A stretch of 64,000 nucleotides of DNA from a bacterium (GCA_037127815.1 JBAXXP010000001.1:104174-168173); one strand, 5' to 3'; positions 1 to 64,000 are shown, counted from the first letter of the stretch. Notes: generated from the sequence alone by a model not told the origin. Made by a program: numbers and translations.

Positions 1-5
1 TGGAT

Positions 6-191
6 CTACCATGATGATTTTTTAATTCCTGGGATTCTGCCTTCGTTAGCAGCCTCTCTAAAGCAGATACGGCACATACCGAAGTCTCGCATGTAACCGT
101 GAACGCGACCGCATCTGAAACAACGTCTCACAATACGACTTGAGAACTTTGGTTTTTTGAGTGATCTTACGAATGTTGATGTTTTTGCCAT
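6..191 (-). CDS. rpsN: 30S ribosomal protein S14 type Z (zinc-binding)
   Basis: 61 aa, CxxC...CxxC pattern, MAKTS..RSLKK start typical of S14Z; position after L5 in spc operon. Confidence 0.9.
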
Positions 192-240
192 ATCTTTTGT
201 GTTTTTGAATCCTAGCAGTTTAATGCCCTAAAGTCAACGT

Positions 241-792
241 TTATTTAACGTCTTCCTTTCGGAACAAGAAGCCAAAATAATCCATTAATGCTTTAACCTC
301 GGCCTTGGTCTTAGCTGTTGTAACTAAAGTTACAGCAAATCCGAAAACATCCTTTAATTCCTCATCAGATGTCTCAGCAAACACTGTATGCTCCTTAATT
401 CCAAGAGTATAATTACCCATAGAATCAATAGCAGTAACTTTAATTCCTCTAAAGTCTCTTGTTCGAGGAAGTGCAACGTTTACCAATTTCTCGATAAAAC
501 TCCACATTCTCTCACCTCTTAAAGTAACTTGCCATCCTACAATGTCCCCCTCTCTAACCTTAAATGATGCAATAGATTTCTTAGCTGCTGTTTGAGTAGC
601 TTTTTGTCCTGCAATCTTTGTTAGACGGTCTCCAATCAAAGCCTTCTTCTTTGGATCTTTAATTGAACCTTGTGTTGCAGAAAGAACAACCTTCAATACC
701 TTTGGAGCTTGAAGCTTGTTTGTATATCCAAACTCACCCTTTAGGGTTTCGTATGTTTTTGCTGCTTTTTCTTTTACTGTTTGATGTTTCAT
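241..792 (-). CDS. rplE: 50S ribosomal protein L5
   Basis: 183 aa, conserved L5 motifs and operon position (L24-L5-S14). Confidence 0.95.
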   Translation of the reverse strand: MKHQTVKEKAAKTYETLKGEFGYTNKLQAPKVLKVVLSATQGSIKDPKKKALIGDRLTKIAGQKATQTAAKKSIASFKVREGDIVGWQVTLRGERMWSFIEKLVNVALPRTRDFRGIKVTAIDSMGNYTLGIKEHTVFAETSDEELKDVFGFAVTLVTTAKTKAEVKALMDYFGFLFRKEDVK

Positions 793-815
793 AATATTTC
801 TTTAATAATCAATAA

Positions 816-1115
816 CTATATTGCCTTCCCTGTCTTTCTATCTATTCTAACCTTCTTGTCTCCAATAACCTTACTTCCAACACGAGTTGGCTTACCGCCG
901 ACAACGATTGCAACGTTAGAAACATGAATTGGCATAGCAACCTCTACAATTTGGCCCTTTTGAGTACTACTTTTAGCACGCATATGCTTCTTTAGAAGGT
1001 TAATACCCTCAACGACAACTTTTGAGTCATCAGGAATAGCTCTGGCAACTTTTCCAGTTTTACCCTTATCTCTACCAGCTATCACTATTATGTTGTCTCC
1101 TTTCTTGATTTTCAT
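816..1115 (-). CDS. rplX: 50S ribosomal protein L24
   Basis: KOW motif [23 protein letters not shown]; ORF extends to 1136 but typical start is MKIKKGD. Confidence 0.9.
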
Positions 1116-1154
1116 GTTTTTAAATTTATGTTGCAATTATTAATATTTTACGAT

Positions 1155-1523
1155 TTATACAACCTCCGCTGCTAAAGAAACGATTTTTTGATATTTTTCT
1201 GACAACTCTCTTGGAATTGGTCCGAAAACACGTCCTCCAAGTGGCTCACCCTTTGTCTTATCAATTAGAACAACTGCGTTCTCATCAAATCTAACATAAG
1301 AACCATCCTTTCTTCTGAAGGCCTTCTTTTGACGAACAACCACAGCGCGGTGAATGTCTTTCTTCTTTACAGGCTTTCTTGGCTCTGCTTTTTGGATTGA
1401 GATAACTACTATCTCTCCGATTTCAGCATATCTCTTTTTTGAAGATCCAAGAACCTTAAACACACGGCCTATCTTTCCGCCGGAGTTGTCTGCTATTGAA
1501 ACTATTGATCGTGGTTGTAACAT
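1155..1523 (-). CDS. rplN: 50S ribosomal protein L14
   Basis: 122 aa, MLQPRSIVSIADNSGGK N-terminus typical of L14. Confidence 0.95.
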   Translation of the reverse strand: MLQPRSIVSIADNSGGKIGRVFKVLGSSKKRYAEIGEIVVISIQKAEPRKPVKKKDIHRAVVVRQKKAFRRKDGSYVRFDENAVVLIDKTKGEPLGGRVFGPIPRELSEKYQKIVSLAAEVV

Positions 1524-1532
1524 ATTGGTAGA

Positions 1533-1802
1533 TTAAATTAACTTAAAGTGTTTATCCTTTGAGATTGGGCGACACTCGACAATCTCTACTTTGTCTCCGA
1601 TGTTCTTTGTGTTTCCAGCATCGTGAGCCTTGTACTTTTTGTGTGACTTAACATACTTATTGTACTTAGGAACCTTTGCATATTGTTGTACAGATACCAC
1701 AATAGTGTCTGTCATCTTATTTGAAGTCACAACACCAGCAAGCACTTTTTTATTTGATGCTACTGATTGAACTTCTTCTGTTGTATTAATTGTCTTTTTC
1801 AT
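1533..1802 (-). CDS. rpsQ: 30S ribosomal protein S17
   Basis: 89 aa, S17 OB-fold signature, operon position. Confidence 0.9.
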   Translation of the reverse strand: MKKTINTTEEVQSVASNKKVLAGVVTSNKMTDTIVVSVQQYAKVPKYNKYVKSHKKYKAHDAGNTKNIGDKVEIVECRPISKDKHFKLI

Positions 1803-1820
1803 AATTTATTTATATTGCAA

Positions 1821-2036
1821 TTATTTAACTGCTTTTTTAGCTTCAAGGATTCCAGCTTTAGTTTGTGTAGTTAATTCTGTAAGGATACGAGCAATATCCT
1901 TTCTTGTGTTACGTCCCTCTTTAACATTTCTAGATTTTGAACCTGCTCCGCTGAAACGGAAGGTCTGCAAAGAATCCTTTTTTTCATATAAGGTCTTCAT
2001 CAAATCTTTTCTGTTTTTATTTTTAAAATCGTTCAT
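1821..2036 (-). CDS. rpmC: 50S ribosomal protein L29
   Basis: 71 aa helical protein between L16 and S17. Confidence 0.85.
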   Translation of the reverse strand: MNDFKNKNRKDLMKTLYEKKDSLQTFRFSGAGSKSRNVKEGRNTRKDIARILTELTTQTKAGILEAKKAVK

Positions 2037-2056
2037 TTCTTTATATTTAAATATTA

Positions 2057-2479
2057 TTATTGCTCTCTACTTACTACACGAATAGTAACTGGTAATTTTT
2101 TACCTGCCTTTATTAGGGCATCCTTTGCTATTGCCTCTGTTACACCATCAACCTCAAAAAGAATTCTTCCTGGTCTGATTTCCATGCAGAAACCTTTTGG
2201 ATCTCCCTTTCCTTTACCCATAGGTACCTCAGCAGCCTTTTGTGTAAAAGGTCTATCAGGAAATACTCTAGTCCACATACGTCCAGTTTTTCCAAGAGTT
2301 TTTGAAATAACCTTTCTAGCAGCTTCAATTTGGTTTGAAGTTATACGGTAAGGGCTAGTTGCCTTTAACCCATAAGAACCAAAACTAACATCAAGCCCAC
2401 GAGTTTCCACTCTAACCTTCTTTGGGTTTTGACGTTGTACTTGCCACTTTCTATGCTTTACTTTTTTTGGTGCTAACAT
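2057..2479 (-). CDS. rplP: 50S ribosomal protein L16
   Basis: 140 aa, MLAPKKVKHRK start, L16 motifs. Confidence 0.95.
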   Translation of the reverse strand: MLAPKKVKHRKWQVQRQNPKKVRVETRGLDVSFGSYGLKATSPYRITSNQIEAARKVISKTLGKTGRMWTRVFPDRPFTQKAAEVPMGKGKGDPKGFCMEIRPGRILFEVDGVTEAIAKDALIKAGKKLPVTIRVVSREQ

Positions 2480-2496
2480 GGTAATATTTTAATTAA

Positions 2497-3153
2497 TTAT
2501 TTCTTGAAAACTTCACCCTTATAAATCCAGACCTTTATACCGATCTTTCCATAAGGTAAGTTGGCCTCGTAGTTCTTATAGTCAATATCTGCTCTAAGAG
2601 TTTGCAATGGAATTTGTCCTTTCTTAAGACTTTCTGTTCTTGCCATTTCTGCACCCCCAAGACGACCTGTCATATAAACTCTTACTCCCTTAACCTCTCT
2701 ACACATCATAACCTTCTCAACCATTTGCTTCATAACACGTCTAAATGGCATACGCTTCTCAAGACCTTCAGCAAGCATTTGTGCAACGATAGGAGCACTT
2801 GATTCTGGTGATCTAACTTCTTCTATTTCTAGTTTAAGTAATGTTGTTACATCTTCACCATTCTTTCTCAAGAATTTCTCAACCTCTTTCTTAAGCTTTG
2901 TAGCTCCTTCACCATTTCTTCCGATTATGATTCCTGGGCGTGATGTTTTAATAATCAAACGAAATGTTTTGTCATTTCTTTCAATTTCAATATCTGAAAC
3001 ATATTGTCCACGCATCTTCTTTTGTAGCCATTCTCTTACAAGAATATCGCACTTAAGGTTACTACGGAATTTTGCATCAGTTGAAAACCATCGAGATTTC
3101 CAGTCTCTGATAATTCCTAGTCTATGTGCATATGGGTGAACTTTATGTGTCAT
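2497..3153 (-). CDS. rpsC: 30S ribosomal protein S3
   Basis: 218 aa, MTHKVHPYAHRLGIIRDWKSRWF N-terminus, KH domain. Confidence 0.95.
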   Translation of the reverse strand: MTHKVHPYAHRLGIIRDWKSRWFSTDAKFRSNLKCDILVREWLQKKMRGQYVSDIEIERNDKTFRLIIKTSRPGIIIGRNGEGATKLKKEVEKFLRKNGEDVTTLLKLEIEEVRSPESSAPIVAQMLAEGLEKRMPFRRVMKQMVEKVMMCREVKGVRVYMTGRLGGAEMARTESLKKGQIPLQTLRADIDYKNYEANLPYGKIGIKVWIYKGEVFKK

Positions 3154-3170
3154 ACTAATTTATTATATTA

Positions 3171-3629
3171 TTATTTGTTATCTTTTTTAGATTCCTTTAC
3201 GACTTCAACCTTTGGAGTTGTTTTTGAAACTGCTTTAACAGCTGTTTTTGTCTTTTCATCTTTAGATGCTTTTGCAACTGCCTTTGTAGCTACAGGAGCA
3301 ACGCCACCCTCAGAAAGGATTATTGATACATGACTTGAACGCTTGTTGATTCTTGAAGCTGACCCACGAGCGCGAGGCATACTTCTTTTTAGAACTCTAC
3401 CTTTGTTTACTTGTATTTCTTGGATCTTAAGAGACTCAAGATTTGTTACTCCAACATTTTTTGCATTAGCAACAGCACTCTCTAATAGTTTACCTATTGG
3501 AAGAGAAGCTCTTTTGTTTGCAAACTTTAAAGCAACACGGGCTTGTGCAACAGTTTTACCACGGATTAACCCAGCCACTAGGGCTACCTTTCTTGGTGAT
3601 TGTCTATAATTACTTAAAATTGCTTTCAT
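3171..3629 (-). CDS. rplV: 50S ribosomal protein L22 (C-terminal extension)
   Basis: 152 aa, L22 core plus K/A-rich tail. Confidence 0.9.
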   Translation of the reverse strand: MKAILSNYRQSPRKVALVAGLIRGKTVAQARVALKFANKRASLPIGKLLESAVANAKNVGVTNLESLKIQEIQVNKGRVLKRSMPRARGSASRINKRSSHVSIILSEGGVAPVATKAVAKASKDEKTKTAVKAVSKTTPKVEVVKESKKDNK

Positions 3630-3649
3630 GACTTTGACTTATTATTAAA

Positions 3650-4000
3650 TTATTTCTTTTTAGCTGGAGCTGCTGTTGTCGCCTTAGCTGACTTAGCTGC
3701 GGTTATTTCTGACTGCTTCTTTGCAGCATCAAGTTCCTTCTGCATCTTTCCTCCATGTCTAACGAACTTTCTTGTTGGTGAAAATTCTCCCAATCTGTGA
3801 CCTACCATTTCCTCTGTTACAAGAACTTCAACATGAGTCTTTCCATTGTGTACACCGAAGATAAACCCAACCATTTCTGGTGAGATTTGACTTCCTCTGT
3901 ACCAAGTCTTAATTACCCCAGTTGTCTGAGGGTTTTTGCCTTCTATCTTCTTTAGAAGTTTTGGGGCTATATATGGTCCTTTTTTTAGTGATCTTGTCAT
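3650..4000 (-). CDS. rpsS: 30S ribosomal protein S19 (K/A-rich C-terminal tail)
   Basis: [11 protein letters not shown]...[13 protein letters not shown]...HNGK motifs. Confidence 0.95.
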
Positions 4001-4042
4001 TGTTTGTGTGAAAATAATAGCCCGTGTTGAGCCAGTTAACGT

Positions 4043-4070
4043 ATACTAGCAAAAATAATGAAAGTGTCAA
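4043..4070 (-). promoter_or_regulatory. Putative sigma70-like promoter (TTGACA-16nt-TAGTAT on minus strand) restarting transcription at rpsS
   Basis: minus-strand TTGACA at complement 4065..4070 and TAGTAT at 4043..4048, about 40 nt upstream of rpsS start; needed because upstream genes carry their own terminators. Confidence 0.4.
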
Positions 4071-4256
4071 CCACTAAAAGGCTTATTTTAGGCATTTCGA
4101 TACTATTATTGTAAAGATTATGGTCTAATTTGGGTTTTTGACTAAAATGGCCAAATTTTGATGTTTTTTTTGCCGTTTTTTTTACTGTTTCTATTAACAA
4201 TAATTTATAGAAAATTAGTAATTATATATAAATTATTCATCATAAGGGGGAGTGAA

Positions 4257-4283
4257 GGCTCGGCGGGGTAACCCCGCCGAGCC
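4257..4283 (-). terminator. GC-rich hairpin GGCTCGGCGGGG-TAAC-CCCGCCGAGCC downstream of inserted gene A
   Basis: perfect 12-bp GC stem 9 nt after stop of 4299..4739; near-identical copy at 4871..4901. Confidence 0.5.
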
Positions 4284-4298
4284 TAAATAAATTGCCGA

Positions 4299-4739
4299 TC
4301 AAGATACGCTTTTAAACGCTTCGATTTCAGCTTCTGCAATAATGAACCGCTGCTCATAACAACGAAGTCTTTCCCACATTGGAAGTAATACAATTGAAGG
4401 ATGGTCCTCTCTAAATTGCTGCCAAAGTGGAGTAAATTCCCAAAAATGGAGCAGGTGCTGAATCTCCTTTAGAGTTACCCCATTTTCCTTATAAAACTTT
4501 TCTACAATCAGATTTTGCTTTACCTGATCTCTAGTCCCAGAGAGCTTTTGACTTGCAAAATAAAGGTTTTCTAACATCTCAACTTTTTTCCTAATTGGCA
4601 CTTCAAGATCAAGGATGCAGGAATCAGCTTCTTGAATATTAACCCAAAAAGCAAGTCTTTCCTCCGGAATACTGTTAACATCCCAAATCTGATACAAAAC
4701 ACGAAAAAATCGAGCTTTAGACATATCTAAAAATTTCAT
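4299..4739 (-). CDS. Hypothetical protein, paralog A of tandem pair inserted between rpsS and rplB
   Basis: 146 aa; shares YQIW(D/G)V..P(E/D)ER(L/M)AF, (E/D)KFY(K/W)E(N/H)GV and ERL(R/E)(C/R)(Y/F)EQR(F/Y)I motifs with 4931..5356. Confidence 0.6.
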   Translation of the reverse strand: MKFLDMSKARFFRVLYQIWDVNSIPEERLAFWVNIQEADSCILDLEVPIRKKVEMLENLYFASQKLSGTRDQVKQNLIVEKFYKENGVTLKEIQHLLHFWEFTPLWQQFREDHPSIVLLPMWERLRCYEQRFIIAEAEIEAFKSVS

Positions 4740-4870
4740 ATTTTTGAGGGTGAGAGGTTGATACTTTGGATTTGACCCGTTTGGTCGATAGAAGGAGCAG
4801 ATTTTGCACTCCGTACTTTATTTTATAACGCCATGCAGTTTTGTCAAAATTTAAAAGACTCATATATTAA

Positions 4871-4901
4871 AAGGCTCGGCGGGGTTCCCCCGCCGAGCCT
4901 T
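4871..4901 (-). terminator. Rho-independent terminator (GGCTCGGCGGGG-TTCC-CCCGCCGAGCC followed by T-run on minus strand)
   Basis: hairpin plus TTTTAATAT on minus strand directly after stop of 4931..5356. Confidence 0.65.
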
Positions 4902-4930
4902 TGCTAAAACTTCAAATCTTAGTATACAAA

Positions 4931-5356
4931 TCACGATAATCCGTCGGCAAACTCACTGTAGATATAACGCTGTTCAAACCTTTCCAGACGCTCCAAAGGA
5001 GGCAGATCTGCAACAGATACGTAATCCAAGAGGTAGTTCTTGAAAGGAAGGTTAGACTCCCAATAACGCAAGCGGAAAGCTGGATCTGGTCCAACACCAT
5101 GTTCCCAGTAGAACTTGTCGCTAAAGAGCCCCCTTTCACTGGTATAGCTACCCCAATCTTCTTCACCAATATGAAAAGCTTCCAATGATTGTAACTGAAT
5201 CTCCTTTGGCAAGCCTTCAATGTTTCCTCCTACAGGCCCAAAAAATTTATCGAGAAAAGCCATTCTTTCGTCTGGTGTTGGGCCGACTCCCCAAATTTGA
5301 TAAAGATTATTCAAGTACTCATTGCGCCCGGTCTTTACTGAACTTAACTCTTTCAT
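4931..5356 (-). CDS. Hypothetical protein, paralog B of tandem pair inserted between rpsS and rplB
   Basis: 141 aa; clear paralog of 4299..4739. Confidence 0.6.
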   Translation of the reverse strand: MKELSSVKTGRNEYLNNLYQIWGVGPTPDERMAFLDKFFGPVGGNIEGLPKEIQLQSLEAFHIGEEDWGSYTSERGLFSDKFYWEHGVGPDPAFRLRYWESNLPFKNYLLDYVSVADLPPLERLERFEQRYIYSEFADGLS

Positions 5357-5475
5357 AGTTTTGTGTTTTTGAGGTTTGTGTACTTATTCAGCGGTCAGAT
5401 GACCTATGTAAGGATGCTATTTGCACTCCTACTTTAGACTACACTCCTTAAAAATTTTGTCAAAAACAGACAAAC

Positions 5476-5504
5476 AAAAAACCCGCATTTCTGCGGGGTT
5501 TTTG
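5476..5504 (-). terminator. Rho-independent terminator after rplB (AAAACCCCGCAGAAATGCGGGTTTTTT on minus strand)
   Basis: GC stem plus T-run 40 nt downstream of rplB stop. Confidence 0.6.
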
Positions 5505-5540
5505 TTATTAAGACCAGCCTTCTGCTAATCAAACAAAATA

Positions 5541-6383
5541 TTATCTTCTCTTTCCTACCTTTCTTCTTGTAACAATATGTTTGTTTGAGTACTTCTTTGC
5601 GCGTCTTGATTTTTGTCCCTTTCCAGTTGGCTTTCCGTAGATAGAAATAGCACGTCTTCGTCCTCTTCCTTGTCTACCTTCTCCTCCTCCATGGGGGTGA
5701 TCAACTGGGTTCATGGCAGTACCTCTAACTGTAGGTCTGATACCACGGTGTCTACTAGCTCCAGCTTTTCCGATATTTTGCAAACGATTTTCATCATTTG
5801 AAACCTCTCCAATTGAAGCCCATGCAGTTTCTAGTATCTTTCTAACTTCAGTTGATGGCATCTTAACAAGGGCGTAACCCGCGTCATGAGCAATAACTTC
5901 AGCAAAAGAACCAGCTGAACGAACAAGCTTAGCACCTCCTTCAAATTTCAATTCTATGTTGTAAACAAATGTTCCAACAGGAATGTTCTTTAATGGAAGT
6001 CTGTTACCTGCTTTTACTTCAACCTTCTCGCCAACGATAAACTTATCTCCAACTTTTAGTGACTTTGGCAAAACGACGTATCGCTTTTCTCCATCAGTAT
6101 AAGTTACGAGAGAAATAAATGATGTACGGTTTGGATCGTATTCAATTGTTTCGATCTTTGCAGGAATATCTTTCTTGTCATACTTAAAGTCTATTTGACG
6201 ATAAAGTCTTTTGTGACCTCCACCTTTGTGTCTAGTTGTAATACGTCCAGTGTTGTTACGTCCTGATCCACGTCTAAACCCGTTTGTAAGGGGCTTGTAT
6301 GGCTCGTCAGTAGTAAGAATCTGAGCGTAATTAACGATAGCCATGTTTCGGCGTGAGGGGCTTGTTGGGTTAAATCTTTTCAT
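5541..6383 (-). CDS. rplB: 50S ribosomal protein L2
   Basis: 280 aa; MNPVDHPHGGGEG and GRNNTGRITTRHKGGGHKR motifs. Confidence 0.97.
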   Translation of the reverse strand: MKRFNPTSPSRRNMAIVNYAQILTTDEPYKPLTNGFRRGSGRNNTGRITTRHKGGGHKRLYRQIDFKYDKKDIPAKIETIEYDPNRTSFISLVTYTDGEKRYVVLPKSLKVGDKFIVGEKVEVKAGNRLPLKNIPVGTFVYNIELKFEGGAKLVRSAGSFAEVIAHDAGYALVKMPSTEVRKILETAWASIGEVSNDENRLQNIGKAGASRHRGIRPTVRGTAMNPVDHPHGGGEGRQGRGRRRAISIYGKPTGKGQKSRRAKKYSNKHIVTRRKVGKRR

Positions 6384-6414
6384 ATAATTTATTTTACTTT
6401 GCGTTTCACGCTGA

Positions 6415-6711
6415 TTATGCTAGGTCTATTTTATCGCCTTTCTTTAAGAAAACATAAGCTTTCTTAATAGCACTTTTCTTTCCGACCTTTCCGCGAACGA
6501 ATACTGCCTTTGCAGGAGTATTAACGATGTTAACTTTTACAGGTTTTACCTTGTATAGCGCTTCAATAGATTTAGCTATAGATGCTTTAGTAGACCTTGG
6601 AGTAACTTCAAAGACGTATTGGTTTTCACCAGCCTTTACAGTTGCCTTTTCAGTAATACGAGGGCACTTTATAACTTCCAATTGATGCTTCTTGATTGAT
6701 ATCTTTGTCAT
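6415..6711 (-). CDS. rplW: 50S ribosomal protein L23
   Basis: 98 aa; position between L4 and L2. Confidence 0.9.
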   Translation of the reverse strand: MTKISIKKHQLEVIKCPRITEKATVKAGENQYVFEVTPRSTKASIAKSIEALYKVKPVKVNIVNTPAKAVFVRGKVGKKSAIKKAYVFLKKGDKIDLA

Positions 6712-6734
6712 AGCTTTTTTATTTAGGGTGTTGG

Positions 6735-7487
6735 TTACTTTATTTTTGACATAAGAGTAACAAACGCGTCTTCAGGTGAAGCAATGACCAAGTACTTATG
6801 CTGAAGAAGCGATATTGGATTAATATTTCGGAGCTCTGAAATTTCGAAGCTTCCTAGATTAGAAAATCCTCGCTTTACATTTTCTTCAAGCGCTGGAACT
6901 GTAATAAGAGCAGCATTTTTCTTCTTTGTTGCTAACTTATCAAAGCCCTTAACGTTTGAGAGTCTATCTATCATAGCTAACGCAAGTTTTGTCTTAGGTT
7001 CAACTAATTCTAGATTTTTGACGAAGAGGATCTCACCATCTCTCCACTTTGCGGAAAGAATTGTAAATAGTGCCTTAGCCTTCATTTTCTTGTTCACTTT
7101 TCTGTCGTAATTTTTCTCTTTACGAGGTCCGTGAGCAACACCTCCACCTACCCAGATTGGAGAACGAGATGATCCGTGACGGGCTTGTCCGGTACCTTTT
7201 TGCTTCCAAGGTTTTTTACCACCTCCAGCAACCTCGCTTCTATCTTTTGTATGTGCAAGTGGTTGTCTCGCAGCTGAACGTATTGAGTTTACAACTTGAG
7301 CGACAAGATCTGCGTTCCAAGGAATTCCGAAGATTTCCTTTGGAAGAGCTACAGTGCCAGCACTATTACCTCCCACATCGTAAATAGTTCCTTCTAGAGG
7401 AGCTACTACTTTCTCTTTTTTAGCTTTTACTACTTTCTCTGTCTTTGCGACTTTGATTGCAGCTGCTTTTCTTGATGTTTGTGCCAT
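6735..7487 (-). CDS. rplD: 50S ribosomal protein L4 (N-terminal K/A-rich extension)
   Basis: 250 aa; GGGKKPWKQKGTGQARHGSSRSPIWVGGGVAHGP motif. Confidence 0.92.
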   Translation of the reverse strand: MAQTSRKAAAIKVAKTEKVVKAKKEKVVAPLEGTIYDVGGNSAGTVALPKEIFGIPWNADLVAQVVNSIRSAARQPLAHTKDRSEVAGGGKKPWKQKGTGQARHGSSRSPIWVGGGVAHGPRKEKNYDRKVNKKMKAKALFTILSAKWRDGEILFVKNLELVEPKTKLALAMIDRLSNVKGFDKLATKKKNAALITVPALEENVKRGFSNLGSFEISELRNINPISLLQHKYLVIASPEDAFVTLMSKIK

Positions 7488-7516
7488 AAATTTAATTTAA
7501 GGTTAAGATAATTGTG

Positions 7517-8116
7517 CTAGGCGCGCACTTCTACTAATGTGCCTCTTCGACCAGGAACTGCCCCGCGAATAAATAATTCGCCGGTTTCCTTATTGTATGA
7601 AATAACAGTTAGATTTTTAACGGTTATTCTATCACCACCCATACGGCCTGCCATACGTGTACCTTTAAATACACGTTGGTAACCTCCGGCACCGATAGAA
7701 CCTGGCTCGCGCTCACTGTGCTTTTGACCGTGAGAACGTGGGCCTCCGTGAAATCCATGGCGTTTTACAACACCCTGAAATCCCTTTGATTTTGAAATAG
7801 CTGACACCTCCACTTTTTCCCCAGGAGTAAGTTCTGGAGTAACGTCATCACCAATTGATGAATCCTTTAAACCAGAAATTTCTCTTAGGTATTGGAAATT
7901 ACCAAGATCTTTCATCTGTCCTTTTTGTGGCTTGTTAATACGACGTGGACTTTTTGAACCAAATCCAATCTGAACAGCCTCATAACCATCTTTATCTGTA
8001 GTTTTAACTTGCGTTACAACCATAGGAGAGGTTTTAAGAACTGTGACAGGGTGGACATTGCCTTTTTCATCAAAAAGCTGAGTCATATTCTGTTTTGTTC
8101 CGAGAATAAATTTCAT
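7517..8116 (-). CDS. rplC: 50S ribosomal protein L3
   Basis: 199 aa; L3 conserved core, operon position. Confidence 0.95.
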   Translation of the reverse strand: MKFILGTKQNMTQLFDEKGNVHPVTVLKTSPMVVTQVKTTDKDGYEAVQIGFGSKSPRRINKPQKGQMKDLGNFQYLREISGLKDSSIGDDVTPELTPGEKVEVSAISKSKGFQGVVKRHGFHGGPRSHGQKHSEREPGSIGAGGYQRVFKGTRMAGRMGGDRITVKNLTVISYNKETGELFIRGAVPGRRGTLVEVRA

Positions 8117-8149
8117 GATAGTTTGGGGGATTCACTGAAGAAAGTAAAA

Positions 8150-8503
8150 CTACATCATTTTTACGTCGATATTCACACCTGATGGCAGACTCAAGTTAGT
8201 TAGAGCTTCAATCACCTTTGCATTTGGATTGATGATATCAATCAGACGCTTGTGTGTTCTCATCTCAAATTGCTCACGTGAATTTTTGAAAATAAACGAT
8301 GAACGATTTACTGTATATTTCTTGATTTCTGTAGGAAGTGGAATAGGACCCACGATAGTAGCATCAAATCTTAGAGCTGTATCCATAATTTGTTTAATGG
8401 ATGCATCAATGATTTTTGACTCATACGCACGAACACGTATACGTAGTCTTGATACGCTATCTTCTTTTGCAGTTTTCTTTTTATGTGCTTCTTTTATTGC
8501 CAT
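8150..8503 (-). CDS. rpsJ: 30S ribosomal protein S10 (short N-terminal extension)
   Basis: RIRVRAYESKIIDASIKQI...GPIPLPT motif. Confidence 0.92.
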   Translation of the reverse strand: MAIKEAHKKKTAKEDSVSRLRIRVRAYESKIIDASIKQIMDTALRFDATIVGPIPLPTEIKKYTVNRSSFIFKNSREQFEMRTHKRLIDIINPNAKVIEALTNLSLPSGVNIDVKMM

Positions 8504-8547
8504 AATGGCGGTTTTTTTAATAGTTTCTGAGTAAAATTCAACTAGAG

Positions 8548-9741
8548 TTAGGCTACGATCTTAGTTACAACGCCGGCTCCTACAGTTCTACCTCCCTCGC
8601 GAATAGCGAATCTTGTATTGTCTTCAAGAGCAATTGGGGCTACCAATTTAACCTTGAAAGTAACTGTATCACCAGGCATAACCATGTCTACGCCCTCCTT
8701 TAGAGTAACCTCTCCTGTTACGTCAGTTGTACGTACGTAGAACTGAGGTTTGTAACCTGAGAAGAATGGAGTGTGTCGACCGCCTTCTTCCTTCTTAAGG
8801 ATATAGACTTCTGCTTCAAAATCTGTATGTGGCTTAACTGATCCTGGCTTTGCTAGAACTTGACCTCTTGCAAGATCATCCTTCTTAACACTTCTTAGTA
8901 GAATACCAGCGTTGTCTCCAGCTTGACCTTCTGACAATTGCTTGTTGAACATTTCAATACCTGTAACAACTGTTTTTTGAGTATCATGTAGTCCGATGAT
9001 TTCAATTTCTTCACCGATCTTGATTATACCTTTTTCAATTTTACCTGTAACAACTGTTCCTCTTCCTTCAATTGAGAAAATATCTTCAATAGGCATAAGG
9101 AAAGGCTTATCAGTCTCTCTAACTGGTTGTGGAATATAGTTATCTAGAGCGTCAACTAATTCAAGAACCTTCTTTGACCATTCATCATCAATACCTGGAG
9201 CTTCAAGTGCCTTAAGCGCTGAACCTCTGATAACTGGTGCATCTTCGTCAAATCCGTTCTTTGCTAGAAGCTCTCTGATTTCTGCCTCAACTAGGTCAAG
9301 CATGTCTGCATCATCAACCATGTCACACTTGTTCATGAATACAACAATCTTTGGAACACCAACTTGCTTTGCAAGTAGAACGTGCTCGCGAGTTTGTGGC
9401 ATAGGTCCGTCAGTAGCAGCAACAACCAAGATTGCGCCGTCCATTTGAGCAGCTCCTGTGATCATGTTCTTGATGTAGTCGGCGTGGCCTGGTGCATCAA
9501 TGTGAGCATAGTGTCTTGCGTTTGTAGTGTACTCACTGTGTGAAAGTGAAATTGTAATACCACGAGCCTTTTCCTCTGGGGCCTTGTCAATATCTCCGAT
9601 TGACTTAATTGTAGCCTTCATACCTGCTCTGTTAAGAACATTAAGAATAGCTGCAGTTAATGTAGTCTTTCCGTGATCAACGTGTCCAATTGTACCCACG
9701 TTAACGTGAGGCTTTGAACGATCAAAAATTTCTATTGCCAT
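8548..9741 (-). CDS. tuf: Elongation factor Tu
   Basis: 397 aa; [20 protein letters not shown]-motifs. Confidence 0.98.
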
Positions 9742-10028
9742 ATATTTGCTTGATAATTAAATGAATATATCGATATTTATATGGATATCTCCATAAATCT
9801 TTATACTCACCAATTAATAAAAATTAAATTAATAAGTTTCTAAATTTTATCCCCAGTGCTTCTCTCAGTAGTTTAGCTTAATTATGTTTGATTCTTAATA
9901 CTGCCTTAAATCAAAAAGAAGATTGGGATAAAAAACCGCCAAAAGGCGTCTAATGGATAATATCAGAAGGTGGGGGTTTGTCAATGTCAAAGCTATAACC
10001 TACCCCCCCCCACTTAAGGTTAATCAAC

Positions 10029-10090
10029 CCTGAATTCTGTTTCGGTCTTTTGACCATCGTCAGACAAGATACACATCTTATGACAGAACC
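10029..10090 (-). ncRNA. Hammerhead ribozyme, type III (HHR2): UUCUGUC|AUAAGAU-GUGU-AUCUUGU-CUGACGA-U-GGUC-AAAA-GACC-GAA-ACAGAA
   Basis: read on minus strand: GUC cleavage triplet, 7-bp stem I with tetraloop, CUGANGA box, 4-bp stem II with AAAA loop, GAA, and 6-bp stem III ACAGAA/UUCUGU; one extra U between A9 and stem II. Confidence 0.6.
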
Positions 10091-10136
10091 CGTTCACTCA
10101 ACGGGCAGAGTTGCACAGTTTATGTGCTTTATTACG

Positions 10137-10376
10137 CTATTCACATAACATTTCGAGGTATTTATCATCAAAATTTTCTACCTCATTCCAATCTTCACCT
10201 TGTCTTTTGACAAAAATGAAGTCTTCAACCCTTAAGGTTGTATTTGAAAAGACGAAGGCACAGCCTTCCTCTAGGGTCTTAACGGTTTGGAAATAAGCCA
10301 TATAGGCAAATCCACCACCCGGGGCAAAACCCCAGCACTTAACCCATGTTACCTTTGCTTTTTGTGTGTTTTGCAT
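10137..10376 (-). CDS. Small hypothetical ORF (79 aa, MQNTQKAKVTWVKCWGFAPGGGFAY...) lying between the two hammerhead ribozymes
   Basis: ATG with AGGA 13 nt upstream on minus strand; no recognised family; coding status unproven. Confidence 0.3.
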   Translation of the reverse strand: MQNTQKAKVTWVKCWGFAPGGGFAYMAYFQTVKTLEEGCAFVFSNTTLRVEDFIFVKRQGEDWNEVENFDDKYLEMLCE

Positions 10377-10439
10377 AGTTATAAACGTCCTAACTTTAGA
10401 GATTAAGGCACTCGTAGCTACACAAAACGTTAAAAAGAA

Positions 10440-10494
10440 CCACTGTTTCGCTTTTTTAAGCTCATCAGTCGAAGTACGCACTTCGAGACAGAGG
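10440..10494 (-). ncRNA. Hammerhead ribozyme, type III (HHR1): CCUCUGUC|UCGAAGU-GCGU-ACUUCGA-CUGAUGA-GCUU-AAAA-AAGC-GAA-ACAGUGG
   Basis: read on minus strand: perfect catalytic core CUGAUGA...GAAA, GUC cleavage site, 7-bp stem I with GCGU loop, 4-bp stem II (G10.1-C11.1) with AAAA loop, stem III formed by flanks. Confidence 0.75.
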
Positions 10495-11384
10495 ACGGAT
10501 AGAACGTCTATCCGTGATTTACTACAAGTACTCTATCGAGCAGTTGTAATTTCTGTTCAAAAGGTAGTTTTCTCTACCTCGGCTTTTCATCTCGCGATAA
10601 AAGCAGAACTCAAAGCAATTATTTGCTTTGAACGTACTCGCGATAATCCGCAAGGGACATCACGAGCCCGTCAACGACGACGTAGGTCATGGTTTATACT
10701 TTTTGAAATGTTCATTGCTATTAACACACTGTATTTTGGCTAATATTTATTAATTCTATTTAAGGACTCAAAATCAGCTCGATTTTGGATTAAATTAACA
10801 GTGTTTACTTATCTGTGTTGTAGTATAGCCATGTTCATATTTTTGTCAAGATGTTTTGACACTTTGTTTTTATTTTGTCATTTGTACCCTTTTATATAGC
10901 CATATTTAATCAATATAAAAGTAAATTGATAACAACAAAACTCTATAAAGGGTATACAAAATTAGAAAATATATTATATTATGTTTTTTTATATTGCCAA
11001 TCTAATTACCCAAGAATAAGGTCGTTTTAGCTTAAATCTATTAAATGTCTAAATTGCTTGACAAAAGAATCAGACATGCTACATTGTGATACGGAATTTG
11101 ACTGTACTTTCGGCTATAAAGCCGACAGATCAAAGTGTTCTAACCCAAAAGTGCAATGCCCGATTAACCCTAAAGGAAAGGTGGCTTGTCGTGAACCTAG
11201 CCGGGTTTTCACGACAGGCCTCTGAGTACTAAAAAAGGGACTTGTTTATAACTTCTGGGCATAGTAACCGCAAGCACACCATATACACCACCACCACAAT
11301 GCATGATTAATTAGAATGATTGTCCTTTTTGAAAACCCTTCATATTTGTAAACCTCCCCACCAAGGTAGTTCACAAACAAAAAA

Positions 11385-11412
11385 AGCTCGGTTCCTACCC
11401 AGGAACCGAGCT
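11385..11412 (-). terminator. Rho-independent terminator after TrmB-like gene (AGCTCGGTTCC-TACCCA-GGAACCGAGCT plus T-run)
   Basis: 11-bp stem followed by TTTTTTT on minus strand, 20 nt after stop. Confidence 0.6.
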
Positions 11413-11433
11413 AATTTTTTACCTAATTTTTTC

Positions 11434-12198
11434 TTATTTACCTTCCTCTATATTTTTAAAGGCTAATTCAAACAAAGAGGTTAGGGTTTCCGCAAAATCC
11501 TTATTATAAACAATCATTCCACCCAATTTTGATCCCAAAGTAGCTATTCTTACCTTATTGTTGTAAATACTAATATCGCAACTTAAAGGATACTTTTTAC
11601 CATCTACGAACAACCTATTCCCCAAGTTAGCACTTCTGTCAATTTCCCCTTTTGAATACGTATATATTGATTTACCGGAAATTTTCTTATCTACCCTTAT
11701 TTTACGGAATCTATTACTATCGGCCTCTGAAAACAGACTTTCTATTAAATCCTTTGGATAAATCATATACATAGTGCCGCCTTTGTCATCTTTTGATTGG
11801 AAAAGCTCCTCAGTCATACTTATAACGCCCTCTTTTCCTTCAAAAAATTTAACTACAGGCTTTTCAGCATCCTCTCTGTAAATACTCTTAAGTTGTGGAA
11901 CTATATCCTTAAGTCTTTTACTTTGTTCATCCAGCTGTATTTTACGTCTTTCAATATAAGTCTCCAGTCTTTCTGGTGGTTCAGCTTGGTATCTAACCTT
12001 TTTATCAACTAAAACTTCAAATATTAGCCCTTTATTTGAAAGCGATTCAAGTACTGGATAGATAGTTGTACGATTAATTTTAGTCTTCTCAGCTAAATCA
12101 AGTACAGAATCATTGTCTACCTCCAAAAGAGACAGGTAAACCTTTGCCTCTTTCTCTGATAAACCTAAATCTTCAAGATATTTTTCAAACATAAGCAT
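11434..12198 (-). CDS. TrmB-family transcriptional regulator (N-terminal winged HTH plus TrmB C-terminal domain)
   Basis: MLMFEKYLEDLGLSEKEAKVYLSLLE...TTIYPVLESLSNKGLI wHTH; ORF runs to 12282 but overlaps upstream gene, so start at 12192/12198 preferred. Confidence 0.7.
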   Translation of the reverse strand: MLMFEKYLEDLGLSEKEAKVYLSLLEVDNDSVLDLAEKTKINRTTIYPVLESLSNKGLIFEVLVDKKVRYQAEPPERLETYIERRKIQLDEQSKRLKDIVPQLKSIYREDAEKPVVKFFEGKEGVISMTEELFQSKDDKGGTMYMIYPKDLIESLFSEADSNRFRKIRVDKKISGKSIYTYSKGEIDRSANLGNRLFVDGKKYPLSCDISIYNNKVRIATLGSKLGGMIVYNKDFAETLTSLFELAFKNIEEGK

Positions 12199-12271
12199 AT
12201 TATACCATAGAATATTTAAATTTCGTTTTAATAGACAATTTTTGGTTTTAAATTGTACTGCAAATGTAGGA

Positions 12272-13354
12272 TTATTTACCAAATATTCCAGATAATAGAT
12301 TGTTTACACCTTGCCAGATTGAAGCAAATAACCCAAAATTAGACAACTGAGATACCTTAGTACTAATTTTAACAACACCGGTACTTGTTGCGTTAAACTT
12401 AGGATTGTTTGTATCCGTAATTACAATTTTGTAAGGTTTATCATACTGAACAGCCTGACCAACAATATCCCAGGTTACACTTGCTTTTCCTCCACCTAAA
12501 TTGGAACCAGCTGTTACTGAGCCTAAAATACTAGTTCCAACCCATCCAAAAGGAACTAACCCAATACTCACAGAATCAGTAGAAGATAAATTATTAGACG
12601 TCCAAACAATATCTTTTGTTACAACTGTTGTTTTTGTCTTAATATAGACCTTCAGATTAGGGTTACTAGTTGTTGTAGTAAAAGGTACCCAAGTCTCATC
12701 AACACTCAGAGATAATAAAGACAATGAACAAGGCAAGGAGATAGTAAGAGGAAATTGATTAGTAGTTTTTCCAGTATACAGAGCTCTTGCTTGAACCTTA
12801 GCTACTTGCCCTATTTCGTAATTATTACACAGAATATAGTTCGGAACTGTCAAAATTTCTGTAGTTGAAGCAGCGTTAATTTGCTTAATTAAAACACTAT
12901 CGATATACAAAGACCAACTATTAACCTTTGAATTTGGGATATATAGATTACCGATTTTAAACGAATGATTACCTGGGTTGCTCTCAGTATCCACAGAATA
13001 TATGTAAGGAGATGTTGTTGCAAGAACAATAGTTGAGGTAGCTACTGTTGAGCTTGCTAATTGCTTATTTAGCGTCTGAAGCTGCAGATTTAATGAGATT
13101 AGATTTTGCTGTAGTGTTGCAACAGAGACATCCGCTGAGGATAACTGGTTTTGAAGTGCTAAAATCTGTGAGTTTATTGATGAAATTTGAGTTCGAAATG
13201 AGCTAATCTGTGCAGTTGTTGATGCAATATCCTTTTTTGTTGAGTCTATCTGAGTTTGAATCTGTGCTGTTGTTGCTGCGTTTGTAATGAAGGGTGACAC
13301 CAGCATGGAAACGCCTATCAGCGATAGTGCAACCAAATATATTTTTATTTTCAT
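12272..13354 (-). CDS. Secreted hypothetical protein (signal peptide, Q/S/T-rich coiled-coil, beta-rich C-terminal domain)
   Basis: 360 aa; N-terminal MKIKIYLVALSLIGVSMLVSPFITNA signal-like; no family recognised. Confidence 0.6.
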   Translation of the reverse strand: MKIKIYLVALSLIGVSMLVSPFITNAATTAQIQTQIDSTKKDIASTTAQISSFRTQISSINSQILALQNQLSSADVSVATLQQNLISLNLQLQTLNKQLASSTVATSTIVLATTSPYIYSVDTESNPGNHSFKIGNLYIPNSKVNSWSLYIDSVLIKQINAASTTEILTVPNYILCNNYEIGQVAKVQARALYTGKTTNQFPLTISLPCSLSLLSLSVDETWVPFTTTTSNPNLKVYIKTKTTVVTKDIVWTSNNLSSTDSVSIGLVPFGWVGTSILGSVTAGSNLGGGKASVTWDIVGQAVQYDKPYKIVITDTNNPKFNATSTGVVKISTKVSQLSNFGLFASIWQGVNNLLSGIFGK

Positions 13355-13373
13355 AAGTTATATTATACAACAA

Positions 13374-13412
13374 AAAAACAACCCCTAGTTTGAGGAGTTG
13401 TTTTTTTTGTGG
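13374..13412 (-). terminator. Rho-independent terminator after fusA
   Basis: minus-strand AACAACTCC-loop-GGGGTTGTT stem followed by TTTTTT. Confidence 0.55.
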
Positions 13413-13427
13413 ATAAGTTTTATCAGA

Positions 13428-15581
13428 TTATTTTCTTGCCTCAACGATAGCCTTCTCAACGTTAGCTGGAACTGTATCGTAGTGATCAAATTCCATTGAA
13501 ACTGAACCTCTTCCCTGTGTCATTGATCTAATATCTGTTGTATAACCGAACATTTCAGATAGAGGAACCATGGCTCTAATAACTCTAATTCCACCTGGTC
13601 TATCATCCATTCCTTCAATTTGACCTCTCTTTGATGAAAGTGAACCGGTAACGTCTCCCATGAATTGTTCTGGTGTTAGAGCTTCAACCTTCATTATAGG
13701 TTCAAGAATAACAGGTCTTGCGCGTCTTGCTCCCTCTTGGAAAGCTTGAGAAGCTGCAATCTTGTAAGCGATTTCTGATGAGTCAACATCATGGTATGAA
13801 CCAAATGTTAATTCACAAGATACATTTGTTAGAGGGAAACCAGCAACAATACCTCTTTCCATAGCTTCCTTAACTCCCTTTTCAACTGCTGGAATGAATT
13901 CTGTTGGAATAACACCTCCCTTAATTGAGTCAATAAACTCAAAGTCAGCTGTTCTATGAACGTTTTTAGGAATTTTAGCTCCTTCCTCAAGTGGCTCTAG
14001 GTGCTTAATTGTCATTCTAACGTGTCCATATTGCCCCTTACCTCCAGATTGCTTAACATATTTATGTTCAGCTTCTGCACTTCCTAGAATTGTCTCTCTG
14101 TATGCAACCTGAGGAGCACCAACATTAGCCTCAACACCAAACTCTCTCTTCATTCTATCAACCATAATTTCAAGGTGTAGTTCACCCATTCCAGAAATAA
14201 CAGTATCTCCAGTTTCTGTGTTTGATGTAACTCTAAAAGTTGGATCTTCATCACCTAATTTCTTAAGTGCAACACCCATTTTCTCTTGATCAGCCTTTGT
14301 TTTAGGCTCGATTCTAAGTGAAACAACAGGTTCTGCAAATTTAATAGGGTCAAGAATGATTGGGTGATTTTCATCACAGAAAGTATGAGATGTCTTTGCT
14401 TCCTTAAGACCAACAGCCGCAACGATTTCTCCTGCAAAAACTTTCTTAACATCCTCTCTTTTATTTGCCTGAAGTCTAACGATACGCCCAAGTCTCTCCT
14501 TATTTCCTGTTGTTGAGTTGTAAATATATGAACCAGCTTCAATTGTTCCTGAATAAACACGGAAGAATGTAAGTTGTCCAACAAACGGGTCAGTTTGTAG
14601 CTTGAAAGCAAGAGCAGAAAAAGGCTCTTCATCTGAAGCGTGTCTTTCAATTACATCTCCTGTTTCTGGATCGAGACCTTTTATAGCAGGAATATCTAAT
14701 GGAGATGGAAGGTAATCGATAACAGCATCCAAAACTAGTTGAACACCCTTATTTTTAAGAGCAGAACCTGTGAAAACTGGGAATACCTTGTTCTCAATAA
14801 CTCCTTTTCTAAGAGAAGCCTTAAGCTCATCTATTGTAAACACAGCGTCATCACCTTGTTCTAGATATCTGTTCATCAACTCTTCATCAAATTCAACACA
14901 CTTCTCTACAAGCTCTTGTCTTCTCAGCTTTGACTCATCAAGCATGTCAGCAGGAATTTCTTCTTCTGTAACAGTACTTCCCATATCTCCTGTAAATGTG
15001 TATGACTTCATCTTAAGAAGGTCAATTACTCCAGACAGATTCTCTTCTTCTCCGATTGGAAGTTGCATTCTTATTGCATTCTTATTTAGTCTATCCAAAA
15101 TTGATTGATATGATCTCTCAAATGATGCACCCATTCTATCTAGCTTATTAATAAAACATATACGTGGAACGTGATATTTATCAGCTTGTCTCCAAACTGT
15201 CTCAGATTGAGCTTCAACACCAGCAACCCCATCAAATACTACAACTCCACCATCAAGAACCTTTAGAGAACGTTCAACTTCAACTGTGAAGTCTACGTGA
15301 CCTGGTGTGTCAATAATGTTGAAACGGTGCATCTTAGAAAGATCCTTACCCATGTAAACTGGATTCCAGAAACAAGTAATAGCAGCTGCAGTAATTGTAA
15401 TACCACGCTCTTTTTCTTGTTCCATCCAGTCTGTTACAGCTTCACCTTCATGAACCTCTCCAATTTTATGGCTCATTCCTGTGTAATAAAGAACACGTTC
15501 TGATGTTGTTGTCTTTCCAGCATCAATGTGGGCGATAATACCGAAGTTTCTAATTTTCTCTAATGGGTAATCACGTTGCAT
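13428..15581 (-). CDS. fusA: Elongation factor G
   Basis: 717 aa; [21 protein letters not shown] motifs and EF-G domains IV/V. Confidence 0.98.
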
Positions 15582-15629
15582 ATATTAATTTAAATTTATT
15601 TATTTGTAAGTTATTTTACCATAAAACAA

Positions 15630-15660
15630 TAAACCCCGCAGGTGTTATTGAGGGGTTTAT
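15630..15660 (-). terminator. Hairpin (AAACCCC-loop-GGGGTTT) with T-run after rpsG
   Basis: inverted repeat 10 nt downstream of rpsG stop. Confidence 0.5.
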
Positions 15661-15670
15661 TGTTACCAAA

Positions 15671-16141
15671 CTACCAAGCGAAGTGAGCAAACGCCTTGTT
15701 AGCATCAGCCATCTTGTGTGTATTCTCCTTCTTTCTTACTGCCTCTCCTTCATTCTTTGAAGCTGCAATAATTTCATCTGCTAATTTAAGGTGTATAGGC
15801 TTTCCCTTCTTTGCGCGAGCTGCATCAATAATCCATTTCATAGATAGGAAAGTTCTTCTTTCTTGTCTAACCTCTCTAGGAACTTGATAGTTTGCACCTC
15901 CAACTCTTCTTGATCTAACTTCAACCATAGGAGCTGTGTTTTTAAGAGCTGTCTCAAAAACTTCCATTGGGTTTTCTGTCTTCAATGTTTCCATTATTGC
16001 ATCAAAAGTACCATAGATGATCTTTGTTGCAGTTTCCTTCTTACCACTCCACATTATGTAGTTGATAAACTTTGCGACAACATCTGACTTATATTTCGTA
16101 TCCGGTTTAATCGTAAACTTCTTTTTTAATTTTCTTCGCAT
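15671..16141 (-). CDS. rpsG: 30S ribosomal protein S7
   Basis: 156 aa; S7 conserved core, str operon order. Confidence 0.95.
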   Translation of the reverse strand: MRRKLKKKFTIKPDTKYKSDVVAKFINYIMWSGKKETATKIIYGTFDAIMETLKTENPMEVFETALKNTAPMVEVRSRRVGGANYQVPREVRQERRTFLSMKWIIDAARAKKGKPIHLKLADEIIAASKNEGEAVRKKENTHKMADANKAFAHFAW

Positions 16142-16270
16142 TGTTCTGTAATTAACGTAATTTTAATAATTTTATTGATAATACGCGGTTCATAGATTTT
16201 ATTCAGTACCTCAACAGCTTTGTTAAAGACTTACTCTACGAACCATTTTGTACATTTTTAGTACAGCAGC

Positions 16271-16687
16271 TTATTTGGCTGCTTTTGGGCGTTTTGCGCC
16301 GTAAGCTGAACGTTGTTTTCTACGCTTTTCAACACCTGCACAGTCTAACTTTCCTCTTACTACAGTATATCTAATACCAACGTCCTTAACGCGACCACCT
16401 CTTAGAAGAACAACGGAGTGCTCTTGTAGGTTGTGACCCATTCCAGGAATGTAGGCAGTAACTTCTATACCATTTGTAAGACGAACTCTTGCAATCTTTC
16501 TGATAGCAGAGTTAGGCTTCTTAGGTGTTTTGGTTGTAACTTTTGTGCAAACTCCTCTTTTGAAAGGTGAGTTATAGAACACTGGTCTATTTTGCTGTGT
16601 GTTAAAACCGCGAGTAAGGGCAATAGCCTTACTCTTCTTGCGAGTTTTTGAACGATTCTTCTTAACTAATTGGTTTAAAGTGGGCAT
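16271..16687 (-). CDS. rpsL: 30S ribosomal protein S12
   Basis: 138 aa; [10 protein letters not shown] and [14 protein letters not shown]-like motifs. Confidence 0.96.
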
Positions 16688-16792
16688 GCTTAAATTTACG
16701 AGTGTATATAAAATACACTAGTTGTCATAGACTACTATACATAGGCATTGAATGCAAGCCTGTTTTAGGGTCAAATGAACAGTGTAGATGAG

Positions 16793-17413
16793 TTAAATCA
16801 TTCTAAGACCTGAAATAGCATAAGCTATAAAATAAACTACGGGGATAATCAATTGCCATAGGAAGAATACGAACAATAAACTAAATAGAAGACCGTATCT
16901 CTCAAGGGTGTGCATTATGTATCTTGCCTTTTGTGGTAAAATTGCTGATAAGATACGAGATCCATCAAGTGGTGGTATAGGTACTAGGTTAAATGTAGCT
17001 AGAACTAGGTTTGTTAACACTATTATCTCCAAAGCTACTATTGCAGGCCCTGGTAGTCCTAATCCAAAAAACCTTATTGTTAGCCCTGCAATTACAGCAA
17101 GCACTATATTTGACAATGGTCCCGCAAAAGCAACCAGTGCTTCACCTTTTTTTCCTGATTTTAAGGCGTTAAAATTAACAGGTACTGGTTTTGCCCAACC
17201 AAGAATGATTCCGCCGGGTAATATGGCGCAAAGTAAGGGTAATATTATAGAGCCAAATGGATCTATATGCTTAATTGGGTTCAAAGTAAGCCTTCCCATT
17301 ATCTTGGCTGTTTGATCTCCCTGACTTAATGCTGCTAATCCATGGGATACTTCATGAATTACTACTGAAAATACTAGTATCGCTATTGAAATTATTATTG
17401 TTGCTATGTCCAT
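16793..17413 (-). CDS. Site-2 protease family (M50) membrane zinc metalloprotease
   Basis: 206 aa, multi-TM, HEVSHG zinc motif and downstream LDG motif. Confidence 0.8.
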   Translation of the reverse strand: MDIATIIISIAILVFSVVIHEVSHGLAALSQGDQTAKIMGRLTLNPIKHIDPFGSIILPLLCAILPGGIILGWAKPVPVNFNALKSGKKGEALVAFAGPLSNIVLAVIAGLTIRFFGLGLPGPAIVALEIIVLTNLVLATFNLVPIPPLDGSRILSAILPQKARYIMHTLERYGLLFSLLFVFFLWQLIIPVVYFIAYAISGLRMI

Positions 17414-17439
17414 AGAACTATGATAACATGCCTACACAT

Positions 17440-17682
17440 ATGGCAAAAGTCTGCGCAATAACAAAAAGAAGTTCATTGAATGGCGGCGGGTATTCAAACC
17501 GTACTCGTGCTACTCAATTCAACTCAACAGGGCTAAGACGTAGATACGCAAATCTTCAAAAGAAGCGTATTTATGTTCCTGAACTTAAACAAACATTAGT
17601 ACTTACAATCTCAACTAGAGCTATTAAGACAATACAAAAGAACGGAGCTTTCGCTACACTTAAGAAAGCGGGAATCATTTAA
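17440..17682 (+). CDS. rpmB: 50S ribosomal protein L28
   Basis: MAKVCAITKRSSLNGGGYSNRTRATQFNS...; ORF begins 17428 but MAKVC is the usual start. Confidence 0.85.
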   Translation: MAKVCAITKRSSLNGGGYSNRTRATQFNSTGLRRRYANLQKKRIYVPELKQTLVLTISTRAIKTIQKNGAFATLKKAGII

Positions 17683-17729
17683 TTAGTTAGTAGGGATTGG
17701 GTAATAAAGTTACAGACACAACAAAGTAA

Positions 17730-18944
17730 CTATTCATTAAAATACACCGTACCAGAAATGGTTCGGTGTATTTTTATTTCTACACCCTTTCTTAATGGTT
17801 CATACGAGAGTCCGTCTATCAAACTTTTGGAAGCAAAAATATCCAGTACCTCTTGATGTGGGTGTCCGTATCTATTATCTATTCCGTACGACAAGACAGC
17901 ATCAGTTGGGTAAAATTTCTTAATGAAATCTTGTGCTGATGAAGTCTTTGATCCATGATGTCCAACTTTTAAAATTATCCTACTGAACTCATTTCTTAAA
18001 AACATCTCACCTGTTATAGATGTAAAATTTGGGAACCACTCAGGAAAGTGCGTTGCTGATTCCGACTTCACCAAGGCTGTAGTTTTATAAACAGAAACAT
18101 TAGGCAGAGCTGAAGCTAAAACTTTTTCAATCTTTTGTGGAGCATCTGCTGTAGCTAGGATTAAATCTTTATTTTTTATTAGAGTAACAACAGAAAATAA
18201 GTTATCTTCTTTGACCTCCGTTTTATTCAAAAAAGTAGTCATACCAGAAAATGATGGGGATAAGAAATATACACCTTCGCTCTTGGAGAAGATTATATTT
18301 TCTCCAGCAAATACTGGTAGCGTATAATTTGTAGACTTGTTGATAATAAGATCCTTAGAATTATTATTGTTGTTGTTGCCATTATTATTGGAATATCTTT
18401 TATTTTTAATAATATTGATTATTTTTTCAGAAGTAGATCTGGCTTCATAAATTGGAGAATACAAAATTAACCCAACCTTATACGAAGCAAGGATGTTGTC
18501 TATTTCTCCAACATGATCAGAATCAGGGTGAGTCAAAATAATCACGTCAATTTTTCTTCTATATTTTCCGAGTATTTTTTGTAGCTTCTCAACTATTCCA
18601 CAGCCTGGTTTACCAGTATCGATTAGCACCGTTTGGTTTTGTTTAGTTATGTAAAGTAGAGAGTCGCCTTGTCCTACATCAATAACATAGGAACCTTGAA
18701 AATTACTTGCATCATCAATATTACTCTGGCTACTGACCCAACTCTTATTTTCCTTGAGTATGGAGATATAGAAATTTCCCGATGTTACAAGAATAATTAA
18801 AATTGCCAAAACTAAAATCGACACAATTTTACTGTGGTACAATAGACGCACACCCACTCTATAGAAGGTGTCGATTTGATACAGAAACAATAGCCCTATA
18901 TTCTGTAGAATCAATTTTAAATAATTATTATATAAATTGTACAT
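17730..18944 (-). CDS. ComEC/Rec2-type metallo-beta-lactamase domain protein (stand-alone C-terminal module of ComEC)
   Basis: N-terminal TM, DVGQGDS...LIDTG...ILTHPDSDHVGE...KVGHHGS...YGHPHQEVL MBL motifs; poly-Asn low-complexity insert. Confidence 0.75.
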   Translation of the reverse strand: MYNLYNNYLKLILQNIGLLFLYQIDTFYRVGVRLLYHSKIVSILVLAILIILVTSGNFYISILKENKSWVSSQSNIDDASNFQGSYVIDVGQGDSLLYITKQNQTVLIDTGKPGCGIVEKLQKILGKYRRKIDVIILTHPDSDHVGEIDNILASYKVGLILYSPIYEARSTSEKIINIIKNKRYSNNNGNNNNNNSKDLIINKSTNYTLPVFAGENIIFSKSEGVYFLSPSFSGMTTFLNKTEVKEDNLFSVVTLIKNKDLILATADAPQKIEKVLASALPNVSVYKTTALVKSESATHFPEWFPNFTSITGEMFLRNEFSRIILKVGHHGSKTSSAQDFIKKFYPTDAVLSYGIDNRYGHPHQEVLDIFASKSLIDGLSYEPLRKGVEIKIHRTISGTVYFNE

Positions 18945-18955
18945 AAACTAAAAAC

Positions 18956-19555
18956 ATGACTTTCATTGAAAAAAAATTTATTATTCCGGAACTTGAAGGT
19001 ATAAGCTCAAAGACAATTGAAGAGCATTTAAAGCTTTACTCAGGGTACGTTAAAGGTGCAAATCTTATACAAGAAAGGATCACAGGACTTCGTAGTTCTA
19101 GTGAGGAAATTACAAATAATACTTATTTGATCTCTGAACTGCAAAGGAGGTTCTCTTTTGAATTTGATGGAATGAGAAACCATGAATACTACTTTGAGCA
19201 ATTTGAAGGAGGTCCAAAGATTATAGATGAGCAAAGTGCGCTAGCTGAAAAAATCAAAGAGACATGGATATCTGTTGAACTATGGCTTGCGAGATTTAAA
19301 GAAATAGCAATGACAAGAGGTATCGGATGGGCTGTCCTTTATTTTGATAAAAAGACAAACACCTTAGAACAATCATGGGTGGAAGAACAGCATCTAGGAC
19401 ATCTTGTTGGAACAAATGTAATCCTTGCGTTAGACATGTGGGAGCATTCATATATGCTAGATTATGTACCAAATGAAAAGAAAAAATATGTAGATGCATT
19501 CTTTCAAAACCTGAACTACTCTGTTGTTGAGAAACGGTTCACAGAAGTGGTGTAG
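18956..19555 (+). CDS. sodA: Fe/Mn superoxide dismutase
   Basis: 199 aa; GIGWAVLYFD and LALDMWEHSYMLDY (D..H ligands), NHEYYF motif. Confidence 0.85.
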   Translation: MTFIEKKFIIPELEGISSKTIEEHLKLYSGYVKGANLIQERITGLRSSSEEITNNTYLISELQRRFSFEFDGMRNHEYYFEQFEGGPKIIDEQSALAEKIKETWISVELWLARFKEIAMTRGIGWAVLYFDKKTNTLEQSWVEEQHLGHLVGTNVILALDMWEHSYMLDYVPNEKKKYVDAFFQNLNYSVVEKRFTEVV

Positions 19556-19684
19556 ATTTAGAAACACGAATCCTCACCTAGGTAATAAAGTGAATATTTA
19601 CCCCTCCCCACCTGCGATATAGAAAAACAATATTATGTTTCATCCATCAATTTTGATGGATGTTTTTATTTTTCTCTAATACTT

Positions 19685-21112
19685 TTATGGAGCAATCGGA
19701 GTTAAGTATTTTCTATAAATTGCTGTGGAGATGGGTATAACTGTTATGTACCAACAAAAGATAAATTGATTTGAGGTTTTTCCAATCTCAAGAATTGCTG
19801 AATCTAAACTCGAAACATACTTAACAACAAAGAGCATGTAGGAAAGAAAAATATGTGAAACAGGAGCGAATAACATACCGAGATCAACATTAATGAAACA
19901 AAGAACCCCCATGAAGAACACAGCAAGCATTGCAAAGGGAATAAGAGGTACCACAATAATATTAGCTAAAATTCCATATACAGATATTGATCCAGAGAAC
20001 TTTAATAATAAAGGAAGAGAAAATATTTGCACAGCAAAAGAAGAAGACACGATTTCTCTAAGTCCAAATCTGTCCGTTACAAAACTGAAGAAATGCTTTG
20101 ATGCATTACCTAGAAGTATAAGTCCTAAAGTACAAGCAAAACTTAATTGAAAAGAAGGATCTCCAATAATAATTAATGGGTTCTGGATTATCATCAAGAC
20201 TCCAGCTGCAAGTACAGCCTCTAGGGCACTATAATTTAGATCAAAGACTCTAGAAAAAATTCCTATCAAGGACATTATCAAGGACCTAATAACTGTAGCT
20301 CCACCACCAACCATTATGCAAAACAATATAGTTCCGATTGATCCTAAAATACCCGTTGCGAGTTTTGGTAAAAATGATAAAACTGAAATTATTACTTGCG
20401 ATACAATGGAGACATTGTATCCAGAAAGTACGACCATGTGAACAAGTCCTGATCTCTTAAAATCTTCTAATGTTTTTTTGGAAAGCTCACCTTTCCCAGT
20501 TATTAATATTCCGGAACCAAGTGCAGACTCCTCTCTGTTACCTAATGAAAGTTTAATCTTCTCTACAAAAGAATTTTTAAAATTACACAGAAAACTCTCT
20601 AATTTATATCTAGGGTCTAGTCCATAACTCTTAGTAATTTTTGCATTTACTATTTCAAATTGTACACCTCGTGCCAGAAGAAAAATATCAGAATCAAAAT
20701 CCTCCGTTACCTTCGGCAGACTCAGTGTTCCTGTGAATTTTATTTTATGACCCAAGCTACAATCTGTGCAATTCGTGATTATTCTTATCTTGTCTTTTCT
20801 GTAGGCTGGATCAAAATACCTTCTAATGTTTAGAATACTAAAAACGCCTTGAGTCCAATTATTTTTACTTTCCCTTTCAGGCGCCTTAATCTCAACAACA
20901 AGACTTTTCTTGAACCCAAAATTATCAGGTTCCTCTGCTATAACACCGATCAGTTGAACTTCCTTGTTTACCCTCTCCATCATGAACAAAGATCTTGATG
21001 TCACAAAAAAATATCTAAAGTAAATTAATATACAAAATATAATTAGTACAACTAACCAAATTGTTATGATTTTGGATTTACTTCTTTTCTTGTAATACCA
21101 ATCTGAGTTCAT
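19685..21112 (-). CDS. comEC: ComEC/Rec2 competence protein, N-terminal OB (DUF4131-like) plus polytopic competence channel domain, lacking MBL domain
   Basis: 475 aa; N-terminal TM anchor, soluble domain then 8 or more TM helices typical of the Competence domain. Confidence 0.75.
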   Translation of the reverse strand: MNSDWYYKKRSKSKIITIWLVVLIIFCILIYFRYFFVTSRSLFMMERVNKEVQLIGVIAEEPDNFGFKKSLVVEIKAPERESKNNWTQGVFSILNIRRYFDPAYRKDKIRIITNCTDCSLGHKIKFTGTLSLPKVTEDFDSDIFLLARGVQFEIVNAKITKSYGLDPRYKLESFLCNFKNSFVEKIKLSLGNREESALGSGILITGKGELSKKTLEDFKRSGLVHMVVLSGYNVSIVSQVIISVLSFLPKLATGILGSIGTILFCIMVGGGATVIRSLIMSLIGIFSRVFDLNYSALEAVLAAGVLMIIQNPLIIIGDPSFQLSFACTLGLILLGNASKHFFSFVTDRFGLREIVSSSFAVQIFSLPLLLKFSGSISVYGILANIIVVPLIPFAMLAVFFMGVLCFINVDLGMLFAPVSHIFLSYMLFVVKYVSSLDSAILEIGKTSNQFIFCWYITVIPISTAIYRKYLTPIAP

Positions 21113-21165
21113 CTATGGATTATAGATAATGAAGATGAGTTTTCTATAAATATTTTCTAAAGAAA

Positions 21166-21195
21166 AAGCCTAGAAATTATAAATTTCTAGGCTTT
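21166..21195 (-). terminator. Rho-independent terminator after rnhA (AAGCCTAGAAATT-ATAAA-TTTCTAGGCTT)
   Basis: perfect 13-bp inverted repeat with flanking A/T runs. Confidence 0.55.
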
Positions 21196-21226
21196 TTAAA
21201 ATTTTATATTTTCACCTCTACCACCA

Positions 21227-22027
21227 CTATCGTGACATAAAATCTTTTGTTATCTTTTCTTGATCAGCTAGTGATACAGCTTTTTTAAACAGAACCCCTT
21301 TTTGTCCTTTAACTTTTTTCTCACAATCTGCCCAACTTTTGTCATAGCTTATAACCCCTCCGACTTTACTAACATAAGAATACGCTTTAGCAGAACTTGA
21401 AGAACTTTTGGACGCTCCATTTTTTTTCTTATCGTCTTTAGCTTCTTTAATTAAATCGGGATTATAAAAAACATCCAAAATTTTTAAGTCTGTATAATCA
21501 GATAATTTCCCATTAAATAACTCTGGTTTTATATCATCAGCAAAACCTGTTGCAATTTGATCACAGATTTCATTACCCTCAACACCGGCATGACCCGGCA
21601 AAAGTATCCAATCAATTTTTTTACCCTTAATTAATTCTGACATTGATTCCCATAAATCCTGATTTTTTACAACATCACCAGATGCAGTTTTCCAGCCATT
21701 TTTTGCCCATCCAAAAACCCACGCAGTTGATCCATTTACAACATATTTTGAGTCTGTATAAATATGAAAAATTGAAGATCCTTCAATTTTAGATTTCTCA
21801 TAGTACTTTAGTCCAGAAATAACGGCCTCCAACTCCATTCTATTATTTGTAGTCACAACCTCCCTCCCCCCTAACTCTTTAACATGCAATCTGTCAAAAT
21901 TACCAGATTCTTTTTTGTCAGAAAAACTACTTGATTCTCCAGTTACTACGATTGCTCCATAACCACCCCTTCCTGGATTTCCTCTGGAAGCTCCATCTGA
22001 AAATATTAAAACTGTGTTTTTTGACAT
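21227..22027 (-). CDS. rnhA: Ribonuclease HI with C-terminal hybrid-binding (Cauli_VI-like) domain
   Basis: DGASRGNPGRGGYG, TNNRMEL, YTDSKYV, GHAGVEGNE catalytic motifs; C-terminal AYSYVSKVGGVISYDKSWADCEKKVKGQKGVLFKKAVSLADQEKITKDF matches the RNase H1 HBD pattern. Confidence 0.85.
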   Translation of the reverse strand: MSKNTVLIFSDGASRGNPGRGGYGAIVVTGESSSFSDKKESGNFDRLHVKELGGREVVTTNNRMELEAVISGLKYYEKSKIEGSSIFHIYTDSKYVVNGSTAWVFGWAKNGWKTASGDVVKNQDLWESMSELIKGKKIDWILLPGHAGVEGNEICDQIATGFADDIKPELFNGKLSDYTDLKILDVFYNPDLIKEAKDDKKKNGASKSSSSSAKAYSYVSKVGGVISYDKSWADCEKKVKGQKGVLFKKAVSLADQEKITKDFMSR

Positions 22028-22032
22028 ATAAC

Positions 22033-23799
22033 TTAGATTATATCAACAATTCTGATTCTTAGCACAGCAGGAAATGAGAAAGTGGATTTCTCTAAATTAC
22101 CCAGGACGGTTCTTCTGACAGGGTTCCCTTTTTTGATTTCTTCATCAATTTCTTCAAAAATAGCCGTGTCTGCAAAAAACTGAATAGCCTTAAGTTTACC
22201 AAAAGTCATCTCCATATGCTCACCTTTCTTACCAAACATCTTAATGCCGTCAATTTTTATGTCTTTAAATACAAACAAGGGCTTCGCATTACCTTCACCA
22301 AATGGCATCATTTTTTCTAATTCGCTCCACATTTTCCAAGTAACCTGTTCTGGTAGCAGGATAGCATCAGCAGTATATTTTTGAACCTTTGACTCTTCTG
22401 AACTTATTCCGTAAAGCGCCTTAAAGCTTTCCTTAATTCTGTCTCTAAATTCATGTATACAATCATCATTTATTGAATAACCTCCAGCAAAGGAGTGCCC
22501 ACCTGCATTTATAAACAATTTTGGGTGTTTTTCCTGAATATCACGCATTATCGAGACAACATCACAGAAACCATCTGATCTACAAGACCCCTTAATCATA
22601 CCTTCGCCTCTTCCCCACAGAAAAACTGGTACCCCATAGTCTTTTACAAGGGTTGTGGAAACTAAACCAAGCAGTGTAGGGCTCCAATCAGGGTTTCCTA
22701 CAACCATAATGTCATCACCATCCAATTTCAGCTCTTTTATCAATTTATGAATGTCCTTACTCATCTTTGCAACTACTACCTTTCTCTCGTCATTGATAGA
22801 ATTCAAGTGTTTCACCATACTTTCAGCCTCAGAAGCATCTGTTGTAGATAAAAGAAGAAAAGCATCCCTTGGATCAGCCATTCTTGATGCAGCATTGATT
22901 CTAGGTGTAATCAGAAAGGTTATATCCTCCTCTACCAGGTCCTTTTGAGACATCTTTAGAGCTCTAAATAGCTTAATAAGGCCAAGTCTTTGGGTTTTTC
23001 TCAGAACCATTAGACCAAATCTGGCAAAAACCCTGTTTTCATTAATCAAAGGCACCATATCAGACAATGTTGCTATACCAACCATGTCCAATAGCCATTT
23101 TTCCCAACCTTCCTTGATATCAAACTTGCTTTCATGGGCTTTATCGTAAGAAATTAAGGCTTGAACGATTTTATAGGCAACCCCAGCTCCACATAGCATC
23201 TTGTCTGGGTATGCGCAATCCAGCCTTTTTGGGTCGACAACGGCACAGGCTGGGGGTAATTCCTTATCTGGCAAGTGGTGATCTGTAATTATAACGTCAA
23301 TTCCAAGCTCATTAGCTCTTTTTACAGTCTCAACATCTGTTATTCCACAGTCTACAGTTATAACAAGCATCCCTTTATGATTAACATCAGCCTTATTCTC
23401 TATCGCTAGAGCTTCAATTACATGCAAGTGAAACCCAAAACCCTCTTTGTGCCTGTGAGGGATGTAATTTACAAAATTAGTGTATGAAACCTTCTTAAAG
23501 AAATCATGCAACACAACAGAAGCGGGGATACCATCGGCATCAAAATCACCATAGATAACAATTTTTTCATTATTATTCATAGCTTTATTGATTCTTATAA
23601 CAGCCTTCTCCATATCCATCATCAAAAATGGATCATGTATGTGATTATCATAGTCTGGATTAAGAAATGCTTCCCTTTCGTCCGGTTTCACACCTCTGGC
23701 ATTCAACAAATGATCAAGCATTGTATTGCCAGACCATTCTCTGACCTCATAATTCTTAATTTTTTTAGTTTTTTTATCTTTAGATCTTTTCAATATCAT
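22033..23799 (-). CDS. recJ: Single-stranded-DNA-specific exonuclease RecJ
   Basis: DHH motifs (GDFDADG, ITDHH) and DHHA1 GGH..AGG; ORF extends to 23862 but MILKR start avoids overlapping HIT gene. Confidence 0.85.
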   Translation of the reverse strand: MILKRSKDKKTKKIKNYEVREWSGNTMLDHLLNARGVKPDEREAFLNPDYDNHIHDPFLMMDMEKAVIRINKAMNNNEKIVIYGDFDADGIPASVVLHDFFKKVSYTNFVNYIPHRHKEGFGFHLHVIEALAIENKADVNHKGMLVITVDCGITDVETVKRANELGIDVIITDHHLPDKELPPACAVVDPKRLDCAYPDKMLCGAGVAYKIVQALISYDKAHESKFDIKEGWEKWLLDMVGIATLSDMVPLINENRVFARFGLMVLRKTQRLGLIKLFRALKMSQKDLVEEDITFLITPRINAASRMADPRDAFLLLSTTDASEAESMVKHLNSINDERKVVVAKMSKDIHKLIKELKLDGDDIMVVGNPDWSPTLLGLVSTTLVKDYGVPVFLWGRGEGMIKGSCRSDGFCDVVSIMRDIQEKHPKLFINAGGHSFAGGYSINDDCIHEFRDRIKESFKALYGISSEESKVQKYTADAILLPEQVTWKMWSELEKMMPFGEGNAKPLFVFKDIKIDGIKMFGKKGEHMEMTFGKLKAIQFFADTAIFEEIDEEIKKGNPVRRTVLGNLEKSTFSFPAVLRIRIVDII

Positions 23800-23822
23800 G
23801 ATTCTAGCATAAAATAGACAAC

Positions 23823-24281
23823 ATGACTGACTCAAACAACGACAATACATTTCAGGACACAAATAATAACCATAATGAAGACTGCGTATTCTGCAAAATT
23901 ATAGATGGAACAATACCTGCTTATAAGGTATATGAGGATAGTGAAACACTTGCGTTCCTAAACATACAACCCAATAACTATGGTCAAACATTGGTTATTC
24001 CAAAGGATCACACAGAAAATATATATACAATATCTGATGAATTACTTTGCAGAGTGATGTTAAGTGCCAAAAAGGTGGCTATTGCCATAAGAAATGGTAC
24101 CGATGTAGATGGAGTAAATATAATAATAAATAATGAAGTTGCTGCAGGGCAAGCTATAAACCACCTTCATGTGCATGTTATACCAAGAATAAATGATGAT
24201 GGATTCAAAAACTGGGAACCAAAGGAATACAAGGAGGGCGACATGAAGGTTTATCAGGACAAGATTGTAGCAGAACTTTAA
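23823..24281 (+). CDS. HIT-family hydrolase (histidine triad HLHVHVIP)
   Basis: 152 aa; CVFCKII...HxHxHxx motif; Asn-rich N-terminal tail. Confidence 0.85.
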   Translation: MTDSNNDNTFQDTNNNHNEDCVFCKIIDGTIPAYKVYEDSETLAFLNIQPNNYGQTLVIPKDHTENIYTISDELLCRVMLSAKKVAIAIRNGTDVDGVNIIINNEVAAGQAINHLHVHVIPRINDDGFKNWEPKEYKEGDMKVYQDKIVAEL

Positions 24282-24291
24282 TCCCAGTATT

Positions 24292-24822
24292 CTATCTGAC
24301 AACAAAACCTATTGGTTCTTTAGGTGTTTCTTTTTCTGTGATAATCAACCTTATAATTCTAAATATCTCTTTAAAATCAGCCTCGTTGTTTAATTCCATT
24401 TCTTCAACTTTTTGCTTGAGGTCCTTGTAATCGTCTACCATCTCACGAAGTCTCGTAAAAACTCTCATAATTTGAATATTTACTTGAATAGCAAGCTTGC
24501 TATTCAGTACGCCAGAAAGCATAGCTACCCCTTGTTCTGTAAATGCCAAAGGAGGTTTTCTTAGGCTTTTTTTAAGGCTGGGATTGGATATCACATTTTG
24601 TGATATCCAATTGTCTGTTTCTTCTCGCGTAAGCTCGAACATAAAATCATTTGGAAATCTATCTAAATTTCTTTTTACAGACTGATTCAAACGCATTGTT
24701 TGCACCTCATATAATATTGCCAAATCTCTATCCAACATCACCTTCTGTCCTCTAATAATATAAATATTATCTTTTATGAGACTAATGTTTAATGAAACTT
24801 CTTCTATCTGTTTTTCTTTCAT
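24292..24822 (-). CDS. ORF6N-domain protein (KilA-N-like, phage antirepressor-related DNA-binding domain)
   Basis: IYIIRGQKVMLDRDLAILYEVQTMRLNQSVKRNLDRFPNDFMFELTREE ... LAFTEQGVAMLSGVLNS signature. Confidence 0.75.
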   Translation of the reverse strand: MKEKQIEEVSLNISLIKDNIYIIRGQKVMLDRDLAILYEVQTMRLNQSVKRNLDRFPNDFMFELTREETDNWISQNVISNPSLKKSLRKPPLAFTEQGVAMLSGVLNSKLAIQVNIQIMRVFTRLREMVDDYKDLKQKVEEMELNNEADFKEIFRIIRLIITEKETPKEPIGFVVR

Positions 24823-24891
24823 AAGGAAGAATATAACAAATAGACATGAAGTTTCTATAAAGAAATTCTAAAGAAAAACAGTAGAGCTTAC

Positions 24892-26127
24892 TTATCTCAA
24901 TGCCTCTATACCCGGCAGAGTCTCATTTACTAAGAAATCAATCATAGCCCCTCCCCCAGTTGATACAAAAATATTATTGTGACTCTTGGCCGCACCACTT
25001 ACACCATTAGTATTTTCTGGCAACTCGTCCAACCCAAGTGATTTTACAGCAGCAACAGTGTCACCTCCTCCAATTGCGCCCTTAACACCACTTTCAATTA
25101 AAAGTTTTGCAAGAGCAATTGTTTGATCGGTGAAACCATTTTCATAATTACCAAGAGGACCATTCCATAGAACAAATTTTGCTGAAGTGATTAGTGGCTT
25201 AATTACATCCATAAGGGACGCGCCTGCATCTACAATAATATCGTTATCAGATACCTCTCCTATTTTTTTAGCAGAAACTTTTTTGATATCATCAAAATCA
25301 TGCACAACAACATCATTTCCGATAATTAATTTTGGATTAGAGACAACATCAGAGATATCTACTGAACCGTCTGAGACTAATGACCTACCAACATTAAATC
25401 CACGAGCTTTATAAACATCGTTAACTAATGCTCCACCCAAAACAACAGAATCTGCCTTATCCAAATATTTTTTAATCAAAGGTAATTTTGTATCAAACTT
25501 AGCACCACCTAAAATAAAAACAAAAGGATGAGGAGGGTCAATTGCTTCACTCAATGAAGTTATTTCCTTCATTAATTGAATACCAGCAAAGTGTGACAAA
25601 AATCTTGGAACTCCAATAACTGATGCATGCTTTCTGTGAGAAACAGCAAAAGCATCATTTACATAATAATCAGCATAACTCGCAAGTTCTTTTGAAAAAA
25701 CTTCATCATTACTTTTTTCACCTTCATTCACCCTAAGATTCTGAAGAAGAATAATTTCACCATCCACCATGGAATCAATAGTCTTTTTTACATTTTCTCC
25801 AACAACCTCACTAATATACCTAACGTTAAGATCAAGTGAGTCATTAAAGTGTTTAGCTACAATTTCCATTCCAGATCCATCCTTTGTTTCTATATGTGAA
25901 ATCAAAACAACTTTTGCACCGCTGTTTTTCAAAAGATTTACAGTAGGAAGAATAGCTCTCATTCTTAGATCTTCAACTATTATTCCATCGATAATTGGAA
26001 CATTAAAATCAACTCTTACCAGGAAGGTTTTAGATCTAATTTTATCGATAGTATCATCATTATTTTTTACAAATTCCTCAATTCCAATTATCCCTTTTGT
26101 GATTTCCGTTAAATTTTTATCTGACAT
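24892..26127 (-). CDS. pgk: Phosphoglycerate kinase
   Basis: 411 aa; VRVDFNVP, hinge and C-terminal nucleotide-binding motifs. Confidence 0.95.
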   Translation of the reverse strand: MSDKNLTEITKGIIGIEEFVKNNDDTIDKIRSKTFLVRVDFNVPIIDGIIVEDLRMRAILPTVNLLKNSGAKVVLISHIETKDGSGMEIVAKHFNDSLDLNVRYISEVVGENVKKTIDSMVDGEIILLQNLRVNEGEKSNDEVFSKELASYADYYVNDAFAVSHRKHASVIGVPRFLSHFAGIQLMKEITSLSEAIDPPHPFVFILGGAKFDTKLPLIKKYLDKADSVVLGGALVNDVYKARGFNVGRSLVSDGSVDISDVVSNPKLIIGNDVVVHDFDDIKKVSAKKIGEVSDNDIIVDAGASLMDVIKPLITSAKFVLWNGPLGNYENGFTDQTIALAKLLIESGVKGAIGGGDTVAAVKSLGLDELPENTNGVSGAAKSHNNIFVSTGGGAMIDFLVNETLPGIEALR

Positions 26128-26128
26128 T

Positions 26129-26941
26129 TTATTTTTTCTTTTTTAATTTTATTTTAGGCTTCTTTTTTTCAATATTAAGTGATTGGCAAATACTTTTAAG
26201 ACCCTCTGGTTGCCACCCTGCGCGCCCCACAAGAAGCCCATCAACATCTCCATTGTGAACCAGGTCTTGCGCATTATCAGGAGTCACAGAACCTCCATAG
26301 ACAATTTTAACGATACTTGCAATACTTTCTCCCCAATTGTCTTTTAAATATTTTCTGATTAAAATTACAATCTGGTGAATTTCATGTGCTGTTATTGCTA
26401 TATTCTGTGAATTATTTACAGCCCATAGTGGTTCATATGCAATAACTAAATTAGCAAACTGCTGACGTGATGTATAAATAAGAACTTCCTTAAGTTGATT
26501 TTTAATAACAGTTAAATATTCTGCGTCATTATCTCTTTCTGCCTCGCCTACACAAACAATGCCAATCATTCCAGCAGCAAGAACTTTTTGCAACTTTTGA
26601 GCTATAAGAGAAGTATCTTCACCTATCGCGCGTCTTTCAGAATGACCAACTATTATATGAGAAACACCTGCGCTTTTAAGCATTACCGCGGAAATCTCTC
26701 CAGTATGGGCACCTGATTCAAATTTGGATATGTCTTGTGCGCCAATTTTTATCTTACCTTTTGGTCCACCAGCCATTTGGGATAATGTCGCAATAAATGG
26801 AAAAGGTGGGCAAATAATAGTCTCCGTCATCTTCAACTTGTCTACACCCCTTTTGATTACAGCCATCTTAGCCTTAGCTTCAACTAAGGTATTTGGCGTC
26901 ATTTTCCAGTTTGCAATTACTAAGATCTTTTTTGGCTTCAT
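26129..26941 (-). CDS. tpiA: Triosephosphate isomerase (poly-Lys C-terminal tail)
   Basis: NWKM, GHSERR, catalytic E and YGGS motifs. Confidence 0.9.
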   Translation of the reverse strand: MKPKKILVIANWKMTPNTLVEAKAKMAVIKRGVDKLKMTETIICPPFPFIATLSQMAGGPKGKIKIGAQDISKFESGAHTGEISAVMLKSAGVSHIIVGHSERRAIGEDTSLIAQKLQKVLAAGMIGIVCVGEAERDNDAEYLTVIKNQLKEVLIYTSRQQFANLVIAYEPLWAVNNSQNIAITAHEIHQIVILIRKYLKDNWGESIASIVKIVYGGSVTPDNAQDLVHNGDVDGLLVGRAGWQPEGLKSICQSLNIEKKKPKIKLKKKK

Positions 26942-27042
26942 ATATTTAAAATTATACCAAAAAAAATAAAGTTATACACAAAATAGTAGTGGAAAACATG
27001 TTGTAATATTGAATACGCAAGCAAAAAACTTTTGAGTCTTAT

Positions 27043-28203
27043 CTACTCTATCTCTTTTAGACTGTTTATACCCCAAATAGTAGAAGTACTTGAATTAAAG
27101 TTTATATTTACTAAATATGGATCATAGGTAATACTTGAAGAATTAGCCATACTTAAATGATTAGCGAAAACAGCCTTTGTGTTTGAAGTATTCGATAAGT
27201 AAATAGCGCCGTATGGAGCAACAAGAAAGGCACTGGCTAGAGCAGAGTTACTTATACTTATAGCCGGGTCACCACCAGTACAATCAATATTGGTGCAACC
27301 GTTTGTACTTTCAGATACTAATATAATATTACTTCCCAAAGTTCCGCTTCCGCCTAAATATGCGGAGTTTTTCATTATAATTGTTCCTCCAACTACTATA
27401 GTTTCTGATTTTGATCCATAACTAGGACTAAGTTGAACTGTGGAGGTGTTATCAAGCTCTACATTGCCTGTTACATAAAGTGGCCCCCCAAGTGTTAAAA
27501 CACTACTTTGATCCAGTTTAAGATTACCAATAATTTTAGCCGCACCAATTGTTGATGTCGCCTTACCGTTTAAATCCAAACCTCCATTAATAATAATTCC
27601 TGAGCTAGCCTGATTCTTCCATCCATTTATGTCACTGTCTGATATTGGCATATTTACGGAGTTGGTGGAGGTTGAAAGGGTTCCTGTTATCAGGGACGTA
27701 TTTAGCAGCAAACTGCCATCTAATGAAAAAACATCACCATGTATTACAGAACTATTATCCATTCTAAGACCACCAGACGAAAGCCATGCTCCATAATTAA
27801 ATGAAATATCCTTGTTTGAACTTAAAATAGTTTTTGTCTTTCTGGCAAACAAACTGTATGCACTACTTGAAATGACTTCTTTTGTACTTGAATTAACATC
27901 AGCAATTGAAATACCTGTATTACTATTCAAAATTGACAAACTAAGTACTGATGGAACAATCTTTCCTTTGTTTAATCGGTATAAAACTTCTTCATCTCCT
28001 GTTAATGAATTCAATAGGGACTGTTTTGATGTTAAGTAATCACTTGTATTTTTAACCTGGTCAGCAATAGGTAAAGATAACCCAAATAGAATAATTGTAG
28101 AAATTGCTAGTGTTAATATAACAGCAATTAAAACAGCTTGGCCAGACTCTCTATTTGGAGCTTTCTTTTTTTTATTCTTTGTTTTTAATATGCGATTACT
28201 CAT
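27043..28203 (-). CDS. Pilus-associated hypothetical protein (N-terminal TM, S/T/N-rich beta-rich ectodomain), last gene of the pilus operon
   Basis: 386 aa; context directly after pseudopilin genes. Confidence 0.45.
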   Translation of the reverse strand: MSNRILKTKNKKKKAPNRESGQAVLIAVILTLAISTIILFGLSLPIADQVKNTSDYLTSKQSLLNSLTGDEEVLYRLNKGKIVPSVLSLSILNSNTGISIADVNSSTKEVISSSAYSLFARKTKTILSSNKDISFNYGAWLSSGGLRMDNSSVIHGDVFSLDGSLLLNTSLITGTLSTSTNSVNMPISDSDINGWKNQASSGIIINGGLDLNGKATSTIGAAKIIGNLKLDQSSVLTLGGPLYVTGNVELDNTSTVQLSPSYGSKSETIVVGGTIIMKNSAYLGGSGTLGSNIILVSESTNGCTNIDCTGGDPAISISNSALASAFLVAPYGAIYLSNTSNTKAVFANHLSMANSSSITYDPYLVNINFNSSTSTIWGINSLKEIE

Positions 28204-28232
28204 TTTAGCTTATTTAATAATACAACAATTGT

Positions 28233-28766
28233 CTATCTTAATATATAGGAATTATAAAAATTCTCTGACAGATATTGATCGGAACTTGTTCCATTATCTA
28301 TCGTCATCTCAACCTTGAAACCATTAAATGTTGATGTAGACATGTTTCTAAAGGTAAGGTTTGTAACCCTTACATCAGACAGACTTAAAGGTCCTACATA
28401 AATATTATTTTGGTCAAGAAAAACCTGATTGTTTAATAAATAAATTTTTGTTGTAGTGGAATGTCCAGCACCATCATAAGCTATCAAGGAAATTGATCCA
28501 GTGGCATTATCAAATTTTGTATTCACAATGTCTATTGCAGAAGCACTATTCACCTGATTTTCAAAGGCAGCAACAACACCTACAGCACTCCTTTCTATAT
28601 CCCTAGAGCTTTTTGAAATTAGATATGTTCTTGAGGCTGAGTCAATCAAGCTCAGTAAGGTAAAAAGCAAAACGGTCATTAGACTTATGTATATAACAGT
28701 CTCCATCAAGGAAAAACCTGATTGTTTATTATTCATGTTTTTATTCATGTGATAGTTGGAATACAT
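28233..28766 (-). CDS. Pseudopilin / minor pilin with prepilin-type N-terminal motif (GFSLMETVIYISLM)
   Basis: class III signal-like G-F-S-L-M-E followed by hydrophobic helix. Confidence 0.65.
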   Translation of the reverse strand: MYSNYHMNKNMNNKQSGFSLMETVIYISLMTVLLFTLLSLIDSASRTYLISKSSRDIERSAVGVVAAFENQVNSASAIDIVNTKFDNATGSISLIAYDGAGHSTTTKIYLLNNQVFLDQNNIYVGPLSLSDVRVTNLTFRNMSTSTFNGFKVEMTIDNGTSSDQYLSENFYNSYILR

Positions 28767-28767
28767 T

Positions 28768-29316
28768 TTATTTATTATATATATTGTGAATATATGAAGT
28801 TAACGACCTTGTGGATGTTGCTCCATTTTCCTGCCACGAAACGCTTACAACATATCCTCTAGTGTCTGTATCCGGCACACCTCCCGAGTCTACAATATTA
28901 AAACTAGCAATATCTCTATTAATTGGTGTAAAAACTACAGTTCTGGTAAATTTATTATCTACCAGCGATATGGTTGTGGTAGCTTGCCAATTTTTATTAC
29001 TCTGATTCCAATATAATCCGTATAAAGTATTATTGCTTAACACTCCTATGTTTTGCCATGAGGCATTTCTCATACTATTAATTGCTGTAACGCCTTCTTC
29101 AGCAAGCATTCCAGCTTGAACTCTTTGTGTAGATCCAAAGCCCAACTTACTTATTCCTGTTTCTAGATTTATAATCAAAATTAAAGATAGACAAATTATA
29201 CTTGAGCCAATTAGTATTTCAGCAAGACTAAAACCTCTATTAAGGTTTGTATGACTAGTACAACTAGTCATATCATGCTTCTTTGATCTAAATTTTAATT
29301 GTTTTTTTAAAAACAT
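28768..29316 (-). CDS. Pseudopilin / minor pilin (RGFSLAEILIGSSII prepilin motif)
   Basis: prepilin-type N-terminal cleavage/methylation motif. Confidence 0.6.
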   Translation of the reverse strand: MFLKKQLKFRSKKHDMTSCTSHTNLNRGFSLAEILIGSSIICLSLILIINLETGISKLGFGSTQRVQAGMLAEEGVTAINSMRNASWQNIGVLSNNTLYGLYWNQSNKNWQATTTISLVDNKFTRTVVFTPINRDIASFNIVDSGGVPDTDTRGYVVSVSWQENGATSTRSLTSYIHNIYNK

Positions 29317-29328
29317 ACCTATTTTTTA

Positions 29329-29799
29329 TTACTTAGCTTCAATTATACCAGTTCCTGAAATTGTTATTGTTTTTGAATATGACGGTGTACCAACAACAAT
29401 AGTGCCGGTTGCATTTGGTGCTCCAGTAATCTTTGCAAAGTCTACTTCATTTTTATGTGACGAAAGATTCACACTTGAAATCTTTATATCAGTTTCCAAT
29501 TCGTATGTCAGTATGTTGTTTCCACCAGCTTTTGTAACGCCAGAAAACATAATTACAGTTGAGGATGAAAAAGATACCCCATAAGACGAATCATTTTTTC
29601 TATTAAGGGACATGTTTTTAGTCTTTTCTATTGTTGAAACGACTGAATCAACATCCTTTTCTATAGCCTTCTTTTCTCTAATATTAAAATAAACTTTTGC
29701 TGAAATACCGGAGATTATAGCGATCAAAGCAATAACAATAATCATTTCCATTAATGTAAAACCAATATTTTTAGTTGTTTTTTTATTTACAGTATCCAT
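29329..29799 (-). CDS. Type IV pilin (GFTLMEMIIVIALIAIISGI N-terminus)
   Basis: canonical prepilin leader plus hydrophobic alpha1 helix, 156 aa. Confidence 0.7.
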   Translation of the reverse strand: MDTVNKKTTKNIGFTLMEMIIVIALIAIISGISAKVYFNIREKKAIEKDVDSVVSTIEKTKNMSLNRKNDSSYGVSFSSSTVIMFSGVTKAGGNNILTYELETDIKISSVNLSSHKNEVDFAKITGAPNATGTIVVGTPSYSKTITISGTGIIEAK

Positions 29800-29802
29800 A
29801 GT

Positions 29803-31014
29803 TTATATATTATTCATCACAGAATACATTGGAGTAATCATTGAAATAGCAAAGAACCCAACAGCAGCACCAATAAATACCATAAGGACTGGCTCAATAA
29901 TTGTGGACAAATCTTTTGTTTTTTGATCAACCTCATTTTCATAAAACGTTGCAACCCCAATTAGCATTGTAGAGAGTTTACCAGTTTCTTCTCCTACACT
30001 AATCATTTCAGTGACAAAAGCGGGGAATATTTTACCCTCCTCTTCAAACACAACAGACATGGGCTCCCCTTTTGTAACAACTATTTCTAGTTTCTTTAGA
30101 GCTCGTTTATAATTGCTGTTTTGTAAAACTTCTCCAGTAATTTTAACAGCGGTTATCATATCCACCCCAGCTGATAGTAAAGAAGACAATGTTCTCGCCG
30201 TTCTTGCGGAATTACTTTCAATTACAATTTGCGAAATCACCGGGATCCTTAGAACAGCATCGTCCAACACCTTCTTTCCCAGTGAGGTTTTGAAAAAATA
30301 ATAAGTTCCCATAAAAAAGACAACTAGCCCGACAAAAGAAAGTATAATATTTGTTGAAAGAAAATCACTTACAGCGATAATAAATTTTGTACTACCAGGT
30401 AGCTCTGTTTTTAAATCTTTAAATGTCTTAGTAAGTCTAGGGACAACATATATCATCATCATAAAACCAACTATTATCATAACCATGAATATTATAGCTG
30501 GATACATCATCGCTCCTTTAATTTTCTTTTGCAAAAGATAGGTCTTCTCCATTTGTATAGACACATCTTTTAGTGATTGAGATAAATTACCAGACTCCTC
30601 TCCTGATTTAACCATAGAAACAAATATGGAGGGGAATATTTTTGGATATTCAGACAAGGCCTCATTAAAAGTCTTACCGCCAGAAATAGAAACATTTAGG
30701 TTTCTAAAAATTTCCTTTAGTTTTGTGTTTGGCGTTTGCTTCTCAGAAACACTGAGTGCACGGGAAAGAGGCAGACCAGCTTCAAGCATATTAGAGGTAT
30801 TTCTCGCAAAATTTATTTTATCGATATTTTTAATGCTAGAAAATAAACTGAACCCCCTTTTGTTACCACCACCTTTAACTTTTTCTTCCTTTACAGAAAC
30901 TAGCGTTTCAGATCTCTTTCTAAACTCCTCAAAAAAAGCAGACTTATTTTGAGCCTCTATATCACCACTATATTTTTTGTTCTGACTATTGATTGCTGTA
31001 AAATGATATTTCAT
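29803..31014 (-). CDS. pilC: Type IV pilus assembly platform protein PilC (GspF family)
   Basis: 403 aa, duplicated GspF domains, 3 TM. Confidence 0.85.
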   Translation of the reverse strand: MKYHFTAINSQNKKYSGDIEAQNKSAFFEEFRKRSETLVSVKEEKVKGGGNKRGFSLFSSIKNIDKINFARNTSNMLEAGLPLSRALSVSEKQTPNTKLKEIFRNLNVSISGGKTFNEALSEYPKIFPSIFVSMVKSGEESGNLSQSLKDVSIQMEKTYLLQKKIKGAMMYPAIIFMVMIIVGFMMMIYVVPRLTKTFKDLKTELPGSTKFIIAVSDFLSTNIILSFVGLVVFFMGTYYFFKTSLGKKVLDDAVLRIPVISQIVIESNSARTARTLSSLLSAGVDMITAVKITGEVLQNSNYKRALKKLEIVVTKGEPMSVVFEEEGKIFPAFVTEMISVGEETGKLSTMLIGVATFYENEVDQKTKDLSTIIEPVLMVFIGAAVGFFAISMITPMYSVMNNI

Positions 31015-31058
31015 ATTTTATTGATGGAAACCCTACCTACCCCTCAACTTCTATATAT

Positions 31059-32843
31059 TTACTCTGATGATGCAACCCTAAGTATTTCCTCTACAGAAGT
31101 CCTTCCTTGTACTGCTTTAAATATACCATCTTCAAACATAGTAAGCATCCCTTCTTTTCTTGCTTGTTCTTGTATTTGATCAGATCCCGTTCCTTTCATT
31201 ATCATTTCCTTTATTGTAGAAGTAACCTTAAGAACCTCGTGAATACCAATTCTACCCTTGTATCCGTCTTCACTCTCTTGATCTGCGACGGGTTTATAAA
31301 AATATATATTTGACCAATCTGCAGTATCGGCAACAATGTGTTCCTCCTTTAAACATGTCAAAACTTTATCTAGATCTGTATATCTTCTTAAAGAATCCAA
31401 TTGTTCTTTGTTTAAAATATACTTTTCTTTAGATACCCCCAACTCCCTAACAAGTCTCTGTGCAATTATTATCTTTAGAGTTGAAACAAGAAGAAACGGC
31501 TCGCATTTCATATCAATTAAACGAGGAATCGCGCCAGCAGCAGAGTTAGTGTGAAGTGTTGATAACACCAAGTGACCAGTTAGGGATGCGTTTATAGCCA
31601 ATGAAGCTGTTTCATTATCTCTAATTTCTCCCACCATTATAATATTTGGATCCTGTCTCAAAAGAGATCTGAGTCCAGAAGCAAAAGTTAGGCCAATTTC
31701 TGGTTTAACCTGAGTTTGATTAACTCTATTCATTTGATATTCAACGGGGTCTTCAATTGTAGAAATATTTACATCCGGTTGATTTAAAATATCCAATAAT
31801 GTGTACAGTGTCGTCGTCTTACCAGATCCAGTTGGTCCTGTTGTTAAAATTAACCCCTCTGAATACTTACAAGCCTCATGAATCAATTCCAAATCTTTTC
31901 CATGGAATCCTAAGTGTTCAAGTGTGAAACCTGTCATATTCTCTCTGAGTAACCTCATAACAGTCTTCTCTCCATAATATGTAGGTAAAACAGAAACACG
32001 AAATGAAACATTTTCTCCGCTTGATTCGATTTTAAATCGCCCATCCTGTGGAAGTCTCTTCTCATCCAGTTTAAGACTGGCTAAAACCTTAATTCTAGCC
32101 GTTATGCTTGGGCCAATATTCTTAGGTAGTACCATTGCATCATGAAGAATTCCATCAATTCTATACCTAATAACTACATCATTCTCCATTTGCTCTATAT
32201 GAATGTCAGATGCACCCTGAAGAATAGCGTGTTTTAACAAGGTATCAACTATTCTAACAACAGGCAGGTCCTCTGCTAGTTTTTTTAACTCTTCACCACT
32301 GGTTTCATCGGCTTTTGGGGCTCCGGGTACAATACCACCGATATTGATTCCTTTTAAACCCTTAAGTGAGGATACTTCTTGTTGAATAATATCCCCAAAA
32401 TCAGCCTTTAGACTTTTTTGATACTGAATTAAGGCCGACTTCATTGACTCTGTTGTCGTCAACCTTGGTAAAATCTTTAAACCAGTCTTCTTTTTAACAA
32501 AATCTATAGCGGAAAAATCTGTAGTATCAAGCATTGCAACCTCTAGAGAATCATCTCTTTTTCTAAAAGCGATGATATTATGTTTTCTAGCAATAGGCTC
32601 AGGGATTAAAGAAAGAATGCTAAACTCCAGTTTTTCACTACTAATATCAATAAAAGGGATACCCAAGATGTATGACTGCATTCTTCTGTAATCATCAGCG
32701 GATATCTTACCCTCAGTAACCAATACCTCACCTAGGGGAATTCCCTCTTTCAAGGATTTTTGTTCAATTTCATTCAATTCAGAACTTGCAACAAGTCCTG
32801 AATCAATAACAAGCTTTTTAAGCTGATTAGGGTCAATAATCAT
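31059..32843 (-). CDS. pilB: Type IV pilus assembly ATPase PilB (GspE family)
   Basis: 594 aa, Walker A GPTGSGKTTTLY, Asp and His boxes, N-terminal GSPII domain. Confidence 0.9.
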   Translation of the reverse strand: MIIDPNQLKKLVIDSGLVASSELNEIEQKSLKEGIPLGEVLVTEGKISADDYRRMQSYILGIPFIDISSEKLEFSILSLIPEPIARKHNIIAFRKRDDSLEVAMLDTTDFSAIDFVKKKTGLKILPRLTTTESMKSALIQYQKSLKADFGDIIQQEVSSLKGLKGINIGGIVPGAPKADETSGEELKKLAEDLPVVRIVDTLLKHAILQGASDIHIEQMENDVVIRYRIDGILHDAMVLPKNIGPSITARIKVLASLKLDEKRLPQDGRFKIESSGENVSFRVSVLPTYYGEKTVMRLLRENMTGFTLEHLGFHGKDLELIHEACKYSEGLILTTGPTGSGKTTTLYTLLDILNQPDVNISTIEDPVEYQMNRVNQTQVKPEIGLTFASGLRSLLRQDPNIIMVGEIRDNETASLAINASLTGHLVLSTLHTNSAAGAIPRLIDMKCEPFLLVSTLKIIIAQRLVRELGVSKEKYILNKEQLDSLRRYTDLDKVLTCLKEEHIVADTADWSNIYFYKPVADQESEDGYKGRIGIHEVLKVTSTIKEMIMKGTGSDQIQEQARKEGMLTMFEDGIFKAVQGRTSVEEILRVASSE

Positions 32844-32946
32844 TTGTGTAAATTATATCATGCAACCTATTTTAATTCTATAAATAATTAATACTTTTTT
32901 GTGTACAAAAAATAATTTTCTTAAATAAAATAATAATAAATTAATA

Positions 32947-34797
32947 TTATATATTTGTTTCGAACGATTTCTTTTGTAACTCGAAAAGGTTCTTGTATAT
33001 ACCACCTTTAATTTTCATTAACTTTGCATGACTATCAAACTCCTTCAATTCTCCATCCTCAATAACCATAATTCTGTCTGCGTTTTTAACAGTATTAAAT
33101 CTATGGGAAATTAAGATAACAGTTTTATCAGCTGGCAAGTTCTCCAGCTCTTGGAATATTTCCATTTCTGCAATTGAATCAATCGAAGCTGTAGGTTCAT
33201 CAAGAATCCAGATTTGTGGATTCTTATAGAACATCCTAGCGAGAGCAAGTTTTTGCCATTGACCAACGGAAGGTTCTACTCCATTATCAAACTCTTTTCC
33301 TAAATGAGTTTCGTACCCAAATTCCCAAGCAGAAATAAATTCATGCGCTCCAGATCTTTTTGCTGAATCAATCACCCTATCTAAATCTAATGGAATGCTA
33401 GTATCACCCAAAGCTATAGCTTCTTTAACTGGTAATTTATAATGCGCATAATTTTGCGATAAAAAACCTAGTTTTTTATAATAACTAGACAGATCAATCT
33501 CGTCTATATTTTTTCCATTAATCAAGATTAGCCCTTCTGTAACATCATAAAATCTCATTATCAATTTTGTTAATGTTGTTTTTCCAGCACCATTAACTCC
33601 AACAATTGCAATTTTTTCCCCTGCTCTAATTTTAAAATCAAAACCACTTAAAATGTTTGTTTTCGTATTTGGGTAGGTGAAAGAAACATTTGAAAATTCT
33701 ATCTCCGGAGTTTCTTCATTAAGTTTTATGTGTCCATTTTTAACAGCCTTCTCTGTACCTAGAAATTTAAAAGTATCATTTATAAAATTATTATTGCTAA
33801 CCAGAATTGCAAAACCTCTAAAGATAGTAGAGAGTGAGTCTCTGATATCTGTCATTCTACCTATAAGGAAAATGAAGGTACCCACCTCTAGTGTCTTATC
33901 CACGACACCACCCATTAAATTGAATACAATTACAGCCATAGCAACCACCTGAATAAGAACCGTTACATTTGTGTACTTAGATCTCCTTGCTTCATTACCA
34001 TTTATTTCATTATTAAATGTACTCAATAGTCCGCCAATTATATTCTTGAAATAATCTTTAGTCTTGAATATTTTTATCTCAGTTAATGTAGGGACATCAG
34101 AAAAGTACCACGCCAACATATGATACTTACGCTTAATTTCAGCTTTTGCATCCCATATACCATAAGCTCTTTCCCCAAATTTAATTTGTAAAAGAAGATT
34201 TGGAATAATTGCAATAATCATCAGTGGGGCATACCACCATTTGAAGTAAAATAACACAAAAACAACTGAAAAAAGAGTTATGAATTTACTGAACATAAAG
34301 AATCCCCAATCACAAAAACGAACTGTCTTATCAATATTCTCATCTACTCTAGACATTAGATTATTAAAATCTGGATTTTCAAAAGTTTGAACATCTATCT
34401 CATTTTTCTTTTCTATAAATACGAGATTAATGTATTGGGCAAAAAAAACATTAAATTTGGCGTCTATATAGTCGTACCAAACATCTGCTAATTCAATAAA
34501 TAAAGGTATGGACAGGTAGACACAAACAATCCCAATTAGAGTTGGATCAAAAAGTGTTGTTAAATTACCAGAGGTTATTTTGTTTATAAACAAAGCAGCA
34601 AACCACGATAAAACAATAGGTAAAACTGCTGAAATAGTTAGTAACCCAATTTCAATCGGTATAAATTTCTTATCAAATACCCACACAAGTTTTAATACTT
34701 TGTAAAAATTTACGATTACAGAGGTACTCTTTGGTTTCTTTTCTCTATCCTTACTGGATTTATTATTTTTTTCGACGGTATTAGTATTTGATGTCAT
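32947..34797 (-). CDS. ABC exporter, fused permease and ATP-binding domains
   Basis: 616 aa; 6 TM then Walker A GVNGAGKTT, signature PSVGQWQ, Walker B ILDEPT. Confidence 0.85.
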   Translation of the reverse strand: MTSNTNTVEKNNKSSKDREKKPKSTSVIVNFYKVLKLVWVFDKKFIPIEIGLLTISAVLPIVLSWFAALFINKITSGNLTTLFDPTLIGIVCVYLSIPLFIELADVWYDYIDAKFNVFFAQYINLVFIEKKNEIDVQTFENPDFNNLMSRVDENIDKTVRFCDWGFFMFSKFITLFSVVFVLFYFKWWYAPLMIIAIIPNLLLQIKFGERAYGIWDAKAEIKRKYHMLAWYFSDVPTLTEIKIFKTKDYFKNIIGGLLSTFNNEINGNEARRSKYTNVTVLIQVVAMAVIVFNLMGGVVDKTLEVGTFIFLIGRMTDIRDSLSTIFRGFAILVSNNNFINDTFKFLGTEKAVKNGHIKLNEETPEIEFSNVSFTYPNTKTNILSGFDFKIRAGEKIAIVGVNGAGKTTLTKLIMRFYDVTEGLILINGKNIDEIDLSSYYKKLGFLSQNYAHYKLPVKEAIALGDTSIPLDLDRVIDSAKRSGAHEFISAWEFGYETHLGKEFDNGVEPSVGQWQKLALARMFYKNPQIWILDEPTASIDSIAEMEIFQELENLPADKTVILISHRFNTVKNADRIMVIEDGELKEFDSHAKLMKIKGGIYKNLFELQKKSFETNI

Positions 34798-34986
34798 GAA
34801 TATTATGTCGTTTATATAGGCCTTATATTACAATTATTAGCCCTGAATTCTTATTTTATCCTTTGTTGGAATATCTTCGTGCCCAACCTCAATAATAGCT
34901 ACGGGCTTTACTGGTTATTGCCACTTTCTTCAAGTTGCATGAGTTTTTCTGTTGAAGATACTTATGTTGAAAATATTAGCATTTTT

Positions 34987-35015
34987 TTGACCTATTTACC
35001 AAAAGATGATATATT
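34987..35015 (+). promoter_or_regulatory. Putative sigma70 promoter TTGACC-17nt-TATATT upstream of nusA leader
   Basis: near-consensus hexamers with 17-nt spacer 140 nt upstream of nusA. Confidence 0.4.
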
Positions 35016-35155
35016 AATGAGGTCTCAAGTTATGTTCGCCCAAAAGGCGGGCTAATTTTTTTCCCAAGACTATCAAGAGCCCAAATATACGGCCATAAAT
35101 ATAGTTTATTATAAAGGAGACACTGCCACTAACAATTAAATAACAACTAAATATT

Positions 35156-36421
35156 ATGTTTGATCTAAAAGTAATTCATTCCGTCCTTGACCAATTAGAA
35201 GAAGAGCGCGGAATTCCAAGAGAAAAAATCCTAGAAGCTATAGAATTAGCCCTAGCAACAGCCTATAAGAAGGAATATGGAAGAAAAGGCCAATATATAA
35301 GAGCAATTTTCGATTTAAATACAGGAAACGTAGAATTCTGTCAGGTAAAAACAGCTGTTGACCCGGAAACAACCATTTTTCCAAATGAAGATGGGACCCT
35401 ACCAGAGTCAGCTTATGAAACAAATGAAGATGGTGAGGAACGTACAATTTTCAATGACGAGCAACACATTCCATTGGATATTGCTAGAAAAATCAAAAAA
35501 GACATTCAAGTTGGTGAGGAACTAGTTTTTCCACTTGAAACTAAGGCAGATTATGGAAGAATCGCAGCTCAAACTGCAAAACAAGTGATTATTCAGAAGA
35601 TTAGAGAGGCAGAAAAGATTTCTGTACTTAATGAATTCGGAAAAAAGGAAGGTGAAATTGTATCAGGAACAGTAGAAAGAAGTGAAAGAGGTACAGTTTT
35701 CATAAATATGGGGCGTGCTATAGGTATTCTTCCATATGATGAGCAAATTCCAGGAGAACATTACAATCAAGGAGAAAGAATCAGAGCCTGTTTGATGCGT
35801 GTTGAGGAAACTCCAAGAGGTATCTTCCTTAGACTTTCTCGTGCTACACCTCAATTTTTAGCAGAATTATTCAAAATAGAAGTACCTGAGATAGGAGCCG
35901 GAACAGTTGAAGTAAAAGCTGTTGCCAGAGAAGCCGGAGCAAGATCTAAGATTGCAGTCACTGCGACAGATTCACATATTGACCCAATTGGATCAATGGT
36001 TGGACAACGTGGAGTTAGAGTAAATACAGTTATGAGCGAACTAGGAGGTGAGAAAATCGATATTATTGACTGGTCTGAGAATCCGGCTGAATTCATAGAA
36101 TCAGCCCTATCTCCAGCAAAAGTAGTAAACATAACACTTAATGAAGTAGATAAGACAGCAACAGTTGAAGTAACGGAGGATCAACAATCACTAGCTATTG
36201 GGAAAAGTGGTCAAAATGCAAGACTTGCTGCCAGATTAACAGGGTGGAGAATTAATATTCAAGCCGTTAAAGGTGATGAGGGGGCTGAAAATGAAGAAGC
36301 TGCTGATCTAAAGGCAGAAAAAGAGGAAGTAATTAATGAAGCAGATGTTGCAAAATTAATTGCAGACGGCGTACTTACAGAAGAAAAGACTGAGGAAGAG
36401 TCAGTTCTGGGAACAGAATAA
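35156..36421 (+). CDS. nusA: Transcription termination/antitermination factor NusA (acidic C-terminal tail)
   Basis: 421 aa; N-terminal domain, S1 and two KH domains. Confidence 0.9.
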   Translation: MFDLKVIHSVLDQLEEERGIPREKILEAIELALATAYKKEYGRKGQYIRAIFDLNTGNVEFCQVKTAVDPETTIFPNEDGTLPESAYETNEDGEERTIFNDEQHIPLDIARKIKKDIQVGEELVFPLETKADYGRIAAQTAKQVIIQKIREAEKISVLNEFGKKEGEIVSGTVERSERGTVFINMGRAIGILPYDEQIPGEHYNQGERIRACLMRVEETPRGIFLRLSRATPQFLAELFKIEVPEIGAGTVEVKAVAREAGARSKIAVTATDSHIDPIGSMVGQRGVRVNTVMSELGGEKIDIIDWSENPAEFIESALSPAKVVNITLNEVDKTATVEVTEDQQSLAIGKSGQNARLAARLTGWRINIQAVKGDEGAENEEAADLKAEKEEVINEADVAKLIADGVLTEEKTEEESVLGTE

Positions 36422-36531
36422 TCTAAGACTCCGACGGAAACATAATTTGACCAAAACAATACAGACCCTTGGGGTGGAGGCTGTTTGACGACATATATTA
36501 GACGAATAACAATTACAAAATTAAAATAAGT

Positions 36532-37080
36532 ATGATGACAAGAATGAATTTATGGCACGACATAGAGCCTGGAACAGCTGATGAGATAGTTACAATTATC
36601 GAAATCAACAAAGGCTCAAAGAATAAATATGAAATAGACAAAAAAACAGGTCTAATTTCTTTAGACAGGGTTGGTTATACAACTCAAGACTATCCATTTG
36701 ACTATGGGTTTGTTCCACAGACCCTCTGGGATGATGGTGACCCACTTGATACAGTAATATTAACGACACACGCGCTTATGCCAGGAATAATGACACGTAT
36801 TCGTCCTGTTGCAATCATAAACATGATTGATGATGGTGATTCAGATGCAAAAATTGTTGCAGTTCCTGTTGGAGACCCGCGATGGAATAATGTAAATGAT
36901 TTATCTGATATAAATCCACACACCATTGAGGAAATTGAACACTTCTTTCTAACATACAAACTTATGCAAAATAAGGTTGTAACGATCGATAGTATTGAGG
37001 GCGCACAGAAAGCAAGGGATGCATTTGAGAGAGCGAAGAAACTTTATCAAGAAAAGTTTGGAAATAGCGAGTCAAAATAA
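36532..37080 (+). CDS. ppa: Inorganic pyrophosphatase (family I)
   Basis: DYPFDYGFVPQTLWDDGDPLDTVIL and DDGDSDAKIVAV motifs. Confidence 0.9.
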   Translation: MMTRMNLWHDIEPGTADEIVTIIEINKGSKNKYEIDKKTGLISLDRVGYTTQDYPFDYGFVPQTLWDDGDPLDTVILTTHALMPGIMTRIRPVAIINMIDDGDSDAKIVAVPVGDPRWNNVNDLSDINPHTIEEIEHFFLTYKLMQNKVVTIDSIEGAQKARDAFERAKKLYQEKFGNSESK

Positions 37081-37107
37081 ATTAATCAGCCAAAATAAAA
37101 AAACAAC

Positions 37108-38157
37108 ATGCCTTTTACAATCACAAATAAACAAAAACTTCCAAATTCAGAATTTGAAATTACTGGGGAACTTAAAGCCGAAACGGTTTCTGGCTTTCGC
37201 GAACAAGCTTTAAAGAGCTTTAATGGAGAGACAAAGGTTTCTGGATTCAGACCAGGTCATATTCCAGAGAAATTATTAATTGATAAGTTTGGAGAATTAG
37301 CAATAACAGAAGAGGCTGGAAGACTAGCTCTTGAGCATCATTACGGAGAGATAATTCAATCTCTTGATATCAAGGCTGTTGGATCTCCTGCTGTAACAAT
37401 AACTAAGGTTGCGCCAAATGAAGCTTTTGGATTTAAAATAAAAACAGCCTTAATGCCTGAGGTTAAGATTGGAGATTATAAAAAAGCAGCAAGTAAAATA
37501 ATGGCGGAGAAAGTAGAAGTTAAGGTGACGGACAAAGAAGTCGATGATTCAGTAGAGGAATTAAGAAAGCAAGTTGCACATGAAGAACATCATGCACAAA
37601 ACCCAGAGGATCATGGGCACGATCATGGCGACCTAGCGCTTCCTGAAGTAAATGAGGATTTTATAAAGAAATTTGGAGACTTAAAGAGTGTAGAGGAATT
37701 TAAGGAGAAAGTTAAAGAAGGAATAACTGCTGAAAAAACTCGCAAAGAGAAGGACAAGAAAAGATTAATGATAATGGAGGAGCTGATTAAGAATTCTACT
37801 ATTGATATGCCTCAAATGCTTATCGATTCAGAATTAGACAAAATGGTTGCAGAAATGTCATCAAACATTTCTCAAATGGGTCTATCTATTGAGGATTATC
37901 TTAAGCATGTTGGAAAGACAATTGAGGATATGAAGAAGGAATGGACACCAGATGCAGAAAAAAGAGCAAAGACACAATTGTTACTTAATAAAATTGCTAT
38001 CGATGAAAAAATAGAAGTTTCAGAAGATGCAATTAAAAAGGAAGTTGATGCATTACTTAATTACTACAAGGATGCAGACCGTGTCAGAGCAACAATTTAC
38101 ATTGAAACAGTGATGCTAAATGAAGCTGTTTGGAAATTCTTGGAGGAGGTTAAATAA
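37108..38157 (+). CDS. tig: Trigger factor lacking the FKBP PPIase domain
   Basis: N-terminal ribosome-binding domain with GFRPGHIP signature, His-rich linker, then TF C-terminal chaperone domain; only 349 aa. Confidence 0.75.
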   Translation: MPFTITNKQKLPNSEFEITGELKAETVSGFREQALKSFNGETKVSGFRPGHIPEKLLIDKFGELAITEEAGRLALEHHYGEIIQSLDIKAVGSPAVTITKVAPNEAFGFKIKTALMPEVKIGDYKKAASKIMAEKVEVKVTDKEVDDSVEELRKQVAHEEHHAQNPEDHGHDHGDLALPEVNEDFIKKFGDLKSVEEFKEKVKEGITAEKTRKEKDKKRLMIMEELIKNSTIDMPQMLIDSELDKMVAEMSSNISQMGLSIEDYLKHVGKTIEDMKKEWTPDAEKRAKTQLLLNKIAIDEKIEVSEDAIKKEVDALLNYYKDADRVRATIYIETVMLNEAVWKFLEEVK

Positions 38158-38170
38158 AATACTTTTAAAA

Positions 38171-38201
38171 ACACGCGCGACCAGAGACTGGCCGCGCGTG
38201 T
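38171..38201. terminator. Bidirectional terminator hairpin ACACGCGCG-loop-CGCGCGTGT between convergent tig and rsmE
   Basis: 9-bp GC stem with A/T-runs on both sides. Confidence 0.6.
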
Positions 38202-38247
38202 TTTTGTATACAAATAAAGAATTACAATATACAAACTTCCTTTAAAA

Positions 38248-39099
38248 CTAGTTATTAACCAACGCAAGCAAAGCAATAGCCGCTGTCTCTGCCCTTAAAA
38301 CATTCTGACTAAATTTAATAGATTTAATTTTTGAATCCTCAAACAACTTAATTTCTTTTGGAGACCACCCCCCTTCTGGACCAATCAAAAATACTAGGTC
38401 TGTATATGAACTCTTCTTCTTAAGGACTTCGTTTAGATTTGAACCATTTTGATTACAAACAAAAGCTCCAACCTTCTTATTATCTATTAGACCCAGCTCT
38501 TTGATTGCCTCAGTAAGCTTTTTTATAGGGTGCATTACAGGCACATCACTTCTTCCACATTGTTCAGATGCCTCAACCAATATTCTTTGAGACCTAGTCA
38601 TATTTAAATCCTTCTTGATTGTTCTGTCTGTAACAATAGGAACGATTTGAGAAACACCAAGTTCTGTTGCTTTTTGAAGAACCAAATCAAAATTATCATT
38701 CTTAATTAATGACATCAACAGTGTTATCGAAGTCTTTGACAGCTGATTATTAGACGTAGAAGTATTTTCATCTTTTTCCACGACTTTGCCAACTGAATTA
38801 CCAGTCTTTGATATTTTTTTTCTAATATCTGCTTTTATATCCTTATTTGGAGCAACATCCTCAGTATTCTCTACTTTAGTTATCTCCAAAACCCTAAGAA
38901 CAGCCTCACTATTATCTAATTTTTCAATAATGCATAGATAATCATATCCTGAACCATCAAAAAGTATTACCCTACTACCTGTAATATATCTAAAAACCTT
39001 CTTCCATTGGCTTAAAACAGGCTCATATTCAAAAGCTCTTAAAACTACCCTTTCCTTTGCGTCAATCTTATCTTTTATAAAAAATCTATGAAATCTCAT
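38248..39099 (-). CDS. rsmE: 16S rRNA (uracil1498-N3)-methyltransferase RsmE with low-complexity insertion
   Basis: PUA-like N-terminus, FLIGPEGGWS and LRAETAAIAAL motifs. Confidence 0.8.
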   Translation of the reverse strand: MRFHRFFIKDKIDAKERVVLRAFEYEPVLSQWKKVFRYITGSRVILFDGSGYDYLCIIEKLDNSEAVLRVLEITKVENTEDVAPNKDIKADIRKKISKTGNSVGKVVEKDENTSTSNNQLSKTSITLLMSLIKNDNFDLVLQKATELGVSQIVPIVTDRTIKKDLNMTRSQRILVEASEQCGRSDVPVMHPIKKLTEAIKELGLIDNKKVGAFVCNQNGSNLNEVLKKKSSYTDLVFLIGPEGGWSPKEIKLFEDSKIKSIKFSQNVLRAETAAIALLALVNN

Positions 39100-39321
39100 A
39101 TTAAATTATGTTAATTGTACTTAAAATTTTAGTTTATTTTCAAATTATACGCTGTTTGATTTTTCTTAAAATTAAGCGTATTCTTTGAACCATACAGACA
39201 TCCAGACAAAGCCCTAGATCAATAATTTTGAACCTACTGTGGATAACTCCACAAAAGTACCAAAACCATGACAAATCCAAAACTCAGATAAACCCACTAT
39301 TATATATAATACACTTTGAAC

Positions 39322-39897
39322 ATGTTAATTCCAACAGTTATAGAAAAATCACAATTTGGCGAGAGGGCATATGATATATATTCAAGACTTCTAAGAGAAA
39401 ATATCATTTTTCTTGGGGGACCAATCGATGATAATGTAGCAAATATTGTTATCGCACAATTACTATTTTTACAAGCAGAAGATCCAAAGAAGGATATCTC
39501 TTTGTACATTAATTCACCAGGGGGTTCAGTTACAGCAACCTTGGCGATGATTGATACAATGAATTACATCAAGAATGATGTTTCAACAATCTGTGTCGGA
39601 CTGGCAGCATCAGGTGGTGCATGGCTACTTTCAGCTGGAAAAAAAGGAAAGAGATATGCATTACAAAATTCAGAAATGATGATTCACCAACCACTACAAG
39701 GCGGAATAGAAGGACAAGCATCAGACATAGAAATCACAGCAAAACAAATCATTAAGACAAAAGAGAGATTGGCAAAAATGATGGCAGAAAACACTGGACA
39801 ACCATTAAAGAAGGTTGAAGCTGATGTTGATAGAGATTTCTATTTATCAGCAGATGAAGCAAAGAAATACGGACTTATCGACAAAGTTCTATCATAA
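39322..39897 (+). CDS. clpP: ATP-dependent Clp protease proteolytic subunit
   Basis: Ser-His-Asp triad context GGSVTA...MIHQP...; ORF track starts at TTG 39316, ATG at 39322. Confidence 0.92.
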
Positions 39898-39906
39898 TTT
39901 AAAAAC

Positions 39907-41460
39907 ATGATTACAAACCAAATAGCCCTTTCATTAGCAGTAATGACAGGTGGCGTAGGTTTTGTTATTGGATACTTAATCAGAATATTGGTTGCGCTAA
40001 GTACAAAAAACTCTCTTGAACTTAATGCAAAGAAAATTAAAACAATAGCAAAAGAGGAGGCCGTTGAAATAATATCTAGAGCTCAAAATGATGCAACGGA
40101 AATCATGTCGGACGCAAAAAAAGAAATAAAAGAAAAGGAAGAAAATATACAGAAGAATGAAGATCGATTAATAAAGAAGGAACAAATGGTTGATAGCAGA
40201 CAGATTGAAGTTGAAAAGGACATCAAAAAAATTGATGAAGAAATAGAAAAGATACGTTCTAGAAAAAATAAACTCTCCGAAGATGAGGAGCAGCTTAAAA
40301 TATTAAAGGATCAAGAGAGCCTTGTTATAGAGCGTATTTCTGGATTAACAAATGAAGAAGCGAAGAAGATTGTGTTTGATAAAATTGAAAAAGACTCAGC
40401 TGATGACCTTGTTAATAGAATGAATAAGTTTGATTTGTTTGCAGAGGATTCACTTGAGGATAAAGCGAGGGAGATACTAACAACGGTAGTTCAAAGACTT
40501 GCTTCTTCTGTTAATGCAGAAATATTTTCTTCTGCTGTTCAAATTCCATCTGAGGATATTAAAGGAAAAGTTATTGGAAAAGAAGGAAGAAATATTAAAA
40601 CTTTTGAAAAAGAAACGGGTGTTGAAGTTTTGGTTGATGAAGGACAGGGATACATTACATTGTCATGTTTTGATCCAATAAGAAGACAGGTTGCAAAAAT
40701 TGCATTAGAAGCACTTATTGCCGATGGAAGAATACAACCAGCAAGAATTGAAAAGGAAGTTGAAATGGCGAGAGACTCAATAATAAAAGAAACAAAGAAA
40801 TTAGGCAGCATGGCATGTTATGAAACAGGTGTCGTTGGACTTGATCCACGTATTTCAACAATCCTAGGAAGACTGCAATATAGAACTAGTTACGGACAAA
40901 ATGTATTGCAACATTCAATAGAATGTTGTCATCTTGCAGGAATGTTAGCAGAAGAACTTGGTGCTGATGTTGCAGTTGCAAAAGCAGGTGCGCTACTGCA
41001 TGACATTGGAAAAGCACTAGATCATGAAGTTACAGGAAGTCATGTTGATATAGGGAAAAAACTGCTGGAGAAGATGGGTGTTGATAAAAAAATAATTCAA
41101 GCAATGCAATCGCATCATGATGAATACCCATATGAAACACTAGAGGCTAGAATTGTTCAAACAGCAGATGCTCTTTCTGGAGGACGTCCCGGCGCAAGAA
41201 GCGACACTATGGAAAACTATATTAAGAGACTTAATGATCTTGAAGATATAGCAAACTCTTTCTCTGGAGTAGAGAAATCTTATGCACTTCAAGCTGGACG
41301 AGAAATCAGAATTTTTGTTTCACCAGAAAAAATATCAGATTATGATGCAAAAAATATAGCTAGGAATATAGCTATTAAAATTGAGAGGACATTGAAGTAC
41401 CCAGGAGAAATAAAAGTTACAGTGATAAGAGAAAATAAGATTGTTGAAATAGCTAGGTAA
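39907..41460 (+). CDS. rny: Ribonuclease Y
   Basis: N-terminal TM, coiled coil, KH domain, HD domain LLHDIGK. Confidence 0.9.
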   Translation: MITNQIALSLAVMTGGVGFVIGYLIRILVALSTKNSLELNAKKIKTIAKEEAVEIISRAQNDATEIMSDAKKEIKEKEENIQKNEDRLIKKEQMVDSRQIEVEKDIKKIDEEIEKIRSRKNKLSEDEEQLKILKDQESLVIERISGLTNEEAKKIVFDKIEKDSADDLVNRMNKFDLFAEDSLEDKAREILTTVVQRLASSVNAEIFSSAVQIPSEDIKGKVIGKEGRNIKTFEKETGVEVLVDEGQGYITLSCFDPIRRQVAKIALEALIADGRIQPARIEKEVEMARDSIIKETKKLGSMACYETGVVGLDPRISTILGRLQYRTSYGQNVLQHSIECCHLAGMLAEELGADVAVAKAGALLHDIGKALDHEVTGSHVDIGKKLLEKMGVDKKIIQAMQSHHDEYPYETLEARIVQTADALSGGRPGARSDTMENYIKRLNDLEDIANSFSGVEKSYALQAGREIRIFVSPEKISDYDAKNIARNIAIKIERTLKYPGEIKVTVIRENKIVEIAR

Positions 41461-41678
41461 AATAAGGGTATTTCTGGATATTTAAAAAAATCTGGCTAAT
41501 TAGTAAATGAAATGTTTTAACAAAATCGGCTCAATTTATTAAAAATTGACGAATATGTCAAAATGTGTCAAAACTTTTTTAATCTATTAAAGCTATTGAT
41601 TCAAAATATGGCTTAATATATAATCAATAGCGAGGTTATAGCGGTCGACAATTATAAAACACAATTACTTGTACAAAT

Positions 41679-41951
41679 ATGAATAAAGCAGCATTGGTTG
41701 ACAAAGTAAATGAAGTACTAGGAACAACAAAAGTTCAATCTGAGGAAGTTGTAAATACTATCTTTGATAGTATTACAGCTACACTTAAGAAAGGCGAAGA
41801 AGTTTCAGTAGCTGGTTTCGGTATCTTTTCTGCAAAGAAGAGAGCCGCACGTTCTGCTCGTAACCCAAGAACAGGAGAAATCGTAAAGGTTGCAGCTATG
41901 AATGTTCCAAAGTTTAGAGCAGCAAAGGCTCTTAAGGAAGCAGTTAAATAA
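41679..41951 (+). CDS. hup: DNA-binding protein HU
   Basis: 90 aa; GFGIFSAKKRAARSARNPRTGE beta-arm motif. Confidence 0.92.
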   Translation: MNKAALVDKVNEVLGTTKVQSEEVVNTIFDSITATLKKGEEVSVAGFGIFSAKKRAARSARNPRTGEIVKVAAMNVPKFRAAKALKEAVK

Positions 41952-41986
41952 TTTCAGTAAGTCGGTTAGATAGTTTCCACTTAACA

Positions 41987-42014
41987 AAATACCCCAGCGC
42001 AAGCTGGGGTATTT
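41987..42014 (+). terminator. Rho-independent terminator after hup (AAATACCCCAGC-GCAA-GCTGGGGTATTT)
   Basis: 10-bp stem plus T-run. Confidence 0.6.
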
Positions 42015-42082
42015 TGTTAGTTTGCTATATTTAATCAATAACTTATACCCCCTATTTTCTATACCCACCAACACAGATATAG

Positions 42083-43153
42083 TTATCTCACAATCACGGC
42101 CTGGTTAGTAACCCCTGGAACTGCATAGAAATTGTCCATTAATTTTTCTGTTGTCCAATACTCAAAACTTCTTCCATTAATAGGATCGTTTAAATAAAAT
42201 CCTGATGGATTGTCCTTTGGACCGGCAACACCAACAAGAACTCTGGCGTGTTCCCCTTTAATTGCTGTGACCTCTCCCCCGCCTGGAACTTTCCATGAAT
42301 AAGCGGGTGTAGCCATTGATGTATAACCCCAAAAAACAATAGGATGACCCGCCCTTATTTCACGAGCCAGTGTTGTGGCAGTTATGATTGTTTCATACGA
42401 CGCGTCTCTCCCGTATGAAATTGCCGCTTTCATAACTGGCGCACCATAAACCCCATACCCCCCAAAATCATCACCTACCCCAATACTACCGACAAACATC
42501 TCCCTCGGATCATCCCATTCGTTTAATTCAACATTTTTTGGCCTAGGTTTATAACCAAATTTCTGAACAATCTCCATGTCATCAGCAATATTTATTCCAT
42601 AATACGCAAGTGCCATTCTAAGTGAAGCAGCTTCACAGCTATTCCTATACTGCTGTGCGAAATATGGAACTTTCAGTTTGAATACATCGGTTGGTTCAAT
42701 TACAACTGGAACCCTAGTCTGTATCAATGCTGGCGTTGATACTGCTACGGGCGCCATTATTGGTGCTTGTTCTGTTTTTGTTTCTATTGGTATTGTAATT
42801 GCAACAACCTTAAGTTCTACTTTCTCCTCAGAAGGCTCGTTTTCAGAAATAGATGCTTCTTTTGTCACTAAATGCACAGTATTTAGTGTACTGTCTTTTT
42901 CATCACTAACTGTGGCGACTACCGTCATGTCATCAGAAGCTCTCATCAAACCACTGTTTGTATTAGCGGTGACAATGAAGCCACCATAGACATTGTCAGC
43001 CTTAGTAGGTGTTCCATTTTGTGATACAGATGATTGTGACTCAGAATAAACAGTATTAACCCTCGTATTTACAGGGGTTACCAAATTTATTCGTATATAC
43101 AACGAAGCCATTATTATCAAAAGAGCGAGAAAGATATAAATCTTTATTCTCAT
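42083..43153 (-). CDS. Membrane-anchored peptidase C39-like (YvpB/C39_2-type papain-fold) protein
   Basis: N-terminal TM; C-terminal VPYFAQQYRNSCEAASLRMALAYYG matches C39-like catalytic Cys region; ORF upstream part overlaps tRNA so start at MMRIK. Confidence 0.65.
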   Translation of the reverse strand: MRIKIYIFLALLIIMASLYIRINLVTPVNTRVNTVYSESQSSVSQNGTPTKADNVYGGFIVTANTNSGLMRASDDMTVVATVSDEKDSTLNTVHLVTKEASISENEPSEEKVELKVVAITIPIETKTEQAPIMAPVAVSTPALIQTRVPVVIEPTDVFKLKVPYFAQQYRNSCEAASLRMALAYYGINIADDMEIVQKFGYKPRPKNVELNEWDDPREMFVGSIGVGDDFGGYGVYGAPVMKAAISYGRDASYETIITATTLAREIRAGHPIVFWGYTSMATPAYSWKVPGGGEVTAIKGEHARVLVGVAGPKDNPSGFYLNDPINGRSFEYWTTEKLMDNFYAVPGVTNQAVIVR

Positions 43154-43155
43154 CA

Positions 43156-43229
43156 TGGTGCGGGATAAGGGAATCGAACCCTTGTCTACTGCTTGGAAGG
43201 CAGTCATTCTACCACTAAACCAATCCCGC
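43156..43229 (-). tRNA. tRNA-Gly (anticodon TCC), CCA encoded
   Basis: GCGGGAT acceptor/ATCCCGC, anticodon stem ACUGC/GCAGU with loop CUUCCAA, T-arm GGGTTCGATTCCC. Confidence 0.85.
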
Positions 43230-43355
43230 TTACTTTTAAACTATACCAAAATTAGGATAAAAGTAAATACTTTTTATTTAATCGTGCTAAAATAGTATTA
43301 ATAAGATATATTTTGATAGGAACAAATAATACTCAGGTAATCATTAAAACTCAAA

Positions 43356-44531
43356 ATGAACAACATTGAATTTATAATAAGCACCATTATGTCCCTTATA
43401 AAACAGGTTTTTATAATTATAGTTGCAGTTTTTAGTCTATTCACGTCAACACTTTCTATCAGCCCAACCATCCCCTCAGCGAGCAATTTAACAGGTACAA
43501 CATCTGATTACACAAAAGAAAGGGCAAACAAAAATACGAATGATATAATCGCTGTTTTTAACCCACTTACACCAAAGGACGACATAATAAATACGTTAGA
43601 TGGAGCGACAAAGAATATTAAACTCAATCTTTTGAACCTTACAGCTCCAACCTATCAGGTGATTGATGTTCAAAACAACAAAACAACATCAAATATTCCC
43701 GAATCACCCAAAACCTCAACAACAATAGATGCTTTAACAAAACCTCAACAAACAGAGTCTGTTATATCGATAAAATCAAAAGGATCCGAAGAAAGCGTTA
43801 TAAATATCAGATGTGAGAACAAGACCAAGAATACTCTAAAGGTAATAACTGGAAGTGGAATAATAATAAGCTCTTCTGGTTTAATTTTAACAGCAGCCCA
43901 TGTTGCAGCACCAGTTTATGCACAACAACTTAATAACTCATATAACTGTTATGCTCGAATAAACAATCCTGCCTCGGGGAAATACCCCCTTAAGGTAGTT
44001 TACATCGATCAAGCTTGGATAAATAAGTACTACTCTGTATTTGATAAGACTTACACAGAGACAGGTGAACATGATGTAGCAATTCTGAAAATAGATAATT
44101 CAAATTCTAAATTGACCCCAAGTGAAATAATTAACCTTAATAATACTGCCTTTGCGGCCTTATCTACTGAAGTTCCAAGCGTTGGTCAATCTATTGTAAT
44201 AAAATCTTACCCAGCTGATGTTTATGGCAAGTTAGGTGTCTTTACGGTGCTTCCAAGAAAGTCAGAAATAAATTCTATCGACAAGATTACAGACTTTAAT
44301 GGAGGCCTAAGTAGTTTGGACCTAATAGAGACCTCACCAAGCAACCTGGGGCAATCTGGGGCTTCAGGAGGGGGTATTTTTAACAACCAAGGACAACTGA
44401 TTGGAATTATATCTAATATGATTTCATCCAATATTTTGTTTAAAAATAAAGTAAGAGCTACGTCTATTAGATATATGAACGATGAAATAACCAAAAATGG
44501 AGGGAGATCTATCTTCGAAGATAACCTATAG
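43356..44531 (+). CDS. Secreted trypsin-like (S1 family) serine protease
   Basis: signal/TM, TAAHV His motif, HDVAILK Asp, GQSGASGGGIF Ser motif. Confidence 0.7.
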   Translation: MNNIEFIISTIMSLIKQVFIIIVAVFSLFTSTLSISPTIPSASNLTGTTSDYTKERANKNTNDIIAVFNPLTPKDDIINTLDGATKNIKLNLLNLTAPTYQVIDVQNNKTTSNIPESPKTSTTIDALTKPQQTESVISIKSKGSEESVINIRCENKTKNTLKVITGSGIIISSSGLILTAAHVAAPVYAQQLNNSYNCYARINNPASGKYPLKVVYIDQAWINKYYSVFDKTYTETGEHDVAILKIDNSNSKLTPSEIINLNNTAFAALSTEVPSVGQSIVIKSYPADVYGKLGVFTVLPRKSEINSIDKITDFNGGLSSLDLIETSPSNLGQSGASGGGIFNNQGQLIGIISNMISSNILFKNKVRATSIRYMNDEITKNGGRSIFEDNL

Positions 44532-44886
44532 GTGCATCGTTCTTTTTTTCATCAGCTTTTAGTCCGCCGCTATTAAATGCATCTAGAACAAATTTTTGCT
44601 GAATTTTAATCACAGTATCCCAATTGTCATCAGGAGATAGATTATTAGTCTTTTCATGACCACAAGTCTCACATCTATTTGTGACTCTATATTTATCTTT
44701 CTTTAGCTCTATCTTTATAGGTTTCATAAGACCTTGGCATTCTGAAAGTCTGTCACCGGGATTAATGTCAACGTGTTTACTCCATAAACAGTTTGAACAG
44801 TGATCTGTGTAACCATCCCCTTTTACCTCAACTCCACATACTTCACATGTAAAGTTCTCTTTTTTCTTTGTGAATTTTTTACTCAT
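44509..44886 (-). CDS. RNHCP-domain zinc-ribbon protein
   Basis: 125 aa; CEVCG...HCSNCLWSKHVD...GDR...RCETCG pattern. Confidence 0.5.
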   Translation of the reverse strand: MSKKFTKKKENFTCEVCGVEVKGDGYTDHCSNCLWSKHVDINPGDRLSECQGLMKPIKIELKKDKYRVTNRCETCGHEKTNNLSPDDNWDTVIKIQQKFVLDAFNSGGLKADEKKNDAPIGYLRR

Positions 44887-44921
44887 ACGAATTTCTTTTC
44901 TTACTTATACTAAACTATTTG

Positions 44922-44994
44922 TCGGGGCGCCGGGATTCGAACCCGGAGTCACTTGCTCCCAAAGCAAGCATGTTAGCCGTTACACCACGCCCCG
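44922..44994 (-). tRNA. tRNA-Pro (anticodon TGG), CCA not encoded
   Basis: CGGGGCG acceptor, anticodon stem CUUGC/GCAAG loop UUUGGGA, T-arm CCGGGTTCGAATCCCGG. Confidence 0.85.
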
Positions 44995-45099
44995 ATTTGT
45001 AGAAATAGCATATCACACATATTTTATTTTTGCCAATATTAGATGTTACATAAACATTAGCTTAGTCTGGTTTAAAAAAATAATGTAAAACACAGTCAA

Positions 45100-45711
45100 T
45101 TAGTTGAAAAGCGGCAAAACCTTAACCTTACAGCTCACAAGGTTTGTTTTTGTTACACGTGAACCAGAATGATGAAGACTTATACAAATACCGAGGAATT
45201 TAAGGCTTTCTTCCTTAATATCAAAGTCCATACAATATTTTAAGGCCATCAATCTGACTTTTCTTAACTTCTCCTTCGTTAGGTTGATCTCTGGCTTCAG
45301 CCACTCCACACCCTTTCCGTCTCTAATAACACTTATACTAGGGCCAAAAAGGTCGTCTCCCCCACTGTCTTGATTAGAAGGGATTCTAAGGGTTTTAACC
45401 TCGACTATGTAATAATAACCGTCTTTTTGCGCAATTATATCAATCTCACCTATTTTATTCCTATAATTTCTATCAACTATCTGAAAACCGCGTTTTTCTA
45501 AAAAAACTACAGCTATACTCTCACCAAGATCACCAACCTTCTTATTTGAATTGCTTTTATCCCCTTTGTCTATCACATCTTCTTTATTATGACTTTTAGA
45601 TCTTATTCCGAGTTTTATTCTTGATTTGTCCTTTTTAGAACCCACCTTACTTACTTCCACACCCCTTCCTGTGTCAACTTTGTCCTTTTTTGATTGTTCT
45701 ATTATGATCAT
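45100..45711 (-). CDS. YraN-family (UPF0102) endonuclease with K-rich N-terminal extension
   Basis: GESIAVVFLEKRGFQIVDRNYRNKIGEIDIIAQKDGYYYIVEVKT motif. Confidence 0.75.
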   Translation of the reverse strand: MIIIEQSKKDKVDTGRGVEVSKVGSKKDKSRIKLGIRSKSHNKEDVIDKGDKSNSNKKVGDLGESIAVVFLEKRGFQIVDRNYRNKIGEIDIIAQKDGYYYIVEVKTLRIPSNQDSGGDDLFGPSISVIRDGKGVEWLKPEINLTKEKLRKVRLMALKYCMDFDIKEESLKFLGICISLHHSGSRVTKTNLVSCKVKVLPLFN

Positions 45712-45990
45712 TGTTTATTATTTATTACTATTAACAAACGGATGATATACAAACCAGATGAAGAACCTATAAAGATTTATTAAAGAAAAGCAAAAGAAAA
45801 GATGTACTTTTTAAGAAAAGAGACAAAATATATAGATCACCTTCAACCTAGTGTTTCTCATGAAACGTTGAAAATGAGGTTACAAACGGGTTAAACATAC
45901 AAAAAAACACCATTTAGTAGCAAAATAAGGGTTTCATAGGAAACACCCCGTATTATTGTCAAGAAAATAGCAATATTTTACTAAAAGACA

Positions 45991-46121
45991 GTGGATAGCC
46001 ACTTATCCACACAATTAAACCTTATTTATAGCCATATATTGCGTTTTTCCTTATAAAATAGCATTTCTGTATAAGCCTGATTTCTATGTCTTTTATACAC
46101 ATATCCACGGAGTTATCCACA
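45991..46121. promoter_or_regulatory. DnaA-box cluster: TTATCCACA at 46004..46012 and 46113..46121 plus degenerate boxes at 45991..45998 and 46101..46109 in AT-rich intergenic DNA
   Basis: perfect 9-mer consensus DnaA boxes, one forming head-to-head pair GTGGATAG-CCAC-TTATCCAC. Confidence 0.4.
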
Positions 46122-46226
46122 GTCTAGGACATTTTATAAGTCACTTAGGGACAAAAATGCCGTCTCATACCAATCTTAACTACACCGCAATAACCAACCA
46201 TTCTTTATGATCTAACTATCAAATTG

Positions 46227-46297
46227 TGCGGGTAGGGAGAATCGAACTCCCGTCTCGTCCTTGGCAAGGACGCATTCTACCACTAAACCATACCCGC
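46227..46297 (-). tRNA. tRNA-Gly (anticodon GCC), CCA not encoded
   Basis: GCGGGTA acceptor, anticodon stem CGUCC/GGACG loop UUGCCAA, T-arm GGGAGTTCGATTCTCCC. Confidence 0.85.
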
Positions 46298-46338
46298 ATA
46301 TTATTTTGCTTTATTATTATAACACTAAATTATAATTG

Positions 46339-46410
46339 TGCACCCGCCAGGACTCGAACCTGGAATAACGGTTCCGAAGACCGTTGTGATATCCATTTCA
46401 CCACGGGTGC
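46339..46410 (-). tRNA. tRNA-Arg (anticodon TCG), CCA not encoded
   Basis: GCACCCG acceptor, anticodon stem ACGGU/ACCGU loop CUUCGGA, T-arm CCAGGTTCGAGTCCTGG. Confidence 0.85.
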
Positions 46411-46491
46411 ATATTCCATATCCTGATCACCACTGAGACAGTCTACATCATAGATAGCAAAAAATCAAAAGGTGTACTAATATTCTATATA

Positions 46492-48018
46492 ATGACTACT
46501 AAAGACATAAACAATAATCCAATAAAAGAACTGAGTAACAAACTACTAAAAAAAATAGACCAGGGTAGTGTTCCTGCCTATATACAGAATATCGTCATCA
46601 AACTGCAGGAAGCGGGCTTTTCAGCTTATTTAGTAGGGGGTTGTGTAAGAGACCTGATATTAAAGAAACAGCCAAAAGACTGGGATATTACAACAAGCGC
46701 AAAACCTGAAGATATAATCAAAACTTTTGAAGAGACATTTTATGAAAATGACTTTGGAACTGTTGGTATAAAAATAAGAAAAGGGACAGGGGAGACAGAA
46801 ATAGTAGAAGTTACACCCTATAGAACAGAAGGTGATTACTCAGATAGCAGACATCCTGATGAGGTAACTTTCAGCAGTAATATAAAGGACGACCTTCTGA
46901 GAAGAGACTTTACAATTAACGCAATGGCATATGATTCAGTAAAAGACACTATAGTTGATGAGTTTGAGGGTTTAAAGGACATAAAAGACAAGGTCATAAG
47001 GGCAGTAGGAGACCCAGTTAAACGATTTCACGAAGATGGACTCAGATTGATTAGGGCGGTTCGTTTTGCTGCCGAATTAGGTTTCATGATTAACATAGAC
47101 ACACAAGAAGCTATCATATCGGAATCCGGGGTTCTTAAGAAAATTGCAACAGAAAGGATTAGGGAAGAATTCGATAAATTACTTATGTCTAAACAGCCTG
47201 CCTTAGGTATAGCGATGGCTCAAAAGCTTGGTTTGTTGAGTATTTTCTGCCCAGAACTTGAGGGAGCGGTTCATGTGAAACAAAACCAAGCCCATTCTTA
47301 TGATGTTTTTGAGCATCTCTTGAGGAGTTGTCAGTGTGCTGCGGACAAAAATTGGAGGCTGGAGATAAGATTAGCTGCTTTATTCCACGATATTGGAAAG
47401 CCACCAACAAAAAGGGGTAGTGAAACAAGTGATATAACCTTTTATGGACATGAGGTTGTTGGCGCTAAAATGTCTAAAGTTATATTAGAAAGGATGAAGT
47501 ATCCAACAAAAGTTATTACAGTTGTTACAAAACTGATCCGTTGGCACATGTTTTTCTCGGATACTGAACAAATAACACCCTCAGCTGTCCGAAGAATGAT
47601 AGCAAATGTTGGCAAGGAATACATTTGGGACTTAGTAGACCTAAGAATTTGCGACCGTGTAGGAACGGGAAGACCCAAGGAAAACCCTTACAGACTTAGA
47701 AAATACAGGGCTCTTATTGAGGAGGTGATGATGGACCCAATTGATGTGGGGATGCTTAAAATTGATGGAAATACGCTGATTAAGGAATTAAACATACCAG
47801 CAGGGCCAATTATAGGACTAATTTTAAATGCTTTACTTGAGGAGGTTCTAGAGAAACCAGAACTTAACACACAAGAGTACCTTACAAAAAGGGCTATAGA
47901 AATTTCTATGTTTCCCATGAAACAACTCAAGGAACTATCTGAAAAGGGGGTATTAAGAAAAAAAGACCTAGAAAATGAGCAAATAGAGGAAATCAGAAAA
48001 AAGCACGATATTAGATAG
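46492..48018 (+). CDS. cca: CCA-adding tRNA nucleotidyltransferase with C-terminal HD domain
   Basis: GGCVRDLIL head motif, RRDFTINAMAY, HD domain FHDIGK; 508 aa. Confidence 0.85.
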   Translation: MTTKDINNNPIKELSNKLLKKIDQGSVPAYIQNIVIKLQEAGFSAYLVGGCVRDLILKKQPKDWDITTSAKPEDIIKTFEETFYENDFGTVGIKIRKGTGETEIVEVTPYRTEGDYSDSRHPDEVTFSSNIKDDLLRRDFTINAMAYDSVKDTIVDEFEGLKDIKDKVIRAVGDPVKRFHEDGLRLIRAVRFAAELGFMINIDTQEAIISESGVLKKIATERIREEFDKLLMSKQPALGIAMAQKLGLLSIFCPELEGAVHVKQNQAHSYDVFEHLLRSCQCAADKNWRLEIRLAALFHDIGKPPTKRGSETSDITFYGHEVVGAKMSKVILERMKYPTKVITVVTKLIRWHMFFSDTEQITPSAVRRMIANVGKEYIWDLVDLRICDRVGTGRPKENPYRLRKYRALIEEVMMDPIDVGMLKIDGNTLIKELNIPAGPIIGLILNALLEEVLEKPELNTQEYLTKRAIEISMFPMKQLKELSEKGVLRKKDLENEQIEEIRKKHDIR

Positions 48019-48091
48019 AGTTTAACCATTACCCAAATTCAAAACAAGTAACTAGACAATAAGGTGCATACTCAATAAATACAAACTAACA

Positions 48092-48118
48092 AAAATACCG
48101 CTCTATAGGCGGTATTTT
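48092..48118 (+). terminator. Rho-independent terminator after cca (AAAATACCGC-TCTATAG-GCGGTATTTT)
   Basis: stem plus T-run 75 nt after stop. Confidence 0.6.
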
Positions 48119-48391
48119 TGTTAGTTTTTTAAAATGTAAAACTCTTTATAGAAAGAGCCTCAGTACTGGACGCAACAAGGTTATAGTTATTATGATGCGG
48201 CCGTACTAAGGCCCTCGAAACAAGTGTGGGAAACGAAACAAGTAGAAACGATTGAGAAAATTGAGATATTTATTTAATTGTTGTGGGTTGTCTCTATGAT
48301 TATGGGGTAGGCCAGTGTAAGTCCTGTATTCTCCATTTAAATGTGATGCCCAGATTAGAGCTCACTAAGCTAATTTTGGGAGAATTTAAAA

Positions 48392-48639
48392 TGTCCTTTA
48401 TTACCAACCAATCCGTATCATTAAGACTTCCTCAAAGAACTATTTGACCCGATGTTGGGCCGCTCATCTGTCCTTTATTCTAATTCATATTAAAGACATG
48501 TAAAGGACATTATCGTAAATTCTTGTGGATAACTTTTTATTTATTTATTATTTCATTCTGACCGCTATGATAAAGGACATTCTAGTGTTAAATATTTTGT
48601 GAAATTATTTAATTATTCTACTGAAATAAGTTATCCACA
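48392..48639. repeat. Array of short repeats: TGTCCTTTA (48392, 48469) and inverted TAAAGGACA (48501, 48572) plus two perfect DnaA boxes (48524..48532 complement, 48631..48639)
   Basis: direct reading of convergent intergenic region between cca and xth. Confidence 0.45.
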
Positions 48640-49445
48640 ACTAATTTTACTGGGCAGTGATCTGAACCTGTAAAATCATCTTCTATTGTGCATGATTTTA
48701 TTTGATTCATAATTTTCTTCGATACAAAAAAATAATCTATTCTCCATCCAACGTTTCTTTCTCGAGCAAACGTTTTCATGTCCCACCAAGTATAAGCGTC
48801 TATTTTATGTGGGTGTAACTCCCTAAAAACATCTACATACCCAGCTTCAATGAATTTATCAATCCAAATTCTCTCTTCAGGTAAAAATCCTATACTTTTT
48901 TTGTTTTGTTTCGGTCTAGCTAAGTCTATTTCCTCATGAGCCACATTAACATCACCACAAAAAACAACACTTAAGCCTTTGTTTGTAAGCTTTTTACAGT
49001 ATTTCAAAAATTCTTTGTAAAAATCAAGTTTATACTGAAATCTCTCTGGGGCGCCCCCTCCATTTGGAAAATAGCAGTTAATTAGTGCCCACTTATCAAA
49101 AATCAAACATATCATTCTACCTTCCTGATCCATCTTTGGTATTCCAAACCCATACTCAATTTTATTTGGAGTTGTTAATATGTCCTTCATATATATTGCT
49201 ATTCCACTGTATCCTTTTTTGAGTTTAGAATGATCAAAATAACTAACGTAACCTTTAGGGTTTAGTATTTTTTCATCTAACTGATCTACGTGTACCTTGG
49301 TCTCTTGCATACACATAAAATCTGTGTTCTGTTGCATAATTAACTCAAAAGACCCCTTTCTGTGTATAGCTCTTAAACCATTTACGTTCCATGAAATTAT
49401 ACTTAATTGTTTTTTCATTTTATTAAAGACATTATTTTTAATCAT
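48618..49445 (-). CDS. xth: Exodeoxyribonuclease III (AP endonuclease)
   Basis: LSIISWNVNGLRA start, ExoIII/APE catalytic motifs. Confidence 0.9.
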   Translation of the reverse strand: MIKNNVFNKMKKQLSIISWNVNGLRAIHRKGSFELIMQQNTDFMCMQETKVHVDQLDEKILNPKGYVSYFDHSKLKKGYSGIAIYMKDILTTPNKIEYGFGIPKMDQEGRMICLIFDKWALINCYFPNGGGAPERFQYKLDFYKEFLKYCKKLTNKGLSVVFCGDVNVAHEEIDLARPKQNKKSIGFLPEERIWIDKFIEAGYVDVFRELHPHKIDAYTWWDMKTFARERNVGWRIDYFFVSKKIMNQIKSCTIEDDFTGSDHCPVKLVVDNLFQ

Positions 49446-50382
49446 TCTTCTCCTTACGTCCGTGAAAGTTTTTGTGTATGTCTTTTAGGTGTTTGTCTGT
49501 TACGTGTGTATATATTTGTGTCGTGACAATACTTGCATGCCCCAGAAGAGCTTGCACAGAGCGTAAATCGGCTCCATTTTGCAATAAATCTGTTGCAAAG
49601 CTGTGTCTTATAACGTGAGGTGTTACTTTTTTGGAAACCCCAGCACTTATTGAATGGTGTTTAACAAGTCTTTCAACAGACCTTGGTGTTATATCAAACA
49701 TCAATCCACTTGTAATATCAACTCGCTTCTTTAAATACTCCCTCAACGCCTGTTTTGCTGTCTCAGACATAAAAACCACTCTGACCTTGTCTCCCTTACC
49801 TCTAATTGAGAATTCGTCTTTATTCAAATCAAGATCCCTGGGCACGGAACATAATTCTGAGACACGAAGCCCTGTTGAAAACAGAAGCTCCATTATAGCC
49901 TTATCTCTTAGCCTCTTTTTTTCATCTTTCTCATTATCTGGAGATTTCAGTATTCTTTCGAGCTCTTCTATTGAAATATGGTCAATTTGCCTCTCCGGGA
50001 CCTTAGCAAGCTCTATATTATCAGGAGATAATATCTGTAGACCTCTTTTAGCCATATACTTTAAATAAGCCCTTAAGGCAATAAGGTAGTAGTTTTGAGT
50101 CCTTTTTTTAATAAAACTAGTGCCTGTTTTTGTTGCAAATGAACGCCTGTTTAGGAAAAGCCTGTATTCTCTTAGTTTTTCCTCAGTTATGTCTGATGGG
50201 CAATCTGATTTAAGAAATTCTAGAAAAAGATCGAGATATCGATTATAGTTATCGACTGTTTTTAAACTCCTACCTTTTTCAATCTCTGTATATTCTAAAA
50301 AGTGGCGTTTTAAAGTCCCCAAACTCGATTTTACATCGGTCTGGCCACCAAACTTATCATCAACAGAGTTATTGTGCGACAT
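49438..50382 (-). CDS. Tyrosine recombinase XerC/XerD family
   Basis: C-terminal R..HVIRHSFAT..GADLRSVQALLGHASIVTTQIYTHV catalytic box. Confidence 0.85.
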   Translation of the reverse strand: MSHNNSVDDKFGGQTDVKSSLGTLKRHFLEYTEIEKGRSLKTVDNYNRYLDLFLEFLKSDCPSDITEEKLREYRLFLNRRSFATKTGTSFIKKRTQNYYLIALRAYLKYMAKRGLQILSPDNIELAKVPERQIDHISIEELERILKSPDNEKDEKKRLRDKAIMELLFSTGLRVSELCSVPRDLDLNKDEFSIRGKGDKVRVVFMSETAKQALREYLKKRVDITSGLMFDITPRSVERLVKHHSISAGVSKKVTPHVIRHSFATDLLQNGADLRSVQALLGHASIVTTQIYTHVTDKHLKDIHKNFHGRKEKND

Positions 50383-50506
50383 GCTTAAATTATATCACCT
50401 ATATTAGACTGTACAAACCTATTGTACCAACAAGACTACTGAGAATAGCCCTGAACACACAAAAACACTTGCCTGCAATGTTCTTTTGTGATATTATCTC
50501 AAAACC

Positions 50507-50785
50507 ATGTTAACCAAGACAAAGAAACAAAAAATTATAAAAGAAGTGCAGATTCACGCAACTGATACAGGAAGCGCTGAGGCACAGATTGGAATTTTAA
50601 GTAAAAGAATTGAAGAATTAACAAAACACCTTAAGATTCATGCTAAAGATAACCACTCAAGAAGAGGGCTTCTTCAAATGGTTGCAGACAGACAAACACT
50701 TCTAAAGTATTTGCAAAAAAAGAACTCTGCTAGATACGATGTTGTAATCAAGAAACTTGATTTAAAGAAAAAGTCAGCCAACTAA
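50507..50785 (+). CDS. rpsO: 30S ribosomal protein S15
   Basis: 92 aa; HATDTGSAEAQIGILS...HLKIHAKDNHSRRGLL. Confidence 0.92.
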   Translation: MLTKTKKQKIIKEVQIHATDTGSAEAQIGILSKRIEELTKHLKIHAKDNHSRRGLLQMVADRQTLLKYLQKKNSARYDVVIKKLDLKKKSAN

Positions 50786-50994
50786 GCATCTAGTCTAGAC
50801 AATATATAAAAACGCTTTCGTCTTTATATATTTTACAAACTCCGTCAGATTCTATATTTTTTAAATAAGCTACCCAGTCAACATTAGGACAATTTTTAAA
50901 TAATTTTTATAAATAGTTTCATTTGGGCTCATGGTATTTTAATAAAACACACTTAGACCATATTAAATGGTTCATTTTAAGCATAATTTAAGAC

Positions 50995-51702
50995 ATGACA
51001 GTAATTAAACACAAACAACAACGTGTTGGAGTTTTTATTGATACACAAAATCTTTATCACAGCGCAAAGAATCTTTATCATGCGCGAGTAAACTTTGGGG
51101 CAATAATGAAGGAAGCTGTAGCGGGTAGATCATTAATAAGAGCGATAGCCTACGTTATAACAACAGAAAGTGGTGATGAAACCAATTTTTTTGATGCACT
51201 TGGTAAGCTAGGGATAGAAACGAAAACTAAAAATCTTCAAATTTTTAGTGGGGGAGCAAAAAAGGGGGATTGGGATGTAGGTTTGGCGGTGGATGCAATT
51301 AAACTAGCACCAAAATTAGATACAGTTATTATTGCTTCTGGCGATGGAGATTTTTGTCCCTTAGTTGAATATCTACAAACAAACGAGGGTTGCCAAGTAG
51401 AAGTTATTTCTTTTGGAAAATCTTCTTCTCAAAAACTAAAGGAAGTAGCTGATGACTTTATCGACATGTGTGACAGTCCTTCAAAATACGTTATGATGCA
51501 GAACTCACAACAAAACACCGGAGAGAGGGGTAATAGGCAAGAGAGACCTAATAAAGAGATTCAAACGAGACCAAAGAATAATCCTGCACCAAAAAAACAA
51601 TCAAAAAACTCTAACGAAAACAAACCTATTACCACAAACACAAGAAAGGATTTTGATTTTTTTGACCCTGAAGAAAGACCAGATTCAAAATTTGATATAT
51701 AA
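50995..51702 (+). CDS. NYN-domain (LabA-like) predicted ribonuclease with low-complexity C-terminal tail
   Basis: VFIDTQNLY, GDWDVGLAVDAI, IIASGDGDFCPLVEYL motifs. Confidence 0.75.
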   Translation: MTVIKHKQQRVGVFIDTQNLYHSAKNLYHARVNFGAIMKEAVAGRSLIRAIAYVITTESGDETNFFDALGKLGIETKTKNLQIFSGGAKKGDWDVGLAVDAIKLAPKLDTVIIASGDGDFCPLVEYLQTNEGCQVEVISFGKSSSQKLKEVADDFIDMCDSPSKYVMMQNSQQNTGERGNRQERPNKEIQTRPKNNPAPKKQSKNSNENKPITTNTRKDFDFFDPEERPDSKFDI

Positions 51703-51710
51703 TAATATTA

Positions 51711-52835
51711 ATGGATCCAATAGAACAAAAACCAGCACGATTATATCCAAATGCAGATAGGGGATCTGCAGGGATTAACGTCATGCCAACTAGACTTAGT
51801 ACCAACGCTGACGATCCTTCAAAAAAAGAAGGCGACACAAAACCGCTAGTCCACATACAAGATGTATTATCTCAGAAAAAAAACGATACACCTTATAAAA
51901 CTAGTTCCGTTCACACATTCAAAGATGATATGGCGGCAGAATCATCGAAGGGAAATTTTTCTATTGGTAAAATTGTTATGGCCAACAGCAAAAAGGCGCA
52001 TGAAGAGGAAAACAATAATAGAAACGCACAAGATACAAACAACCATATCGGGATTAAGTTAGGTGTAATATTTTTATGCATAATAATAATTGGAGCGCTT
52101 GCATACCTGGGTTTAAACTTAGCAAAAACTCCACAAGAGGTAAGCAACCAGGCAAACCCCACAGAACAGGTTGTGAATGGTATTCTGTACTCCGAACAAA
52201 ACGTAACCTTACCGGTTAACAATAAGACAAAAGCCAACATATACAAAGATATTTCCAAAGAAATATCTTCAGTGAAAATCCCAACAGGCAAGATGAAGTC
52301 TCTTATCTTTACATATCAAGAGGGGGCAAGTACCACACAAATATCTGCCTCTGATTTTTTAAACCTGATTGCACCTAGCGCACCCGACATACTTGTTAGA
52401 AATATTAGGAAAGAATATGTCTTCGGATATTATTCTTACGACACAAGTGAGCCTTTTATTATCCTAAAATCATCAAATTACGACTCTGTATTTGCTGGAA
52501 TGTTAGATTGGGAAAAAAGCATGTATGCAGACTTGGGAGAACTACTAGTAAATAAAGATTCTATATCTGTAGCACCAACAAACATCACATCAGCATCAAC
52601 TACCTCAACAACACCAACACCATCAACAACAGATACCGTTATAAAAACAGAATATGATACAGGTTTTGTTGATAAAATAATTTCTAATAATGACACAAGG
52701 GTTTTGTATAGACAAAATGGTAATATTGCGTTCTTTTATACCTTTTTCAATAAAGATACTGTCATTATCGCAACAAGCGAACAATCACTTCGTGAGATTA
52801 TTTACAGACTTACATCAGGTAAAATAACAAGGTAA
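51711..52835 (+). CDS. Hypothetical single-pass membrane protein
   Basis: 374 aa; one TM (IGIKLGVIFLCIIIIGALAYLGL), T/S-rich; no family recognised. Confidence 0.5.
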   Translation: MDPIEQKPARLYPNADRGSAGINVMPTRLSTNADDPSKKEGDTKPLVHIQDVLSQKKNDTPYKTSSVHTFKDDMAAESSKGNFSIGKIVMANSKKAHEEENNNRNAQDTNNHIGIKLGVIFLCIIIIGALAYLGLNLAKTPQEVSNQANPTEQVVNGILYSEQNVTLPVNNKTKANIYKDISKEISSVKIPTGKMKSLIFTYQEGASTTQISASDFLNLIAPSAPDILVRNIRKEYVFGYYSYDTSEPFIILKSSNYDSVFAGMLDWEKSMYADLGELLVNKDSISVAPTNITSASTTSTTPTPSTTDTVIKTEYDTGFVDKIISNNDTRVLYRQNGNIAFFYTFFNKDTVIIATSEQSLREIIYRLTSGKITR

Positions 52836-52947
52836 TCGTCTTTGGTCATTTGGGTGGCAACGACAGTATTATTTCTTTATAAAAACTTCTGTTTTATTTT
52901 ATAATTACTTTATAGAAACTTTATACCTTATTTGATACAATATACAA

Positions 52948-53301
52948 ATGAACTTAGATATACAAAAATACAAAAACAAATTAGAAAATGAATTAACTAG
53001 ACTGGAAAAAGAAATACAAGAAATATCCCAAAAAGAAAATGGAACAACATGGGAAGCTATTCAAACAGAAACAGGTGAGGATACTGCAGACAGGGAAGAC
53101 GTTGCAGAATCTATTGAGAATTACGCATCAAATGTCTCCATCACTTCTGATTTAGAAAAGAATATTATTGATATAAAAGAAGCATTGTTTAAGATACAAT
53201 CAAACACATATGGTCTGTGTGAAGTGTGCCAGACTGAAATAGAAGAAGATAGATTAGATGTTCTTCCTGAGGCTAGGACTTGCAAGGAACACATGAAATA
53301 G
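52948..53301 (+). CDS. DksA/TraR-family C4 zinc-finger protein
   Basis: coiled-coil N-terminus and C-terminal CEVC...EDRLDVLPEARTCKEH zinc finger. Confidence 0.7.
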   Translation: MNLDIQKYKNKLENELTRLEKEIQEISQKENGTTWEAIQTETGEDTADREDVAESIENYASNVSITSDLEKNIIDIKEALFKIQSNTYGLCEVCQTEIEEDRLDVLPEARTCKEHMK

Positions 53302-53387
53302 TTTTGTTTTCTTGATATTTTTATAACAGTATTTGTCTTTTTATATCCTTGGATTTCTGGTATTTTTTAACCTGTCTCATATAAAAA

Positions 53388-54971
53388 TTGTATATATCTT
53401 GCAAAGGAATAACCCAAGAGGGAATCTTGTGCCAACTTGTTGATGTTGAATTAGACATCTCAAGAGGTCTTTTTTCTTTTTTAATTGTAGGTTTAGCTGA
53501 TAAGTGTATTGGAGAATCCAGGGAAAGAATAATTTCTGCTATTAAAAACAGCGGTTTTTCCTCTCCAAAAACAAAAAATCATAAAATAACAGTCTCACTT
53601 GTTCCTGCCGGTATTAAAAAAGAAGGTGTATTATTAGACCTTCCTATTTCCCTTGCTTATCTTGCTGCCTCTGGAGCTGTAAACAAAAAAGCTTTAGAAA
53701 ACTCAATTTTTATTGGAGAACTTGGCTTAGATGGATCTATCAAGCAAAATAATTCTCTAGCCTCCATCATTAGTTCACTTCACAAGGAACAAACCGGTAG
53801 AGTAAATCCAGTTATTTTATATAGCAATTTTGAAGATAAACAGACCAACCTAATTAAACAATTAAGCATTGAGGGAATAATAATTCATAAATTTACCTAT
53901 TTAATGGACTTAATAGTATTTCTAAATACTGGGGTACAGAACAAAGAAAATGATAGTAAGGGGGTGTTGATGGAAAAAAACCTCATTACAAATATAAGCA
54001 ACGGTGCTAGTAATGCAAATGCAAGCAACAGCACTTGTACTGACATAATTTATGAGATTGATTCTGTTGTTGGACAGGAAAAGGCAAAAAGGGCTATTTT
54101 AATATCAATGTGTGCCGGATATAACATAATAATGGCGGGGCCGCCTGGTGTTGGTAAAACAATGCTAGCAAGAAGTATGCACCAACTTCTTCCCACCCTA
54201 AAACCGGATGAATATATAGAAGTACTTTCCACACACAACAAACTAGAGAGACCCTTTAGATCCCCTCATCATACAAGTAGTTATTCCTCAATCATCGGAG
54301 GAGGGAGTCCTATAAACGCAGGTGAAATTACAAAGGCTCACAAAGGAATTTTATTTCTTGATGAACTACCTGAATTCAACAAAAATATTATTGAATCCCT
54401 GAGACAACCCCTTGAACAGGGGATAATACAAATCAACAGAACAGGTAATACTGTCACATTACCTTGTAAAATTATGTGTGTTTGCGCAATGAACCTGTGT
54501 CCCTGTGGTAACAGAGGTATACCAAAAAAAGACTGCATTTGCAATGGAAACAAAATTAGTATCTATCAACAAAAAGTATCACAACCTTTTTTGGAGCGCT
54601 TTCATGTATCTATAAATTTACCTCACGAGGTTAATCACCATAAAAAAACACTAAAGGCGCCAAATGGCCTTATGGGTTATCAAATGACAAAAACCATAAA
54701 TCATTTTAACAAAATGAGCGTCGCTTTTTTATGGAACGATACTGAATCAGAACTACTTGATGAGAATTCAGAGCGAAGAAGTTTTTCCATGAGAGCTATA
54801 AAACAAATCAAGGATATAACAGAAACCATTTGTCTAATAGACTATATTGAGTCAAACTTGCTTAGTATGCAGTTGCAAACCAGGAATACAGAACTTGATT
54901 CAAAACAAAAACTTATTATCCAAAAGAAACATCTAATTGAAGCCTTCTCCTACAAAAACAACCTCTGGTAA
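53388..54971 (+). CDS. comM: YifB/ComM-family Mg-chelatase-like AAA+ ATPase
   Basis: N-terminal Lon-like domain, Walker A GPPGVGKTM, ChlI-type motifs. Confidence 0.85.
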   Translation: MYISCKGITQEGILCQLVDVELDISRGLFSFLIVGLADKCIGESRERIISAIKNSGFSSPKTKNHKITVSLVPAGIKKEGVLLDLPISLAYLAASGAVNKKALENSIFIGELGLDGSIKQNNSLASIISSLHKEQTGRVNPVILYSNFEDKQTNLIKQLSIEGIIIHKFTYLMDLIVFLNTGVQNKENDSKGVLMEKNLITNISNGASNANASNSTCTDIIYEIDSVVGQEKAKRAILISMCAGYNIIMAGPPGVGKTMLARSMHQLLPTLKPDEYIEVLSTHNKLERPFRSPHHTSSYSSIIGGGSPINAGEITKAHKGILFLDELPEFNKNIIESLRQPLEQGIIQINRTGNTVTLPCKIMCVCAMNLCPCGNRGIPKKDCICNGNKISIYQQKVSQPFLERFHVSINLPHEVNHHKKTLKAPNGLMGYQMTKTINHFNKMSVAFLWNDTESELLDENSERRSFSMRAIKQIKDITETICLIDYIESNLLSMQLQTRNTELDSKQKLIIQKKHLIEAFSYKNNLW

Positions 54972-55036
54972 GCCAGAGGTTGTAAAACAAGAACTTCATC
55001 ACTCTAAATTATAAAGAAGGGTTAGCTTGGTGAATA

Positions 55037-56062
55037 TTAGAATGGATTTCTCCCTCCACGAACCTCAAAGTGCAAGTGAACTCCTGTTGATTGACCTGTG
55101 TTTCCCATTCTTCCTATTTGCTGACCTTTGTTAACATGTGATCCTGCGCTTACTGATGTTGAACTTAAGTGACCATACAAAGTTTGTGTTCCATTGGCGT
55201 GCTTGATAACCACATAATCCCCATAACCTCCATTCCAACCACTATTTTTACTAATGATGACAGTTCCTTCAGCAGCCGCTAATATTGGAACGAAAGCCCC
55301 ACCAAATGAGGCTAGGTCTACACCATTGTGTCCATGAAGACCTTGGGTTCTAACACCACCGTTGACTGGTCTTTTAAAATACCCAGCTAAATTTGAAGAT
55401 GGTTTTGGTGAGGGTTTAACTTTGGTTGGAACCACTTCAATTTCAGCGTTTGGAATTATAATCTCTTGGCCAACAATAAGACCTGCAGACTGGTCTATGT
55501 TGTTGTAACTTATGATTTCAGCAACATCTGACTTAAATTTCTTAGCAAGATCTTCTACATGATCACCTTTCTTTACTGTATATTTAATACCGGTGATTGG
55601 TAAAATAACAATTACCTGATCTGGTTTAAGTTCAGTTCCTGATTTTAGATCATTTGCCCAATAGATAGTATTTGATGTAACGCCAAACATTTTGGCAACC
55701 AGCGCGATAGTATCTCCTTTTCTAACTGTGTAAAGACTAATTTGATCAGAGTTGTTTCCTTCATCAACAAGAGACCCATCTAGGGCGCTGTTTTCATTTG
55801 TGACAGCATAGCCATCAACAATAGACTTATCTTGAGCCGCATTAGCACCAGCCACCTCAGCACTGTTCGCCGCCTCCAACAGATTTATGTTGTTTATATT
55901 TAATTCAGGGTATGCCAAAGCCTCTTCTGTGACAGCCACAGCGTTTGAAGAAAGAACCTTGTTTTGTGAATTACCTAAAATACCAGACTTTACCCAATCC
56001 AAAACACCAAAAACATCCGCTTTAGCATAAAACGGATATATCATTACGGTCAAAACAAGCAA
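55037..56062 (-). CDS. Secreted LysM (x2) plus M23 (LytM) peptidoglycan endopeptidase; start codon uncertain
   Basis: YTVRKGDTIALVAKMFG and YTVKKGDHVEDLAKKFK LysM; M23 HxxxD...HLHFE motifs; in-frame upstream extension lacks ATG. Confidence 0.8.
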   Translation of the reverse strand: MLVLTVMIYPFYAKADVFGVLDWVKSGILGNSQNKVLSSNAVAVTEEALAYPELNINNINLLEAANSAEVAGANAAQDKSIVDGYAVTNENSALDGSLVDEGNNSDQISLYTVRKGDTIALVAKMFGVTSNTIYWANDLKSGTELKPDQVIVILPITGIKYTVKKGDHVEDLAKKFKSDVAEIISYNNIDQSAGLIVGQEIIIPNAEIEVVPTKVKPSPKPSSNLAGYFKRPVNGGVRTQGLHGHNGVDLASFGGAFVPILAAAEGTVIISKNSGWNGGYGDYVVIKHANGTQTLYGHLSSTSVSAGSHVNKGQQIGRMGNTGQSTGVHLHFEVRGGRNPF

Positions 56063-56416
56063 AATTATTGATGTTTTTGTGACCTTTTCTATCGCTCGTC
56101 CTTTTTTATGACGCAGAATTTCTGTAGGTCTGTTTTTAGGATCGAGGTCTTGAGGGGTTATTAAAATAACTTTAGATTAATTGATAGAATTTCTCTGGGT
56201 ATAATAGGGCTTAAAATAAAGCATTATTAGTTAGAACAAACTGTGTACCTATATATGTTAGAGATATTTTGAATCAAAGTCAACGGTTTTATTAAGACCA
56301 ACACAATAGTAAAAATAGGTCAAACGAGATAAAAAAAGGGTACTAGCCAGCTTTGTGATATAGTATTTATACTAAAAATAAAAGTAAATAATCGTAAAAA
56401 TAAATTCAAATTAAAA

Positions 56417-58393
56417 ATGCATCCACAAACACAATCACAAGCATTAACCGGTCTAAATGAAATGCAAAAAGAGGCAGTCACAACACTACATGGACCTCTA
56501 CTTATATTGGCTGGGGCTGGGGCTGGCAAAACAAAAACCGTTACACACAGAATTCTAAACTTAATAGAAAACGGTGTTTCCCCTGAATCAATTCTCGCTA
56601 TTACCTTTACAAATAAAGCCGCTAAGGAAATGCGTGAGCGTGTGGAACATTTAATTGGAAGCAGCAGAGAGATGAATCTACCTATTCATAACTTCTCAAA
56701 GCCTTTCGTATCAACATTTCACTCCCTTTGTCTAAATATATTAAAAGAGTCAGGTGACGCAATTGGCATTCCTCGTAATTTTACAATTTACGACAAAAGT
56801 GATTCCAAACAAGCCATAAGAGAGGCCGTAAACTCACTTGGTTATGACATTAAAATGGTTGAACCTAATAAAATAATGTCTATAATTTCAAGAGAAAAGA
56901 GCAATTTTTCATCTATTGGGGCGTATGAAGCGGTAAATGGAGAAGATCATTTTGGGGCGATAGTAACAGCGGTCTGGAAAAAATATGCTGAGGCACTTTT
57001 TAAAGAAAAAGCTCTTGATTTTGACGATTTATTATATAAAGCGGCTGTTCTCCTTAAAACAAAGCCTGAAATTAGGGCTATGTATCAGAATCGATTCAAA
57101 TTTATTCATATTGACGAATATCAGGATACAAATGGTATTCAATATGAGCTTGCTCGTCTTTTGGTAGGACCTGAACATAATATTGCCGTAGTCGGGGATA
57201 TTGATCAGGCTATTTATAGCTGGAGAGGGGCCAATATAAAGAACATTATGAAATTTGAGACTGATTATCCAGAAGCTAAGGTTATTTTACTTGAAGAAAA
57301 CTATAGATCCACAAAAACGATACTCTCTGCAGCAAATGAAATAATTAAGAAAAACATATTTAGAAAAGACAAGAATCTGTTCACAAACAATGAGGATGGG
57401 GAATTAATAACCCTATATAACGCTTATGATGAGAACGATGAAGCAAATCATGTAGCCAATACATCTAGAGATTTAATAGCTGAAGGCAAAAAAGCGGAAA
57501 AAATAGCCGTTTTATACAGAACAAACTCACAGTCGCGTGCTCTTGAAGAGGCTTTTCTTAGAAAAGGCATAGATTACCAACTCCTAGGAACAAGATTCTT
57601 TGAAAGAAGGGAGGTTAAAGATGTTATTTCCTACGCACGAGCAGCACTTAATCCAGAAAGTCTTGCTGATATAAAGAGAATAATAAACACCCCAGTAAGA
57701 GGAATCGGAAAGGTGACGCTCATTAAGATAATGGCTGATCAAACAGCGGGACTTCCTTCTGCAACAAAACTTAAGGTTGATAACTTTTACGCATTACTAT
57801 CCAGTATTAAGAACCAAATTGAAACACAAAGACCATCGGTTGCAATAAAATTTATTATTGAAAAAACAGGAATAGAGGCAGCACTCAAAGCAGAGAATGA
57901 TAAAGAAGAAGACCGAGTTGGAAACATTAGAGAATTAGTAACACTTGCTACAAGATACGATGACATGCCAGGAAAAGAGGGAATTGAAAAACTTATCGAA
58001 GATGCCGTGCTCGCTAGTGATCAAGATTCTTTAAATGAAAAGACTGCAAAAAATAACGGAACAGGTGTGAAACTTATGACCGTTCACGCTTCCAAAGGTC
58101 TAGAGTTTGATTATGTTTTTATAACCGGACTGGAGCAAGATTTATTTCCAAGTGGTAGATCATCAGAAGGAAAATCCGGAGAAGATCAAGAGGAAGAAAG
58201 GAGATTATTTTATGTTGCCTTAACCCGTGCTCGCACAAAACTTTATTTATCTTACGCTAACATGAGAACAATCTTTGGAAGCAAACAAATCAATTTACCA
58301 TCTGAGTTTATAAAGGACATTAGTGATACACTTATCGAGAGACATGATCAGGAAATATCTGGGGGAATAAAATCTATTTTTATAGATTTCTAG
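56417..58393 (+). CDS. pcrA: ATP-dependent DNA helicase PcrA/UvrD family
   Basis: 658 aa; Walker A AGAGAGKTKT, UvrD helicase motifs I to VI. Confidence 0.9.
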   Translation: MHPQTQSQALTGLNEMQKEAVTTLHGPLLILAGAGAGKTKTVTHRILNLIENGVSPESILAITFTNKAAKEMRERVEHLIGSSREMNLPIHNFSKPFVSTFHSLCLNILKESGDAIGIPRNFTIYDKSDSKQAIREAVNSLGYDIKMVEPNKIMSIISREKSNFSSIGAYEAVNGEDHFGAIVTAVWKKYAEALFKEKALDFDDLLYKAAVLLKTKPEIRAMYQNRFKFIHIDEYQDTNGIQYELARLLVGPEHNIAVVGDIDQAIYSWRGANIKNIMKFETDYPEAKVILLEENYRSTKTILSAANEIIKKNIFRKDKNLFTNNEDGELITLYNAYDENDEANHVANTSRDLIAEGKKAEKIAVLYRTNSQSRALEEAFLRKGIDYQLLGTRFFERREVKDVISYARAALNPESLADIKRIINTPVRGIGKVTLIKIMADQTAGLPSATKLKVDNFYALLSSIKNQIETQRPSVAIKFIIEKTGIEAALKAENDKEEDRVGNIRELVTLATRYDDMPGKEGIEKLIEDAVLASDQDSLNEKTAKNNGTGVKLMTVHASKGLEFDYVFITGLEQDLFPSGRSSEGKSGEDQEEERRLFYVALTRARTKLYLSYANMRTIFGSKQINLPSEFIKDISDTLIERHDQEISGGIKSIFIDF

Positions 58394-58446
58394 ATCTTAA
58401 ATATTGTAAATCAATTAAGAGTTTCAAGCAGAAAAATATATTTCAA

Positions 58447-59355
58447 ATGAAAAATCCAAATTTAAAAAACAACAGAAGAAGACTCACAAAACAAACAGAA
58501 CAAGAAGGTTTCATTTCTTCAGGTGAGCCAGTGGGGGAAACAATGAAGGATTCTGTGTTTGCAAAAAAATCTCTTGGTCAAAATTTTTTAAAGTCCCAAA
58601 AGGCACTCAATCAAATTATTGAGGGTGCTGGTGACCTAAGGGATAAGACAGTCCTTGAAATTGGCCCTGGAATGGGTTCATTAACCGAAAGACTAATCAA
58701 AACCCCCGCAAGCAAAATAATTCTAATTGAGATGGATGATAGGCTAATTCCAATACTTACTGAGAAATTTGCTGATGAAATTAAAAACAAAAGAATGGAA
58801 ATTGTTCATGATGATATTTTAAAAGTAAATTTAAATTCAATTGGTCTTACAAAAGGTAATTACAGTTTGATTGCAAATATTCCATATTACATAACAGGTG
58901 CAATTATAAGAAATATTATTGGTGGTGATATTTATCCAGAAAGAGCTGTGGTTTTAGTACAAAAAGAAGTTGCAGAAAGAATAATTTCTCGTGATAAAAA
59001 AGGAAGCCTATTGTCTATCGCCGTGAAAGCAATTGGCGATCCAAAAATAATTGGCAAGGTTCCAAAAGGTGCCTTTGTTCCATCGCCAAAAGTTGATTCC
59101 GCAATACTATTAATTGATAATATTTCAAAAAAAACATTTGACGAAAGTTCTAAAAAAGAAAAAAGGTTTTTTGATATCCTACACGCTGGTTTTGCACACA
59201 AAAGAAAATTATTGAAGAGCAATTTAAAAGAACATAATATTTTTATTGATGCTGAAAAAGCATTAGAGGTGTGTAATATAAAAAGTGACGCAAGATCTGA
59301 AACATTAACATTAGAACAGTGGAAAAAATTATCATCTCTTGATATACTTTACTAG
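58447..59355 (+). CDS. rsmA: 16S rRNA (adenine1518/1519-N6)-dimethyltransferase with N-terminal extension
   Basis: LGQNFL, EIGPGMGSLTE SAM motif. Confidence 0.9.
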   Translation: MKNPNLKNNRRRLTKQTEQEGFISSGEPVGETMKDSVFAKKSLGQNFLKSQKALNQIIEGAGDLRDKTVLEIGPGMGSLTERLIKTPASKIILIEMDDRLIPILTEKFADEIKNKRMEIVHDDILKVNLNSIGLTKGNYSLIANIPYYITGAIIRNIIGGDIYPERAVVLVQKEVAERIISRDKKGSLLSIAVKAIGDPKIIGKVPKGAFVPSPKVDSAILLIDNISKKTFDESSKKEKRFFDILHAGFAHKRKLLKSNLKEHNIFIDAEKALEVCNIKSDARSETLTLEQWKKLSSLDILY

Positions 59356-60194
59356 TGAAAAATTCTAATTCTCATAATAAAGTTTTAATACTTGGTGCGA
59401 TATGTATTTCAATTCTAGCTGGAGTTCTATCTTACAGAATTGCAGATATTAAAAATCAGCAAGACTTAAATAAGCGACCAAAAATTTCTGATGTTTTTGA
59501 CATAACGGGGGAAAAAGAGGACCCTACAACCAACAGAATTTTAACAGCCATAGATAATTCAAACAATTCACTTGAAGCATTGTTACCCCAAGTTGATCCA
59601 TTCACAATAACAGATAGTGATTCAGCAACAGCGAGAATGGCAAAACAAGTTTATTCTGACTATGTTAATCAAGAGGCAGGAAACTCTGATCTAACCGTAG
59701 CAGACATAGCCCAGAATGCCTTAGGTCAAATGTCAGGTTCAGACATGCCAAGGCTTAAGTATAATTTTAATAATATTACACTAACCGAGAGGTCTGATAG
59801 TGAGGATTTGAGACTTTATGGAAATAATTTTGCGGAAATATATACCAGAAATTTAAACTTAGTCGCACAGAATCAACAAAAATACTCAAATAGCTTAGCA
59901 GCATTGGCGGATGTTTATGAGAATATAAGCAAGGAATTACTCAAAATTAAATGTCCAATCGGTCTTTCTTCGTATCATCTAACAGTTGTAAATAATTTTC
60001 AAGTTCTAGCTGACTCATTTAGATTAATAGACATGCAAAGTCAAGATCCTGTTAAATCTCTTCTTGGTGTTAAATCAGCCAAGGAAGCAGGAGCCGAAAA
60101 CGATCAAATGTTTATAAATATTAGTAAGTATTTTAAAAAGAATGGTATAATTTTTAGCAATAATGAAATAGGGGTGATATGGAACTCCAACTAA
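59355..60194 (+). CDS. Hypothetical membrane-anchored protein
   Basis: 279 aa; N-terminal TM anchor; no family recognised. Confidence 0.5.
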   Translation: MKNSNSHNKVLILGAICISILAGVLSYRIADIKNQQDLNKRPKISDVFDITGEKEDPTTNRILTAIDNSNNSLEALLPQVDPFTITDSDSATARMAKQVYSDYVNQEAGNSDLTVADIAQNALGQMSGSDMPRLKYNFNNITLTERSDSEDLRLYGNNFAEIYTRNLNLVAQNQQKYSNSLAALADVYENISKELLKIKCPIGLSSYHLTVVNNFQVLADSFRLIDMQSQDPVKSLLGVKSAKEAGAENDQMFINISKYFKKNGIIFSNNEIGVIWNSN

Positions 60195-60204
60195 ACAATT
60201 AAAA

Positions 60205-62034
60205 ATGAACAAAACAAAAGACAGCAATATTTGCAAAAAAGATGGTGGAAAAAAAATTGGCATAGTAATATTTTTTTCTTTAGCTTTTTTAATTTTTAGT
60301 TTGGGTGTCGCCAGTGCTCAAACAAATCTTACGGACAACCCACTTTTAAATCTAGCTCCTGAACCACCAGCTGCATCAACTCAAACCAAAGTAGACACAG
60401 CAGGAGCTCCAAAAGCAACAGTAGTTACAGAGGGTGCACCAAAAGCAACAATTGTTGATGAAAGTGGGGCCAGTAACGCTTCAGCAAATAAAAGTAATAC
60501 TGGAACAACGGCGGCCGCACCAGGTGGAGCAGCATCCTCTGTAACATCAACTGGAGCTTGCGTTGGTGGTCAAATGCTTGCAAAACTAATGACAAGCGCC
60601 ATTTCAGCTGGAATAGGCGCCTTAAAAGGAGGAACAATGGGTGTTGCAGAACGTTTGTTAAATGTACCATCAACAAACGCACTAACGGAGTCAGCAAGAA
60701 ACCAGGAAGCTAAATTAAATGCTGAAAATGGTATATTTATTTTTGGTGTTCAAACTGGAATAAGTTGGGATGGAATTGCATACTGTATTGTAAACACAGT
60801 AATAGATTATATTGTTAATTCAACAATTCAATGGGCAAACTCAGGATTCAAAGGAAACCCTGCCTTTATCAGAAACCCTCAGCAATTTTTTAAGGGATTA
60901 GCAGACCAAACAGCAGCACAATTTATTAGAGAGGTTGCGTATAATGAAACAGGTATAGATGTCTGTAAGCCATTTAGAGTTGTAATTGCAACAGGTTTAG
61001 CTGGTAGTTATTCTAATTTAACAAACGGAAAGTCTATACAGTCTTGTTCACTATCACAAATGCAGCAAACAGCAATGCAGTCAGGAAAATATTCAATAAC
61101 AACCCCTACGGATTGGATTGCTTTAACAAAACCTCAGAACAATAAGTATTATTCATATATAAACGCAGGGGAAGAGATGAGCAAAAGAGTTGCTGTCAAA
61201 AATAACACAGCAAGACTTGACCTTTCAATAAACAGAGGGTTTCTTAGTTACAAAAAATGTAAAGATGAAAGCAAGCCAGAAAGCAAAACAAACCCTTGTG
61301 ACACACTAACACCGGGATCAATGATTGCTGATTCGCTGTCTACAACACTAAATATACCAAAAAACAGACTTGTATCAGCTCAAAAATTTGATCAAATGGT
61401 TGATGCGATTGTGAACAACCTGATAAAGATAGCGTTGAGCAAGACGCTTGAAAGCGTAACTGGACAGGCCCCAACAGCCGCTGTTCAATCAGACTATTAT
61501 AATATAGTAGCAAACAACGCAACAGCTTATAATGCTGCAAATATACCTACAGGCCCAGTTGGGCAAGGTGGAACTATAGGTACTTCCGGAGGGCCTCTTC
61601 TTCAGCAAATATTGAGTGGTGCCACTTTTTCTAATAACGATTGGAATACCTATGCCGTACAACAATTGGTTGCATCGGGTATAGCCAACCTACCAGTTAG
61701 TGATGCTTCAACATATTTTTCAGGCGGGGTACCATCAGTTCAAGGATACTTAAGTATAATGGCAGCAATAGCACAAAAAGAATCTGGTGGTCAAGCAAAA
61801 CCAGCAAGATACCAGGAGACAAAGATTGGTAATGGTACCACATATTCAGTGGGATTAATGAGTCTAACACCCGGAGATTTGGGCACAGGAAATATGACAT
61901 ACGATGACCTAGAAGATCCATATAACAACATTAGAATTGCCGTAGGAATTATGGCCAACTTAGTAAGAAAATATGGTGTTCTTCATGGGCCAAACAACAC
62001 AGGATTATCAGCATATTGGTCAACGTTTAGATAG
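60205..62034 (+). CDS. Secreted protein with C-terminal lytic transglycosylase (SLT-like) domain
   Basis: signal peptide; C-terminus AIAQKESGGQ ... VGLMSL ... NIRIAVGIMANL resembles SLT ES.../GLMQ/ NIRAGAAYL motifs. Confidence 0.55.
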   Translation: MNKTKDSNICKKDGGKKIGIVIFFSLAFLIFSLGVASAQTNLTDNPLLNLAPEPPAASTQTKVDTAGAPKATVVTEGAPKATIVDESGASNASANKSNTGTTAAAPGGAASSVTSTGACVGGQMLAKLMTSAISAGIGALKGGTMGVAERLLNVPSTNALTESARNQEAKLNAENGIFIFGVQTGISWDGIAYCIVNTVIDYIVNSTIQWANSGFKGNPAFIRNPQQFFKGLADQTAAQFIREVAYNETGIDVCKPFRVVIATGLAGSYSNLTNGKSIQSCSLSQMQQTAMQSGKYSITTPTDWIALTKPQNNKYYSYINAGEEMSKRVAVKNNTARLDLSINRGFLSYKKCKDESKPESKTNPCDTLTPGSMIADSLSTTLNIPKNRLVSAQKFDQMVDAIVNNLIKIALSKTLESVTGQAPTAAVQSDYYNIVANNATAYNAANIPTGPVGQGGTIGTSGGPLLQQILSGATFSNNDWNTYAVQQLVASGIANLPVSDASTYFSGGVPSVQGYLSIMAAIAQKESGGQAKPARYQETKIGNGTTYSVGLMSLTPGDLGTGNMTYDDLEDPYNNIRIAVGIMANLVRKYGVLHGPNNTGLSAYWSTFR

Positions 62035-62116
62035 GGATAATGTGTAAGTTAAAAATAACCAAAATGGTTAATAAACAACTTATTATTTTTTTAAAGATGG
62101 TATATAATATTAACGA

Positions 62117-64000
62117 ATGAATCTGTTTAAAAACACAACAATAAAAACAAAAGTTTCTTTAGTGGTGGTGTTTTTATTCTTATTTTTAACACACAATAAA
62201 GTGGTATCGGCTAGTCCGTTCGATGACCAAGTTAAAGCTGCAACACAGCAGGAGTCTGGGATTGTTAAAGACTCTAATGGCCAAATAAGTACAGCACCAG
62301 TAGGGTGGTTCTCAACTAACTATGGCGAACTATACAATGCGGCGACCCCTGAAAAAAAAGCATTGATGACTCCAGAGATGTCAAAGTTATATGACACTAT
62401 ATTACCTTTAGAACAACAACTTATTGGTCTAAATAATGATGCGAATGCAGGCAATCAAAGCCAAAGAACACAACTTGCTTTATCAATTGCACAAGCAAAA
62501 GTAGCCTTTAAGACAAACCTTGGTCTTGGTGCTACAACCGAAGAAGCTACTGCTGCACAACTTCAAGGTCAGGTTATTTTTTGTCTAGGTGGATCCGGCG
62601 TCATTCCAACATTGAATATCCCTGGATGTATTGCAATCGTATCATATGAAATACTATATTTAACATCTTGGGTTCTTTGGGTTGCAGCACTGATGTTTGA
62701 TTGGACAATTGCATGGAGCCTTTCCATGCGAGATATTGTTAACAGCTTTGCCGCAATACAATATGGATGGGAGACCTTTAGAAATGTTATTAACTTGTTC
62801 TTCATACTTATTCTTGTTTACATATCTATAGCTACAATACTTCAAATAAGTGGATATGGTTACAAGCAATTACTTGGAAAATTGGTTATTGCAGCTTTTT
62901 TAATTAACTTTAGTATGTTCTTTACTGAAATTATAATAGATCTAAGTAATATGACAGCCCTTGTTTTCTATAAGCAAATAATGGTCGATGCAGATAAGTT
63001 TGCGTCCTTAGGATCAGCTGGAGCACCAGGCGGAGCTTCTACTACAACAAATCAAAACCTTTCTCTTGGAATAATGAATGCACTTGGTTTGCAGACAATT
63101 TGGGGTGTAGGCCAAGCCAATAAAGGACTTGGTACGGCTTCTTCATCACAAACACAAGGAAACAATCCGGCTGTAACTGGGGGAGGAAGTGTTGCTGCAG
63201 CTGGAACTGGTCAGGCTGCTATTATTGACCCTTGGAAGATGACTCTTGTTGGTCTTGGTGGATCTGTCTTCATACTAATCCTGTCTTTTATTTTCTTTGC
63301 TGCTTCCTTAATGTTTATGGTAAGGGTACTTATATTAATTATTCTTATAATTACCTCACCAATCGCATTTTCAGCAAACGTGCTACCTGGTACAAAATTC
63401 TTGTCCGATAAATGGTGGAAACAACTCAATAGTAATGTTTTGTTTGCACCCGTCTACATGGCTTTAATGTTTATTACATTAAAAATGATTTGGGGAGGAA
63501 GTAATCATGTTACAAACTTGCTGTCCTTGCTTGCTAACGAGAGCGCAAGTGGTATGCAATCTATAGTATTCTTCTTGTTACTATCTGCCATGTTGGTTGC
63601 CTGCCTTACTGTAGCGTCATCCTTAGGTGCAACAGGGTCTAAGACAATGCAAAGCTGGGGAAAGAGTGCTAGTTCAGGTGCAAAGAAGTTTGCAATAAAC
63701 AGAGCGGCAGCTCCAGTTAGTTACATAGCAGACAAGGCATCTAAAAATGCTTTTATAGCAAGAAATGCACCTATACTTCTTCAGGGCGCAGACAAACTTG
63801 CTCAAGCAAAACTTGGTGGAACTTCAACATATAGATCTAGAGTTGCTGATGACAAAAAGATGTATCAAGCAAGAGGGGATTTAGTTAAAAATGCAGTTAC
63901 AGGAGAGCTTATCAGAGGTAGAAACGAAAGCTTAAAAGCTTTTGATGATAGAAAGAAAAACCAAACAGAAGCCGGGGAGATGGCACAAAGGAAACAATTA
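62117..64000 (+). CDS. Polytopic membrane protein with signal peptide, VirB6/TrbL-like architecture (partial, continues beyond window)
   Basis: manual translation from ATG 62117 is open to the window end (628 codons); signal peptide, 150-aa periplasmic domain, 6 to 7 TM helices, then K/R-rich soluble tail. Confidence 0.45.
   Translation, partial: MNLFKNTTIKTKVSLVVVFLFLFLTHNKVVSASPFDDQVKAATQQESGIVKDSNGQISTAPVGWFSTNYGELYNAATPEKKALMTPEMSKLYDTILPLEQQLIGLNNDANAGNQSQRTQLALSIAQAKVAFKTNLGLGATTEEATAAQLQGQVIFCLGGSGVIPTLNIPGCIAIVSYEILYLTSWVLWVAALMFDWTIAWSLSMRDIVNSFAAIQYGWETFRNVINLFFILILVYISIATILQISGYGYKQLLGKLVIAAFLINFSMFFTEIIIDLSNMTALVFYKQIMVDADKFASLGSAGAPGGASTTTNQNLSLGIMNALGLQTIWGVGQANKGLGTASSSQTQGNNPAVTGGGSVAAAGTGQAAIIDPWKMTLVGLGGSVFILILSFIFFAASLMFMVRVLILIILIITSPIAFSANVLPGTKFLSDKWWKQLNSNVLFAPVYMALMFITLKMIWGGSNHVTNLLSLLANESASGMQSIVFFLLLSAMLVACLTVASSLGATGSKTMQSWGKSASSGAKKFAINRAAAPVSYIADKASKNAFIARNAPILLQGADKLAQAKLGGTSTYRSRVADDKKMYQARGDLVKNAVTGELIRGRNESLKAFDDRKKNQTEAGEMAQRKQL

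Follow-up and report, generated by a model that had tools for sequence, protein, structure and literature searches.

Organization of the locus

The DNA analysed here, referred to as the window, is a 64-kb stretch of a Paceibacteria (Patescibacteria/CPR) chromosome. The region of interest runs from yraN through two tRNA genes and cca to xth and a recombinase gene (Table 1). The yraN–tRNA spacer holds the phased three-box array of module 1 together with a head-to-head pair of DnaA boxes. The cca–xth spacer holds module 2 (48470–48532, minus strand), in which a DnaA box is fused to an invariant GTCCTTTACA(-35)-TGTCTTTTA-TAnAAT promoter, designated P2.

Table 1. Coordinates of genes, predicted sites and predicted transcripts at the yraN–tRNA–cca–xth locus, counted from the first nucleotide of the window.
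Position	Strand	Feature	Remarks
45100..45711	-	yraN (UPF0102 family)	constant neighbour of module 1; Pfam and NCBIfam matches
45151..45166		parS-like palindrome TGTTACACGTGAACCA	2 mismatches to TGTTTCACGTGAAACA; inside yraN
45852..45867		parS-like palindrome TGTTTCTCATGAAACG	3 mismatches; spacer between yraN and module 1
45982..46011		TAAAAGACA, then head-to-head DnaA-box pair	AGTGGATAG (2 mismatches, -) / TTATCCACA (perfect, +)
46087..46121	+	module 1, three phased direct DnaA boxes	TGTCTTTTAT-ACACA-T-ATCCACG-GAG-TTATCCACA
46226..46297	-	tRNA-Gly(GCC)	orientation flips among relatives
46338..46410	-	tRNA-Arg(TCG)	
46492..48018	+	cca (CCA tRNA nucleotidyltransferase)	Pfam and NCBIfam
47267 and 47909		parS-like sites	inside cca
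48080..48472	-	predicted unannotated transcript, about 390 nt, candidate ncRNA	between P2 and terminator
48083..48127		bidirectional intrinsic terminator, ending cca and the minus-strand RNA	19-pair stem, then T tract
48392..48400	-	TGTCCTTTA copy	within predicted transcript, about +75 from its start
48469..48477	-	TGTCCTTTA copy	at predicted transcription start
48477..48509	-	promoter P2	GTCCTTTACA (-35 TTTACA 48499-48504), TGTCTTTAA, -10 TAGAAT 48477-48482
48524..48532	-	perfect DnaA box	15 nt upstream of GTCCTTTACA element, 19 nt from TTTACA hexamer
48533..48630		AT-rich stretch (79% AT) between two perfect boxes	further TAAAGGACA at 48571; weak unwinding-element candidate
48618..50382	-	xth (exonuclease III) and XerC/D-type recombinase	chromosomal housekeeping genes; synteny kept in relatives
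48631..48639	+	perfect DnaA box	overlaps last codons of xth

DnaA boxes

Four perfect TTATCCACA boxes had been predicted, and all are present, at 46003 (+; originally placed at 46004), 46113 (+), 48524 (-) and 48631 (+). Their density exceeds chance, as had been proposed, with four in 2,656 bp against 0.034 expected (Poisson P ~5e-8). The whole window contains six against 0.84 expected, a count reached by 0 of 100 shuffles; the remaining two lie outside the region, at 13408 and 39238. The additional degenerate boxes were also found, at 45989 (-; two mismatches, head to head with 46003), 46093 (+; TTATACACA) and 46101 (+; ATATCCACG). The boxes had been described as all intergenic, which is true of three of the perfect ones but not of 48631–48639, located within the final codons of xth (ORF 48618–49445). 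When up to two mismatches are allowed, the yraN–tRNA spacer carries seven boxes (two perfect) in 514 bp and the second cluster four (two perfect) in 622 bp, both non-coding clusters above chance.

Conservation among relatives and phages

Two architecturally related DnaA-box modules are common to about 20 relatives, the cca proteins of which are 47–58% identical. Module 1 is near-identical base for base in at least 17 relatives with GC contents of 29–53%, and the cluster is syntenic in these. It always lies 35–375 bp upstream of yraN, even after rearrangement (L019 and L012 included). Travelling with yraN is a behaviour expected of a promoter element. Module 1 itself lacks a convincing promoter, and in L007 a minus-strand tRNA starts within 45 nt after it, making a plus-strand promoter role impossible there. 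Distant relatives keep the larger yraN-tRNA-cca-xth-xerC-rpsO block in synteny.

At 56 Patescibacteria-like loci, the flanks of cca contain perfect boxes at 0.355/kb versus 0.021/kb elsewhere (17-fold). A perfect box is present in these flanks at 24 of the 56 loci, versus 0 of 104 other bacteria. Six contigs with identical cca are all at least 99.99% identical and therefore carry no substitution information, and genome and metagenome scans returned no full-length cca match at 58–100% identity. Phage contigs carry arrays of the TGTCTTTTAT-box type, supporting the array as a functional DnaA-binding module, and a P2-type composite promoter drives a phage gene. The DnaA-box clusters are genuine and keep their position across the class Paceibacteria.

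Promoter P2 and its repeats

P2 reads TTTACA-16-TAGAAT, a sigma70-type promoter matching 10 of 12 consensus positions in a promoter scan. The hexamer spacing with an upstream box is kept in 15 units, and all 15 aligned units carry an unchanged GTCCTTTACA with a DnaA box upstream of it. The box lies 4–16 nt upstream of GTCCTTTACA in relatives, where GTCCTTTACA is essentially single-copy per locus. P2 is thus predicted from its sequence arrangement as a candidate DnaA-regulated sigma70 promoter. The original prediction had assigned no promoter role to the convergent spacer. That view is contradicted by P2, which lies within it on the minus strand and is kept in 14 relatives, showing that the spacer is a transcription unit, not promoter-free.

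The four TAAAGGACA/TGTCCTTTA copies are confirmed at 48392 (-), 48469 (-), 48501 (+) and 48571 (+). They had been regarded as iterons, an interpretation that must be abandoned, since the TAAAGGACA repeats supply parts (-35, spacer and +1) of a conserved promoter/operator fused to a DnaA box. The 9-mer TGTCYTTTA is concentrated here, with 10 of the 15 copies of the 64-kb window falling at 45982–49479. At 16196, GTCTTTAACA fits the promoter pattern GTCYTTWACA-N14-19-TAnnnT, but it stands in a different context and was rejected as chance. The P2 cassette is movable; it is inverted in some relatives and lies 7 kb away in L016.

The P2 transcript

An equivalent GCGGTTTTTT terminator is present in relatives, and the P2 transcript has a folding z-score of -5.25. 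A search of the window and 13 relatives against Rfam 15 gave no family at gathering scores, and hits with E up to 10 were terminator-like noise only. RNase P, 6S, SRP RNA and tmRNA were each considered and none was supported. A small-protein mRNA was rejected because no ORF is conserved. Across relatives, neither global alignment nor consensus folding resolved a structure, the RNA being too diverged at 35% column identity; what the relatives share is limited to a few short motifs and a 5′ hairpin whose stems vary.

parS-like sites

The parS consensus, TGTTNCACGTGAAACA, is a 16-bp palindrome that is origin-proximal in most bacteria. The window contains six parS-like sites with 2–3 mismatches, against 0.53 expected for its whole length, and four of them fall in 45.1–47.9 kb. 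Relatives have a perfect GTTTCACGTGAAAC at the place equivalent to 45852–45867, as well as parS-like sites inside or beside cca. The sites at yraN/cca number 15 in L023, five in L027, where they directly abut module 1, and four each in L007 and L110. At the non-Patescibacteria loci L041–L086 there was no parS-like site with two or fewer mismatches. The clustering of perfect or near-perfect 16-mers at the locus in relatives resembles a parS/ParB centromere, from which the window differs in the mismatches of its copies and in having no parAB genes.

Gene strand, skew and inversions

Over about 45 kb, starting 10 kb before the window and ending at 34.8 kb, genes lie on the minus strand; over about 22 kb, between 50.5 kb and a point 10 kb past the window, they lie mostly on the plus strand, forming a divergent gene-strand switch. 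In L018, a locus from a 553-kb contig, the genes to the left are all minus and those to the right 96% plus, with the switch exactly at module 1. The only DnaA-box clusters within the 16-kb switch zone of the window are those of this locus, and the yraN–tRNA spacer is the densest in boxes among the intergenic regions of the zone. Inversions in relatives pivot on the locus. In the window the recJ-rnhA-comEC block lies to the left, on the minus strand, but L016 and L026 have it to the right, on the plus strand; the nusA-hup block switches side in L019.

When separated from gene strand and pooled over relatives (21–64 kb per genome), GC skew at 4-fold sites is -0.18 to the left of the locus and +0.05 to its right. 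GC-skew analysis had been proposed as a check, and within the window it gave no backing to an origin here: the cumulative minimum spans 34–56 kb, mostly tracking gene strand, and third-position and 4-fold skews have no switch at 46–48 kb. Per-gene GC3/TA3 skews and origin-position scan models also gave a switch at 46–48 kb no support, and window skew was set aside as origin evidence.

dnaA and unwinding elements

The predicted absence of dnaA and dnaN from the window is borne out among its ORFs scanned with Pfam and, for dnaA, by tblastn of the window with an approximate E. coli DnaA query. Neither gene appears in the precomputed Pfam annotation of the 10 kb beyond either end of the window. 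A motif search and tblastn with an approximate E. coli DnaA query found no dnaA within 4–10 kb of cca at 166 loci (L001–L166). The locus thus does not adjoin dnaA or dnaN. Such adjacency of oriC is common, not obligatory. With this customary landmark absent, dnaA may have a stronger box cluster next to it.

In a nearest-neighbour stability scan of the window, the stretch 48533–48630 ranks at about the 99th percentile of duplex instability and less stable DNA occurs elsewhere; the scan gave no convincing unwinding element at the locus. The box-spacer-DnaA-trio unit of the basal unwinding system has been defined (PMC8287927), and inspection by eye with those rules found no clear DnaA-trio run beside the conserved boxes.

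Discussion

The region at 45.85–48.64 kb is probably the replication-origin (oriC) region of this chromosome, without linkage to dnaA. Within it module 1 is the best candidate for the oriC core, because the P2 cassette is separable, being inverted in some relatives and distant in one. The original prediction of an oriC or a DnaA-regulatory locus with no dnaA nearby stands in its either/or form, upheld by the syntenic conservation of the boxes, the gene-strand switch and the adjoining parS-like sites, and fails in its iteron and promoter-free-spacer parts.

The locus can be compared with known origins. In E. coli, oriC is unlinked to dnaA and is flanked by the gidA and mioC promoters. At the present locus, too, consensus TTATCCACA boxes cluster at a distance from dnaA, a promoter at the flank carries a DnaA box (cf. 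mioC), and flanking transcription could modulate opening. Among the differences, tRNA genes and cca interrupt the cluster, TGTCYTTTA occurs with the boxes as an additional conserved 9-mer, and the flanking transcript is an unannotated RNA, not an mRNA; nor was any 13-mer/GATC unwinding element recognised. Bipartite origins are found in B. subtilis (incAB-dnaA-incC) and H. pylori (oriC1-dnaA-oriC2). As in these, a gene stands between two box clusters; the clusters are contiguous in L019, as expected had an insertion split a single origin. Unlike in these, the intervening genes are tRNA-Gly, tRNA-Arg and cca instead of dnaA, the box-spacer-DnaA-trio unit was not found at the locus, and the second cluster is a movable promoter cassette.

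DnaA also acts outside origins, at regulated promoters such as those of dnaA, mioC and nrdAB and at titrating clusters such as datA of E. coli and the DnaA-box clusters of B. subtilis. Here, too, a consensus box lies directly upstream of or within a sigma70-type promoter, and box clusters occur outside the dnaA region. The differences are that these clusters coincide with a strand switch, parS sites and an inversion pivot, and that module 1 is without a convincing promoter of its own.

It is possible, though we think it rather unlikely, that the locus lies near oriC instead of being it. The boxes would then be operators for the yraN and P2 promoters, perhaps buffering free DnaA as datA and the B. 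subtilis clusters do, and oriC would lie elsewhere, for example beside dnaA. All six perfect boxes of the window, including those at 13408 and 39238, sit directly upstream of likely promoters, so the main role of DnaA here may be that of a transcription factor. Module 2 is plainly a promoter whose box is at about -45 to -55, and the same composite promoter serves a phage gene. Module 1 stays close upstream of yraN despite rearrangement, yet the minus-strand tRNA of L007 denies it the role of a plus-strand promoter in that relative. The P2 cassette has been relocated in L016, whereas the strand switch of L018 falls exactly on module 1, parS clusters abut module 1 directly, and inversions pivot on its locus. 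Neither an unwinding element nor a DnaA-trio run was found at the locus and the window itself has no skew switch, but the chromosome needs an origin at its divergent strand switch, and the sole box clusters of the 16-kb zone are here.

The tRNA genes and nearby tyrosine recombinase, the short repeats, and the related box arrays and P2-type promoter of phage contigs could also be taken as signs of a mobile element, integrated or left as a remnant, whose iteron origin, of plasmid or phage type, adjoins a tRNA gene and an integrase. This explanation is very improbable. The recombinase is of the XerC/D type and belongs to the block syntenic in distant relatives, there are no rep, primase or other mobile-element genes, and the GC content matches the surroundings. 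Moreover, the 9-mers form inverted or direct pairs inside a promoter, not the tandem 17–22-bp iterons of an iteron replicon. Short motifs in the AT-rich intergenic DNA of an AT-rich genome may arise by chance, but this explanation is effectively refuted by the shuffles, none of 100 reaching the observed counts of boxes and repeats, by the Poisson probability given above, and by motifs kept base for base across relatives with cca only 47–58% identical.

If the region is the origin, DnaA would oligomerise on module 1 and open adjacent AT-rich DNA, leading to bidirectional replication, and ParB would load at the adjoining parS sites. P2 would be controlled by DnaA together with an unknown protein recognising TGTCYTTTA. 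Its transcript may be a structured non-coding RNA present in amounts tied to DnaA status. Alternatively, transcription from P2 may itself help or gate the opening of the origin, a role played by flanking transcription at E. coli oriC.

A broader reading, which we offer tentatively, joins these elements. TGTCYTTTA could be the site of a Paceibacteria-specific protein acting beside DnaA at the origin and at a few promoters. The P2 transcript could be a new structured ncRNA wired to DnaA status, linking initiation to another process or acting on initiation, and phages of these bacteria might tap into the replication state of their host through copies of the box array and of the composite promoter.

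No description of a Patescibacteria/CPR replication origin was found in the literature searched. Genomes of this group are by convention usually "started" at dnaA. A conserved, sequence-defined origin candidate at yraN-tRNA-cca would provide a landmark by which CPR genome assemblies could be oriented and checked, and it would anchor growth-rate estimates from peak-to-trough read depth. The elements common to phage contigs suggest a possible marker for host prediction of CPR phages. The invariant DnaA-box/TGTCYTTTA promoter and its RNA offer testable handles on the coupling of gene expression to replication in uncultivated, host-dependent bacteria.

DnaA boxes and gene order

All four perfect TTATCCACA boxes that the original prediction reported from 45985–48640, as a candidate origin or DnaA-regulatory region, are present, the first one base before the 46004 that it gave. 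The extra degenerate boxes with their head-to-head pair and the four TAAAGGACA/TGTCCTTTA copies in the convergent cca–xth spacer are also found. The boxes had been described as intergenic without exception, which does not hold for the one in xth. Their density, rightly regarded as unlikely by chance, amounts to six perfect boxes in the window against 0.84 expected, a number reached in none of 100 shuffles; the 2,656 bp with four of them compares with 0.034 expected (P ~5e-8). Copies of the TGTCYTTTA type are likewise concentrated, 10 of the window's 15 lying within 45982–49479.

Two further perfect boxes outside the candidate region are also intergenic. The box at 39238–39246 lies in the divergent rsmE–clpP spacer, ~70 nt ahead of clpP, and that at 13408–13416 is between the fusA terminator and the start of the next gene. 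Every perfect box in the window, these two included, is directly upstream of a likely promoter.

Boreal-lake metagenome contigs and NCBI assembly GCA_005795785.1 contain the same DNA as the window; contigs of 0.2–1 Mb with this locus exist, and JGI 3300021520 is among the related samples. The nearest species representatives are Paceibacteria (Patescibacteria/CPR) genomes, whose cca proteins are just 47–58% identical, and many relatives have the same local order from yraN to rpsO. The tRNA-Gly and tRNA-Arg genes adjoin the first box array in every case, in the window and in relatives L012–L032, while their orientations flip independently. As first reported, dnaA and dnaN are missing from the window: neither was found by a Pfam scan of its ORFs, by tblastn, or in Pfam calls up to 10 kb past each end. 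The tblastn query was an approximate E. coli DnaA sequence, adequate for homology detection. No dnaA was found within 4–10 kb of cca in any of 166 loci.

Two minus-strand ORFs of 146 and 141 aa without a Pfam match (4299–4739 and 4931–5356) are inserted between rplB and rpsS of the S10 ribosomal operon. About 5–8.5 kb past the right end (L168 5581–8609), an SLT-domain gene is followed by type IV secretion genes (PrgI-like and TraC/VirB4-like), all on the plus strand.

Features of the locus (window positions) and of related phage contigs
Feature	Position	Strand	Remarks
yraN		-	first in local order
Spacer with first box cluster			after yraN, before tRNA genes
Degenerate parS-like copies	45151, 45852, 47267, 47909
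Degenerate DnaA box	45989	-	head-to-head with 46003
Perfect TTATCCACA box	46003	+
Module 1, three box-like 9-mers	46087-46121
Degenerate DnaA boxes	46093, 46101	+
Perfect TTATCCACA box	46113	+
tRNA-Gly(GCC), tRNA-Arg(TCG)	46226-46410	-
cca		+	after tRNA genes
600-bp spacer with second cluster			between cca and xth
Intrinsic terminator	48083-48127		end of predicted P2 transcript
TAAAGGACA/TGTCCTTTA copies	48392(-), 48469(-), 48501(+), 48571(+)
P2 promoter	48504-48477	-	from promoter scan
Perfect TTATCCACA box	48524	-
xth	48618-49445	-
Perfect TTATCCACA box	48631	+	inside last codons of xth
XerC/D-type recombinase		-	after xth
rpsO		+	last in local order
Phage composite promoter	L171 184-260; L172 1451-1530; L173 1993-2070		IMG/VR contigs
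Phage box array	L178 230-420	-	also L174, L179, L180

A conserved box array beside yraN

Module 1 is a phased DnaA-box array in the yraN–tRNA spacer. Alignment of the relatives' yraN–cca spacers on their perfect box reveals a 35-bp element with nearly every base conserved, TGTCTTTTAT-ACACA-TATCCACr-GAG-TTATCCACA, in which the three 9-mers are direct repeats over two helical turns. A pattern search found it in 17 relatives with GC contents from 29 to 53%, accompanying yraN in every case. Conservation at such depth of divergence implies that module 1 is functional. In the cca flanks of 56 Patescibacteria-like loci, perfect boxes number 0.355 per kb, against 0.021 per kb elsewhere in those loci; the corresponding flanks in 104 other bacteria have none. 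The boxes are almost certainly functional DnaA sites.

A probable DnaA-box promoter between cca and xth

The convergent spacer had been assigned no promoter role, but its minus strand carries a promoter, TTTACA-16 nt-TAGAAT, that is conserved in the aligned loci. The composite element in 15 aligned loci reads (A/G)GTTATCCACA, N4-16, GTCCTTTACA, (a)TGTCTTTTA, N6-9, TAnAAT. The 10-mer GTCCTTTACA, which holds the -35, is invariant; it has a DnaA box directly upstream in every aligned locus, and in each relative locus there is essentially a single copy, at the promoter position. What were taken for TAAAGGACA iterons correspond to the -35, the spacer and the +1 of this promoter, with two more copies close by. 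Module 2, comprising the box and this promoter (P2), is likely to be a promoter with a DnaA box that drives an unannotated transcript. Both modules share the layout TGTCTTTTAT, box(es), GTTATCCACAG, N4, GTCC; in module 1, boxes stand in place of the promoter hexamers, or the hexamers are decayed.

In the window and its relatives, P2 is followed by 230–435 nt of poorly conserved sequence up to an intrinsic terminator. Neither a conserved ORF nor an Rfam family match was found in this transcript. The window copy folds far below shuffled controls (z = -5.25). The relatives' transcripts have a common 5′ hairpin with differing stem sequences and the short motifs CAGAy, CCGAGG and GTTCTTTsA; as a family they align too poorly for a covariation test. 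The cassette is inverted in L010, L050, L089, L092 and L094. In L016 (2520–3040), 7 kb away from module 1, the interval between rsmE and the gene after it holds a P2-like cassette with a DnaA box at 2601, a promoter, ~400 nt and a strong terminator. The inversions and this relocation indicate that the P2 RNA cassette is a separable unit and moves as such.

The window encodes a TrmB-like HTH regulator (11434–12282). Its homologues are situated between cca and xth in L015 (3914–4702, 10445–11233) and L021 (12606–13400), in the place where the P2 cassette sits otherwise. Speculatively, this regulator is a candidate TGTCYTTTA-binding factor.

Related elements in phages

A viral-contig scan identified three near-identical phage contigs with the composite promoter of module 2, in the form GTTATCCACA-N12-GTCCTTTACA-N4-TGTCTTTTA-N8-TAAAAT. 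It directly precedes an ATG and separates the large terminase gene from a 598-aa gene. In a second type of phage, whose genes include terminase, SU10-type portal, capsid and adaptor, at least 12 DnaA boxes form a tandem array that starts TGTCTTTTATCCACAGG and has a period of ~11 bp, beside a parS-like palindrome, GGTTCCACGTGGAAC. Possible roles for the array are those of a phage origin or of a DnaA sponge. That composite promoter and box array both recur in phages indicates that each type of element is used as a functional module outside this locus as well.

Origin or regulatory cluster

In most relatives the palindrome GTTTCACGTGAAAC, the parS consensus, occurs inside cca or in the stretch from yraN to module 1. 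The window has six parS-like sites in 64 kb against 0.53 expected, four of them at this locus. In a relative at 34% GC (L023), 15 such sites, five of them perfect 16-mers, lie within 5 kb around cca (3000–8100); this relative also has five TATAAACGACA copies interleaved with TGTCCTTTA motifs. In L027, a run of parS-like sites directly abuts module 1. No such site, allowing up to 2 mismatches, was found in the non-Patescibacteria loci L041–L086.

Up to 34.8 kb, and starting at least 10 kb ahead of the window, all genes but sod are minus; from 50.5 kb until at least 10 kb past the window's end most are plus. Within the mixed zone in between, DnaA boxes are densest in the yraN–tRNA spacer: its 514 bp hold 7 of them (up to 2 mismatches), a rate of 13.6 per kb compared with 4.3 per kb across the window. 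In L018, a locus of the 553-kb contig CAZYLF010000001.1 with mostly different flanking genes, all genes on the left are minus and 96% of those on the right are plus, and the switch is at module 1. Rearrangements pivot at this locus. In L016 and L026 the recJ-rnhA-comEC block, left and minus in the window, lies on the right and is plus; L019 has the nusA-hup block on the other side, and the orientation of both tRNA genes varies among relatives. In L019, modules 1 and 2 adjoin one another in the space from xth to yraN, which fits a single original element later split by the tRNA genes and cca. GC skew at 4-fold sites of 17 pooled loci, with the coding-strand effect separated, changes from -0.18 left of the locus to +0.05 right of it, values possibly confounded by gene-specific codon usage in syntenic blocks.

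The parS-like sites, gene orientations, rearrangements and pooled skew speak for a replication origin, which is the best explanation and somewhat more likely than not. As such the locus would resemble the E. coli gidA-oriC-mioC arrangement, in which oriC is not linked to dnaA and the flanking promoters carry DnaA boxes. The two box clusters recall the bipartite origins of B. subtilis and H. pylori. The literature searched includes no paper about replication origins or DnaA boxes in CPR bacteria. Other signs speak against an origin. The skew analysis proposed with the original prediction, run on the window, did give a cumulative minimum in raw GC skew, but this mainly tracks gene strand, and third-position and 4-fold skews of the window alone have no switch. 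No clear unwinding element was found in the window: the 48533–48630 interval between two perfect boxes is 79% AT, with instability just at the ~99th percentile. Both boxes would point away from it under the box-to-trio polarity deduced from E. coli oriC. DnaA-trio runs as defined in PMC8287927 are not evident. Two further points against are the promoter-proximal position of every perfect box in the window and the constant company of module 1 with yraN. A stronger box cluster may lie beside dnaA, which was found in none of the loci searched.

The main rival is a cluster of DnaA-controlled or DnaA-titrating promoters, origin-proximal but not itself the origin, which we consider rather unlikely. 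Far less credible is the origin of a mobile element, as the nearby recombinase is of the XerC/D type and syntenic in relatives, no rep gene was found, and the repeats are not tandem iterons. Chance occurrence of the motifs is excluded.

In this lineage, the promoter-linked boxes at 39238 and 13408 suggest for DnaA the role of a general transcription factor. The more novel parts of the system are hypothetical: a protein that binds TGTCYTTTA and partners DnaA, and a non-coding RNA wired to DnaA.

Follow-up and report, generated by a model that had tools for sequence, protein, structure and literature searches.

Most ultra-small Patescibacteria (CPR) carry a chromosomal type IV secretion system (T4SS) gene cluster, as described between 2023 and 2025 (Wang et al., 2023, PMC10633639; Quinonero-Coronel et al., 2025, PMC12102498). 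These clusters include TrsD, VirB3, VirB6, VirB1 and VirB2 components, do not contain a relaxase gene and are located near dnaA and ksgA, the latter being among the genes common in the vicinity of virB4 (PMC12102498). In Southlakia epibionticum the T4SS locus corresponds to SEML1_0006-0019 (PMC10633639), and epibiotic growth depends on the system, for which a role in conjugation is considered improbable (PMC12102498, PMC10633639).

In the stretch of DNA analysed here (64,000 nucleotides, hereafter the window), ORF calling revealed three closely packed plus-strand genes, g1 (59355-60194), g2 (60205-62034) and g3 (62117-64000, cut by the window end), that had been proposed in a preliminary description as a T4SS-like gene set running off the end. 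The downstream genes were read from public contigs matching the window at 99.99-100%, which extended the locus by about 8 kb past 64 kb: contig L003 overlaps the window by 14,646 bases with one mismatch (99.993%), and L006 is 100% identical to it across 3,877 bases, while L001 shows 99.9% identity. The order in this organism is rsmA, g1, g2 (with a lytic transglycosylase domain, SLT), g3 (VirB6-like), genes for proteins of 232 and 115 aa, a PrgI/VirB3-like protein, a TraC/TrsD-like protein and a VirB4 ATPase, followed by a 153-aa membrane protein, a 350-aa secreted protein, a 253-aa protein with a VirB2-like C-terminal helical hairpin and a 487-aa protein, and the genes of the array are spaced by -1 to 84 nt. 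We conclude that g1-g2-g3 are very probably the 5' end of a co-directional chromosomal operon of about 13 genes that encodes a Patescibacteria-type T4SS, a monoderm machine derived from the MPF_FATA class.

The genes for PrgI, the TraC/TrsD-like protein and VirB4 are situated 2.3-5.4 kb past the window end, which bears out the proposed gene set. The PrgI/VirB3-like protein (151 aa) has two hydrophobic segments and matches Pfam PrgI at 33.8 bits (cut-off 27). It is followed by the 218-aa TraC/TrsD-like protein, a VirB4 N-terminal-like protein with TraC_F_IV/TraC-like matches, whose gene directly precedes virB4. The VirB4 ATPase itself (615 aa) matches P-loop_TraG at 89.1 bits (cut-off 25.8) and AAA_10 at 40.4 bits, and CagE_TrbE_VirB weakly. 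Over 91-95% of its length it shares 32-36% identity with proteins of Firmicutes plasmids annotated as "VirB4-like conjugal transfer ATPase, CD1110 family" (tblastn, E down to 3e-114), so that the downstream genes do include a T4SS ATPase, and a one-piece Clostridium VirB4 aligns across both the 218-aa and the 615-aa genes. Further downstream, the 253-aa protein has a signal segment and, towards its C-terminus, two paired hydrophobic helices. It has no Pfam match at E <= 0.1 in this organism, and its homologue in the related locus L002 reaches 26.1 bits against Pfam T4SS_pilin, below the cut-off of 26.6; judged from these sequence features, it is a possible VirB2-like pilin.

The array is preceded by rsmA/ksgA (16S rRNA dimethyladenosine transferase, 58447-59355, plus strand; Pfam RrnaAD on an identical gene), which is housekeeping context and not a part of the T4SS. 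The GTG start of g1 shares one base with the rsmA stop codon; g1 is thus translationally coupled to rsmA, and because of this overlap the array is probably co-transcribed with it. The order g1-g2-g3 is not a chance arrangement, as it recurs in the related Patescibacteria loci that are long enough to show it, and g2-g3-PrgI-TrsD-VirB4 is likewise kept in those of the 26 related loci that reach these genes. yidC was found downstream in the 13 loci reaching far enough (L002 and 12 others), and in L002 the array is followed by yidC-rnpA-rpmH-dnaA, dnaA being seen in that locus only; the organism's own extension ends before this region. The window displays the typical housekeeping content of a small genome (EF-G, RecJ, PGK, TIM, NusA, RNase Y, CCA-adding enzyme), and all named records among the 25 genomes encoding a g3 relative are Patescibacteria (Paceibacteria/Paceibacterota, Parcubacteria, Zambryskibacteria, or records labelled Saccharibacteria), which places the host in this phylum. 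Besides, a LysM-LysM-M23 peptidase is encoded on the minus strand at 55037-56062 (Pfam Peptidase_M23 105 bits, LysM 82 bits), with pcrA and rsmA between it and the array. Its synteny is kept in close and distant relatives, as is that of the housekeeping neighbours, and it may be an accessory cell-wall enzyme. PcrA, which had also been mentioned as a possible member, is a housekeeping neighbour.

We considered whether the locus could encode a conjugation T4SS, carried by an integrated mobile element (ICE) and passing DNA on to other cells. The nearest VirB4 relatives outside Patescibacteria are indeed conjugation ATPases of Firmicutes and Actinobacteria plasmids (28-36% identity, compared with 74-96% to other Patescibacteria), the VirB6-VirB3-VirB4 order together with an SLT enzyme fits monoderm conjugation modules, and a tyrosine recombinase gene is present at 49438-50382. 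Nevertheless, a tblastn search with Clostridium VirD4 found no VirD4-like sequence in the window or extension, and Pfam scans found no relaxase or coupling protein (T4CP) domain in the scanned locus genes or among the genes called in syntenic relatives, covering the 64 kb and the approximately 8-kb extension of this genome; the coupling protein (VirD4/TcpA) and relaxase typical of conjugative MPF_FATA systems are therefore missing from window and extension. Neither does the locus resemble a mobile element: the same housekeeping genes flank the array in distant relatives, with the dnaA region next to it in L002, the G+C content is even across the window without any shift, and the recombinase has the XerC/D domain pair, lies 9 kb away among housekeeping genes and is itself syntenic. 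Moreover, of 3,035 genomes only 103 were reported to carry relaxases, seldom near virB4 (PMC12102498). This makes an ICE extremely improbable. Conjugation, which the preliminary description had offered next to effector translocation, is unlikely given that relaxase, VirD4 and mobile-element context are all lacking, while host contact and/or protein translocation is favoured.

The lack of a relaxase and T4CP would equally suit a machine that imports DNA or nucleotides, like Helicobacter ComB or archaeal Ced, and feeds a cell unable to make nucleotides. T4SS-derived importers exist (discussed in PMC12102498), the window also encodes ComM, ComEC and a type IV pilus cluster, and in the class ABY1 the T4SS loci adjoin comF, recG and radA (PMC12102498). 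However, Pfam scans of the locus turned up no recognisable DNA-binding component, and in Southlakia epibionticum the T4SS is essential independently of comEC, whose deletion abolishes competence while viability is kept (PMC12857230, PMC10633639), implying that the essential role is not ComEC-linked DNA uptake. We therefore regard an import function as quite unlikely. Instead, the machine most likely mediates a contact-dependent interaction with the host bacterium, by pilus contact and/or protein translocation, a role preferred by analogy over conjugation since the locus is devoid of relaxase, coupling protein and mobile-element features and since the homologous Saccharibacteria system is essential for epibiotic growth, although these essentiality data come from another class (Saccharimonadia) than the present lineage.

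The full-length g3 protein has 826 aa, 628 codons of which are within the window. It starts with a signal or anchor segment and a helical N-domain (residues ~35-150), followed by a membrane core (residues ~168-502; 62618-63622, plus strand) that was delimited by hydropathy, AlphaFold helices, alignments and the match to TrwI described below. Six hydrophobic stretches are predicted between residues 168 and 502, and since the one at 372-414 is 43 aa long and has room for two crossings, 6-7 spans would result. The charged coiled-coil tail comprises about 300 aa, with 49 K+R and 37 D+E in the last 266 aa. Conserved motifs of the core are LINFSMF and R403...S414-P415-x-A417-F418, and the AlphaFold model has a pLDDT of 77, with most of the core above 85. 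No Pfam or NCBIfam match was obtained with g3 itself, nor did hhalign detect any similarity to one Clostridium VirB6 (CD1112 family); however, 13 of 39 family members match Pfam TrbL across profile positions 39-213 of 215, the best at 24.3 bits, just below the cut-off of 25.9. When a profile of the g3 core was compared with all PDB sequences, a single match was returned, TrwI, the VirB6 of plasmid R388 (E = 0.009), and in a Foldseek search with the g3 model TrwI chains ranked 1-3, 5 and 6 at probabilities of 0.63-0.99, with modest E-values (0.1-1.7) and target TM-scores (0.36-0.51). In this organism two small genes separate g3 from PrgI-TrsD-VirB4 on its 3' side. Thus, architecture, fold and position support grouping g3, as an extended VirB6/TrbL-like polytopic membrane protein, with VirB6 and not with any transporter family, as the preliminary description had proposed.

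The second gene encodes a secreted or anchored protein of 609 aa with an N-terminal hydrophobic segment (residues 18-36). The motifs AIAQKESGG, VGLMSL and NIRIAVGIMANL, previously noticed as transglycosylase-like, are located at residues ~521-586, within a match to Pfam SLT (PF01464) that spans residues 517-591 (61753-61977, plus strand) at 31.8 bits, well above the cut-off of 21.3. Glu526-Ser527 is invariant among 10 SLT-bearing homologues and, in the alignment to the solved SLT domain 6taf (profile match E = 4.5e-5), falls on the E-S pair, so that the C-terminus of g2 is, by sequence, a family 1 lytic transglycosylase domain with Glu526-Ser527 as predicted catalytic pair. This makes g2 a VirB1-like component, and its suggested resemblance to VirB1/TraG hydrolases of Gram-positive T4SSs holds for the SLT part, yet not for the whole protein: the SLT region is confined to the final ~95 of the 609 residues, neither a CHAP nor a LytM domain is present, and most of g2 is an unrelated conserved trunk. 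Residues ~180-420 of this trunk (60742-61464, plus strand; tblastn HSP extents and alignment) are the sole part common to distant relatives and include the invariant residues W210, N212, G214, P219, C352, C365 and T369-P370-G371. Scanning of all members against Pfam and a profile search of the PDB gave no match for the trunk. The SLT domain is found in 4 of 23 locus-derived and 11 of 43 database relatives, unrelated C-termini replace it in close relatives, and one relative carries tandem g2 paralogues.

The first gene encodes a bitopic membrane protein of 279 aa, anchored by a single N-terminal hydrophobic segment (residues ~9-32), in agreement with its initial annotation as membrane-anchored. 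Its ectodomain (~80-279) is modelled by AlphaFold as all helices with pLDDT ~90, a PDB search with this model returned no meaningful fold match, and none of 39 homologues contains a Pfam domain; g1 is a member of a lineage-restricted family. As the bitopic candidate of the window, g1 was weighed as a VirB8 of the PrgL/TraM type, against which the all-helical model and the lack of a PDB match speak; with g1 as the candidate tested, no VirB8-like NTF2-fold protein such as those of conjugative T4SSs was found.

It is synteny that links g1 and the g2 trunk to the T4SS. We therefore asked whether both could form a separate envelope or wall-remodelling pair merely beside the T4SS genes, which would then start at g3. 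No known T4SS component is similar to g1 or to the g2 trunk in either sequence or fold, a gap of 82 nt separates g2 from g3, and the entire neighbourhood is syntenic; as unrelated housekeeping genes are equally so, conserved adjacency counts as weak evidence. On the other hand, of the 26 related loci 23 have g2 immediately before the VirB6 gene, even at distances at which g2 identity has dropped to 21-32%, and 19 have g1 at the same position; all three genes share one strand, and g1 and g2 are only 10 nt apart. Peptidoglycan hydrolases are, in addition, standard accessories of T4SSs. In Paceibacteria specifically, VirB1 homologues are associated with virB4 (PMC12102498). A separate pair is thus unlikely, and we treat g1 and g2 as members of the T4SS operon.

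In the working model, assembly and transport would be powered by the VirB4 ATPase, which the VirB3-like protein tethers, at a membrane platform formed by g3, the N-terminal helical domain of which would lie outside the cell and the long charged tail probably in the cytoplasm. By cleaving peptidoglycan glycan strands, the SLT domain of g2 may open a passage through the wall for the machine or its pilus, and g1 and the g2 trunk could be lineage-specific extracellular accessory subunits. A bolder and rather doubtful extension is that g2 might be a polymorphic, surface-exposed "tool" subunit, with the trunk docking on the machine, possibly together with g1, and replacing VirB5, VirB8 or adhesin functions undetectable in the phylum, and with an exchangeable C-terminal domain acting on the envelope of the host bacterium instead of serving as a housekeeping VirB1 for the own wall. 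The C-terminal swaps among close relatives and the tandem paralogues would fit such a role. In the related loci the exposed parts diverge fast, in contrast to the extremely conserved VirB4; if g2 were such a tool, this divergence and the swaps would represent adaptation to different hosts, and the exchangeable domain, a lytic transglycosylase in this organism, would be of unrelated kinds in sister lineages.

Monoderm MPF_FATA systems are exemplified by pGO1 (trsC-trsD-trsE), pIP501 and pCF10 (prgH-prgI-prgJ-prgK). The present locus shares with this class the order VirB6, VirB3 (PrgI), one gene between and VirB4, found likewise in the C. botulinum plasmid pCDC3875, as well as the related VirB4, an SLT wall hydrolase encoded in the module and the absence of outer-membrane core components. 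It differs in the missing VirD4, relaxase and plasmid or ICE context, in a VirB4 divided between two proteins, an N-terminal one of 218 aa and an ATPase of 615 aa, in the upstream position of the hydrolase, which lacks CHAP, and in a g3 without detectable similarity to the CD1112-type VirB6 of Clostridium. Compared with TrwI of R388 (PDB 7o3v, 8rt9, 8rtd), the long hydrophobic stretch and S-P-x-A-F region of g3 align to TrwI residues 138-262, but identity is only 11-13% and TrwI has 342 aa; g3 adds a helical N-domain of ~130 aa, a Gly/Ser/Thr/Ala-rich loop of ~100 aa and the ~300-aa tail, fitting the "extended VirB6" type (PMC12857230). TrwI works with VirB5 in a diderm system, whereas a VirB5-like protein was not recognised in this locus. 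Like the VirB1/PrgK/TraG hydrolases, g2 places a family 1 SLT domain with Glu-Ser on an anchored or secreted protein within a T4SS cluster, and it departs from them in the small share of SLT, its exchange in close relatives and the trunk, which has no known relative.

The closest match is the Patescibacteria clade of T4SSs, with which the locus has in common its chromosomal place near ksgA/rsmA and, in relatives, yidC-rnpA-rpmH-dnaA, the lack of a relaxase and a nearby T4CP, and named relatives that are all Patescibacteria. Both also encode a TrsD-like protein immediately ahead of virB4, a VirB1-like hydrolase (a feature noted for Paceibacteria) and proteins of the PrgI/VirB3 and VirB6 types, to which a candidate VirB2-like pilin may be added. 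It has one candidate pilin gene, in contrast to the pilin arrays of Saccharimonadia and Microgenomatia, and none of the tested component profiles recognised g1 or the g2 trunk. The locus is therefore an ordinary member of the known Patescibacteria T4SSs, with no difference in kind, and it goes beyond their published component lists (PMC12102498, PMC10633639) by an all-helical g1 unlike VirB8 and by a g2 whose conserved trunk carries a C-terminal domain that is swapped among close relatives.

Three consecutive plus-strand genes over 59355-64000, which the preliminary description had taken as a candidate type IV secretion system (T4SS) set, were confirmed as ORFs. The GTG of g1 (59355-60194, 279 aa) shares one base with the rsmA stop codon, and hydropathy indicates a single, N-terminal hydrophobic segment in its product; g2 (60205-62034, 609 aa) begins 10 nt further on, its product combining a hydrophobic N-terminal segment with a stretch of low complexity; another 82 nt separate it from g3, which opens at 62117 and has 628 codons inside the window before passing 64000. 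No Pfam domain was found in g1 or g3, and NCBIfam and PHROGs scans of the three proteins gave nothing useful. The complete g3 comprises 826 aa, as seen from a 100% identical protein that a protein search located on a JGI contig. Longer contigs were reached through exact g1 and g2 protein matches: L003 shows one mismatch in 14,646 bases against window positions 49355-64000 and extends 6,194 bases more, and L006 agrees at every one of 3,877 bases and then continues. The complete gene order in this example, obtained from these identical contigs, reads rsmA, g1, g2, g3 and then genes for proteins of 232, 115, 151, 218, 615, 153, 350, 253, and 487 aa, with intergenic gaps of -1 to 84 nt as measured up to the 350-aa gene. 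Promoter and terminator scans yielded signals no higher than the shuffled expectation.

The preliminary description, in which no VirB4 was visible, would have been refuted by downstream genes without any T4SS ATPase; the extension contigs encode one, a 615-aa VirB4 beyond the window, and the assignment withstands this test. This protein matches P-loop_TraG (89 bits), AAA_10 and, weakly, CagE/TrbE/VirB in Pfam, and aligns with plasmid-encoded proteins at 32-36% identity over 91-95% of its length (E down to 3e-114); the annotated ones are Firmicutes 'VirB4-like conjugal transfer ATPase, CD1110 family' proteins, while the others lie in unnamed or generically annotated actinobacterial regions. The 151-aa protein belongs to the VirB3-like PrgI family (Pfam 33.8 bits, cut-off 27), and a match to the N-terminal region of TraC was obtained for the 218-aa protein. 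As the alignment of a one-piece Clostridium VirB4 covers the 218-aa gene and the 615-aa gene alike, VirB4 is split into two genes here (L003 16814-19378, about 2.2-4.7 kb past the window end), the counterpart of the TrsD and VirB4 pair in the literature. The TrsD-like gene and virB4 share a reading frame in this genome; read-through or an assembly error at the intervening stop was nevertheless rejected, since the frames differ in the related locus L002 and the split is retained in every relative that reaches the two genes.

We next consider g3, for which the preliminary description had proposed a VirB6/TrbL type. By hydropathy and an AlphaFold model based on 39 homologues (pLDDT 77 on average, over 85 for most of the membrane core), the protein opens with a signal or anchor segment. 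This is followed by an extracytoplasmic helical domain at about residues 35-150, six hydrophobic stretches over residues 168-502, a Gly/Ser/Thr/Ala-rich loop of about 100 aa, and a charged coiled-coil tail of about 300 aa. One of these stretches, residues 372-414, is 43 aa long and could cross the membrane twice; with seven spans, the inferred topology would make the tail and the loops rich in Lys/Arg cytoplasmic. The Pfam TrbL/VirB6 profile was matched by 13 of 39 family members, the best scores reaching 24.1-24.3 bits (cut-off 25.9) over profile positions 39-213 of 215. When the g3 model was compared with the PDB by Foldseek, chains of TrwI, the VirB6 of R388, took ranks 1, 2, 3, 5, and 6, with probabilities of 0.63-0.99 and modest E-values (0.1-1.7) and target TM-scores (0.36-0.51). 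In a profile search of the PDB with the full-length alignment, coiled-coil proteins matching the tail dominated, and the search was therefore redone with the membrane core only, drawn from 26 genomes; among 177,635 distinct sequences, the sole match at E <= 10 was 'TrwI protein' (7o3v_F, E = 0.009), which confirmed the identity of the top Foldseek chains. An hhalign comparison of the g3 family with one VirB6 of the Clostridium CD1112 family, a weak test given its single-sequence template, detected no similarity, in agreement with the report that VirB6 homologues of Patescibacteria are recovered mostly by the MPF_T VirB6 profile rather than by PrgH (PMC12102498). Taken together, the TrwI matches and the sub-threshold TrbL scores in relatives support the proposed type, and we assign g3 to the 'extended VirB6' type described in PMC12857230, though it passes no curated family threshold. 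This independent support is a mildly new point: Paceibacteria loci encode a large membrane protein without annotation, whose reading as an extended VirB6 gains sequence- and fold-level backing.

The three motifs on which g2 had been described as VirB1/TraG-like all lie at its C-terminus, where a lytic transglycosylase domain is located (SLT, residues 517-591, Pfam 31.8 bits, cut-off 21.3). Ten homologues with an SLT domain share Glu526-Ser527, Gly550-Leu551, and the Tyr/Asn region after them without variation, and their profile matches a solved SLT domain (6taf) with the catalytic Glu-Ser pair in register, whereas the SLT tail of the window's own g2, as a single sequence, found no match in the PDB. 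The SLT domain of g2 is thus real. It occupies only the last ~95 residues, however, and homology of the entire protein to VirB1/TraG was rejected. Distant relatives have only residues ~180-420 in common, a core with invariant W210, N212, G214, P219, C352, C365, and T369-P370-G371 and with no relative in Pfam or the PDB. Since SLT occurs in just 4 of 23 locus-derived and 11 of 43 database relatives, it is not the defining feature of the family. Close relatives with trunks 59-70% identical carry at least three unrelated classes of the last ~170 residues, only one of which is SLT (window 61500-62034 compared with L009, L010, L011, L013, and L034), and the non-SLT C-termini (L009/L011 and L010/L013) gave no sequence match in Pfam or the PDB. 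In L034 (NCBI JBAXQB010000029.1), two g2 paralogues stand in tandem, one with and one without SLT. The same contig has a trypsin-like gene joined to the last ~33 codons of rsmA (1-700) and a g3 homologue that stops after 197 aa and adjoins a polysaccharide-synthesis gene in opposite orientation (5650-6592); these junctions probably reflect chimeric assembly or rearrangement. The gene labelled 'VirB1' consists of a conserved trunk of unknown fold and a swappable C-terminal domain, and this modularity is another mildly new point.

The g1 family is narrow, with 39 database matches of which all except one show at least 55% identity; in distant loci, the g1 position holds proteins of weak similarity (21-28%). 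The g1 model predicts an all-helical ectodomain (residues 80-279, pLDDT ~90) without a meaningful fold match in the PDB, and no VirB5/TraC-like match was found either. Identification as the missing VirB8/PrgL-like protein was rejected, because the confident model lacks an NTF2-like sheet; the predicted non-VirB8 fold is a mildly new point as well. The tie of g1 to the T4SS is by position. An unlikely rival reading takes g1 and g2 as unrelated neighbours of the T4SS genes. A genome scan for the g3 family found 25 loci, and all records bearing names are Patescibacteria (Paceibacteria/Parcubacteria, Zambryskibacteria, or labelled Saccharibacteria). When every protein of the locus was searched by tblastn in these loci as well as in L002, the order ComM, M23 (minus strand), PcrA, RsmA, g1, g2, g3, ..., PrgI, TrsD, VirB4, ..., YidC (minus strand) proved to be kept where contigs reach, and rnpA, rpmH, and dnaA come after YidC in L002. 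VirB4 (74-96% identity across L002 and L008-L031) is conserved more than its housekeeping neighbours PcrA (49-89%) and RsmA (38-81%), and g1, g2, and g3 fall to 21-33% in distant loci. Within the locus, a steep gradient is apparent, as identity drops to 21-53% for the envelope-exposed g1, g2, g3, and a candidate pilin.

Conjugation by an ICE is a very unlikely rival reading that the plasmid-borne VirB4 matches bring to mind. No VirD4-like sequence was found in the window or the extension, the G+C content is even over the window, and the remaining genes are ordinary small-genome housekeeping genes, apart from ComEC and a cluster of type IV pilus genes. The system is core chromosomal and not an island; of the preliminary interpretation, the secretion system is supported and the conjugation option is not. 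The pilus cluster (28233-32843, minus strand) encodes a PilB-type ATPase (31059-32843; T2SSE 406 bits, MshEN), PilC (29803-31014; T2SSF), and two small proteins with N-terminal methylation motifs, over (29329-29799) and just under (28233-28766) the Pfam cut-off; in Saccharibacteria, such pili have been reported as essential too, as the second envelope machine beside the T4SS. A separate ComEC 'Competence' domain gene (19685-21112, minus strand) and a separate metallo-beta-lactamase ORF (17730-18944, minus strand), with an Fe/Mn superoxide dismutase gene between them (18956-19555, plus strand), could represent a split ComEC. A DNA or nucleotide importer is a further, unlikely rival reading; in Southlakia epibionticum, the essential role of the T4SS cannot come from functional interaction with ComEC (PMC12857230). 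Elsewhere, tRNA-Gly (43156-43229) is flanked by genes for a Peptidase_C39_2 protein (42083-43207, minus strand) and a trypsin-like serine protease (43356-44531, plus strand). Upstream of ComM, and syntenic in the identical contigs, lie genes for a 374-aa protein with no Pfam match over threshold (51711-52835) and a 117-aa DksA/TraR-type zinc-finger protein (52948-53301; 28.9 bits, cut-off 24.9).

Gene content, order, and conservation are observed here, and a mechanism can be proposed from the established roles of homologues. By analogy, VirB4 with VirB3 would power assembly and transport at the VirB6 platform, the SLT domain of g2 would cut glycan strands so that the structure can cross a wall, and a VirB2-like protein may build a pilus. 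The overall role is likely contact-dependent interaction with a host bacterium, not conjugation. The g2 trunk and C-terminal domain, the g1 fold, and the extended VirB6 offer leads toward the extracellular parts of the machine and its substrate.

In Southlakia epibionticum, Tn-seq showed that epibiotic growth requires the homologous cluster, and from the missing coupling protein and relaxase it was argued that the system may act in protein export or in another capacity (Wang et al., 2023, PMC10633639). A T4SS of this type appears to lie at the centre of host-dependent life in Patescibacteria. VirB4 occurs in 2,417 of 3,035 Patescibacteria genomes and forms a clade nested within the monoderm MPF_FATA class; TrsD, VirB3/PrgI, VirB6, and VirB2-like pilins lie near virB4, with VirB1 homologues in Paceibacteria, while VirB8 is nearly absent, relaxases are rare, and a T4CP is seldom adjacent; the loci are found near dnaA, dnaN, rnpA, rpmH, and ksgA (Quinonero-Coronel et al., 2025, PMC12102498). 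The window matches this literature feature by feature, with a candidate gene in the place of the VirB2-like pilin, and the Clostridium botulinum plasmid pCDC3875 has the same gene order VirB6 - PrgI - x - VirB4. The system is already described, and the present locus is one more well-resolved example that changes no concept.
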